A stretch of DNA of 64,000 nt, taken from contig CP068257.2 of assembly GCA_009914755.4 (NCBI GenBank), positions 768,001-832,000 on the forward strand, given 5' to 3'. This document shows, piece by piece, positions 1 through 64,000 of this stretch. Position numbers and translations under genes: made by a program. The number at the start of each line of letters is the position of its first letter. The first letter of the stretch is position 1. A model generated the notes under the pieces. It ran no database searches and was not told the DNA's origin. It saw nothing but the letters and a program-made list of their open reading frames with translations. The DNA is from the human T2T-CHM13v2.0 reference genome, Homo sapiens.

Positions 1-2109
1 CATATATCTGCGCTGATCACCCAGGTGATGCAACTCTAGCCTAGGCTTTGCCTACAGGGGACATTGTGACATATCGCTTCAATGATCACCCATGTGATGC
101 AACTCTTGCCTTGGCTTTGCCTACAGGGGACATTGTGACATATCTCTGCACTGATCTCCCATGTGCTGTAACATTAGTCTAGACTCTGGCTACACGGCAT
201 TGTGACATATCACTGCACTAATCAACCAGGTGATATAACTCTTGTCTAGGCCCTGCCTACAGGGGGCTTGTGACATATCTCTGCACTGATCACCCAGGTG
301 ATATAACTCTTCTCTAGGGTCTGCCTACAGGGTGCTTTGCGACATATCCCTGCAATGATCACCCAGGTGATCTAACTCTTGTTTAAGCTCTGCCTAAAGG
401 GGCATTGTGACAGATCTCTGCACTGATCACTCAGGTGATGTAACTATTGTCTAGGCTCTGCTTAAAGGGGCCTTGTCACATACCTCTGCACTGATCACCC
501 AGGTGATGTAACTCTTGTCTAGCCTCTGCTTTCACGGCATATTGTGACATATCTATGCGCTGATCACCTTAGTGATGTAACACTTGTGTAGGCTCGGCCT
601 ACAGGGGAATATTGACATATCTCTGCACTGTTAACCGAGGTGATTTAACTCTTGTCTAGGCTGTGCCCACAGGGGGATTGAGACATGTCTCTGCCATGAT
701 CCCGAGGTGATCCAACTGTTGCCTGGTCTCTGCCTACTGGGGACATTGTGACATATCTCTGCACTGATCTCCCAGGTGCTGTAATTTTAGTCTAGGCTCT
801 GGCTACACGGCATTGTGACATATCACTGCACTGATCACCCAGGTTATATAAATCTTGTCTAGGCTCTGCCTACAATGGCCTTGTGACATATCTCTGCACT
901 GATCTCCCAGGTGCTGTAACTTTAGTCTAGGCTCTGGCTACACGGCATTGTGACATACCACTGCACTGATCACCCAGGTGATATAAATCTTGTCTAGGCT
1001 CTGCCTACAATGGCCTTGTGACATATCTCTGCACTGATCACCCAGGTGATATAACTCTTCTCTAGGATCTGACCACAGGGTGCTTTGTGGCATTTCCCTG
1101 CAATGATCACCCAGGTGATATACCACTTGCCAAGGCTCTGCCTACAGGGGCATTGCAATGTATCTCTGCACTGATCACCTCGGTCTTGTAACTCTTTTCT
1201 AGGATCTGCCCACAGGGTGCCTTGTGACGTATCCCAGCAAGGATTACCCAGGTGATGTACCTCTCATCAAGGCTCTGCCTACAGGCACATTGCGATGTAT
1301 CTCTGCACTGATCACCTAGGTCATGTAACTTTTGTCTGGGCTCTGCCTACGATGGCATTGTGACATATCTCTGCACTAATCATCCAAGTGATGTAACCCT
1401 TGTCTAGGATCTGCCTAAATTAACTTTGTGACATAACCCTGTACTGATCATCCAGGTGATGGGGCTTTTGTCTAGGCTCTGCCTAAGGGGGCATTGTGAC
1501 ATATTTCTGCATTGATCACGCAGGTGGCGAACTCTTCTCTTGGATCTGCCTATGGGGGCATTGTGATAAATCTCTGCACTCATCACCCAGGTGATGTAAC
1601 TGTTGTGTAACCTCTGCCTACAGGGGAATTGTGAGAGATCTCGCCACTGATCACGCAAGTGATGTAACCATTGTCTAGGCTTTGCGTACAGGGGGCTTTG
1701 TGACATACCTTTGCACTGATCACCCAGGTGATGTAACACATCTAAGTTCGGCCTAAAGGAGCTTTGTGACATATCTCTGCACTGATCACTTAGGTGATGG
1801 AACACTTTTATAAGCACTGCCTACAGGGAATTTTGACAAATCTCTGCACTGATCACCTAGGTGATGTAACGCTTGTCTACCCTCTGTCCAACGGGGCATT
1901 GTGAAATATCTCTGCACTGATCACCCAGGTGATTCAACTCTTGACTAGGATCTGCCTACAGAGGTTATTGTGAAATATCTCTGCACTGATAAACTAGGTG
2001 GTGTAATACTTATCGAAGCTCTGCCTACAGGTGCGTTTTCACATATCCCTGAAGTGATGACAAAGGTGATGTAACCCTTGCCTAGGCTTTGCCTACAGGG
2101 GACATAGGA
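1..2109. repeat. HOR copy H1, expanded to 2109 bp (31 monomers) by an internal two-monomer tandem duplication.
   Basis: Positions 1/61/121/181 align with 2110/2170/2230/2290 (offset 2109), whereas downstream positions (911 vs 2885) align at offset 1974. The difference is the duplicated dimer at 761-1030. Confidence 0.7.
761..1030. repeat. Tandem duplication of a 135-bp two-monomer unit (copies ~761-895 and ~896-1030), unique to this HOR copy.
   Basis: gcactgatctcccaggtgctgtaa(t/c)tttagtctaggctctggctacacggcattgtgacata...cacccaggt(t/g)atataaatcttgtctaggctctgcctacaatggccttgtgacatatctct occurs twice in succession here. It occurs once in the equivalent positions of H2 (2861-3000) and H7 (12661-12800). 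Confidence 0.7.
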
Positions 2110-5100
2110 CATATATCTGCACTGATCACCCAGGTGATGCAACTCTATCCTAGGCTTTGCCTACAGGGGACATTGTGACATATCGCTTCAATGATCACCC
2201 ATGTGATGCAACACTTGCCTAGGCTTTGCCTACAGGGGACATTGTGACATATCTCTGCACTGATCTCCCAGGTGCTGCAACATTAATCTAGAGTCTGGCT
2301 ACACGGCATTGTGACATATCACTGCACTGATCAACCAGGTGATATAACTCTTGTCTAGGTCCTGCCTACAGAGGGCTTGTGACATATCTCTGCACTGATC
2401 ACCCAGGTGATATAACTCTTCTCTAGGATCTGCCTACAGGGTGCTTTGCGACATATCCCTGCAATGATAACCCAGGTGATCTAACTCTTGTTTAAGCTCT
2501 GCCTAAAGGGGCATTGTGACAGACCTGTGCACTGATCACTAAGGTGATGTAACTATTGTCTAGGCTCTGCTTAAAGGGGCCTTGTCACATACCTCTGCAC
2601 TGATAACCCAGGTGATGTAACTCTTGTCTAGCCTCTGCTTTCACGGCATATTGTAACATATCCATTCGCAGATCACCTTAGTGATGTAACAGTTGTGTAG
2701 GCTCGGCCTACAGGGGAATATTGACATATCTCTGCACTGTTAACCGAGGTGATTTAACTCTTGTCTAGGCTGTGCCCACAGGGGGATTGAGACATGTCTC
2801 TGCACTGATCCCGAGGTGATCCAACTGTTGCCTGGTCTCTGCCTACTGGGGACATTGTGACATATCTCTGCACTGATCTCCCAGGTGCTGTAACTTTAGT
2901 CTAGGCTCTGGCTACACGGCATTGTGACATATCACTGCACTGATCACCCAGGTGATATAAATCTTGTCTAGGCTCTGCCTACAATGGCCTTGTGACATAT
3001 CTCTGCACTGATCACCCAGGTGATATAACTCTTCTCTAGGATCTGACCACAGGGTGCTTTGTGGCATTTCCCTGCAATGATCACCCAGGTGATATACCAC
3101 TTGCCAAGGCTCTGCCTACAGGGGCATTGCAATGTATCTCTGCACTGATCACCTCGGTCTTGTAACTCTTTTCTAGGACCTGCCCACCGGGTGCCTTGTG
3201 ACGTATCCCAGCAAGGATTACCCAGGTGATGTACCTCTCATCAAGGCTCTGCCTACAGGCACATTGCGATGTATCTCTGCACTGATCACCTAGGTCATGT
3301 AACTTTTGTCTAGGCTCTGCCTACGATGGCATTGTGACATATCTCTGCACTAATCATCCAAGTGATGTAACCGTTGTCTAGGATCTGCCTAAATTAACTT
3401 TGTGACATAACCCTGTACTGATCATCCAGGTGATGGGGCTTTTGTCTAGGCTCTGCCTAAGGGGGCATTGTGACATATTTCTGCATTGATCACCCAGGTG
3501 GCGAACTCTTCTCTTGGATCTGCCTATGGGGGCATTGTGACAAATCTCTGCACTGATCACCCAGGTGATATAACTGTTGTGTAACCTCTGCCTACAGGGG
3601 AATTGTGAGAGATCTCGCCACTGATCACCCAAGTGATGTAACCATTGTCTAGGCTTTGCGTACAGGGGGCTTTGTGACATACCTTTGCACTGATCACCCA
3701 GGTGATGTAACACATCTAAGTTCGGCCTAAAGGAGCTTTGTGACATATCTCTGCACTGATCACTTAGGTGATGGAACACTTTTATAAGCACTGCCTACAG
3801 GGAATTTTGACAAATCTCTGCACTGATCACCTAGGTGATGTAATGCTTGTCTACCCTCTGTCCAACGGGGCATTGTGAAATATCTCTGCACTGATCACCC
3901 AGGTGATTCAACTCTTGACTAGGATCTGCCTACAGAGGTTATTGTGAAATATCTCTGCACTGATAAACTAGGTGGTGTAATCCTTATCGAAGCTCTGCCT
4001 ACAGGTGCGTTTTCACATATCCCTGAAGTGATGACAAAGGTGATGTAACCCTTGCCTAGGCTTTGCCTACAGGGGACATAGGACATATATCTGCACTGAT
4101 CACCCAGGTGATGCAACTGTAGCCTAGGCTTTGCCTACAGGGGACATTGTGACATATCGCTTCAATGATCACCCGTGTGATGCAACTCTTGCCTAGGCTT
4201 TGCCTACAGGGGACATTGTGACATATCTCTGCACTGATCTCCCAGGTGCTGTAACATTAGTCCAGACTCTGGCTACACGGCATTGTGACATATCACTGCA
4301 CTGATCAACCAGGTGATATAACTCTTGTCTAGGCCCTGCCTACAGGGGGCTTGTGACATATCTCTGCACTGATCACCCAGGTGATATAACTCTTCTCTAG
4401 GATCTGCCTACAGGGTGCTTTGCGACATATCCCTGCAATGATCACCCAGGTGATCTAACTCTTGTTTAAGCTCTGCCTAAAGGGGCATTGTGACAGACCT
4501 CTGCACTGATCACTCAGGTGATGTAACTATTGTCTAGGCTCTGCTTAAAGGGGCCTTGTCACATACCTCTGCACTGATCACCCAGGTGATGTAACTCTTG
4601 TCTAGACTCTGTTTCACGGCATATTGTGACATATCTATGCGCTGATCACCTTAGTGATGTAACACTTGTGTAGGCTCGGCCTACAGGGGAATATTGACAT
4701 ATCTCTGCACTGTTAACCGAGGTGATTTAACTCTTGTCTAGGCTGTGCCCACAGGGTGATTGAGACATGTCTCTGCACTGATCCCGAGGTGATCCAACTG
4801 TTGCCTGGTCTCTGCCTACTGGGGACATTGTGACATATCTCTGCACTGATCTCCCAGGTGCTGTAACTTTAGTCTAGGCTCTGGCTACACGGCATTGTGA
4901 CATATCACTGCACTGATCACCCAGGTGATATAAATCTTGTCTAGGCTCTGCCTACAATGGCCTTGTGACATATCTCTGCACTGATCACCCAGGTGATATA
5001 ACTCTTCTCTAGGATCTGACCACAGGGTGCTTTGTGGCATTTCCCTGCAATGATCACCCAGGTGATATACCACTTGCCAAGGCTCTGCCTACAGGGGCAT

Positions 5101-8100
5101 TGCAATGTATCTCTGCACTGATCACCTCGGTCTTGTAACTCTTTTCTAGGATCTGCCCACAGGGTGCCTTGTGACGTATCCCAGCAAGGATTACCCAGGT
5201 GATGTACCTCTCATCAAGGCTCTGCCTACAGGCACATTGCGATGTATCTCTGCTCTGATCACCTAAGTCATGTAACTTTTGTCTAGGCTCTGCCTACGAT
5301 GGCATTGTGACAAATCTCTGCACTAATCATCCAAGTGATGTAACCCTTGTCTAGGATCTGCCTAAAGTAACTTTGTGACATAACCCTGTACTGATCATCC
5401 AGGTGATGGGGCTTTTGTCTAGGCTCTGCCTAAGGGGGCATTGTGACATATTTCTGCATTGATCACGCAGGTGGCGAACTCTTCTCTTGGATCTGCCTAT
5501 GGGGGCATTGTGATAAATCTCTGCACTCATCACCCAGGTGATGTAACTGTTGTGTAACCTCTGCCTACAGGGGAATTGTGAGAGATCTCGCCACTGATCA
5601 CGCAAGTGATGTAACCATTGTCTAGGCTTTGCGTACAGGGGGCTTTGTGACATACCTTTGCACTGATCACCCAGGTGATGTAACACATCTAAGTTCGGCC
5701 TAAAGGAGCTTTGTGACATATCTCTGCACTGATCACTTAGGTGATGGAACACTTTTATAAGCACTGCCTACAGGGAATTTTGACAAATCTCTGCACTGAT
5801 CACCTAGGTGATGTAACGCTTGTCTACCCTCTGTCCAACGGGGCATTGTGAAATATCTCTGCACTGATCACCCAGGTGATTCAACTCTTGACTAGGATCT
5901 GCCTACAGAGGTTATTGTGAAATATCTCTGCACTGATAAACTAGGTGGTGTAATACTTATCGAAGCTCTGCCTACAGGTGCGTTTTCACATATCCCTGAA
6001 GTGATGACAAAGGTGATGTAACCCTTGCCTAGGCTTTGCCTACAGGGGACATAGGACATATATCTGCACTGATCACCCAGGTGATGCAACTCTAGCCTAG
6101 GCTTTGCCTACAGGGGACATTGTGACATATCGCTTCAATGATCACCCATGTGATGCAACACTTGCCTAGGCTTTGCCTACAGGGGACATTGTGACATATC
6201 TCTGCACTGATCTCCCAGGTGCTGCAACATTAATCTAGAGTCTGGCTACACGGCATTGTGACATATCACTGCACTGATCAACCAGGTGATATAACTCTTG
6301 TCTAGGTCCTGCCTACAGAGGGCTTGTGACATATCTCTGCACTGATCACCCAGGTGATATAACTCTTCTCTAGGATCTGCCTACAGGGTGCTTTGCGACA
6401 TATCCCTGCAATGATAACCCAGGTGATCTAACTCTTGTTTAAGCTCTGCCTAAAGGGGCATTGTGACAGACCTGTGCACTGATCACTAAGGTGATGTAAC
6501 TATTGTCTAGGCTCTGCTTAAAGGGGCCTTGTCACATACCTCTGCACTGATAACCCAGGTGATGTAACTCTTGTCTAGCCTCTGCTTTCACGGCATATTG
6601 TAACATATCCATTCGCAGATCACCTTAGTGATGTAACAGTTGTGTAGGCTCGGCCTACAGGGGAATATTGACATATCTCTGCACTGTTAACCGAGGTGAT
6701 TTAACTCTTGTCTAGGCTGTGCCCACAGGGGGATTGAGACATGTCTCTGCACTGATCCCGAGGTGATCCAACTGTTGCCTGGTCTCTGCCTACTGGGGAC
6801 ATTGTGACATATCTCTGCACTGATCTCCCAGGTGCTGTAACTTTAGTCTAGGCTCTGGCTACACGGCATTGTGACATATCACTGCACTGATCACCCAGGT
6901 GATATAAATCTTGTCTAGGCTCTGCCTACAATGGCCTTGTGACATATCTCTGCACTGATCACCCAGGTGATATAACTCTTCTCTAGGATCTGACCACAGG
7001 GTGCTTTGTGGCATTTCCCTGCAATGATCACCCAGGTGATATACCACTTGCCAAGGCTCTGCCTACAGGGGCATTGCAATGTATCTCTGCACTGATCACC
7101 TCGGTCTTGTAACTCTTTTCTAGGACCTGCCCACCGGGTGCCTTGTGACGTATCCCAGCAAGGATTACCCAGGTGATGTACCTCTCATCAAGGCTCTGCC
7201 TACAGGCACATTGCGATGTATCTCTGCACTGATCACCTAGGTCATGTAACTTTTGTCTAGGCTCTGCCTACGATGGCATTGTGACATATCTCTGCACTAA
7301 TCATCCAAGTGATGTAACCGTTGTCTAGGATCTGCCTAAATTAACTTTGTGACATAACCCTGTACTGATCATCCAGGTGATGGGGCTTTTGTCTAGGCTC
7401 TGCCTAAGGGGGCATTGTGACATATTTCTGCATTGATCACCCAGGTGGCGAACTCTTCTCTTGGATCTGCCTATGGGGGCATTGTGACAAATCTCTGCAC
7501 TGATCACCCAGGTGATATAACTGTTGTGTAACCTCTGCCTACAGGGGAATTGTGAGAGATCTCGCCACTGATCACCCAAGTGATGTAACCATTGTCTAGG
7601 CTTTGCGTACAGGGGGCTTTGTGACATACCTTTGCACTGATCACCCAGGTGATGTAACACATCTAAGTTCGGCCTAAAGGAGCTTTGTGACATATCTCTG
7701 CACTGATCACTTAGGTGATGGAACACTTTTATAAGCACTGCCTACAGGGAATTTTGACAAATCTCTGCACTGATCACCTAGGTGATGTAATGCTTGTCTA
7801 CCCTCTGTCCAACGGGGCATTGTGAAATATCTCTGCACTGATCACCCAGGTGATTCAACTCTTGACTAGGATCTGCCTACAGAGGTTATTGTGAAATATC
7901 TCTGCACTGATAAACTAGGTGGTGTAATCCTTATCGAAGCTCTGCCTACAGGTGCGTTTTCACATATCCCTGAAGTGATGACAAAGGTGATGTAACCCTT
8001 GCCTAGGCTTTGCCTACAGGGGACATAGGACATATATCTGCACTGATCACCCAGGTGATGCAACTGTAGCCTAGGCTTTGCCTACAGGGGACATTGTGAC

Positions 8101-10003
8101 ATATCGCTTCAATGATCACCCGTGTGATGCAACTCTTGCCTAGGCTTTGCCTACAGGGGACATTGTGACATATCTCTGCACTGATCTCCCAGGTGCTGTA
8201 ACATTAGTCTAGACTCTGGCTACACGGCATTGTGACATATCACTGCACTGATCAACCAGGTGATATAACTCTTGTCTAGGCCCTGCCTACAGGGGGCTTG
8301 TGACATATCTCTGCACTGATCACCCAGGTGATATAACTCTTCTCTAGGATCTGCCTACAGGGTGCTTTGCGACATATCCCTGCAATGATCACCCAGGTGA
8401 TCTAACTCTTGTTTAAGCTCTGCCTAAAGGGGCATTGTGACAGACCTCTGCACTGATCACTCAGGTGATGTAACTATTGTCTAGGCTCTGCTTAAAGGGG
8501 CCTTGTCACATACCTCTGCACTGATCACCCAGGTGATGTAACTCTTGTCTAGACTCTGTTTCACGGCATATTGTGACATATCTATGCGCTGATCACCTTA
8601 GTGATGTAACACTTGTGTAGGCTCGGCCTACAGGGGAATATTGACATATCTCTGCACTGTTAACCGAGGTGATTTAACTCTTGTCTAGGCTGTGCCCACA
8701 GGGTGATTGAGACATGTCTCTGCACTGATCCCGAGGTGATCCAACTGTTGCCTGGTCTCTGCCTACTGGGGACATTGTGACATATCTCTGCACTGATCTC
8801 CCAGGTGCTGTAACTTTAGTCTAGGCTCTGGCTACACGGCATTGTGACATATCACTGCACTGATCACCCAGGTGATATAAATCTTGTCTAGGCTCTGCCT
8901 ACAATGGCCTTGTGACATATCTCTGCACTGATCACCCAGGTGATATAACTCTTCTCTAGGATCTGACCACAGGGTGCTTTGTGGCATTTCCCTGCAATGA
9001 TCACCCAGGTGATATACCACTTGCCAAGGCTCTGCCTACAGGGGCATTGCAATGTATCTCTGCACTGATCACCTCGGTCTTGTAACTCTTTTCTAGGATC
9101 TGCCCACAGGGTGCCTTGTGACGTATCCCAGCAAGGATTACCCAGGTGATGTACCTCTCATCAAGGCTCTGCCTACAGGCACATTGCGATGTATCTCTGC
9201 TCTGATCACCTAAGTCATGTAACTTTTGTCTAGGCTCTGCCTACGATGGCATTGTGACAAATCTCTGCACTAATCATCCAAGTGATGTAACCCTTGTCTA
9301 GGATCTGCCTAAAGTAACTTTGTGACATAACCCTGTACTGATCATCCAGGTGATGCGGCTTTTGTCTAGGCTCTGCCTAAGGGGGCATTGTGACATATTT
9401 CTGCATTGATCACCCAGGTGGCGAACTCTTCTCTTGGATCTGCCTATGGGGGCATTGTGACAAATCTCTGCACTGATCACCCAGGTGATGTAACTGTTGT
9501 GTAACCTCTGCCTACAGGGGAATTGTGTGAGATCTCGCCACTGATCACCCAAGTGATGTAACCATTGTCTAGGCTTTGCGTACAGGGGGCTTTGTGACAT
9601 ACCTTTGCACTGATCACCCAGGTGATGTAACACATCTAAGTTCGGCCTAAAGGAGCTTTGTGACATATCTCTGCACTGATCACTTAGGTGATGGAACACT
9701 TTTATAAGCACTGCCTACAGGGAATTTTGACAAATCTCTGCACTGATCACCTAGGTGATGTAACGCTTGTCTACCCTCTGTCCAACGGGGCATTGTGAAA
9801 TATCTCTGCACTGATCACCCAGGTGATTCAACTATTGACTAGGATCTGCCTACAGAGGTTATTGCGAAATATCTCTGCACTGATAAACTAGGTGGTGTAA
9901 TCCTTATCGAAGCTCTGCCTGCAGGGGCGTTTTCACATATCCCTGAATTGATGACAAAGGTGATGTAACCCTTGCCTAGGCTTTGCCTACAGGGGACATA
10001 GGA

Positions 10004-11908
10004 CATATATCTGCACTGATCACCCAGGTGATGCAACTCTAGCCTAGGCTTTGCCTACAGGGGACATTGTGACATATCTCTGCACTGATCTCCCAGGTGC
10101 TGTAACATTAGTCTAGACTCTGGCTACACGGCATTGTGACATATCACTGCACTGATCAACCAGGTGATATAACTCTTGTCTAGGCCCTGACTACAGGGGG
10201 CTTGTGACATATCTCTGCACTGATCACCCAGGTGATATAACTCTTCTCTAGGGTCTGCCTACAGGGTGCTTTGCGACATATCCCTGCAATGATCACCCAG
10301 GTGATCTAACTCTTGTTTAAGCTCTGCCTAAAGGGGCATTGTGACAGACCTCTGCACTGATCACTCAGGTGATGTAACTATTGTCTAGGCTCTGCTTAAA
10401 GGGGCCTTGTCACATACCTCTGCACTGATCACCCAGGTGATGTAACTCTTGTCTAGACTCTGCTTTCACGGCATATTGTGACATATCTATGCGCTGATCA
10501 CCTTAGTGATGTAACACTTGTGTAGGCTCGGCCTACAGGGGAATATTGACATATCTCTGCACTGTTAACCGAGGTGATTTAACTCTTGTCTAGGCTGTGC
10601 CCACAGGGGGTTTGAGACATGTCTCTGCACTGATCCCGAGGTGATCCAACTGTTGCCTGGTCTCTGCCTACTGGGGACATTGTGACATATCTCTGCACTG
10701 ATCTCCCAGGTGCTGTAATTTTAGTCTAGGCTCTGGCTACACGGCATTGTGACATATCACTGCACTGATCACCCAGGTGATATAAATCTTGTCTAGGCTC
10801 TGCCTACAATGACCTTGTGACATATCTCTGCAATGATCACCCAGGTGATATAACTCTTCTCTAGGATCTGACCACAGGGTGCTTTGTGGCATTTCCCTGC
10901 AATGATCACCGAGGTGATATACCACTTGTCAGGGCTCTGCCTACAGGGGCATTGCAACGTATCTCTGCACTGATCACCTCGGTCTTGTAACTCTTTTCTA
11001 GGATCTGCCCACAGGGTGCCTTGTGACGTATCCCAGCAAGGATTACCCAGGTGATGTACCTCTCATCAAGGCTCTGCCTACAGGCACATTGCGATGTATC
11101 TCTGCACTGATCACCTAGGTCATGCAACTTTTGTCTAGGCTCTGCCTACGATGGCATTGTGACATATCTCTGCACTAATCATCCAAGTGATGTAACCCTT
11201 GTCTAGGATCTGCCTAAATTAACTTTGTGACATAACCCTGTACTGATCATCCAGGTGATGGGGCTTTTGTCTAGGCTCTGCCTAAGGGGGCATTGTGACT
11301 TATTTCTGCATTGATCACCCAGGTGGCGAACTCTTCTCTTGGATCTGCCTATGGGGGCATTGTGACAAATCTCTGCACTGATCACCCAGGTGATGTAACT
11401 GTTGTGTAACCTCTGCCTACAGGGGAATTGTGAGAGATCTCGCCACTGATCACCCAAGTGATGTAACCATTGTCTAGGCTTTGCGTACAGGGGGCTTTGT
11501 GACATACCTTTGCACTGATCACCCAGGTGATGTAACACATCTAAGTTCGGCCTAAAGGAGCTTTGTGACATATCTCTGCACTGATCACCTAGGTGATGGA
11601 ACACTTTTATAAGCACTGCCTACAGGGAATTTTGACAAATCTCTGCACTGATCACCTAGGTGATGTAACTCTTGTCTACCCTCTGTCCAACGGGGCATTG
11701 TGAAATATCTCTGCACTGATCACCCAGGTGATTCAACTCTTGACTAGGATCTGCCTACAGAGGTTATTGTGAAATATCTCTGCACTGATAAACTAGGTGG
11801 TGTAATCCTTATCGAAGCTCTGCCTACAGGGGCGTTTTCACATATCCCTGAAGTGATGACAAAGGTGATGTAACTCTTGCCTAGGCTTTGCCTACAGGGG
11901 ACATAGGA
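10004..11908. repeat. Short HOR copy H6 (1905 bp, 28 monomers): lacks the monomer cgcttcaatgatcacccatgtgatgcaac(t/a)cttgcct(a/t)ggctttgcctacaggggacattgtgacatat.
   Basis: 10021-10110 reads gggacattgtgacatatctctgcactgatctccc directly, whereas H4 (6101-6200) has an extra 68-bp monomer between the two gggacattgtgacatat occurrences. ORF spacing 8832 to 10737 is 1905. Confidence 0.8.
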
Positions 11909-14900
11909 CATATATCTGCGCTGATCACCCAGGTGATGCAACTCTAGCCTAGGCTTTGCCTACAGGGGACATTGTGACATATCGCTTCAATGATCACCCA
12001 TGTGATGCAACTCTTGCCTTGGCTTTGACTACAGGGGACATTGTGACATATCTCTGCACTGATCTCCCAGGTGCTGTAACATTAGTCTAGACTCTGGCTA
12101 CACGGCATTGTGACATATCACTGCACTAATCAACCAGGTGATATAACTCTTGTCTAGGCCCTGCCTACAGGGGGCTTGTGACATATCTCTGCACTGATCA
12201 CCCAGGTGATATAACTCTTCTCTAGGGTCTGCCTACAGGGTGCTTTGCGACATATCCCTGCAATGATCACCCAGGTGATCTAACTCTTGTTTAAGCTCTG
12301 CCTAAAGGGGCATTGTGACAGATCTCTGCACTGATCACTCAGGTGATGTAACTATTGTCTAGGCTCTGCTTAAAGGGGCCTTGTCACATACCTCTGCACT
12401 GATCACCCAGGTGATGTAACTCTTGTCTAGCCTCTGCTTTCACGGCATATTGTGACATATCTATGCGCTGATCACCTTAGTGATGTAACACTTGTGTAGG
12501 CTCGGCCTACAGGGGAATATTGACATATCTCTGCACTGTTAACCGAGGTGATTTAACTCTTGTCTAGGCTGTGCCCACAGGGGGATTGAGACATGTCTCT
12601 GCCATGATCCCGAGGTGATCCAACTGTTGCCTGGTCTCTGCCTACTGGGGACATTGTGACATATCTCTGCACTGATCTCCCAGGTGCTGTAATTTTAGTC
12701 TAGGCTCTGGCTACACGGCATTGTGACATATCACTGCACTGATCACCCAGGTTATATAAATCTTGTCTAGGCTCTGCCTACAATGGCCTTGTGACATATC
12801 TCTGCACTGATCACCCAGGTGATATAACTCTTCTCTAGGATCTGACCACAGGGTGCTTTGTGGCATTTCCCTGCAATGATCACCCAGGTGATATACCACT
12901 TGCCAAGGCTCTGCCTACAGGGGCATTGCAATGTATCTCTGCACTGATCACCTCGGTCTTGTAACTCTTTTCTAGGATCTGCCCACAGGGTGCCTTGTGA
13001 CGTATCCCAGCAAGGATTACCCAGGTGATGTACCTCTCATCAAGGCTCTGCCTACAGGCACATTGCGATGTATCTCTGCACTGATCACCTAGGTCATGTA
13101 ACTTTTGTCTGGGCTCTGCCTACGATGGCATTGTGACATATCTCTGCACTAATCATCCAAGTGATGTAACCCTTGTCTAGGATCTGCCTAAATTAACTTT
13201 GTGACATAACCCTGTACTGATCATCCAGGTGATGGGGCTTTTGTCTAGGCTCTGCCTAAGGGGGCATTGTGACATATTTCTGCATTGATCACGCAGGTGG
13301 CGAACTCTTCTCTTGGATCTGCCTATGGGGGCATTGTGACAAATCTCTGCACTGATCACCCAGGTGATGTAACGGTTGTGTAACCTCTGCCTACAGGGGA
13401 ATTGTGAGAGATCTCGCCACTGATCACGCAAGTGATGTAACCATTGTCTAGGCTTTGCGTACAGGGGGCTTTGTGACATACCTTTGCACTGATCACCCAG
13501 GTGATGTAACACATCTAAGTTCGGCCTAAAGGAGCTTTGTGACATGTCTCTGCACTGATCACTTAGGTGATGGAACACTTTTATAAGCACTGCCTACAGG
13601 GAATTTTGACAAATCTCTGCACTGATCACCTAGGTGATGTAACGCTGGTCTACCCTCTGTCCAACGGGGCATTGTGAAATATCTCTGCACTGATCACCCA
13701 GGTGATTCAACTCTTGACTAGGATCTGCCTACAGAGGTTATTGTGAAATATCTCTGCACTGATAAACTAGGTGGTGTAATACTTATCGAAGCTCTGCCTA
13801 CAGGTGCGTTTTCACATATCCCTGAAGTGATGACAAAGGTGATGTAACCCTTGCCTAGGCTTTGCCTACAGGGGACATAGGACATATATCTGCACTGATC
13901 ACCCAGGTGATGCAACTCTAGCCTAGGCTTTGCCTACAGGGGACATTGTGATATATCGCTTCAATGATCACCCATGTGATGCAACACTTGCCTAGGCTTT
14001 GCCTACAGGGGACATTGTGACATATCTCTGCACTGATCTCCCAGGTGCTGCAACATTAATCTAGAGTCTGGCTACACGGCATTGTGACATATCACTGCAC
14101 TGATCAACCAGGTGATATAACTCTTGTCTAGGTCCTGCCTACAGAGGGCTTGTGACATATCTCTGCACTGATCACCCAGGTGATATAACTCTTCTCTAGG
14201 ATCTGCCTACAGGGTGCTTTGCGACATATCCCTGCAATGATAACCCAGGTGATCTAACTCTTGTTTAAGCTCTGCCTAAAGGGGCATTGTGACAGACCTG
14301 TGCACTGATCACTAAGGTGATGTAACTATTGTCTAGGCTCTGCTTAAAGGGGCCTTGTCACATACCTCTGCACTGATAACCCAGGTGATGTAACTCTTGT
14401 CTAGCCTCTGCTTTCACGGCATATTGTGACATATCCATTCGCAGATCACCTTAGTGATGTAACAGTTGTGTAGGCTCGGCCTACAGGGGAATATTGACAT
14501 ATCTCTGCACTGTTAACCGAGGTGATTTAACTCTTGTCTAGGCTGTGCCCACAGGGGGATTGAGACATGTCTCTGCACTGATCCCGAGGTGATCCAACTG
14601 TTGCCTGGTCTCTGCCTACTGGGGACATTGTGACATATCTCTGCACTGATCTCCCAGGTGCTGTAACTTTAGTCTAGGCTCTGGCTACACGGCATTGTGA
14701 CATATCACTGCACTGATCACCCAGGTGATATAAATCTTGTCTAGGCTCTGCCTACAATGGCCTTGTGACATATCTCTGCACTGATCACCCAGGTGATATA
14801 ACTCTTCTCTAGGATCTGACCACAGGGTGCTTTGTGGCATTTCCCTGCAATGATCACCCAGGTGATATACCACTTGCCAAGGCTCTGCCTACAGGGGCAT

Positions 14901-17830
14901 TGCAATGTATCTCTGCACTGATCACCTCGGTCTTGTAACTCTTTTCTAGGACCTGCCCACCGGGTGCCTTTTGACGTATCCCAGCAAGGATTACCCAGGT
15001 GATGTACCTCTCATCAAGGCTCTGCCTACAGGCACATTGCGATGTATCTCTGCACTGATCACCTAGGTCATGTAACTTTTGTCTAGGCTCTGCCTACGAT
15101 GGCATTGTGACATATCTCTGCACTAATCATCCAAGTGATGTAACCGTTGTCTAGGATCTGCCTAAATTAACTTTGTGACATAACCCTGTACTGATCATCC
15201 AGGTGATGGGGCTTTTGTCTAGGCTCTGCCTAAGGGGGCATTGTGACATATTTCTGCATTGATCACCCAGGTGGCGAACTCTTCTCTTGGATCTGCCTAT
15301 GGGGGCATTGTGACAAATCTCTGCACTGATCACCCAGGTGATGTAACTGTTGTGTAACCTCTGCCTACAGGGGAATTGTGAGAGATCTCGCCACTGATCA
15401 CCCAAGTGATGTAACCATTGTCTAGGCTTTGCGTACAGGGGGCTTTGTGACATACCTTTGCACTGATCACCCTGGTGATGTAACACATCTAAGTTCGGCC
15501 TAAAGGAGCTTTGTGACATATCTCTGCACTGATCACTTAGGTGATGGAACACTTTTATAAGCACTGCCTACAGGGAATTTTGACAAATCTCTGCACTGAT
15601 CACCTAGGTGATGTAATGCTTGTCTACCCTCTGTCCAACGGGGCATTGTGAAATGTCTCTGCACTGATCACCCAGGTGATTCAACTCTTGACTAGGATCT
15701 GCCTACAGAGGTTATTGTGAAATATCTCTGCACTGATAAACTAGGTGGTGTAATCCTTATCGAAGCTCTGCCTACAGGTGCGTTTTCACATATCCCTGAA
15801 GTGATGACAAAGGTGATGTAACCCTTGCCTAGGCTTTGCCTACAGGGTACATAGGACATATATCTGCACTGATCACCCAGGTGATGCAACTGTAGCCTAG
15901 GCTTTGCCTACAGGGGACATTGTGACATATCGCTTCAATGATCACCCGTGTGATGCAACTCTTGCCTAGGCTTTGCCTACAGGGGACATTGTGACATATC
16001 TCTGCACTGATCTCCCAGGTGCTGTAACATTAGTCTAGACTCTGGCTACACGGCATTGTGATATATCACTGCACTGATCAACCAGGTGATATAACTCTTG
16101 TCTAGGCCCTGCCTACAGGGGGCTTGTGACATATCTCTGCACTGATCACCCAGGTGATGTAACTCTTCTCTAGGATCTGCCTACAGGGTGCTTTGCGACA
16201 TATCCCTGCAATGATCACCCAGGTGATCTAACTCTTGTTTAAGCTCTGCCTAAAGGGGCATTGTGACAGAACTCTGCACTGATCACTCAGGTGATGTAAC
16301 TATTGTCTAGGCTCTGCTTAAAGGGGCCTTGTCACATACCTCTGCACTGATCACCCAGGTGATGTAACCCTTGTCTAGACTCTGCTTTCACGGCATATTG
16401 TGACATATCTATGCGCTGATCACCTTAGTGATGTAACACTTGTGTAGGCTCGGCCTACAGGGGAATATTGACATATCTCTGCACTGTTAACCGAGGTGAT
16501 TTAACTCTTGTCTAGGCTGTGCCCACAGGGGGATTGAGACATGTCTCTGCACTGATCCCGAGGTGATCCAACTGTTGCCTGGTCTCTGCCTACTGGGGAC
16601 ATTGTGACATATCTCTGCACTGATCTCCCAGGTGCTGTAAATTTTGTCTAGGCTCTGGCTACACGGCATTGTGACATATCACTGCACTGATCACCCAGGT
16701 GATATAAATCTTGTCTAGGCTCTGCCTACAATGGCCTTGTGACATATCTCTGCACTGATCACCCAGGTGATATAACTCTTCTCTAGGATCTGACCACAGG
16801 GTGCTTTGTGGCATTTCCCTGCAATGATCACCCAGGTGATATACCACTTGCCAAGGCTCTGCCTACAGGGGCATTGCAATGTATCTCTGCACTGATCACC
16901 TCGGTCTTGTAACTCTTTTCTAGGATCTGCCCACAGGGTGCCTTGTGACGTATCCCAGCAAGGATTACCCAGGTGATGTACCTCTCATCAAGGCTCTGCC
17001 TACAGGCACATTGCGATGTATCTCTGCACTGATCACCTAGGTCATGTAACTTTTGTCTGGGCTCTGCCTACGATGGCATTGTGACATATCTCTGCACTAA
17101 TCATCCAAGTGATGTAACCCTTGTCTAGGATCTGCCTAAAGTACCTTTGTGACATAACCCTGTACTGATCATCCAGGTGATGGGGCTTTTGTCTAGGCTC
17201 TGCCTAAGGGGGCATTGTGACATATTTCTGCATTGATCACCCAGGTGGCGAACTCTTCTCTTGGATCTGCCTATGGGGGCATTGTGACAAATCTCTGCAC
17301 TGATCACCCAGGTGATGTAACTGTTGTGTAACCTCTGCCTACAGGGGAATTGTGAGAGATCTCGCCACTGATCACCCAAGTGATGTAACCATTGTCTAGG
17401 CTTTGCGTACAGGGGGCTTTGTGACATACCTTTGCACTGATCACCCAGGTGATGTAACACATCTAAGTTCGGCCTAAAGGAGCTTTGTGACATATCTCTG
17501 CACTGATCACTTAGGTGATGGAACACTTTTATAAGCACTGCCTACAGGGAATTTTGACAAATCTCTGCACTGATCACCTAGGTGATGTAACGCTTGTCTA
17601 CCCTCTGTCCAACGGGGCATTGTGAAATATCTCTGCACTGATCACCCAGGTGATTCAACTATTGACTAGGATCTGCCTACAGAGGTTATTGTGAAATATC
17701 TCTGCACTGATAAAATAGGTGGTGTAATCCTTATCGAAGCTCTGCCTGCAGGGGCGTTTTCACATATCCCTGAAGTGATGACAAAGGTGATGTAACCCTT
17801 GCCTAGGCTTTGCCTACAGGGGACATAGGT

Positions 17831-19735
17831 CATATATCTGCACTGATCACCCAGGTGATGCAACTCTAGCCTAGGCTTTGCCTACAGGGGACATTGTGAC
17901 ATATCTCTGCACTGATCTCCCAGGTGCTGTAACATTAGTCTAGACTCTGGCTACACGGCATTGTGACATATCACTGCACTGATCAACCAGGTGATATAAC
18001 TCTTGTCTAGGCCCTGCCTACAGGGGGCTTGTGACATATCTCTGCACTGATCACCCAGGTGATATAACTCTTCTCTAGGGTCTGCCTACAGGGTGCTTTG
18101 CGACATATCCCTGCAATGATCACCCAGGTGATCTAACTCTTGTTTAAGCTCTGCCTAAAGGGGCATTGTGACAGACCTCTGCACTGATCACTCAGGTGAT
18201 GTAACTATTGTCTAGGCTCTGCTTAAAGGGGCCTTGTCACATACCTCTGCACTGATCACCCAGGTGATGTAACTCTTGTCTAGACTCTGCTTTCACGGCA
18301 TATTGTGACATATCTATGCGCTGATCACCTTAGTGATGTAACACTTGTGTAGGCTCGGCCTACAGGGGAATATTGACATATCTCTGCACTGTTAACCGAG
18401 GTGATTTAACTCTTGTCTAGGCTGTGCCCACAGGGGGATTGAGACATGTCTCTGCACTGATCCCGAGGTGATCCAACTGTTGCCTGGTCTCTGCCTACTG
18501 GGGACATTGTGACATATCTCTGCACTGATCTCCCAGGTGCTGTAACTTTAGTCTAGGCTCTGGCTACACGGCATTGTGACATATCACTGCACTGATCACC
18601 CAGGTGATATAAATCTTGTCTAGGCTCTGCCTACAATGACCTTGTGACATATCTCTGCACTGATCACCCAGGTGATATAACTCTTCTCTAGGATCTGACC
18701 ACAGGGTGCTTTGTGGCGTTTCCCTGCAATGATCACCGAGGTGATATACCACTTGTCAAGGCTCTGCCTACAGGGGCATTGCAACGTATCTCTGCACTGA
18801 TCACCTCGGTCTTGTAACTCTTTTCTAGGATCTGCCCACAGGGTGCCTTGTGACGTATCCCAGCAAGGATTACCCAGGTGATGTATCTCTCATCAAGGCT
18901 CTGCCTACAGGCACATTGCGATGTATCTCTGCACTGATCACCTAGGTCATGTAACTTTTGTCTAGGCTCTGCCTACGATGGCATTGTGACATATCTCTGC
19001 ACTAATCATCCAAGTGATGTAACCCTTGTCTAGGATCTGCCTAAATTAACTTTGTGACATAACCCTGTACTGATCATCCAGGTGATGGGGCTTTTGTCTA
19101 GGCTCTGCCTAAGGGGGCATTGTGACATATTTCTGCATTGATCACCCAGGTGGCGAACTCTTCTCTTGGATCTGCTATGGGGGCATTGTGACAAATCTCT
19201 GCACTGATCACCCAGGTGATGTAACTGTTGTGTAACCTCTGCCTACAGGGGAATTGTGAGAGATCTCGCCACTGATCACCCAAGTGATGTAACCATTGTC
19301 TAGGCTTTGCGTACAGGGGGCTTTGTGACATACCTTTGCACTGATCACCCAGGTGATGTAACACATCTAAGTTCGGCCTAAAGGAGCTTTGTGACATATC
19401 TCTGCACTGATCACTTAGGTGATGGAACACTTTTATAAGCACTGCCTACAGGGAATTTTGACAAATCTCTGCACTGATCACCTAGGTGATGTAACTCTTG
19501 TCTACCCTCTGTCCAACGGGGCATTGTGAAATATCTCTGCACTGATCACCCAGGTGATTCAACTCTTGACTAGGATCTGCCTACAGAGGTTATTGTGAAA
19601 TATCTCTGCACTGATAAACTAGGTGGTGTAATCCTTATCGAAGCTCTGCCTACAGGGGCGTTTTCACATATCCCTGAAGTGATGACAAAGGTGATGTAAC
19701 TCTTGCCTAGGCTTTGCCTACAGGGGACATAGGAC
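17831..19735. repeat. Short HOR copy H10 (1905 bp), same monomer deletion as H6.
   Basis: 17871-17920 shows the same deletion junction. ORF spacing 16659 to 18564 is 1905. The copy also carries a 1-bp deletion at ~19171 (tctgctatggg vs tctgcctatggg). Confidence 0.8.
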
Positions 19736-20350
19736 ATATATCTGCACTGATCACCCAGGTGATGCAACTCTAGCCTAGGCTTTGCCTACAGGGGACATTG
19801 TGACATATCGCTTCAATGATCACCCATGTGATGCAACTCTTGCCTTGGCTTTGACTACAGGGGACATTGTGACATATCTCTGCACTGATCTCCCAGGTGC
19901 TGTAACTTTAGTCTAGGCTCTGGCTACACGGCACTGTGACATATCACTGCACTGATCAACCAGGTGATATAACTCTTGTCTAGGCCCTGCCTACAGGGGG
20001 CTTGTGACATATCTCTGCACTGATCACCCAGGTGATATAACTCTTCTCTAGGATCTGCCTACAGGGTGCTTTGCGACATATCCCTGCACTGATCACCCAG
20101 GTGATCTAACTCTTGTTTAAGCTCTGCCTAAAGGGGCATTGTGACAGACGTGTGCACTGATCACTAAGGTGATGTAACTATTGTCTAGGCTCTGCTTAAA
20201 GGGGCCTTGTCACATACCTCTGCACTGATAACCCAGGTGATGTAACTCTTGTCTAGGCTCTGCTTCCAGGGCATATTGTGACATAACTATGCACTGATCA
20301 CCTTAGTGATGTAACACTTGTGTAGGCTCTGCCTACAGAGGAATCTTGAC
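19736..20350. other. Transition / hybrid segment between HOR subfamily 1 and subfamily 2.
   Basis: 19736-19860 is subfamily-1-like (cgcttcaatgatcacccatgtgatgcaactcttgccttggctttgactacag, as at 11941-12040). From ~19890 the sequence mixes subfamily-1 sites (gtctaggccctgcc) with subfamily-2 sites (gtaactttagtctaggctctggc, cttccagggcatattgtgacataactatgcactg, cagaggaatcttgac). Confidence 0.55.
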
Positions 20351-23138
20351 ATATCTCTGCACTGTTAAACGAGGTGATTTAACTCTTGTCTAGGCTGTGC
20401 CCACAGGGGGATTGAGACATATCTCTGCACTGATCCCGAGGTGATCCAACTCTTGCCTGGTCTCTGCCTACTGGGGACATTGTGACATATCTCTGCTCTG
20501 ATCTCCCAGGTGCTGTAAATTTTGTCTAGGCTCTGGCTACACGGCATTGTGACTTATCACTGCACTGATCACCCAGGCGATACAACTCTTGTCTAAGCTC
20601 TGCCTACAATGGTCTTGTGACATATCTCTGCACTGATCACCCAGGTGATATAACTCTTCTCTAGGATCTGACCACGGGGTGCTTTGTGACATATCCCTGC
20701 AATGATCACCCAGGTGATATACCACTTGCCAAGGCTCTGCTTACAGGGGCATTGCAATGTATCTCTGCACTGATCACCTAGGTCTTGTAGCTATCTTCTA
20801 GGATCTGCCTACAGGGTGCTTTGTGACGGGTCCCAGCAAGGATTACCCAGGTGATGTACCTCTCATCAAGGCTCTGCCTACAGGCACATTGCGATATATC
20901 TCTGCACTGATCACCTAGGTCACGTAACTTTTGTCTAGGCTCTACCTACGATGGTATTGTGACATATCTCTGCACTAATCATCCAAGTGATGTAACACTT
21001 GTCTAGGATGTGCCTAAATTAAATTTTTGACATAACCCTGTACTGATCATCCAGGTGATGGGGCTTTTGTCTAGGCTCTGCCTAAGGGGGCATTGTGACA
21101 TATTTCTGCATTGATCACCCAGGTGGCGAACTCTTCTCTCGGATCTGCCTATGGGGGCATTGTGAGAAATCTCTGCACTGATCACCCAGGTGATGTAACT
21201 GTTGTGTAACCTCTGCCTACAGGGGAATTGTGAGAGATCTCCCCACTGATTACCCAAGTGATGTAACCATTGTCTAGGCTTTGCGTACAGGGGGCTTTGT
21301 GACATACCTTTGCACTGATCAACCAGGTGATGTAACACATCTAAGTTCGGCCTAAAGGAGCTTTGTGACACATCTCTGCACTGATCACTTAGGTGATGTA
21401 ACACTTTTATAATCACTGCCTACAGGGAATTTTGACAAATCTCTGCACTGATCACCTAGGTGATGTAACTCTTGTCTACCCTCTGTCCAACGGGGCATTG
21501 TGAAATATCTCAGCACTGAACACCCAGGTGATTCAACTCTTGACTAGGAACTGCCTACAGAGGTTATTGTGAAATATCTCTGCACTGATAAACTAGGTGG
21601 TGTAACCCTTGTCCAAGCTCTGCCTACAGGGGCGTTTCCACATATCCCTGAACTGATGACAAAGGTGATGTAACTCTTGCCTAGGCTTTGCCTACAGGGG
21701 CATTGGACATATATCTGCACTGATCACCCAGGTGATGCAACTCTTGCCTAGGCTTTGCCTACAGGGGACATTGTGACATATCTCTTCAATGATCACTCAT
21801 GTGACGCAACTCTAGCCTAGGCTTTGCCTACGGGGGACATTGTGACATATCTCTGCACTGATCTCCCAGGTACTGTAACTTTAGTCTAGGCTCTGGCTAC
21901 ACGGCATTGTGACATATCACTGCACTGATCAACCAGGTGATATAACTCTTGTATAGGCTCTGCCTACAGGGGGATTGTGACCTACCTCTGCACTGATCAC
22001 CCAGGTGATACAACTCTTCTCTAGGATCTGCCTACAGGGTGCTTTGTGACATATCCCTGCACTGATCACCCAGGTGATCTAACTCTGGTCTAAACTCTGC
22101 CTAAAGGGGCATTGTGACAGATCTCTGCACTGATCACTCAGGTGATGTAACTATTGTCTAGGCTCTGCTTCAAGGGGGCTTGTCACATATCTCTGCACTG
22201 ATCACCCAGGTGATGTAACTCTTGTCGAGGTTCTGCTTCCAGGGCATATTGTGACATATCTATGCACTGATCACCTTAGTGATGTAACACTTTTGTAGGC
22301 TCGGCCTACAGGGGAATCTTGACATATCTCTGCACTGTTAACCGAGGTGATTTAACTCTTGTCTAGGCTGTGCCCACAGAGGGATTGAGACATATCTCTG
22401 CACTGATCCCGAGGTGATACAACTCTTGCCTGGTCTCTGCCTACTGTGGACATTGTGACATATCTCTGCACTGATCTCCCTGGTGCTGTAACTTTAGTCT
22501 AGGCTCTGGGTACACGGCATTGTGACATATCACTGCACTGATCACCCAGGCGATACAACTCTTGTCTAGGCTCTGCCTACAATGGTCTTGTGACATATCT
22601 CTGCACTGATCACCCAGGTGATATAACTCTTCTCTAGGATCTGACCACACGGTGCTTTGTGACATATTCCTGCAATGATCACCCAGGAGATATACCACTT
22701 GCCAAGGCTCTGCCTACAGGGGCATTGTAATGTATCTCTGCACTGATCACCAAGGTCTTGTAGCTATTTTCTAGGATCTGCCTACAGGGTGCTTTGTGAC
22801 GTGTCCCAGCAAGGATTACCCAGGTGATATACCTCTCATCAAGGCTCTGCCTACAGGCACATTGCGATATATCTCTGCACTGATCACCTAGGTCATGTAA
22901 CTTTTGACTAGGCTCTACCTACGATGGCATTGTGACATATCTCTGCACTAATCATCCAAGTGATGTAACACTTGTCTAGGATGTGCCTAAATTAACTTTT
23001 TGACATAACCCTGTACTGATCATCCAGGTGATGGGGCTTTTGTCTAGGCTCTGCCTAACGGGGCATTGTGACATATTTCTGCATTGATCACCCAGGTGGC
23101 GAACTCTTCTCTCGGATCTGCCTATGGGGGCATTGTGA

Positions 23139-26100
23139 GAAATCTCTGCACTGATCACCCAGGTGATGTAACTGTTGTGTAACCTCTGCCTACAGGGGAA
23201 TTGTGAGAGATCTCGCCACTGATTACCCAAGTGATGTAACCATTGTCTAGGCTTTGCGTACAGGGGCTTTGTGACATACCTTTTCACTGATCACCCAGGT
23301 GATGTAACACATCTAAGTTCGGCCTAAAGGAGCTTTGTGACATATCTCTGCACTGATCACTTAGGTGATGTAACACTTTTATAATCACTGCCTACAGGGA
23401 ATTTGACGAATCTCTGCACTCATCACCTAGGTGATGTAACTCTTGTCTACCCTCTGTCCAACGGGGCATTGTGAAATATCTCTGCACTGATCACCCAGGT
23501 GATTCAACTCTTGACTAGGAACTGCCTACAGAGGTTATTGTGAAATATCTCTGCACTGATAAACTAGGTGGTGTAACCCTTGTCCAAACTCTGCCTACAG
23601 GGGCGTTTCCACATATCCCTGAACTGATGACAAAGGTGATGTAACACTTGCCTAGGCTTTGCCTACAGGGGACATTGGACATATATCGGCACTGATCACC
23701 CAGGTGATGCAACTCTTGCCTAGGCTTTGCCTACAGGGGACATTGTGACATATCTCTTCAATGATCACTCATGTGATGCAACTCTAGCCTAGGCTTTGCC
23801 TACGGGGGACATTGTGACATATCTCTGCACTGATCTCCCAGGTACTTTAACTTTAGTCTAGGCTCTGGCTACACGTTATTGTGACATATCACTGCACTGA
23901 TCAACCAGGTGATATAACTCTTGTATAGGCTCTGCCTACAGGGGGATTGTGACCTACCTCTGCACTGATCACCCAGGTGATATAACTCTTCTCTAGGATC
24001 TGCCTACAGGGTGCTTTGTGACATATCCCTGCACTGATCACCCAGGTGATCTAACACCGGTCTAAGCTCTGCCTAAAGGGGCATTGTGACAGATCTCTGC
24101 ACTGATCACTCAGGTGACGTAACTATTGTCTAGGCTCTGCTTAAAGGGGCCTTGTCACATATCTCTGCACTGATCACCCAGGTGATGTAACTATTGTCTA
24201 GGCTCTGCTTCCAGGGCATATTGTGACATATCTATGCACTGATCACCTTAGTGATGTAACACTTGTGTAGGCTCGGCCTACAGGGGAATCTTGACATATC
24301 TCTGCACTCTTAAACGAGGTGATTTAACTCTTGTCCAGGCTGTGCCCACAGTGGGATTGAGACATATCTCTGCACTGATCCCGAGGTGATCCAACTCTTG
24401 CCTGGTCTCTGCCTACTGGGGACATTGTGACATATCTCTGCACTGATCTCCCAGGTGCTGTAAATTTAGTCTACGCTCTGGCTACACGGCATTGTGACAT
24501 ATCACTGCACTGATCACCCAGGCGATACAACTCTTGTCTAGGCTCTGCCTACAATGAACTTGTGACATATCTCTGCACTGATCACCCATGTGATATAACT
24601 CTTCTCTAGGATCTGACCACACGGTGCTTTGTGACATATCCCTGCAATGATCACCCAGGTGATATACCACTTGCCAAGGCTCTGCCTACAGGGGCATTGC
24701 AATGTATCTCTGCACTGATCACCTAGGTCTTGTAGCTAATTTCTAGGATCTGCCTACAGGGTGCTATGTGACGTGTCCCAGCAAGGATTACCCAGGTGAT
24801 GTACCTCTCATCAAGGCTCTGCCTAAAGGCACATTGCGATATATCTCTGCACTGATCACCTAGGTCATGTAACTTTTGTCTAGGATCTACCTAAGATGGC
24901 ATTGTGACATATCTCTGCACTAATCATCCAAGTGATGTAACACTTGTCTAGGATGTGCCTAAATTAACTTTTTGACATAACCCTGTACTGATCATCCAGG
25001 TGATGGGGCTTTTGTCTAGGCTCTGCCTAAGGGGGCATTGTGACATATATCTGCATTGATCACCCAGGTGGCGAACTCTTCTCTCGGATCTGCCTATGGG
25101 GGCATTGTGAGAAATCTCTGCACTGATCACCCAGGTGATGTAATTGTTGTGTAACCTCTGCCTACACGGGAATTGTGAGAGATCTCGCCACTGATTACCC
25201 AAGTGATGTAACCATTGTCTAGGCTTTGCCTACAGGGGGCTTTGTGACATAACTTTGCACTGATCACCCAGGTGATGTAACACATCTAAGTTCGGGCTAA
25301 AGGAGCTTTGTGACACATCTCTGCACTGATCACTTAGGTGATGTAACACTTTTATAATCACTGCCTACAGGGAATTTGACGAATCTCTGCACTGATCACC
25401 TAGGTGATGTAACTCTTGTCTACCCTCTGTCCAACGGGGCATTGTGAAATATCTCTGCACTGAACACCCACGTGATTCAAATCTTGACTAGAAACTGCCT
25501 ACAGAGGTTATTGTGAAATATCTCTGCACTGATAAACTAGGTTGTGTAACCCTTCTCCAAGCTGTGCCTACAGTGGCGTTTCCACATATCCCTGAACTGA
25601 TGACAAAGGTGATGTAACTCTTGCCTAGGCTTTGCCTACAGGGGACATTGGACATATATCTACACTGATCACCCAGGTGATGCAACTCTTGCCTAGGCTT
25701 TGTCTACAGGGGACATTGTGACATATCTCTTCAATGATCACTCATGTGATGCATCTCTTGCCTAGGCTTTGCCAACAGGGGACATTGACATATCTCTGCA
25801 CTGATCTCCCAGGTGCTGTAACTTTAGTCTAGGCTCTGGCTACACGGCATTGTGACATATCACTGCACTGATCAACCAGGTGATATAACTCTTGTATAGG
25901 CTCTGCCTACATGGGGATTGTGACATACATCTGCACTGATCACCCAGGTGATATAACTCTTCTCTAGGATCTGCCTACAGGGTGCTTTGTGACATATCGC
26001 TGCACTGATCACCCAGGTGACCTAACTCTGGTCTAAGCTCTGCCTAAAGGGGCATTGTGACAGATCTCTGCACTGATCACTCAGGTGATGTAACTGTTGT

Positions 26101-29100
26101 CTAGTCTCTGTTTAAAGGGGCCTTGTCACATATCCCTGCACTGATTACCCAGGTGATGTAACTCTTGTCTAGGCTCTGCTTCCAGGGCATATTGTGACAT
26201 AACTATGCACTGATCACCTTATTGATGTAACACTTGTGTAGGCTCGGCCTACAGGGGAATCTTGACATATCTCTGCACTGTTAACCGAGGTGATTTAACT
26301 CTTGTCTAGGCTGTGCCCACAGGGGGATTGAGACATATCTCTGCACTGATCCCGAGGTGATCCAACTCTTGCCTGGTCTCTGCCTACTGGGGACATCGTG
26401 ACATATCTCTGCACTGATCTCCCAGGTGCTGTAAATTTTGTCTAGGCTCTGGCTACACGGTATTGTGACATATCACTGCACTGATCACCCAGGCGTTACA
26501 ACTCTTGTCTAGGCTCTGCCTACAATGGTCTTGTGACATATCTCTGCACTGATCACCCAGGTGATGTAACTCTTCTCTAGGATCTGACCACGGGGTGCTT
26601 TGTGACATATCCCTGCAATGATCACCCAGGTGATATACCACCTGCCAAGGCTCTGCCTACAGGGGCATTGCAATGTATCTCTGCACTGATCACCTAGGTC
26701 TTGTAGCTATTTTCTAGGATCTGCCTACAGGGTGCTTTGTGACGGGTCCCAGCAAGGATTACCCAGGTGATGTACCTCTCATCAAGGCTCTGCCTACAGG
26801 CACATTGCGATATATCTCTGCACTGATCACCTAGGTCATGTAACTTTTTTCTAGGCTCTACCTACGATGGTATTGTGACATATCTCTGCACTAATCATCC
26901 AAGTGATGTAACACTTGTCTAGGATGTGCCTAAATTAACTTTTTGACATAACCCTGTACTGATCATCCAGGTGATGGGGCTTTTGTCTAGGCTCTGCCTA
27001 AGGGGGCATTGTGACATATTTCTGCATTGATCACCCAGGTGGCGAACTCTTCTCTCGGATCTGCCTATGGGGGCATTGTGAGAAATCTCTGCACTGATCA
27101 CCCAGGTGATGTAACTGTTGTGTAACCTCTGCCTACAGGGGAATGGTGAGAGATCTCGCCACTGATTACCCAAGTGATGTAACCATTGTCTAGGCTTTGC
27201 GTACAGGGGGCTTTGTGACATACCTTTGCACTGATCACCCAGGTGATGTAACACATCTAAGTTCGGCCTAAAGGAGCTTTGTGACACATCTCTGCACTGA
27301 TCACTTAGGTGATGTAACACTTTTATAATCACTGCCTACAGGGAATTTTGACAAATCTCTGCACTGATCACCTAGGTGATGTAACTCTTGTCTACCCTCT
27401 GTCCAACGGGGCATTGTGAAATATCTCAGGACTGAACACCCAGGTGATTCAACTCTTGACTAGGAACTGCCTACAGAGGTTATTGTGAAATATCTCTGCA
27501 CTGATAAACTAGGTGGTGTAACCCTTGTCCAAGCTCTGCCTACAGGGGCGTTTCCACATATCCCTGAACTGATGACAAAGTGATGTAACTCTTGCCTAGG
27601 CTTTGCCTACAGGGGCATTGGACATATATCTGCACTGATCACCCAGGTGATGCAACTCTTGCCTAGGCTTTGCCTACAGGGGACACTGTGACATATCTCT
27701 TCAATGATCACTCATGTGATGCATCTCTTGCCTAGGCTTTGCCAACAGGGGACATTGTGACATATCTCTGCACTGATCTCCCTGGTACTGTAACTTTAGT
27801 CTAGGCTCTGGCTACACAGCATTGTGACATATCACTGCACTGATCAACCAGGTGATATAACTCTTGTATAGGCTCTGCCTACAGGGGGATTGTGACCTAC
27901 CTCTGCACTGATCACCCAGGTGATATAACTCTTCTCTAGGATCTGCCTACAGGGTGCTTTGTGACATATCCCTGCACTGATCACCCAGGTGACCTAACTC
28001 TGTTCTAAGCTCTGCCTAAAGGGGCATTGTGACAGATCTCTGCACTGATCACTCAGGTGATGTAACTATTGTCTAGGCTCTGCTTAAAGGGGCCTTGTCA
28101 CATATCCCTGCACTGATCACCCAGGTGATGTAACTCTTGTCTAGGCTCTGCTTCCAGGGCATATTGTGACATAACTATGCACTGATCACCTTAGTGATGT
28201 AACACTTGTGTAGGCTCGGCCTACAGAGGAATCTTGACATATCTCTGCACTGTTAAACGAGGTGATTTAACTCTTGTCTAGGCTGTGCCCACAGGGGGAT
28301 TGAGACATATCTCTGCACTGATCCCGAGGTGATCCAACTCTTGCCTGGTCTCTGCCTACTGGGGACATTGTGACATATCTCTGCACTGATCTCCCAGGTG
28401 CTGTAAATTTTGTCTAGGCTCTGGCTACACGGCATTGTGACTTATCACTGCACTGATCACCCAGGCGATACAACTCTTGTCTAGGCTCTGCCTACAATGG
28501 TCTTGTGACATATCTCTGCACTGATCACCCAGGTGATATAACTCTTCTCTAGGATCTGACCACGGGGTGCTTTGTGACATATCCCTGCAATGATCACCCA
28601 GGTGATATACCACTTGCCAAGGCTCTGCTTACAGGGGCATTGCAATGTATCTCTGCACTGATCACCTAGGTCTTGTAGCTATTTTCTAGGATCTGCCTAC
28701 AGGGTGCTTTGTGACGGGTCCCAGCAAGGATTACCCAGGTGATGTACCTCTCATCAAGGCTCTGCCTACAGGCACATTGCGATATATCTCTGCACTGATC
28801 ACCTAGGACATGTAACTTTTGTCTAGGCTCTACGTACGATGGTATTGTGACATATCTCTGCACTAATCATCCAAGTGATGTAACACTTGTCTAGGATGTG
28901 CCTAAATTAACTTTTTGACATAACCCTGTACTGATCATCCAGGTGATGGGGCTTTTGTCTAGGCTCTGCCTAAGGGGGCATTGTGACATATTTCTGCATT
29001 GATCACCCAGGTGGCGAACTCTTCTCTCGGATCTGCCTATGGGGGCATTGTGAGAAATCTCTGCACTGATCACCCAGGTGATGTAACTGTTGTGTAACAT

Positions 29101-31297
29101 CTGCCTACAGGGGAATTGTGAGAGATCTCCCCACTGATTACCCAAGTGATGTAACCATTGTCTAGGCTTTGCGTACAGGGGGCTTTGTGACATACCTTTG
29201 CACTGATCACCCAGGTGATGTAACACATCTAAGTTCGGCCTAAAGGAGCTTTGTGACACATCTCTGCACTGATCACTTAGGTGATGTAACACTTTTATAA
29301 TCACTGCCTACAGGGAATTTTGACAAATCTCTGCACTGATCACCTAGGTGATGTAACTCTTGTCTACCCTCTGTCCAACGGGGCATTGTGAAATATCTCA
29401 GCACTGAACACCCAGGTGATTCAACTCTTGACTAGGAACTGCCTACAGAGGTTATTGTGAAATATCTCTGCACTGATAAACTAGGTGGTGTAACCCTTGT
29501 CCAAGCTATGCCTACAGGGGCGTTTCCACATATCCCTGAACTGATGACAAAGGTGATGCAACTCTTGCCTATGCTTTGCCTACAGGGACATTGGACATAT
29601 ATCTGCACTGATCACCCAGGTCATGCAACTCCTGCCTAGGCTTTGCCTACAGGGGACACTGTGACATATCTCTTCAATGATCTCTCATGTGATGCATCTC
29701 TTGCCTAGGCTTTGCCAACAGGGGACATTGTGACATATCTCTGCACTGATCTCCCTGGTACTGTAACTTTAGTCTAGGCTCTGGCTAAACGGCATTGTGA
29801 CATATCAATGCACTGATCAACCAGGTGATATAACTCTTGTATAGGCTCTGCCTACAGGGGGCTTGTGACCTACCTCTGCACTGATCACCCAGGTGATATA
29901 ACTCTTCTCTAGGATCTGCCTACAGGGTGCTTTGTGACATATCCCTGCACTGATCACCCAGGTGACCTAACTCTGGTCTAAGCTCTGCCTAAAGGGGCAT
30001 TGTGACAGATCTCTGCACTGATCACTCAGGTGATGTAACTATTGTCTAGGCTCTGATTAAAGGGGCCTTGTCACATATCCCTGCACTGATCACACAGGTG
30101 ATGTAACTCTTGTGTAGACTCTGCTTCCTGGGCATATTGTGACACAACTATGCACTGATCACCTTAGTGATGTAACACTTGTGTAGGCTCGGCCTACAGA
30201 GGAATCTTGACATATCTCTGCACTGTTAAACGAGGTGATTTAACTCTTGTCTAGGCTGTGCCCACAGGGGGATTGAGACATATCTCTGCACTGATCCCGA
30301 GTTGATCCAACTCTTGCCTGGTCTCTGCCTACTGGGGACATTGTGACATATCTCTGCACTGATCTCCCAGGTGCTGTAAATTTTGTCTAGGCTCTGGCTA
30401 CACGGCATTGTGACTTATCACTGCACTGATCACCCAGGCGATACAACTCTTGTCTAGGCTCTGCCTACAATGGTCTTGTGACATATCTCTGCACTGATCA
30501 CCCAGGTGATATAACTCTTCTCTAGGATCTGACCACGGGGTGCTTTGTGACATATCCCTGCAATGATCACCCAGGTGATATACCACTTGCCAAGGCTCTG
30601 CTTACAGCGGCATTGCAATGTATCTCTGTACTGATCACCTAGGTCTTCTAGCTATTTTCTAGGATCTGCCTACAGGGTGCTTTGTGACGGGTCCCAGCAA
30701 GGATTACCCAGGTGATGTACCTCTCATCAAGGCTCTGCCTACAGGCACATTGCGATATATCTCTGCACTGATCACCTAGGTCACGTAACTTTTGTCTAGG
30801 CTCTACCTACGATGGTATTGTGACATATCTCTGCACTAATCATCCAAGTGATGTAACACTTGTCTAGGATGTGCCTAAATTAACTTTTTGACATAACCCT
30901 GTACTGATCATCCAGGTGATGGGGCTTTTGTCTAGGCTCTGCCTAAGGGGGCATTGTGACATATTTCTGCATTGATCAGCCAGGTGGCGAACCCTTCTCT
31001 CGGATCTGCCTATGGGGGCATTGTGAGAAATCTCTGCACTGATCACCCAGGTGATGTAACTGTTGTGTAACCTCTGCCTACAGGGGAATTGTGAGAGATC
31101 TCCCCACTGATTACCCAAGTGATGTAACCATTGTCTAGGCTTTGCGTACAGGGGGCTTTGTGACATACCTTTGCACTGATCACCCAGGTGATGTAACACA
31201 TCTAAGTTCGGCCTAAAGGAGCTTTGTGACACATCTCTGCACTGATCACTTAGGTGATGTAACTCTTGTCTACCCTCTGTCCAACGGGGCATTGTGA
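23139..31297. repeat. 8159-bp duplicon, copy 1 (4 HORs plus ~270 bp; HOR variants F, G, I, H).
   Basis: Every ORF-track element in 23515-30864 recurs exactly 8159 bp downstream with zero or one aa change, for example 23515/31674, 24482/32641, 24948/33107, 26919/35078, 28891/37050, 29457/37616, 30864/39023. The left boundary is set by the offset-8159 match starting at gaaatctctgcactg 23139 / 31298. Confidence 0.75.
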
Positions 31298-31300
31298 GAA
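31249..31300. other. Compound breakpoint: a 68-bp monomer-deletion junction (cacttaggtgatgtaa|ctcttgtctaccc, ~31262) followed 36 bp later by the duplicon junction (ggggcattgtga|gaaatctctg, ~31297), which jumps back ~4 monomers.
   Basis: 31201-31320: ...cactgatcacttaggtgatgtaactcttgtctaccctctgtccaacggggcattgtgagaaatctctgcactgatcacccaggtgatgtaactgttg. The flanks are of different HOR variants (ctccccactg / cctttgcactg / gtgacacatctc upstream vs ctcgccactg / ccttttcactg / gtgacatatctc downstream). Confidence 0.65.
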
Positions 31301-34300
31301 ATCTCTGCACTGATCACCCAGGTGATGTAACTGTTGTGTAACCTCTGCCTACAGGGGAATTGTGAGAGATCTCGCCACTGATTACCCAAGTGATGTAACC
31401 ATTGTCTAGGCTTTGCGTACAGGGGCTTTGTGACATACCTTTTCACTGATCACCCAGGTGATGTAACACATCTAAGTTCGGCCTAAAGGAGCTTTGTGAC
31501 ATATCTCTGCACTGATCACTTAGGTGATGTAACACTTTTATAATCACTGCCTACAGGGAATTTGACGAATCTCTGCACTCATCACCTAGGTGATGTAACT
31601 CTTGTCTACCCTCTGTCCAACGGGGCATTGTGAAATATCTCTGCACTGATCACCCAGGTGATTCAACTCTTGACTAGGAACTGCCTACAGAGGTTATTGT
31701 GAAATATCTCTGCACTGATAAACTAGGTGGTGTAACCCTTGTCCAAACTCTGCCTACAGGGGCGTTTCCACATATCCCTGAACTGATGACAAAGGTGATG
31801 TAACACTTGCCTAGGCTTTGCCTACAGGGGACATTGGACATATATCGGCACTGATCACCCAGGTGATGCAACTCTTGCCTAGGCTTTGCCTACAGGGGAC
31901 ATTGTGACATATCTCTTCAATGATCACTCATGTGATGCAACTCTAGCCTAGGCTTTGCCTACGGGGGACATTGTGACATATCTCTGCACTGATCTCCCAG
32001 GTACTTTAACTTTAGTCTAGGCTCTGGCTACACGTTATTGTGACATATCACTGCACTGATCAACCAGGTGATATAACTCTTGTATAGGCTCTGCCTACAG
32101 GGGGATTGTGACCTACCTCTGCACTGATCACCCAGGTGATATAACTCTTCTCTAGGATCTGCCTACAGGGTGCTTTGTGACATATCCCTGCACTGATCAC
32201 CCAGGTGATCTAACACCGGTCTAAGCTCTGCCTAAAGGGGCATTGTGACAGATCTCTGCACTGATCACTCAGGTGACGTAACTATTGTCTAGGCTCTGCT
32301 TAAAGGGGCCTTGTCACATATCTCTGCACTGATCACCCAGGTGATGTAACTATTGTCTAGGCTCTGCTTCCAGGGCATATTGTGACATATCTATGCACTG
32401 ATCACCTTAGTGATGTAACACTTGTGTAGGCTCGGCCTACAGGGGAATCTTGACATATCTCTGCACTCTTAAACGAGGTGATTTAACTCTTGTCCAGGCT
32501 GTGCCCACAGTGGGATTGAGACATATCTCTGCACTGATCCCGAGGTGATCCAACTCTTGCCTGGTCTCTGCCTACTGGGGACATTGTGACATATCTCTGC
32601 ACTGATCTCCCAGGTGCTGTAAATTTAGTCTACGCTCTGGCTACACGGCATTGTGACATATCACTGCACTGATCACCCAGGCGATACAACTCTTGTCTAG
32701 GCTCTGCCTACAATGAACTTGTGACATATCTCTGCACTGATCACCCATGTGATATAACTTTTCTCTAGGATCTGACCACACGGTGCTTTGTGACATATCC
32801 CTGCAATGATCACCCAGGTGATATACCACTTGCCAAGGCTCTGCCTACAGGGGCATTGCAATGTATCTCTGCACTGATCACCTAGGTCTTGTAGCTAATT
32901 TCTAGGATCTGCCTACAGGGTGCTATGTGACGTGTCCCAGCAAGGATTACCCAGGTGATGTACCTCTCATCAAGGCTCTGCCTAAAGGCACATTGCGATA
33001 TATCTCTGCACTGATCACCTAGGTCATGTAACTTTTGTCTAGGATCTACCTAAGATGGCATTGTGACATATCTCTGCACTAATCATCCAAGTGATGTAAC
33101 ACTTGTCTAGGATGTGCCTAAATTAACTTTTTGACATAACCCTGTACTGATCATCCAGGTGATGGGGCTTTTGTCTAGGCTCTGCCTAAGGGGGCATTGT
33201 GACATATATCTGCATTGATCACCCAGGTGGCGAACTCTTCTCTCGGATCTGCCTATGGGGGCATTGTGAGAAATCTCTGCACTGATCACCCAGGTGATGT
33301 AATTGTTGTGTAACCTCTGCCTACACGGGAATTGTGAAAGATCTCGCCACTGATTACCCAAGTGATGTAACCATTGTCTAGGCTTTGCCTACAGGGGGCT
33401 TTGTGACATAACTTTGCACTGATCACCCAGGTGATGTAACACATCTAAGTTCGGGCTAAAGGAGCTTTGTGACACATCTCTGCACTGATCACTTAGGTGA
33501 TGTAACACTTTTATAATCACTGCCTACAGGGAATTTGACGAATCTCTGCACTGATCACCTAGGTGATGTAACTCTTGTCTACCCTCTGTCCAACGGGGCA
33601 TTGTGAAATATCTCTGCACTGAACACCCACGTGATTCAAATCTTGACTAGAAACTGCCTACAGAGGTTATTGTGAAATATCTCTGCACTGATAAACTAGG
33701 TTGTGTAACCCTTCTCCAAGCTGTGCCTACAGTGGCGTTTCCACATATCCCTGAACTGATGACAAAGGTGATGTAACTCTTGCCTAGGCTTTGCCTACAG
33801 GGGACATTGGACATATATCTACACTGATCACCCAGGTGATGCAACTCTTGCCTAGGCTTTGTCTACAGGGGACATTGTGACATATCTCTTCAATGATCAC
33901 TCATGTGATGCATCTCTTGCCTAGGCTTTGCCAACAGGGGACATTGACATATCTCTGCACTGATCTCCCAGGTGCTGTAACTTTAGTCTAGGCTCTGGCT
34001 ACACGGCATTGTGACATATCACTGCACTGATCAACCAGGTGATATAACTCTTGTATAGGCTCTGCCTACATGGGGATTGTGACATACATCTGCACTGATC
34101 ACCCAGGTGATATAACTCTTCTCTAGGATCTGCCTACAGGGTGCTTTGTGACATATCGCTGCACTGATCACCCAGGTGACCTAACTCTGGTCTAAGCTCT
34201 GCCTAAAGGGGCATTGTGACAGATCTCTGCACTGATCACTCAGGTGATGTAACTGTTGTCTAGTCTCTGTTTAAAGGGGCCTTGTCACATATCCCTGCAC

Positions 34301-37300
34301 TGATTACCCAGGTGATGTAACTCTTGTCTAGGCTCTGCTTCCAGGGCATATTGTGACATAACTATGCACTGATCACCTTATTGATGTAACACTTGTGTAG
34401 GCTCGGCCTACAGGGGAATCTTGACATATCTCTGCACTGTTAACCGAGGTGATTTAACTCTTGTCTAGGCTGTGCCCACAGGGGGATTGAGACATATCTC
34501 TGCACTGATCCCGAGGTGATCCAACTCTTGCCTGGTCTCTGCCTACTGGGGACATCGTGACATATCTCTGCACTGATCTCCCAGGTGCTGTAAATTTTGT
34601 CTAGGCTCTGGCTACACGGTATTGTGACATATCACTGCACTGATCACCCAGGCGTTACAACTCTTGTCTAGGCTCTGCCTACAATGGTCTTGTGACATAT
34701 CTCTGCACTGATCACCCAGGTGATGTAACTCTTCTCTAGGATCTGACCACGGGGTGCTTTGTGACATATCCCTGCAATGATCACCCAGGTGATATACCAC
34801 TTGCCAAGGCTCTGCCTACAGGGGCATTGCAATGTATCTCTGCACTGATCACCTAGGTCTTGTAGCTATTTTCTAGGATCTGCCTACAGGGTGCTTTGTG
34901 ACGGGTCCCAGCAAGGATTACCCAGGTGATGTACCTCTCATCAAGGCTCTGCCTACAGGCACATTGCGATATATCTCTGCACTGATCACCTAGGTCATGT
35001 AACTTTTTTCTAGGCTCTACCTACGATGGTATTGTGACATATCTCTGCACTAATCATCCAAGTGATGTAACACTTGTCTAGGATGTGCCTAAATTAACTT
35101 TTTGACATAACCCTGTACTGATCATCCAGGTGATGGGGCTTTTGTCTAGGCTCTGCCTAAGGGGGCATTGTGACATATTTGTGCATTGATCACCCAGGTG
35201 GCGAACTCTTCTCTCGGATCTGCCTATGGGGGCATTGTGAGAAATCTCTGCACTGATCACCCAGGTGATGTAACTGTTGTGTAACCTCTGCCTACAGGGG
35301 AATGGTGAGAGATCTCGCCACTGATTACCCAAGTGATGTAACCATTGTCTAGGCTTTGCGTACAGGGGGCTTTGTGACATACCTTTGCACTGATCACCCA
35401 GGTGATGTAACACATCTAAGTTCGGCCTAAAGGAGCTTTGTGACACATCTCTGCACTGATCACTTAGGTGATGTAACACTTTTATAATCACTGCCTACAG
35501 GGAATTTTGACAAATCTCTGCACTGATCACCTAGGTGATGTAACTCTTGTCTACCCTCTGTCCAACGGGGCATTGTGAAATATCTCAGGACTGAACACCC
35601 AGGTGATTCAACTCTTGACTAGGAACTGCCTACAGAGGTTATTGTGAAATATCTCTGCACTGATAAACTAGGTGGTGTAACCCTTGTCCAAGCTCTGCCT
35701 ACAGGGGCGTTTCCACATATCCCTGAACTGATGACAAAGTGATGTAACTCTTGCCTAGGCTTTGCCTACAGGGGCATTGGACATATATCTGCACTGATCA
35801 CCCAGGTGATGCAACTCTTGCCTAGGCTTTGCCTACAGGGGACACTGTGACATATCTCTTCAATGATCACTCATGTGATGCATCTCTTGCCTAGGCTTTG
35901 CCAACAGGGGACATTGTGACATATCTCTGCACTGATCTCCCTGGTACTGTAACTTTAGTCTAGGCTCTGGCTACACAGCATTGTGACATATCACTGCACT
36001 GATCAACCAGGTGATATAACTCTTGTATAGGCTCTGCCTACAGGGGGATTGTGACCTACCTCTGCACTGATCACCCAGGTGATATAACTCTTCTCTAGGA
36101 TCTGCCTACAGGGTGCTTTGTGACATATCCCTGCACTGATCACCCAGGTGACCTAACTCTGTTCTAAGCTCTGCCTAAAGGGGCATTGTGACAGATCTCT
36201 GCACTGATCACTCAGGTGATGTAACTATTGTCTAGGCTCTGCTTAAAGGGGCCTTGTCACATATCCCTGCACTGATCACCCAGGTGATGTAACTCTTGTC
36301 TAGGCTCTGCTTCCAGGGCATATTGTGACATAACTATGCACTGATCACCTTAGTGATGTAACACTTGTGTAGGCTCGGCCTACAGAGGAATCTTGACATA
36401 TCTCTGCACTGTTAAACGAGGTGATTTAACTCTTGTCTAGGCTGTGCCCACAGGGGGATTGAGACATATCTCTGCACTGATCCCGAGGTGATCCAACTCT
36501 TGCCTGGTCTCTGCCTACTGGGGACATTGTGACATATCTCTGCACTGATCTCCCAGGTGCTGTAAATTTTGTCTAGGCTCTGGCTACACGGCATTGTGAC
36601 TTATCACTGCACTGATCACCCAGGCGATACAACTCTTGTCTAGGCTCTGCCTACAATGGTCTTGTGACATATCTCTGCACTGATCACCCAGGTGATATAA
36701 CTCTTCTCTAGGATCTGACCACGGGGTGCTTTGTGACATATCCCTGCAATGATCACCCAGGTGATATACCACTTGCCAAGGCTCTGCTTACAGGGGCATT
36801 GCAATGTATCTCTGCACTGATCACCTAGGTCTTGTAGCTATTTTCTAGGATCTGCCTACAGGGTGCTTTGTGACGGGTCCCAGCAAGGATTACCCAGGTG
36901 ATGTACCTCTCATCAAGGCTCTGCCTACAGGCACATTGCGATATATCTCTGCACTGATCACCTAGGACATGTAACTTTTGTCTAGGCTCTACGTACGATG
37001 GTATTGTGACATATCTCTGCACTAATCATCCAAGTGATGTAACACTTGTCTAGGATGTGCCTAAATTAACTTTTTGACATAACCCTGTACTGATCATCCA
37101 GGTGATGGGGCTTTTGTCTAGGCTCTGCCTAAGGGGGCATTGTGACATATTTCTGCATTGATCACCCAGGTGGCGAACTCTTCTCTCGGATCTGCCTATG
37201 GGGGCATTGTGAGAAATCTCTGCACTGATCACCCAGGTGATGTAACTGTTGTGTAACATCTGCCTACAGGGGAATTGTGAGAGATCTCCCCACTGATTAC

Positions 37301-39457
37301 CCAAGTGATGTAACCATTGTCTAGGCTTTGCGTACAGGGGGCTTTGTGACATACCTTTGCACTGATCACCCAGGTGATGTAACACATCTAAGTTCGGCCT
37401 AAAGGAGCTTTGTGACACATCTCTGCACTGATCACTTAGGTGATGTAACACTTTTATAATCACTGCCTACAGGGAATTTTGACAAATCTCTGCACTGATC
37501 ACCTAGGTGATGTAACTCTTGTCTACCCTCTGTCCAACGGGGCATTGTGAAATATCTCAGCACTGAACACCCAGGTGATTCAACTCTTGACTAGGAACTG
37601 CCTACAGAGGTTATTGTGAAATATCTCTGCACTGATAAACTAGGTGGTGTAACCCTTGTCCAAGCTATGCCTACAGGGGCGTTTCCACATATCCCTGAAC
37701 TGATGACAAAGGTGATGCAACTCTTGCCTATGCTTTGCCTACAGGGACATTGGACATATATCTGCACTGATCACCCAGGTCATGCAACTCCTGCCTAGGC
37801 TTTGCCTACAGGGGACACTGTGACATATCTCTTCAATGATCTCTCATGTGATGCATCTCTTGCCTAGGCTTTGCCAACAGGGGACATTGTGACATATCTC
37901 TGCACTGATCTCCCTGGTACTGTAACTTTAGTCTAGGCTCTGGCTAAACGGCATTGTGACATATCAATGCACTGATCAACCAGGTGATATAACTCTTGTA
38001 TAGGCTCTGCCTACAGGGGGCTTGTGACCTACCTCTGCACTGATCACCCAGGTGATATAACTCTTCTCTAGGATCTGCCTACAGGGTGCTTTGTGACATA
38101 TCCCTGCACTGATCACCCAGGTGACCTAACTCTGGTCTAAGCTCTGCCTAAAGGGGCATTGTGACAGATCTCTGCACTGATCACTCAGGTGATGTAACTA
38201 TTGTCTAGGCTCTGATTAAAGGGGCCTTGTCACATATCCCTGCACTGATCACACAGGTGATGTAACTCTTGTGTAGACTCTGCTTCCTGGGCATATTGTG
38301 ACACAACTATGCACTGATCACCTTAGTGATGTAACACTTGTGTAGGCTCGGCCTACAGAGGAATCTTGACATATCTCTGCACTGTTAAACGAGGTGATTT
38401 AACTCTTGTCTAGGCTGTGCCCACAGGGGGATTGAGACATATCTCTGCACTGATCCCGAGTTGATCCAACTCTTGCCTGGTCTCTGCCTACTGGGGACAT
38501 TGTGACATATCTCTGCACTGATCTCCCAGGTGCTGTAAATTTTGTCTAGGCTCTGGCTACACGGCATTGTGACTTATCACTGCACTGATCACCCAGGCGA
38601 TACAACTCTTGTCTAGGCTCTGCCTACAATGGTCTTGTGACATATCTCTGCACTGATCACCCAGGTGATATAACTCTTCTCTAGGATCTGACCACGGGGT
38701 GCTTTGTGACATATCCCTGCAATGATCACCCAGGTGATATACCACTTGCCAAGGCTCTGCTTACAGCGGCATTGCAATGTATCTCTGTACTGATCACCTA
38801 GGTCTTCTAGCTATTTTCTAGGATCTGCCTACAGGGTGCTTTGTGACGGGTCCCAGCAAGGATTACCCAGGTGATGTACCTCTCATCAAGGCTCTGCCTA
38901 CAGGCACATTGCGATATATCTCTGCACTGATCACCTAGGTCACGTAACTTTTGTCTAGGCTCTACCTACGATGGTATTGTGACATATCTCTGCACTAATC
39001 ATCCAAGTGATGTAACACTTGTCTAGGATGTGCCTAAATTAACTTTTTGACATAACCCTGTACTGATCATCCAGGTGATGGGGCTTTTGTCTAGGCTCTG
39101 CCTAAGGGGGCATTGTGACATATTTCTGCATTGATCAGCCAGGTGGCGAACCCTTCTCTCGGATCTGCCTATGGGGGCATTGTGAGAAATCTCTGCACTG
39201 ATCACCCAGGTGATGTAACTGTTGTGTAACCTCTGCCTACAGGGGAATTGTGAGAGATCTCCCCACTGATTACCCAAGTGATGTAACCATTGTCTAGGCT
39301 TTGCGTACAGGGGGCTTTGTGACATACCTTTGCACTGATCACCCAGGTGATGTAACACATCTAAGTTCGGCCTAAAGGAGCTTTGTGACACATCTCTGCA
39401 CTGATCACTTAGGTGATGTAACTCTTGTCTACCCTCTGTCCAACGGGGCATTGTGAA
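31298..39457. repeat. 8159-bp duplicon, copy 2; ~99.9% identical to copy 1 by eye.
   Basis: As above. Differences seen are single-base: 32751 ataacttttctc vs 24591 ataactcttctc; 33341 gtgaaagatc vs 25181 gtgagagatc; 35201 region QCTNMS vs QCRNMS. The right end is at cattgtga 39449-39457, followed by aatatctcaggactg. Confidence 0.75.
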
Positions 39458-39460
39458 ATA
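39405..39460. other. 68-bp monomer deletion junction (cacttaggtgatgtaa|ctcttgtctaccc), same type as at 31262.
   Basis: Compare with the intact arrangement at 37441-37520 (cacttaggtgatgtaacacttttataatcactgcctacagggaattttgacaaatctctgcactgatcacctaggtgatgtaactcttgtctaccc). ORF spacing 39023 to 40928 is 1905. Confidence 0.75.
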
Positions 39461-41379
39461 TCTCAGGACTGAACACCCAGGTGATTCAACTCTTGACTAG
39501 GAACTGCCTACAGAGGTTATTGTGAAATATCTCTGCACTGATAAACTAGGTGGTGTAACCCTTGTCCAAGCTCTGCCTACAGGGGCGTTTCCACATATCC
39601 CTGAACTGATGACAAAGTGATGTAACTCTTGCCTAGGCTTTGCCTACAGGGGCATTGGACATATATCTGCACTGATCACCCAGGTGATGCAACTCTTGCC
39701 TAGGCTTTTCCTACAGGGGACACTGTGACATATCTCTTCAATGATCACTCATGTGATGCATCTCTTGCCTAGGCTTTGCCAACAGGGGACATTGTGACAT
39801 ATCTCTGCACTGATCTCCCTGGTACAGTAACTTTAGTCTAGGCTCTGGCTACACGGCATTGTGACATATCACTGCACTGATCAACCAGGTGATATAACTC
39901 TTGTATAGGCTCTGCCTACAGGGGGCTTGTGACCTACCTCTGCACTGATCACCCAGGTGATATAACTCTTCTCTAGGATCTGCCTACAGGGTGCTTTGTG
40001 ACATATCCCTGCACTGATCACCCAGGTGACCTAACTCTGGTCTAAGCTCTGCCTAAAGGGGCATTGTGACAGATCTCTGCACTGATCACTCAGGTGATGT
40101 AACCATTGTCTAGGATCTGCTTAAAGGGGCCTTGTCACATATCCCTGCACTGATCACCCAGGTGATGTAACTCTTGTCTAGGCTCTGCTTCCAGGGCATA
40201 TTGTGACATAACTATGCACTGATCACCTTAGTGATTTAACACTTGTGTAGGCTCGGCCTACAGAGGAATATAGACATATCTCTGCACTGTTAAACGGGGT
40301 GATTTAACTCTTGTCTAGGCTGTGCCCACAGGGGGATTGAGACATATCTCTGCACTGATCCCGAGGTGATCCAACTCTTGCCTGGTCTCTGCCTACTGGG
40401 GACATTGTGACATATCTCTGCACTGATCTCCCAGGTGCTGTAAATTTTGTCTAGGCTCTGGCTACACGGCATTGTGACTTATCACTGCACTGATCACCCA
40501 GGCGATACAACTCTTGTCTAGGCTCTGCCTACAATGGTCTTGTGACATATCTCTGCACTGATCACCCAGGTGATATAACTCTTCTCTAGGATCTGACCAC
40601 GGGGTGCTTTGTGACATATCCCTGCAATGATCACCCAGGTGATATACCACTTGCCAAGGCTCTGCTTACAGGGGCATTGCAATGTATCTCTGCACTGATC
40701 ACCTAGGTCTTGTAGCTATTTTCTAGGATCTGCCTACAGGGTGCTTTGTGACGGGTCCCAGCAAGGATTACCCAGGTGATGTACCTCTCATCAAGGCTCT
40801 GCCTACAGGCACATTGCGATATCTCTCTGCACTGATCACCTAGGTCATGTAACTTTTGTCTAGGCTCTACCTACGATGGTATTGTGACATATCTCTGCAC
40901 TAATCATCCAACTGATGTAACACTTGTCTAGGATGTGCCTAAATTAACTTTTTGACATAACCCTGTACTGATCATCCAGGTGATGGGGCTTTTGTCTAGG
41001 CTCTGCCTAAGGGGGCATTGTGACATATTTCTGCAATGATCACCCAGGTGGCGAACTCTTCTCTCGGATCTGCCTATGGGGGCATTGTGAGAAATCTCTG
41101 CACTGATCACCCAGGTGATGTAACTGTTGTGTAACCTCTGCCTACAGGGGAATTGTGAGAGATCTCGCCACTGATTACCCAAGTGATGTAACCATTGTCC
41201 AGGCTTTGCGTACAGGGGGCTTTGTGACATACCTTTGCACTGATCACCCAGGTGATGTAACACATCTAAGTTCGGCCTAAAGGAACTTTGTGACACACCT
41301 CTGCACTGATCACTTAGGTGATGTAACACTTTTATAATCACTGCCTACAGGGAATTTTGACAAATCTCTGCACTGATCA

Positions 41380-41400
41380 CCTAGGTGATTCAACTCTTGA
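41380..41400. other. Different 68-bp monomer deletion junction (cacctaggtgat|tcaactcttgactagg).
   Basis: 41381 cactgatcacctaggtgattcaactcttgactaggaactgcc, versus the intact 51091-51200 (cacctaggtgatgtaactcttgtctaccctctgtccaacggggcattgtgaaatatctcagcactgaacacccaggtgattcaactcttgactagg). ORF spacing 40928 to 42833 is 1905. Confidence 0.75.
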
Positions 41401-41564
41401 CTAGGAACTGCCTACAGAGGTTATTGTGAAATATCTCTGCACTGATAAACTAGGTGGTGTAAACCTTGTCCAAGCTCTGCCTACAGGGGCCTTTCCACAT
41501 ATCCCTGAACTGATGACAAAGGTGTTGTAACTCTTGCCTAGGCTTTGCCTACAGGGACATTGGA

Positions 41565-44500
41565 CATATATCTGCACTGATCACCCAGGTGATGCAACTC
41601 TTGCCTAGGCTTTGCCTACAGGGTACACTGTGACATATCTCTTCAATGATCACTCATGTGATGCATCTCTTGCCTAGGCTTTGCCTACAGGGGACATTGT
41701 GACATATCTCTGCACTGATACCCCAGGTGCTGTAACTTTAGTCTAGACTCTGGCTACACGTCATTGTGACATATCACTGCACTGATGAACCAGGTGATAT
41801 AACTCTTGTATAGGCTCTGCCTACAGGGGGCTTGTGACCTACCTCTGCACTGATCACCCAGGTGATATAACTCTTCTCTAGGATCTGCCTACAGGGTGCT
41901 TTGTGACATATCCCTGCACTGATCATCCAGGTGACCTAACTCTGGTCTAAGCTCTGCCTAAAGGGGCATTGTGACAGATCTCTGCACTGATCACTCAGGT
42001 GATGTAACTATTGTCTAGGCTCTGCTTAAAGGGGCCTTGTCACATATCCCTGCACTGATCACCCAGGTGATGTAACTCTTGTCTAGGCTCTGCTTCCTGG
42101 GCATATTGTGACATAGCTATGCACTGATCACCTTAGTGATGTAACACTTGTGTAGGCTCGGCCTACAGAGGAATCTTGACATATCTCTGCACTGTTAAAC
42201 GAGGTGATTTAACTCTTGTCTAGGCTGTGCCCACAGGGGGATTGAGACATATCTCTGCACTGATCCCGAGGTGATCCAACTCTTGCCTGGTCTCTGCCTA
42301 CTGGGGACATTGTGACATATCTCTGCACTGATCTCCCAGGTGCTGTAAATTTTGTCTAGGCTCTGGCTACACGGCATTGTGACTTATCACTGCACTGATC
42401 ACCCAGGCGATACAACTCTTGTCTAGGCTCTGCCTACAATGGTCTTGTGACATATCTCTGCACTGATCACCCAGGTGATATAACTCTTCTCTAGGATCTG
42501 ACCACGGGGTGATTTGTGAAATATCCCTGCAATGATCACCCAGGTGATATACCACTTGCCAAGGCTCTGCTTACAGGGGCATTGCAATGTATCTCTGCAC
42601 TGATCACCTAGGTCTTGTAGCTATTTTCTAGGATCTGCCTACAGGGTGCTTTGTGACGTGTCCCAGCAAGGATTACCCAGGTGATGTACCTCTCACCAAG
42701 GCTCTGCCTACAGGCACATTGCGATATATCTCTGCACTGATCACCTAGGTCACGTAACTTTTGTCTAGGCTCTACCTACGATGGTATTGTGACATATCTC
42801 TGCACTAATCATCCAAGTGATGTAACACTTGTCTAGGATGTGCCTAAATTAACTTTTTGACATAACCCTGTACTGATCATCCAGGTGATGGGGCTTTTGT
42901 CTAGGCTCTGCCTAAGGGGGCATTGTGACATATTTGTGCATTGATCACCCAGGTGGCGAACTCTTCTCTCGGATCTGCCTATGGGGGCATTGTGAGAAAT
43001 CTCTGCACTGATCACCCAGGTGATGTAACTGTTGTGTAACCTCTGCCTACAGGGGAATTGTGAGAGATCTCCCCACTGATTACCCAAGTGATGTAACCAT
43101 TGTCTAGGCTTTGCGTACAGGGGGCTTTGTGACATACCTTTGCACTGATCACCCAGGTGATGTAACACATCTAAGTTCGGCCTAAAGGAGCTTTGTGACA
43201 CATCTCTGCACTGATCACTTAGGTGATGTAACACTTTTATAATCACTGCCTACAGGGAATTTTGACAAATCTCTGCACTGATCACCTAGGTGATGTAACT
43301 CTTGTCTACCCTCTGTCCAACGGGGCATTGTGAAATATCTCAGCACTGAACACCCAGGTGATTCAACTCTTGACTAGGAACTGCCTACAGAGGTTATTGT
43401 GAAATATCTCTGCACTGACAAACTAGGTGGTGTAACCCTTGTCCAAGCTCTGCCTACAGGGGCGTTTCCACATATCCCTGAACTGATGACAAAGGTGATG
43501 TAACTCTTGCCTAGGCTTTGCCTACAGGGACATTGGACATATATCTGCACTGATCACCCAGGTGATGCAACTCTTGCCTAGGCTTTGCCTACAGGGTACT
43601 CTGTGACATATCTCTTCAATGACCACTCATGTGATGCATCTCTTGCCTAGGCTTTGCCAACAGGGGACATTGTGACATATCTCTGCACTGATCTCCCTGG
43701 TACTGTAACTTTAGTCTAGGCTCTGGCTACACGGCATTGTGACATATCACTGCACTGATCAACCAGGTTATATAACTCTTGTATAGGCTCTGCCTACAGG
43801 GGGCTTGTGACCTACCTCTGCTCTGATTACCCAGGTGATATAACTCTTCTCTAGGATCTGCCTACAGGGTGCTTTGTGACATATCCCTGCACTGATCACC
43901 CAGGTGACCTAACTCTTGTCTAAGCTCTGCCTAAAGGGGCATTGTGACAGATCTCTGCACTGATCACTCAGGTGATGTAACTATTGTCTAGGCTCTGCTT
44001 AAAGGGGCCTTGTCACATATCCCTGCACTGATCACCCAGGTGATGTAACTCTTGTCTAGGCTCTGCTTCCAGGGCATATTGTGACATAACTATGCACTGA
44101 TCACCTTAGTGATTTAACACTTGTGTGGGCTCGGCCTACAGAGGAATCTTGACATATCTCTGCACTGTTAAACGAGGTGATTTAACTCTTGTCTAGGCTG
44201 TGCCCACAGGGGGATTGAGACATATCTCTGCACTGATCCCGAGGTGATCCAACTCTTGCCTGGTCTCTGCCTACTGTGGACATTGTGACATATCTCTGCA
44301 CTGATCTCCCAGGTGCTGTAAATTTTGTCTAGGCTCTGGCTACACGGCATTGTGACTTATCACTGCACTGATCACCCAGGCGATACAACTCTTGTCTAGG
44401 CTCCGCCTACAATGGTCTTGTGACATATCTCTGCACTGATCACCCAGGTGATATAACTCTTCTCTAGGATCTGACCACGGGGTGCTTTGTGACATATCCC

Positions 44501-47500
44501 TGCAATGATCACCCAGGTGATATACCACTTGCCAAGGCTCTGCTTACAGGGGCATTGCAATGTATCTCTGCACTGATCACCTAGGTCTTGTAGCTATTTT
44601 CTAGGATCTGCCTACAGGGTGCTTTGTGACGGGTCCCAGCAAGGATTACCCAGGTGATGTACCTCTCATCAAGGCTCTGCCTACAGGCACATTGCGATAT
44701 ATCTCTGCACTGATCACCTAGGTCATGTAACTTTTGTCTAGGCTCTACCTACGATGGTATTGTGACATATCTCTGCACTAATCATCCAACTGATGTAACA
44801 CTTGTCTAGGATGTGCCTAAATTAACTTTTTGACATAACCCTGTACTGATCATCCAGGTGATGGGGCTTTTGTCTAGGCTCTGCCTAAGGGGGCATTGTG
44901 ACATATTTCTGCAATGATCACCCAGGTGGCGAACTCTTCTCTCGGATCTGCCTATGGGGGCATTGTGAGAAATCTCTGCACTGATCACCCAGGTGATGTA
45001 ACTGTTGTGTAACCTCTGCCTACAGGGGAATTGTGAGAGATCTCGCCACTGATTACCCAAGTGATGTAACCATTGTCCAGGCTTTGCGTACAGGGGGCTT
45101 TGTGACATACCTTTGCACTGATCACCCAGGTGATGTAACACATCTAAGTTCGGCCTAAAGGAACTTTGTGACACACCTCTGCACTGATCACTTAGGTGAT
45201 GTAACACTTTTATAATCACTGCCTACAGGGAATTTTGACAAATCTCTGCACTGATCACCTAGGTGATGTAACTCTTGTCTACCCTCTGTCCAACGGGGCA
45301 TTGTGAAATATCTCAGCACTGAACACCCAGGTGATTCAACTCTTGACTAGGAACTGCCTACAGAGGTTATTGTGAAATATCTCTGCACTGATAAACTAGG
45401 TGGTGTAAACCTTGTCCAAGCTCTGCCTACAGGGGCGTTTCCACATATCCCTGAACTGATGACAAAGGTGTTGTAACTCTTGCCTAGGCTTTGCCTACAG
45501 GGACATTGGACATATATCTGCACTGATCACCCAGGTGATGCAACTCTTGCCTAGGCTTTGCCTACAGGGTACACTGTGACATATCTCTTCAATGATCACT
45601 CATGTGATGCATCTCTTGCCTAGGCTTTGCCTACAGGGGACATTGTGACATATCTCTGCACTGATATCCCAGGTGCTGTAACTTTAGTCTAGACTCTGGC
45701 TACACGGCATTGTGACATATCACTGCACTGATGAACCAGGTGATATAACTCTTGTATAGGCTCTGCCTACAGGGGGCTTGTGACCTACCTCTGCACTGAT
45801 CACCCAGGTGATATAACTCTTCTCTAGGATCTGCCTACAGGGTGCTTTGTGACATATCCCTGCACTGATCATCCAGGTGACCTAACTCTGGTCTAAGCTC
45901 TGCCTAAAGGGGCATTGTGACAGATCTCTGCACTGATCACTCAGGTGATGTAACTATTGTCTAGGCTCTGCTTAAAGGGGCCTTGTCACATATCCCTGCA
46001 CTGATCACCCAGGTGATGTAACTCTTGTCTAGGCTCTGCTTCCTGGGCATATTGTGACATAGCTATGCACTGATCACCTTAGTGATGTAACACTTGTGTA
46101 GGCTCGGCCTACAGAGGAATCTTGACATATCTCTGCACTGTTAAACGAGGTGATTTAACTCTTGTCTAGGCTGTGCCCACAGGGGGATTGAGACATATCT
46201 CTGCACTGATCCCGAGGTGATCCAACTCTTACCTGGTCTCTGCCTACTGGGGACATTGTGACATATCTCTGCACTGATCTCCCAGGTGCTGTAAATTTTG
46301 TCTAGGCTCTGGCTACACGGCATTGTGACTTATCACTGCACTGATCACCCAGGCGATACAACTCTTGTCTAGGCTCTGCCTACAATGGTCTTGTGACATA
46401 TCTCTGCACTGATCACCCAGGTGATATAACTCTTCTCTAGGATCTGACCACGGGGTGCTTTGTGACATATCCCTGCAATGATCACCCAGGTGATATACCA
46501 CTTGCCAAGGCTCTGCTTACAGGGGCATTGCAATGTATCTCTGCACTTATCACCTAGGTCTTGTAGCTATTTTCTAGGATCTGCCTGCAGGGTGCTTTGT
46601 GACGGGTCCCAGCAAGGATTACCCAGGTGATGTACCTCTCATCAAGGCTCTGCCTACAGGCACATTGCAATATATCTCTGCACTGATCACCTAGGTCACG
46701 TAACTTTTGTCTAGGCTCTACCTACGATGGTATTGTGACATATCTCTGCACTAATCATCCAAGTGATGTAACACTTGTCTATGATGTGCCTAAATTAACT
46801 TTTTGACATAACCCTGTACTGATCATCCAAGTGATGGGGCTTTTGTCTAGGCTCTGCCTAAGGGGGCATTGTGACATATTTCTGCATTGATCACCCAGGT
46901 GGCGAACTCTTCTCTCGGATCTGCCTATGGGGGCATTGTGAGAAATCTCTGCACTGATCACCCAGGTGATGTAACTGTTGTGTAACCTCTGCCTACAGGG
47001 GAATTGTGAGAGATCTCCCTACTGATTACCCAAGTGATGTAACCATTGTCTAGGCTTTGCGTACAGGGGGCTTTGTGACATACCTTTGCACTGATCAACC
47101 AGGTGATGTAACACATCTAAGTTCGGCCTAAAGGAGCTTTGTGACACATCTCTGCACTGATCACTTAGGTGATGTAACACTTTTATAATCACTGCCTACA
47201 GGGAATTTTGACAAATCTCTGCACTGATCACCTAGGTGATGTAACTCTTGTCTACCCTCTGTCCAACGGGGCATTGTGAAATATCTCAGCACTGAACACC
47301 CAGGTGATTCAACTCTTGACTTGGAACTGCCTACAGAGGTTATTGTGAAATATCTCTGCACTGATAAACTAGGTGGTGTAACCCTTGTCTAAGCTCTGCC
47401 TACAGGGGCGTTTCCACATATCCCTGAACTGATGACAAAGGTGATGTAACTCTTGCCTAGGCTTTGCCTACAGGGGCATTGGACATATATCTGCACTGAT

Positions 47501-50500
47501 CACCCAGGTGATGCAACTCTTGCCTAGGCTTTGCCTACAGGGGACACTGTGACATATCTCTTCAATGATCACTCATGTGATGCATCTCTTGCCTAGGCTT
47601 TGACAACAGGGGACATTGTGACATATCTCTGCACTGATCTCCCTGGTACTGTAACTTTAGTCTAGGCTCTGGCTACACGGCATTGTGACATATCACTGCA
47701 CTGATCAACCAGGTGATATAACTCTGGTATAGGCTCTGCCTACAGGGGGCTTGTGACCTACCTCTGCACTGATCACCCAGGTGATATAACTCTTCTCTAG
47801 GATCTGCCTACAGGGTGCTTTGTGACATATCCCTGCACTGATCACCCAGGTGACCTAACTCTGGTCTAAGCTCTGCCTAAAGGGGCATTGTGACAGATCT
47901 CTGCACTGATCACTCAGGTGATGTAACTATTGTCTAGGCTCTGCTTAAAGGGGCCTTGTCACATATCCCTGCACTGATCACCCAGGTGATGTAACTCTTG
48001 TCTAGGCTCTGCTTCCAGGGCATATTGTGACATAACTATGCACTGATCACCTTAGTGATTTAACACTTGTGTAGGCTCGGCCTACAGAGGAATCTTGACA
48101 TATCTCTGAACTGTTAAACGAGGTGATTTAACTCTTGTCTAGGCTGTGCCCACAGGGGGATTGAGACATATCTCTGCACTGATCCCGAGGTGATCCAACT
48201 CTTGCCTGGTCTCTGCCTACTGGGGACATTGTGACATATCTCTGCACTGATCTCCCAGGTGCTGTAAATTTTGTCTAGGCTCTGGCTACACGGCATTGTG
48301 ACTTATCACTGCACTGATCACCCAGGCGATACAACTCTTGTCTAGGCTCTGCCTACAATGGTCTTGTGACATATCTCTGCACTGATCACCCAGGTGATAT
48401 AACTCTTCTCTAGGATCTGACCACGGGGTGCTTTGTGAAATATCCCTGCAATGATCACCCAGGTGATATACCACTTGCCAAGGCTCTGCTTACAGGGGCA
48501 TTGCAATGTATCTCTGCACTGATCACCTAGGTCTTGTAGCTATTTTCTAGGATCTGCCTACAGGGTGCTTTGTGACGTGTCCCAGCAAGGATTACCCAGG
48601 TGATGTACCTCTCACCAAGGCTCTGCCTACAGGCACATTGCGATATATCTCTGCACTGATCACCTAGGTCACGTAACTTTTGTCTAGGCTCTACCTACGA
48701 TGGTATTGTGACATATCTCTGCACTAATCATCCAAGTGATGTAACACTTGTCTAGGATGTGCCTAAATTAACTTTTTGACATAACCCTGTACTGATCATC
48801 CAGGTGATGGGGCTTTTGTCTAGGCTCTGCCTAAGGGGGCATTGTGACATATTTGTGCATTGATCACCCAGGTGGCGAACTCTTCTCTCGGATCTGCCTA
48901 TGGGGGCATTGTGAGAAATCTCTGCACTGATCACCCAGGTGATGTAACTGTTGTGTAACCTCTGCCTACAGGGGAATTGTGAGAGATCTCCCCACTGATT
49001 ACCCAAGTGATGTAACCATTGTCTAGGCTTTGCGTACAGGGGGCTTTGTGACATACCTTTGCACTGATCACCCAGGTGATGTAACACATCTAAGTTCGGC
49101 CTAAAGGAGCTTTGTGACACATCTCTGCACTGATCACTTAGGTGATGTAACTCTTGTCTACCCTCTGTCCAACGGGGCATTGTGAAATATCTCAGGACTG
49201 AACACCCAGGTGATTCAACTCTTGACTAGGAACTGCCTACAGAGGTTATTGTGAAATATCTCTGCACTGATAAACTAGGTGGTGTAACCCTTGTCCAAGC
49301 TCTGCCTACAGGGGCGTTTCCACATATCCCTGAACTGATGACAAAGTGATGTAACTCTTGCCTAGGCTTTGCCTACAGGGGCATTGGACATATATCTGCA
49401 CTGATCACCCAGGTGATGCAACTCTTGCCTAGGCTTTTCCTACAGGGGACACTGTGACATATCTCTTCAATGATCACTCATGTGATGCATCTCTTGCCTA
49501 GGCTTTGCCAACAGGGGACATTGTGACATATCTCTGCACTGATCTCCCTGGTACAGTAACTTTAGTCTAGGCTCTGGCTACACGGCATTGTGACATATCA
49601 CTGCACTGATCAACCAGGTGATATAACTCTTGTATAGGCTCTGCCTACAGGGGGCTTGTGACCTACCTCTGCACTGATCACCCAGGTGATATAACTCTTC
49701 TCTAGGATCTGCCTACAGGGTGCTTTGTGACATATCCCTGCACTGATCACCCAGGTGACCTAACTCTGGTCTAAGCTCTGCCTAAAGGGGCATTGTGACA
49801 GATCTCTGCACTGATCACTCAGGTGATGTAACCATTGTCTAGGATCTGCTTAAAGGGGCCTTGTCACATATCCCTGCACTGATCACCCAGGTGATGTAAC
49901 TCTTGTCTAGGCTCTGCTTCCAGGGCATATTGTGACATAACTATGCACTGATCACCTTAGTGATTTAACACTTGTGTAGGCTCGGCCTACAGAGGAATAT
50001 AGACATATCTCTGCACTGTTAAACGGGGTGATTTAACTCTTGTCTAGGCTGTGCCCACAGGGGGATTGAGACATATCTCTGCACTGATCCCGAGGTGATC
50101 CAACTCTTGCCTGGTCTCTGCCTACTGGGGACATTGTGACATATCTCTGCACTGATCTCCCAGGTGCTGTAAATTTTGTCTAGGCTCTGGCTACACGGCA
50201 TTGTGACTTATCACTGCACTGATCACCCAGGCGATACAACTCTTGTCTAGGCTCTGCCTACAATGGTCTTGTGACATATCTCTGCACTGATCACCCAGGT
50301 GATATAACTCTTCTCTAGGATCTGACCACGGGGTGCTTTGTGACATATCCCTGCAATGATCACCCAGGTGATATACCACTTGCCAAGGCTCTGCTTACAG
50401 GGGCATTGCAATGTATCTCTGCACTGATCACCTAGGTCTTGTAGCTATTTTCTAGGATCTGCCTACAGGGTGCTTTGTGACGGGTCCCAGCAAGGATTAC

Positions 50501-53500
50501 CCAGGTGATGTACCTCTCATCAAGGCTCTGCCTACAGGCACATTGCGATATCTCTCTGCACTGATCACCTAGGTCATGTAACTTTTGTCTAGGCTCTACC
50601 TACGATGGTATTGTGACATATCTCTGCACTAATCATCCAACTGATGTAACACTTGTCTAGGATGTGCCTAAATTAACTTTTTGACATAACCCTGTACTGA
50701 TCATCCAGGTGATGGGGCTTTTGTCTAGGCTCTGCCTAAGGGGGCATTGTGACATATTTCTGCAATGATCACCCAGGTGGCGAACTCTTCTCTCGGATCT
50801 GCCTATGGGGGCATTGTGAGAAATCTCTGCACTGATCACCCAGGTGATGTAACTGTTGTGTAACCTCTGCCTACAGGGGAATTGTGAGAGATCTCGCCAC
50901 TGATTACCCAAGTGATGTAACCATTGTCCAGGCTTTGCGTACAGGGGGCTTTGTGACATACCTTTGCACTGATCACCCAGGTGATGTAACACATCTAAGT
51001 TCGGCCTAAAGGAACTTTGTGACACACCTCTGCACTGATCACTTAGGTGATGTAACACTTTTATAATCACTGCCTACAGGGAATTTTGACAAATCTCTGC
51101 ACTGATCACCTAGGTGATGTAACTCTTGTCTACCCTCTGTCCAACGGGGCATTGTGAAATATCTCAGCACTGAACACCCAGGTGATTCAACTCTTGACTA
51201 GGAACTGCCTACAGAGGTTATTGTGAAATATCTCTGCACTGATAAACTAGGTGGTGTAAACCTTGTCCAAGCTCTGCCTACAGGGGCGTTTCCACATATC
51301 CCTGAACTGATGACAAAGGTGTTGTAACTCTTGCCTAGGCTTTGCCTACAGGGACATTGGACATATATCTGCACTGATCACCCAGGTGATGCAACTCTTG
51401 CCTAGGCTTTGCCTACAGGGTACACTGTGACATATCTCTTCAATGATCACTCATGTGATGCATCTCTTGCCTAGGCTTTGCCTACAGGGGACATTGTGAC
51501 ATATCTCTGCACTGATACCCCAGGTGCTGTAACTTTAGTCTAGACTCTGGCTACACGGCATTGTGACATATCACTGCACTGATGAACCAGGTGATATAAC
51601 TCTTGTATAGGCTCTGCCTACAGGGGGCTTGTGACCTACCTCTGCACTGATCACCCAGGTGATATAACTCTTCTCTAGGATCTGCCTACAGGGTGCTTTG
51701 TGACATATCCCTGCACTGATCATCCAGGTGACCTAACTCTGGTCTAAGCTCTGCCTAAAGGGGCATTGTGACAGATCTCTGCACTGATCACTCAGGTGAT
51801 GTAACTATTGTCTAGGCTCTGCTTAAAGGGGCCTTGTCACATATCCCTGCACTGATCACCCAGGTGATGTAACTCTTGTCTAGGCTCTGCTTCCTGGGCA
51901 TATTGTGACATAGCTATGCACTGATCACCTTAGTGATGTAACACTTGTGTAGGCTCGGCCTACAGAGGAATCTTGACATATCTCTGCACTGTTAAACGAG
52001 GTGATTTAACTCTTGTCTAGGCTGTGCCCACAGGGGGATTGAGACATATCTCTGCACTGATCCCGAGGTGATCCAACTCTTACCTGGTCTCTGCCTACTG
52101 GGGACATTGTGACATATCTCTGCACTGATCTCCCAGGTGCTGTAAATTTTGTCTAGGCTCTGGCTACACGGCATTGTGACTTATCACTGCACTGATCACC
52201 CAGGCGATACAACTCTTGTCTAGGCTCTGCCTACAATGGTCTTGTGACATATCTCTGCACTGATCACCCAGGTGATATAACTCTTCTCTAGGATCTGACC
52301 ACGGGGTGCTTTGTGACATATCCCTGCAATGATCACCCAGGTGATATACCACTTGCCAAGGCTCTGCTTACAGGGGCATTGCAATGTATCTCTGCACTGA
52401 TCACCTAGGTCTTGTAGCTATTTTCTAGGATCTGCCTGCAGGGTGCTTTGTGACGGGTCCCAGCAAGGATTACCCAGGTGATGTACCTCTCATCAAGGCT
52501 CTGCCTACAGGCACATTGCAATATATCTCTGCACTGATCACCTAGGTCACGTAACTTTTGTCTAGGCTCTACCTACGATGGTATTGTGACATATCTCTGC
52601 ACTAATCATCCAAGTGATGTAACACTTGTCTATGATGTGCCTAAATTAACTTTTTGACATAACCCTGTACTGATCATCCAGGTGATGGGGCTTTTGTCTA
52701 GGCTCTGCCTAAGGGGGCATTGTGACATATTTCTGCATTGATCACCCAGGTGGCGAACTCTTCTCTCGGATCTGCCTATGGGGGCATTGTGAGAAATCTC
52801 TGCACTGATCACCCAGGTGATGTAACTGTTGTGTAACCTCTGCCTACAGGGGAATTGTGAGAGATCTCCCTACTGATTACCCAAGTGATGTAACCATTGT
52901 CTAGGCTTTGCGTACAGGGGGCTTTGTGACATACCTTTGCACTGATCAACCAGGTGATGTAACACATCTAAGTTCGGCCTAAAGGAGCTTTGTGACACAT
53001 CTCTGCACTGATCACTTAGGTGATGTAACACTTTTATAATCACTGCCTACAGGGAATTTTGACAAATCTCTGCACTGATCACCTAGGTGATGTAACTCTT
53101 GTCTACCCTCTGTCCAACGGGGCATTGTGAAATATCTCAGCACTGAACACCCAGGTGATTCAACTCTTGACTAGGAACTGCCTACAGAGGTTATTGTGAA
53201 ATATCTCTGCACTGATAAACTAGGTGGTGTAACCCTTGTCTAAGCTCTGCCTACAGGGGCGTTTCCACATATCCCTGAACTGATGACAAAGGTGATGTAA
53301 CTCTTGCCTAGGCTTTGCCTACAGGGGCATTGGACATATATCTGCACTGATCACCCAGGTGATGCAACTCTTGCCTAGGCTTTGCCTACAGGGGACACTG
53401 TGACATATCTCTTCAATGATCACTCATGTGATGCATCTCTTGCCTAGGCTTTGACAACAGGGGACATTGTGACATATCTCTGCACTGATCTCCCTGGTAC

Positions 53501-56500
53501 TGTAACTTTAGTCTAGGCTCTGGCTACACGGCATTGTGACATATCACTGCACTGATCAACCAGGTGATATAACTCTGGTATAGGCTCTGCCTACAGGGGG
53601 CTTGTGACCTACCTCTGCACTGATCACCCAGGTGATATAACTCTTCTCTAGGATCTGCCTACAGGGTGCTTTGTGACATATCCCTGCACTGATCACCCAG
53701 GTGACCTAACTCTGGTCTAAGCTCTGCCTAAAGGGGCATTGTGACAGATCTCTGCACTGATCACTCAGGTGATGTAACTATTGTCTAGGCTCTGCTTAAA
53801 GGGGCCTTGTCACATATCCCTGCACTGATCACCCAGGTGATGTAACTCTTGTCTAGGCTCTGCTTCCAGGGCATATTGTGACATAACTATGCACTGATCA
53901 CCTTAGTGATTTAACACTTGTGTAGGCTCGGCCTACAGAGGAATCTTGACATATCTCTGAACTGTTAAACGAGGTGATTTAACTCTTGTCTAGGCTGTGC
54001 CCACAGGGGGATTGAGACATATCTCTGCACTGATCCCGAGGTGATCCAACTCTTGCCTGGTCTCTGCCTACTGGGGACATTGTGACATATCTCTGCACTG
54101 ATCTCCCAGGTGCTGTAAATTTTGTCTAGGCTCTGGCTACACGGCATTGTGACTTATCACTGCACTGATCACCCAGGCGATACAACTCTTGTCTAGGCTC
54201 TGCCTACAATGGTCTTGTGACATATCTCTGCACTGATCACCCAGGTGATATAACTCTTCTCTAGGATCTGACCACGGGGTGCTTTGTGAAATATCCCTGC
54301 AATGATCACCCAGGTGATATACCACTTGCCAAGGCTCTGCTTACAGGGGCATTGCAATGTATCTCTGCACTGATCACCTAGGTCTTGTAGCTATTTTCTA
54401 GGATCTGCCTACAGGGTGCTTTGTGACGTGTCCCAGCAAGGATTACCCAGGTGATGTACCTCTCACCAAGGCTCTGCCTACAGGCACATTGCGATATATC
54501 TCTGCACTGATCACCTAGGTCACGTAACTTTTGTCTAGGCTCTACCTACGATGGTATTGTGACATATCTCTGCACTAATCATCCAAGTGATGTAACACTT
54601 GTCTAGGATGTGCCTAAATTAACTTTTTGACATAACCCTGTACTGATCATCCAGGTGATGGGGCTTTTGTCTAGGCTCTGCCTAAGGGGGCATTGTGACA
54701 TATTTGTGCATTGATCACCCAGGTGGCGAACTCTTCTCTCGGATCTGCCTATGGGGGCATTGTGAGAAATCTCTGCACTGATCACCCAGGTGATGTAACT
54801 GTTGTGTAACCTCTGCCTACAGGGGAATTGTGAGAGATCTCCCCACTGATTACCCAAGTGATGTAACCATTGTCTAGGCTTTGCGTACAGGGGGCTTTGT
54901 GACATACCTTTGCACTGATCACCCAGGTGATGTAACACATCTAAGTTCGGCCTAAAGGAGCTTTGTGACACATCTCTGCACTGATCACTTAGGTGATGTA
55001 ACACTTTTATAATCACTGCCTACAGGGAATTTTGACAAATCTCTGCACTGATCACCTAGGTGATGTAACTCTTGTCTACCCTCTGTCCAACGGGGCATTG
55101 TGAAATATCTCAGCACTGAACACCCAGGTGATTCAACTCTTGACTAGGAACTGCCTACAGAGGTTATTGTGAAATATCTCTGCACTGACAAACTAGGTGG
55201 TGTAACCCTTGTCCAAGCTCTGCCTACAGGGGCGTTTCCACATATCCCTGAACTGATGACAAAGGTGATGTAACTCTTGCCTAGGCTTTGCCTACAGGGA
55301 CATTGGACATATATCTGCACTGATCACCCAGGTGATGCAACTCTTGCCTAGGCTTTGCCTACAGGGTACTCTGTGACATATCTCTTCAATGACCACTCAT
55401 GTGATGCATCTCTTGCCTAGGCTTTGCCAACAGGGGACATTGTGACATATCTCTGCACTGATCTCCCTGGTACTGTAACTTTAGTCTAGGCTCTGGCTAC
55501 ACGGCATTGTGACATATCACTGCACTGATCAACCAGGTTATATAACTCTTGTATAGGCTCTGCCTACAGGGGGCTTGTGACCTACCTCTGCTCTGATCAC
55601 CCAGGTGATATAACTCTTCTCTAGGATCTGCCTACAGGGTGCTTTGTGACATATCCCTGCACTGATCACCCAGGTGACCTAACTCTGGTCTAAGCTCTGC
55701 CTAAAGGGGCATTGTGACAGATCTCTGCACTGATCACTCAGGTGATGTAACTATTGTCTAGGCTCTGCTTAAAGGGGCCTTGTCACATATCCCTGCACTG
55801 ATCACCCAGGTGATGTAACTCTTGTCTAGGCTCTGCTTCCAGGGCATATTGTGACATAACTATGCACTGATCACCTTAGTGATTTAACACTTGTGTAGGC
55901 TCGGCCTACAGAGGAATCTTGACATATCTCTGCACTGTTAAACGAGGTGATTTAACTCTTGTCTAGGCTGTGCCCACAGGGGGATTGAGACATATCTCTG
56001 CACTGATCCCGAGGTGATCCAACTCTTGCCTGGTCTCTGCCTACTGTGGACATTGTGACATATCTCTGCACTGATCTCCCAGGTGCTGTAAATTTTGTCT
56101 AGGCTCTGGCTACACGGCATTGTGACTTATCACTGCACTGATCACCCAGGCGATACAACTCTTGTCTAGGCTCCGCCTACAATGGTCTTGTGACATATCT
56201 CTGCACTGATCACCCAGGTGATATAACTCTTCTCTAGGATCTGACCACGGGGTGCTTTGTGACATATCCCTGCAATGATCACCCAGGTGATATACCACTT
56301 GCCAAGGCTCTGCTTACAGGGGCATTGCAATGTATCTCTGCACTGATCACCTAGGTCTTGTAGCTATTTTCTAGGATCTGCCTACAGGGTGCTTTGTGAC
56401 GGGTCCCAGCAAGGATTACCCAGGTGATGTACCTCTCATCAAGGCTCTGCCTACAGGCACATTGCGATATATCTCTGCACTGATCACCTAGGTCATGTAA

Positions 56501-59500
56501 CTTTTGTCTAGGCTCTACCTACGATGGTATTGTGACATATCTCTGCACTAATCATCCAACTGATGTAACACTTGTCTAGGATGTGCCTAAATTAACTTTT
56601 TGACATAACCCTGTACTGATCATCCAGGTGATGGGGCTTTTGTCTAGGCTCTGCCTAAGGGGGCATTGTGACATATTTCTGCAATGATCACCCAGGTGGC
56701 GAACTCTTCTCTCGGATCTGCCTATGGGGGCATTGTGAGAAATCTCTGCACTGATCACCCAGGTGATGTAACTGTTGTGTAACCTCTGCCTACAGGGGAA
56801 TTGTGAGAGATCTCGCCACTGATTACCCAAGTGATGTAACCATTGTCCAGGCTTTGCGTACAGGGGGCTTTGTGACATACCTTTGCACTGATCACCCAGG
56901 TGATGTAACACATCTAAGTTCGGCCTAAAGGAACTTTGTGACACACCTCTGCACTGATCACTTAGGTGATGTAACACTTTTATAATCACTGCCTACAGGG
57001 AATTTTGACAAATCTCTGCACTGATCACCTAGGTGATGTAACTCTTGTCTACCCTCTGTCCAACGGGGCATTGTGAAATATCTCAGCACTGAACACCCAG
57101 GTGATTCAACTCTTGACTAGGAACTGCCTACAGAGGTTATTGTGAAATATCTCTGCACTGATAAACTAGGTGGTGTAAACCTTGTCCAAGCTCTGCCTAC
57201 AGGGGCGTTTCCACATATCCCTGAACTGATGACAAAGGTGTTGTAACTCTTGCCTAGGCTTTGCCTACAGGGACATTGGACATATATCTGCACTGATCAC
57301 CCAGGTGATGCAACTCTTGCCTAGGCTTTGCCTACAGGGTACACTGTGACATATCTCTTCAATGATCACTCATGTGATGCATCTCTTGCCTAGGCTTTGC
57401 CTACAGGGGACATTGTGACATATCTCTGCACTGATACCCCAGGTGCTGTAACTTTAGTCTAGACTCTGGCTACACGGCATTGTGACATATCACTGCACTG
57501 ATGAACCAGGTGATATAACTCTTGTATAGGCTCTGCCTACAGGGGGCTTGTGACCTACCTCTGCACTGATCACCCAGGTGATATAACTCTTCTCTAGGAT
57601 CTGCCTACAGGGTGCTTTGTGACATATCCCTGCACTGATCATCCAGGTGACCTAACTCTGGTCTAAGCTCTGCCTAAAGGGGCATTGTGACAGATCTCTG
57701 CACTGATCACTCAGGTGATGTAACTATTGTCTAGGCTCTGCTTAAAGGGGCCTTGTCACATATCCCTGCACTGATCACCCAGGTGATGTAACTCTTGTCT
57801 AGGCTCTGCTTCCTGGACATATTGTGACATAGCTATGCACTGATCACCTTAGTGATGTAACACTTGTGTAGGCTCGGCCTACAGAGGAATCTTGACATAT
57901 CTCTGCACTGTTAAACGAGGTGATTTAACTCTTGTCTAGGCTGTGCCCACAGGGGGATTGAGACATATCTCTGCACTGATCCCGAGGTGATCCAACTCTT
58001 GCCTGGTCTCTGCCTACTGGGGACATTGTGACATATCTCTGCACTGATCTCCCAGGTGCTGTAAATTTTGTCTAGGCTCTGGCTACACGGCATTGTGACT
58101 TATCACTGCACTGATCACCCAGGCGATACAACTCTTGTCTAGGCTCTGCCTACAATGGTCTTGTGACATATCTCTGCACTGATCACCCAGGTGATATAAC
58201 TCTTCTCTAGGATCTGACCACGGGGTGCTTTGTGACATATCCCTGCAATGATCACCCAGGTGATATACCACTTGCCAAGGCTCTGCTTACAGGGGCATTG
58301 CAATGTATCTCTGCACTGATCACCTAGGTCTTGTAGCTATTTTCTAGGATCTGCCTGCAGGGTGCTTTGTGACGGGTCCCAGCAAGGATTACCCAGGTGA
58401 TGTACCTCTCATCAAGGCTCTGCCTACAGGCACATTGCGATATATCTCTGCACTGATAACCTAGGTCACGTAACTTTTGTCTAGGCTCTACCTACGATGG
58501 TATTGTGACATATCTCTGCACTAATCATCCAAGTGATGTAACACTTGTCTATGATGTGCCTAAATTAACTTTTTGACATAACCCTGTACTGATCATCCAG
58601 GTGATGGGGCTTTTGTCTAGGCTCTGCCTAAGGGGGCATTGTGACATATTTCTGCATTGATCACCCAGGTGGCGAACTCTTCTCTCGGATCTGCCTATGG
58701 GGGCATTGTGAGAAATCTCTGCACTGATCACCCAGGTGATGTAACTGTTGTGTAACCTCTGCCTACAGGGGAATTGTGAGAGATCTCCCCACTGATTACC
58801 CAAGTGATGTAACCATTGTCTAGGCTTTGCGTACAGGGGGCTTTGTGACATACCTTTGCACTGATCAACCAGGTGATGTAACACATCTAAGTTCGGCCTA
58901 AAGGAGCTTTGTGACACATCTCTGCACTGATCACTTAGGTGATGTAACACTTTTATAAGCACTGCCTACAGGGAATTTTGACAAATCTCTGCACTGATCA
59001 CCTAGGTGATGTAACTCTTGTCTACCCTCTGTCCAACGGGGCATTGTGAAATATCTCAGCACTGAACACCCAGGTGATTCAACTCTTGACTAGGAACTGC
59101 CTACAGAGGTTATTGTGAAATATCTCTGCACTGATAAACTAGGTGGTGTAACCCTTGTCCAAGCTCTGCCTACAGGGGCGTTTCCACATATCCCTGAACT
59201 GATGACAAAGGTGATGTAACTCTTGCCTAGGCTTTGCCTACAGGGGCATTGGACATATATCTGTACTGATCACCCAGGTGATGCAACTCTTGCCTAGGCT
59301 TTGCCTACAGGGGACACTGTGACATATCTCTTCAATGATCACTCATGTGATGCATCTCTTGCCTAGGCTTTGACAACAGGGGACATTGTGACATATCTCT
59401 GCACTGATCTCCCTGGTACTGTAACTTTAGTCTAGGCTCTGGCTACACGGCATTGTGACATATCACTGCACTGATCAACCAGGTGATATAACTCTTGTAT

Positions 59501-62500
59501 AGGCTCTGCCTACAGGGGGCTTGTGACCTACCTCTGCACTGATCACCCAGGTGATATAACTCTTCTCTAGGATCTGCCTACAGGGTGCTTTGTGACATAT
59601 CCCTGCACTGATCACCCAGGTGACTAACTCTGGTCTAAGCTCTGCCTAAAGGGGCATTGTGACAGATCTCTGCACTGATCACTCAGGTGATGTAACTATT
59701 GTCTAGGCTCTGCTTAAAGGGGCCTTGTCACATATCCCTGCACTGATCACCCAGGTGATGTAACTCTTGTCTAGGCTCTGCTTCCAGGGCATATTGTGAC
59801 ATAACTATGCACTGATCACCTTAGTGATTTAACACTTGTGTAGGCTCGGCCTACAGAGGAATCTTGACATATCTCTGAACTGTTAAACGAGGTGATTTAA
59901 CTCTTGTCTAGGCTGTGCCCACAGGGGGATTGAGACATATCTCTGCACTGATCCCGAGGTGATCCAACTCTTGCCTGGTCTCTGCCTACTGGGGACATTG
60001 TGACATATCTCTGCACTGATCTCCCAGGTGCTGTAAATTTTGTCTAGGCTCTGGCTACACGGCATTGTGACTTATCACTGCACTGATCACCCAGGCGATA
60101 CAACTCTTGTCTAGGCTCTGCCTACAATGGTCTTGTGACATATCTCTGCACTGATCACCCAGGTGATATAACTCTTCTCTAGGATCTGACCACGGGGTGC
60201 TTTGTGAAATATCCCTGCAATGATCACCCAGGTGATATACCACTTGCCAAGGCTCTGCTTACAGGGGCATTGCAATGTATCTCTGCACTGATCACCTAGG
60301 TCTTGTAGCTATTTTCTAGGATCTGCCTACAGGGTGCTTTGTGACGTGTCCCAGCAAAGATTACCCAGGTGATGTACCTCTCACCAAGGCTCTGCCTACA
60401 GGCACATTGCGATATATCTCTGCACTGATCACCTAGGTCATGTAACTTTTGTCTAGGCTCTACCTACGATGGTATTGTGACATATCTCTGCACTAATCAT
60501 CCAAGTGATGTAACACTTGTCTAGGATGTGCCTAAATTAACTTTTTGACATAACCCTGTACTGATCATCCAGGTGATGGGGCTTTTGTCTAGGCTCTGCC
60601 TAAGGGGGCATTGTGACATATTTGTGCATTGATCACCCAGGTGGCGAACTCTTCTCTCGGATCTGCCTATGGGGGCATTGTGAGAAATCTCTGCACTGAT
60701 AACCCAGGTGATGTAACTGTTGTGTAACCTCTGCCTACAGGGGAATTGTGAGAGATCTCCCCACTGATTACCCAAGTGATGTAACCATTGTCCAGGCTTT
60801 GCGTACAGGGGGCTTTGTGACATACCTTTGCACTGATCACCCAGGTGATGTAACACATCTAAGTTCGGCCTAAAGGAGCTTTGTGACACATCTCTGCACT
60901 GATCACTTAGGTGATGTAACACTTTTATAATCACTGCCTACAGGGAATTTTGACAAATCTCTGCACTGATCACCTAGGTGATGTAACTCTTGTCTACCCT
61001 CTGTCCAACGGGGCATTGTGAAATATCTCAGCACTGAACACCCAGGTGATTCAACTCTTGACTAGGAACTGCCTACAGAGGTTATTGTGAAATATCTCTG
61101 CACTGATAAACTAGGTGGTGTAACCCTTGTCCAAGCTCTGCCTACAGGGGCGTTTCCACATATCCCTGAACTGATGACAAAGGTGATGTAACTCTTGCCT
61201 AGGCTTTGCCTACAGGGACATTGGACATATATCTGCACTGATCACCCAGGAGATGCAACTCTTGCCTAGGCTTTGCCTACAGGGTACTCTGTGACATATC
61301 TCTTCAATGACCACTCATGTGATGCATCTCTTGCCTAGGCTTTGCCAACAGGGGACATTGTGACATATCTCTGCACTGATCTCCCTGGTACTGTAACTTT
61401 AGTCTAGGCTCTGGCTACACGGCATTGTGACATATCACTGCACTGATCAACCAGGTTATATAACTCTTGTATAGGCTCTGCCTACAGGGGGCTTGTGACC
61501 TACCTCTGCACTGATCACCCAGGTGATATAACTCTTCTCTAGGATCTGCCTACAGGGTGCTTTGTGACATATCCCTGCACTGATCACCCAGGTGACCTAA
61601 CTCTGGTCTAAGCTCTGCCTAAAGGGGCATTGTGACAGATCTCTGCACTGATCACTCAGGTGATGTAACTATTGTCTAGGCTCTGCTTAAAGGGGCCTTG
61701 TCACATATCCCTGCACTGATCACCCAGGTGATGTAACTCTTGTCTAGGCTCTGCTTCCAGGGCATATTGTGACATAACTATGCACTGATCACCTTAGTGA
61801 TTTAACACTTGTGTAGGCTCGGCCTACAGAGGAATCTTGACATATCTCTGAACTGTTAAACGAGGTGATTTAACTCTTGTCTAGGCTGTGCCCACAGGGG
61901 GATTGAGACATATCTCTGCACTGATCCCGAGGTGATCCAACTCTTGCCTGGTCTCTGCCTACTGGGGACATTGTGACATATCTCTGCACTGATCTCCCAG
62001 GTGCTGTAAATTTTGTCTAGGCTCTGGCTACACGGCATTGTGACTTATCACTGCACTGATCACCCAGGCGATACAACTATTGTCTAGGCTCTGCCTACAA
62101 TGGTCTTGTGACATATCTCTGCACTGATCACCCAGGTGATATAACTCTTCTCTAGGATCTGACCACGGGGTGCTTTGTGAAATATCCCTGCAATGAGCAC
62201 CCAGGTGATATACCACTTGCCAAGGCTCTGCTTACAGGGGCATTGCAATGTATCTCTGCACTGATCACCTAGGTCTTGTAGCTATTTTCTAGGATCTGCC
62301 TACAGGGGGCTTTGTGACGTGTCCCAGCAAGGATTACCCAGGTGATGTACCTCTCATCAAGGCTCTGCCTACAGGCACATTGCGATATATCTCTGCACTG
62401 ATCACCTAGGTCACGTAACTTTTGTCTAGGCTCTACCTACGATGGTATTGTGACATATCTCTGCACTAATCATCCAAGTGATGTAACACTTGTCTAGGAT

Positions 62501-63198
62501 GTGCCTAAATTAACTTTTTGACATAACCCTGTACTGATCATCCAGGTGATGGGGCTTTTGTCTAGGCTCTGCCTAAGGGGGCATTGTGACATATTTGTGC
62601 ATTGATCACCCAGGTGGCGAACTCTTCTCTCGGATCTGCCTATGGGGGCATTGTGAGAAATCTCTGCACTGATCACCCAGGTGATGTAACTGTTGTGTAA
62701 CCTCTGCCTACAGGGGAATTGTGAGAGATCTCCCCACTGATTACCCAAGTGATGTAACCATTGTCTAGGCTTTGCGTACAGGGGGCTTTGTGACATACCT
62801 TTGCACTGATCACCCAGGTGATGTAACACATCTAAGTTCGGCCTAAAGGAGCTTTGTGACACATCTCTGCACTGATCACTTAGGTGATGTAACACTTTTA
62901 TAATCACTGCCTACAGGGAATTTTGACAAATCTCTGCACTGATCACCTAGGTGATGTAACTCTTGTCTACCCTCTGTCCAACGGGGCATTGTGAAATATC
63001 TCAGCACTGAACACCCAGGTGATTCAACTCTTGACTAGGAACTGCCTACAGAGGTTATTGTGAAATATCTCTGCACTGATAAACTAGGTGGTGTAACCCT
63101 TGTCCAAGCTCTGCCTACAGGGGCGTTTCCACATATCCCTGAACTGATGACAAAGGTGATGTAACTCTTGCCTAGGCTTTGCCTACAGGGGCATTGGA
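41565..63198. repeat. Trimeric super-HOR (~5851-5919 bp, three HOR variants B-A-C), ~3.7 copies, mosaic.
   Basis: Variant B (QCTNMS; gtgaaatatccctgcaatg) has 137-aa-ORF anchors at 42833, 48752, 54603, 60521 (spacing 5919, 5851, 5918) plus 62494. Variant A (CRGVSQ, KPGQW, GDHCRNMS) is at 44806, 50657, 56576. Variant C/D (tgtctatgatgtgcc) is at 46779, 52630, 58549. Additional long-range matches: offset 11770 (44168/55938 share NVHSRQ) and offset 9729 (40290/50019 share NHPV; 39691/49421 share cttttcctacag; 39821/49551 share tacagtaac). Confidence 0.55.
49135..49190. other. Third occurrence of the cacttaggtgatgtaa|ctcttgtctaccc monomer-deletion junction.
   Basis: 49131-49200 is identical in arrangement to 39411-39480, including the downstream ctcaggactgaacacc variant. 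ORF at 48752 is the 142-aa form; spacing 48752 to 50657 is 1905. Confidence 0.75.
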
Positions 63199-64000
63199 CA
63201 TATATCTGTACTGATCACCCAGGTGATGCAACTCTTGCCTAGGCTTTGCCTACAGGGGACACTGTGACATATCTCTTCAATGATCACTCATGTGATGCAT
63301 CTCTTGCCTAGGCTTTGACAACAGGGGACATTGTGACATATCTCTGCACTGATCTCCCTGGTACTGTAACTTTAGTCTAGGCTCTGGCTACACGGCATTG
63401 TGACATATCACTGCACTGATCAACCAGGTGATATAACTCTTGTATAGGCTCTGCCTACAGGGGGCTTGTGACCTACCTCTGCACTGATCACCCAGGTGAT
63501 ATAACTCTTCTCTAGGATCTGCCTACAGGGTGCTTTGTGACATATCCCTGCACTGATCACCCAGGTGACTAACTCTGGTCTAAGCTCTGCCTAAAGGGGC
63601 ATTGTGACAGATCTCTGCACTGATCACTCAGGTGATGTAACTATTGTCTAGGCTCTGCTTAAAGGGGCCTTGTCACATATCCCTGCACTGATCACCCAGG
63701 TGATGTAACTCTTGTCTAGGCTCTGCTTCCAGGGCATATTGTGACATAACTATGCACTGATCACCTTAGTGATTTAACACTTGTGTAGGCTCGGCCTACA
63801 GAGGAATCTTGACATATCTCTGAACTGTTAAACGAGGTGATTTAACTCTTGTCTAGGCTGTGCCCACAGGGGGATTGAGACATATCTCTGCACTGATCCC
63901 GAGGTGATCCAACTCTTGCCTGGTCTCTGCCTACTGGGGACATTGTGACATATCTCTGCACTGATCTCCCAGGTGCTGTAAATTTTGTCTAGGCTCTGGC

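What the first reader, a model, noticed from the sequence alone, without database searches (positions are those of the whole stretch)
41565..63198. Trimeric (~5.9-kb) super-HOR with mosaic variant exchange in the distal part of subfamily 2
Three HOR variants (B, A, C/D) cycle with 5851-5919-bp spacing for more than three rounds, with extra correspondences at 9729 and 11770 bp. Individual copies swap diagnostic blocks: the 60521 copy is B-type but carries the A-type KPGQW site, and the 58549 copy carries a subfamily-1-like ttataagcactgcc site. Several layers of periodicity in the same kilobases indicate ongoing gene conversion or unequal exchange.
Basis: seen in the sequence. Interest (0 to 1): 0.5.

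Follow-up and report, generated by a model that had tools for sequence, protein, structure and literature searches.

The report
Three-variant cycle in beta-satellite repeats
This is an ordinary stretch of 68-bp beta-satellite DNA whose 2-kb higher-order repeat units come in three variants that cycle P-Q-R three times and include hybrid units, the expected result of unequal exchange and gene conversion in a tandem array.

Summary
The whole 64-kb window is one 68-bp satellite, human-type beta satellite. It is organised as a 29-monomer, 1973-bp higher-order repeat (HOR).

- **Three HOR variants.** From 43538 to 61225 the variants, which I call P, Q and R, cycle exactly three times. Copies of the same type differ at 3-18 sites; copies of different types differ at 23-39 sites.
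- **Offsets.** Perfect-match tracts of 1.3-2.2 kb confirm them.
- **A larger layer.** Region 39153-49138 is a 99.77% colinear copy of 48882-60907, minus exactly one HOR (1973 bp) and one monomer (68 bp).
- **Mosaic copies.**
  - 41565 is a Q-head/R-tail hybrid.
  - 47484 is R with the deletion-bearing tail of 37755.
  - 61226 is R with a roughly 200-bp P2 patch.
  - P1 and P2 differ at 15 sites in the head and at none in the tail.

The mechanism is unequal exchange plus conversion-like patching, the textbook way satellite arrays evolve. It matches the "superHOR", HOR-haplotype and nested-duplication patterns published for alpha satellite. Interest is low.

The parts
37755..39659 (+). Context HOR copy of type U, a 28-mer of 1905 bp. 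Its tail from column 1400 (window 39153) carries a 68-bp deletion that fuses monomers 25 and 26.
39660..41564 (+). HOR copy P1, a 28-mer of 1905 bp with its own separate 68-bp deletion fusing monomers 26 and 27. It differs from copy 49389 by 1 substitution.
41565..43537 (+). Hybrid HOR copy. Columns 1-577 are the Q head (1 mismatch to 51362). Columns 956-1973 are the R body (1 mismatch to 53335). The breakpoint lies in columns 578-955, window 42142-42519.
43538..45510 (+). HOR copy P2. It differs from 55308 at 3 sites. Its tail (columns 1165-1973) is identical to the tail of P1 copy 49389.
45511..47483 (+). HOR copy Q. It differs from 51362 at 4 sites and from 57281 at 11.
47484..49388 (+). 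Mosaic HOR copy, a 28-mer. Columns 1-1399 have 0 mismatches to R copy 53335, a match that continues to column 1655. From column 1400 to the end it has 0 mismatches to the tail of 37755, including the 68-bp deletion. The junction lies in 48883-49138.
49389..51361 (+). HOR copy P1, full length.
51362..53334 (+). HOR copy Q.
53335..55307 (+). HOR copy R.
55308..57280 (+). HOR copy P2.
57281..59253 (+). HOR copy Q', which differs from 51362 at 7 sites. It carries the single T>G change (column 1679) inside the 14-mer that starts at 58953, giving the subfamily-1-like TTATAAGCACTGCC.
59254..61225 (+). HOR copy R', which differs from 53335 at 7 sites. It carries two alleles otherwise seen in P copies, at columns 1189 and 1541. 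Column 1189 is a CpG site where T is the ancestral state. Non-P alleles at columns 1253, 1377 and 1508 lie between the two.
61226..63198 (+). R-like HOR copy that breaks the cycle. P2 alleles occupy columns 63-232 (61288-61457), and the R marker at column 120 is missing. R alleles run from column 626 to 1372. There are 4 private changes.
63199..64000 (+). Partial HOR copy cut off by the window end. It is R'-like and shares 11T, 120A, the deletion at column 371 and 626A with copy 59254.
39153..49138 (+). Unit A, a colinear 99.77% copy of unit B. It lacks one HOR (1973 bp, gap placed at 42190/42191), one monomer (68 bp, at 41382/41383) and 1 bp.
48882..60907 (+). Unit B, a block of six HORs (about 11.8 kb) in the order tail-P1-Q-R-P2-Q'-R'.

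Best explanation
The region is part of a beta-satellite array: a 68-bp monomer in a 29-monomer HOR of 1973 bp. It has no coding or RNA role that I could detect.

The pattern records recent homologous exchange between misaligned repeats. Local HOR variants arose by point mutation. A block of three neighbouring variants (P-Q-R, 5.9 kb) was amplified as a unit. A block of six HORs (about 11.8 kb) was then duplicated in tandem, giving units A and B.

Unit A then lost exactly one HOR through an exchange between a Q copy and an R copy. That exchange left the Q/R hybrid at 41565. One monomer was also lost in 39660.

Further patch-like transfers followed, by gene conversion or by template switching during repair:
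- The P tails were homogenised across two different heads.
- The Q-R pairs of neighbouring trimers were homogenised.
- The deletion-bearing tail plus P1 plus the Q head (3.1 kb) was copied 9.7 kb away.
- About 200 bp of P2 sequence was placed in copy 61226.

Shown directly: the types, the cycle, the colinearity with integral-unit gaps, the hybrid copies and the non-random site pattern.

Inferred: the order of events, and whether each event was a crossover, a conversion or a replication-based switch.
For: - Satellite and HOR structure: (29 monomers, mean 76.5% identity between monomers).
- Three types and the lag-3 and lag-6 minima.
- Perfect tracts at four offsets.
- The copying-model painting gives clean two-segment hybrids for 41565 (1+1 mismatches), 47484 (0+0) and 49389, and three segments for 61226.
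- Units A and B align end to end with only gaps of 68, 1973 and 1 bp and 23 mismatches in 9985 bp. A deletion of exactly one repeat unit, with a hybrid copy at the junction, is what unequal exchange produces.
- Non-tree-like sites: 154 incompatible pairs, PHI-like p < 5e-5; Rm >= 5; the pair 41565/53335 gives p = 0.0004, below the Bonferroni threshold of 0.0007.
- All 15 P1/P2 differences lie in columns 50-1164. All 9 P-common alleles lie in columns 1189-1934.
- Type-specific derived alleles are absent from the 10 external contigs of the same HOR family that I aligned (L002, L003, L005, L006, L008, L009, L011 and L012 were not aligned), so the variants appear local and young.
- The same kind of event recurs elsewhere in the window: an 8124-bp duplicate with 4 mismatches, and three independent one-monomer deletions.
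Against: - Only one pairwise tract survives multiple-test correction. The P2 patch in 61226 gives p = 0.005 uncorrected.
- Some incompatibilities may be recurrent mutation. Column 1189 is a CpG site.
- The A/B duplication alone does not explain why 45511 and 47484 are closer to 51362 and 53335 (4 and 3 differences) than to 57281 and 59254 (11 and 8 differences). Extra events must be assumed.
- Crossover, conversion and template switching cannot be told apart from one haplotype.
- Assembly accuracy in this repeat cannot be checked here.
- The cycle has only three exact rounds.
Confidence: 0.82

Rival explanations
1. Unequal crossing-over between sister chromatids or homologues is the only process. 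Every layer and every hybrid copy results from successive out-of-register crossovers, with no gene conversion.
For: The Q/R hybrid comes with loss of exactly 1973 bp, and units A and B are colinear. One-monomer deletions are in-register fusions of adjacent monomers. The 8.1-kb tandem duplicate is nearby.
Against: Several tracts are internal patches flanked on both sides by a different relationship, with no change in copy number. One is the P2 alleles at columns 63-232 inside R-like copy 61226. Another is the shared P tails on two distinct heads. A third is 44702-49138, which matches 50553-54989 inside the A/B frame. Each would need two precisely placed crossovers.
Confidence: 0.2
2. A single complex replication-based event, break-induced replication with several template switches among HOR copies, built unit A in one step from pieces of unit B.
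For: Unit A can be written as three pieces of unit B: 48882-52079, 53961-57436 and about 50553-54989. Their divergences cannot be told apart: 2/3038, 4/3476 and 4/4437 mismatches.
Against: Counts this small cannot separate one event from several events close in time. Nothing in the sequence marks a template switch, such as microhomology junctions or insertions. Sequential exchange explains the same data.
Confidence: 0.12
3. Assembly artefact: near-identical repeats were mis-joined or collapsed, creating false hybrid copies and register shifts.
For: Hybrid copies with 0-1 mismatches to their two parents are also what a mis-join would produce. No read data are available here.
Against: Adjacent HOR types differ at 23-39 sites per 2 kb, which is enough for long accurate reads to anchor. 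The structure is internally consistent over 22 kb. Independent private mutations sit on each copy.
Confidence: 0.06
4. The three-variant cycle is kept by selection for a functional unit of about 5.9 kb, such as a chromatin or protein-binding periodicity.
For: None found. The only observation is that the order P-Q-R repeats.
Against: The cycle lasts only three rounds and is broken on both sides by hybrids. Other parts of the same array use different multi-HOR periods: 7.8-9.8 kb in 1-19.7 kb and 8.16 kb in 23-39 kb. The type-specific alleles are absent from the related contigs that were aligned.
Confidence: 0.02

Closest known systems
Alpha-satellite superHORs and HOR-haplotypes (T2T-HG002 annotation, PMC13477032; T2T-CHM13 HOR-haps and nested duplications, bioRxiv 10.1101/2021.07.12.452052)
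   Same: Slightly different versions of one HOR recur in a fixed order. The published working rule is n-mers of HORs, with n = 2-9, repeated at least 3 times in a row and containing at least one differing HOR-haplotype. P-Q-R x3 meets that rule. Recent nested local duplications inside arrays are also described.
   Different: Those annotations were made on 171-bp alpha satellite in active centromere arrays. This array has a 68-bp beta-satellite monomer and a 29-mer HOR. I found no published superHOR map of beta satellite.
Human beta satellite (Sau3A family) HOR arrays, such as pB3 on chromosome 9 and pB4 on the acrocentric chromosomes
   Same: A 68-bp monomer, a GATC (Sau3A) site in the consensus, and multimeric HORs in long arrays. 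New beta-satellite HORs were reported from T2T-CHM13 using NTRprism.
   Different: I could not compare this 1973-bp HOR with the pB3 or pB4 sequences, or place it on a chromosome. The original paper is not held and no human reference can be searched with these tools.
Classical unequal-crossover and concerted-evolution model of tandem repeats (Smith 1976; Dover's molecular drive). Cited from my own knowledge, not read here.
   Same: The model predicts higher-order periodicities, hybrid repeats at exchange points, gain or loss of whole repeat units, and local homogenisation. All of these are seen here.
   Different: There is no conflict with the model. This locus adds evidence for short patch transfers that the pure crossover model does not need.

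Membership tests
Beta satellite (Sau3A family) | Tandem array of diverged monomers of about 68 bp | tested here: met
   TRF finds period 68 with 940.7 copies across 1-63998. nhmmer finds 29 monomers per HOR, and the 29 aligned monomers average 76.5% pairwise identity.
Beta satellite (Sau3A family) | Monomers organised in a multimeric higher-order repeat that is itself tandemly repeated | tested here: met
   There are 33 in-register copies of a 1973-bp unit, 94.4-100% identical to the reference copy for all but the diverged first copy (88.5%), whereas monomers average 76.5% identity to each other.
Beta satellite (Sau3A family) | Sequence similarity to the reference beta-satellite consensus | tested here: inconclusive
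   No repeat library is available. Indirect support comes from three points. The consensus contains GATC. A published PCR primer for the human 4q35 region distal to D4Z4 matches 61 sites with 1-2 mismatches, against 0 expected. The consensus also matches the BSat consensus as I remember it.
Beta satellite (Sau3A family) | Primate (human) genomic origin | tested here: inconclusive
   The same HOR family, at 82-98.5% identity, occurs as short stray contigs in 7 bacterial or archaeal assemblies and in 9 metagenome contigs. One of them, L015, joins it to an (ATGGA)n array like human satellite 2/3. No human reference could be searched.
superHOR (working rule of PMC13477032) | [quoted passage not shown] | tested here: met
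   P-Q-R occurs three times in a row, 43538-61225.
superHOR (working rule of PMC13477032) | At least one HOR in the n-mer belongs to a different HOR-haplotype | tested here: met
   Copies of different types differ at 23-39 substitutions per copy. Copies of the same type differ at 3-18.
Unequal-exchange product | A hybrid repeat with one breakpoint, a gain or loss of a whole number of units, and colinear flanks on both sides | tested here: met
   41565 is Q(1-577)/R(956-1973). Units A and B align with a gap of exactly 1973 bp at that point and 99.77% identity overall.
Gene-conversion tract | A short donor-type patch flanked on both sides by recipient-type sequence, with no change in copy number | tested here: inconclusive
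61226 carries P2 alleles at columns 63-232 inside an R-like copy, but p = 0.005 is uncorrected and fails Bonferroni.

The most novel reading that the evidence does not exclude
Unit A (39153-49138) may have been assembled in a single replication-based event with several template switches between HOR copies. Three pieces of 3-4.4 kb, in three different registers, show divergences that cannot be told apart (0.07-0.12%). If so, beta-satellite arrays would grow by multi-switch repair synthesis and not by successive unequal crossovers. The transversion-rich variant spectrum (27 transitions against 42 transversions) would then reflect copying from non-allelic monomers and not point mutation.
Probability: 0.12. 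Interest if true: 0.4.

Novelty: new member of a known kind. Interest (0 to 1): 0.15.

Why it matters
It matters little beyond description. It is a clean, base-resolved example showing that beta-satellite arrays have the same multi-layer organisation as alpha satellite: monomer, HOR, a trimer of HORs, and a block of about 11.8 kb. It also shows hybrid units that pin exchange breakpoints to a few hundred bases. Loci like this could serve as markers for measuring exchange and conversion rates in satellite arrays across human haplotypes or pedigrees. The mechanism and the pattern are already textbook.

Tried and rejected
- **Ungapped autocorrelation.** It gives peaks, but their heights mostly reflect 68-bp indels, not similarity. 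I replaced it with HOR-by-HOR alignment.
Both are single-nucleotide sites, so I did not accept them as evidence of exchange.
  - Column 1189 in 59254 is a CpG site carrying the ancestral T.
  - Column 1541 could be a tract shorter than 117 bp or a parallel mutation.
  - Column 1679 G equals the subfamily-1 base, with no linked site.
- **GENECONV-like pairwise test.** Only 41565/53335 survives correction.
- **Q-specific 34-mer in metagenome contigs.** No match.
- **Waye & Willard 1989.** Not held, so the HOR could not be compared with pB3 or pB4.
- **Literature search for long consensus strings.** Nothing, apart from one primer.
- **L014 flank.** It has densely packed bacterial-style ORFs, so the contig is probably chimeric and says nothing about location.
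- **Rfam on related loci.** No hits.
- **One simple duplication history.** Rejected, because the lag-3 and lag-6 relationships conflict.
- **Functional or selected periodicity.** Rejected for lack of any support.
Full report
**What the sequence is.**
- Tandem Repeats Finder reports one array of period 68 bp over 1-63998 (940.7 copies, 75% matches). Base composition is flat across the window, at 47% G+C.
- The consensus unit contains a GATC site. As far as I remember it, the unit matches the human beta-satellite (Sau3A family) monomer.
- Two results give indirect support for that identification.
  - A published primer for the human 4q35 region distal to D4Z4 (bioRxiv 10.1101/157040) matches 61 sites with 1-2 mismatches, against none expected.
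  - The same higher-order repeat occurs as stray short contigs in 7 bacterial or archaeal assemblies and in 9 metagenome contigs, at 82-98.5% identity. One of these, L015, joins it to an (ATGGA)n array like human satellite 2/3.
- Beta satellite is described as a 68-bp repeat, organised in HORs, on the acrocentric short arms and several pericentromeres.
- I could not place the window on a chromosome.

**Higher-order repeat.**
- A 1973-bp unit recurs in register 33 times. It holds 29 monomers that average 76.5% identity to each other.
- Copies before 19735 form one subfamily. Copies after it form a second subfamily about 5% away.
- Five copies are 28-mers (1905-1906 bp). They result from three independent one-monomer deletions:
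  - monomer 29 in copies 8031 and 15857;
  - a fusion of monomers 25 and 26 in 37755 and 47484;
  - a fusion of monomers 26 and 27 in 39660.

**Checking the observation.**
- Aligning the copies from 35782 onward gives three types:
  - P: 39660 and 49389 (P1); 43538 and 55308 (P2).
  - Q: 45511, 51362 and 57281.
  - R: 47484, 53335 and 59254.
- The order from 39660 is P1, Q/R hybrid, P2, Q, R, P1, Q, R, P2, Q', R', then an R-like copy, then a partial R'-like copy.
- In the core 43538-61225, mean differences per copy pair are 9.0 at lag 3 and 7.3 at lag 6. At lags 1, 2, 4, 5 and 7 they are 28-34.
- Permuting copy order gives p = 0.008.
Perfect-match tracts of 1.3-2.2 kb exist at 5851, 5919, 9729 and 11770 bp.

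- 'KPGQW' is a minus-strand translation that marks one SNP at HOR column 1541. It is found in the four P copies and in R-type copy 59254.
- 'ttataagcactgcc' is one T>G change at column 1679 in copy 57281. It matches all ten subfamily-1 copies.
- The alleles flanking column 1541 in 59254 are not P-type, so any tract there is shorter than 117 bp.
- The other P-like allele in 59254, at column 1189, is a CpG site carrying the ancestral base.
- These sites fit either a very short conversion or a parallel mutation. They do not show block exchange.

**Real mosaics.** A copying-model painting of each copy against all the others gives clean composites.
- 41565 matches 51362 (Q) over columns 1-718 with 1 mismatch. 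It matches 53335 (R) over columns 719-1973 with 1 mismatch.
- 47484 matches 53335 (R) over columns 1-1399 with 0 mismatches. It matches the tail of 37755 with 0 mismatches, including the 68-bp deletion.
- 61226 has a P2 head (columns 1-243) on an R-like body.
- P1 and P2 differ at 15 sites, all in columns 50-1164. All nine P-common alleles lie in columns 1189-1934. Positions this skewed are very unlikely without exchange, about 3e-4 each way by simple proportion.
- Of 1275 pairs of informative sites, 154 fail the four-gamete test. Incompatibility is clustered by distance, with PHI-like p < 5e-5.
- The Hudson-Kaplan Rm is at least 5. The pair 41565/53335 passes a Bonferroni-corrected GENECONV-like test (p = 0.0004). 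The P2 patch in 61226 is only nominal (p = 0.005).

**A larger layer.**
- Region A (39153-49138) aligns end to end with region B (48882-60907). The only gaps are 68 bp, 1973 bp and 1 bp, and there are 23 mismatches in 9985 bp, which is 99.77% identity.
- So a block of six HORs, about 11.8 kb, is present twice in tandem.
- The first copy has lost exactly one HOR at the point where the Q/R hybrid sits. That is the signature of unequal exchange.
- This frame does not explain everything.
  - 45511 and 47484 are closer to 51362 and 53335 (4 and 3 differences) than to their frame partners 57281 and 59254 (11 and 8 differences).
  - Within B, the P tail plus Q head is identical between the two trimers for 1345 bp, although the P heads differ.
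- Region A can be written as three pieces of B, with 2/3038, 4/3476 and 4/4437 mismatches. So either several exchanges happened close in time, or one multi-switch event occurred.

**Age and locality.**
- None of the derived alleles specific to P1, P2, the P tail, Q or R appears in the 10 external contigs of this HOR family that I aligned. Those contigs carry the ancestral states.
- A Q-specific 34-mer is absent from the metagenome collection.
- Several Q-head alleles that look 'subfamily-1-like' are simply ancestral states.
- The trimer is therefore a young, local structure.

**Context in the window.** Multi-HOR periodicity is not special to this region.
- Subfamily 1 shows four-, five- and six-copy relationships.
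- 23127-31250 is duplicated at 31286-39409 with 4 mismatches in 8124 bp.

**Mechanism.**
- The best-supported reading is ordinary concerted evolution of a tandem array. Multi-HOR blocks are amplified by out-of-register homologous exchange. Whole HORs and whole monomers are lost by the same process. Patch-like transfers are then added by gene conversion or by template switching during repair.
- One haplotype cannot separate crossover, conversion and replication-based switching.
- Assembly error cannot be excluded here. It is unlikely, because adjacent types differ at 23-39 sites per 2 kb.

**Comparison with what is known.**
- The pattern meets the working rule for 'superHOR' used for alpha satellite in T2T-HG002: n-mers of HORs, n = 2-9, at least 3 in a row, with differing HOR-haplotypes.
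- It resembles the HOR-haplotype layers and nested recent duplications described for T2T-CHM13 centromeres.
- New beta-satellite HORs were already reported there.
- I found no published superHOR map of beta satellite. This is therefore a new instance of a known kind, not a new kind.

**Verdict.** Interest is low (0.15).

Noticed in passing
window 23127-31250 and 31286-39409: A near-perfect tandem duplicate of 8124 bp with 4 mismatches, at offset 8159. Its junction leaves copy 29596 at 2243 bp, 270 bp longer than a full unit. It is more recent than, or as recent as, the events in the finding.
   Followed up: partly
window 39660-63198 (variant sites among 12 HOR copies): Transversions outnumber transitions, 42 to 27, and only 3 are CpG transitions. 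This is unusual for mammalian point mutation. Variant bases are weakly enriched for the base that other monomers carry at the same monomer position (0.142 against about 0.10 expected, p 0.01-0.03). That may hint at conversion between non-allelic monomers.
   Followed up: partly
window 8031-9935, 15857-17762, 37755-39659, 39660-41564, 47484-49388: Three independent one-monomer (68-bp) deletions produce the 28-mer HOR variants. Monomer 29 is lost in subfamily 1. A fusion of monomers 25 and 26 is shared by 37755 and 47484. A fusion of monomers 26 and 27 occurs only in 39660.
   Followed up: yes
window 19735 (boundary), 1-19734 versus 19735-64000: There is a sharp switch between two HOR subfamilies about 5% apart. 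The first subfamily-2 copies (19735, 21708, 23680) are 2-4% from the later ones, so identity rises toward the distal end. I did not check whether 19735 is a hybrid of the two subfamilies.
   Followed up: no
window 1-19734: Subfamily 1 has its own multi-HOR layers. 2110 matches 6057 and 13883 (0.1-0.4% apart). 139 matches 11909. 9936 matches 17763. 8031 matches 15857. The corresponding offsets are about 3.9, 7.8 and 9.8 kb.
   Followed up: partly
window 41717, 45663, 51514, 57433 (HOR columns 153-156): All Q-head copies have lost the Sau3A site of that monomer: GATC has become GATA. A Sau3A digest would therefore show the trimer period.
   Followed up: no
L001-L007 (bacterial and archaeal genome assemblies) and L008-L016 (metagenome contigs): The same beta-satellite HOR family appears as short contigs in assemblies labelled Actinomadura, Acidovorax, Streptosporangium, Campylobacter concisus, Psychrobacter, and in a Desulfobacteraceae MAG and a Woesearchaeota MAG. 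This is almost certainly contamination with host or human DNA.
   Followed up: partly
L015 1-1851 and 1863-4209; L014 1-6672: In L015, beta satellite abuts a 2.3-kb (ATGGA)n array like human satellite 2/3. In L014, 1.4 kb of beta satellite is joined to 6.7 kb of densely packed bacterial-style ORFs, so the contig is probably chimeric.
   Followed up: partly
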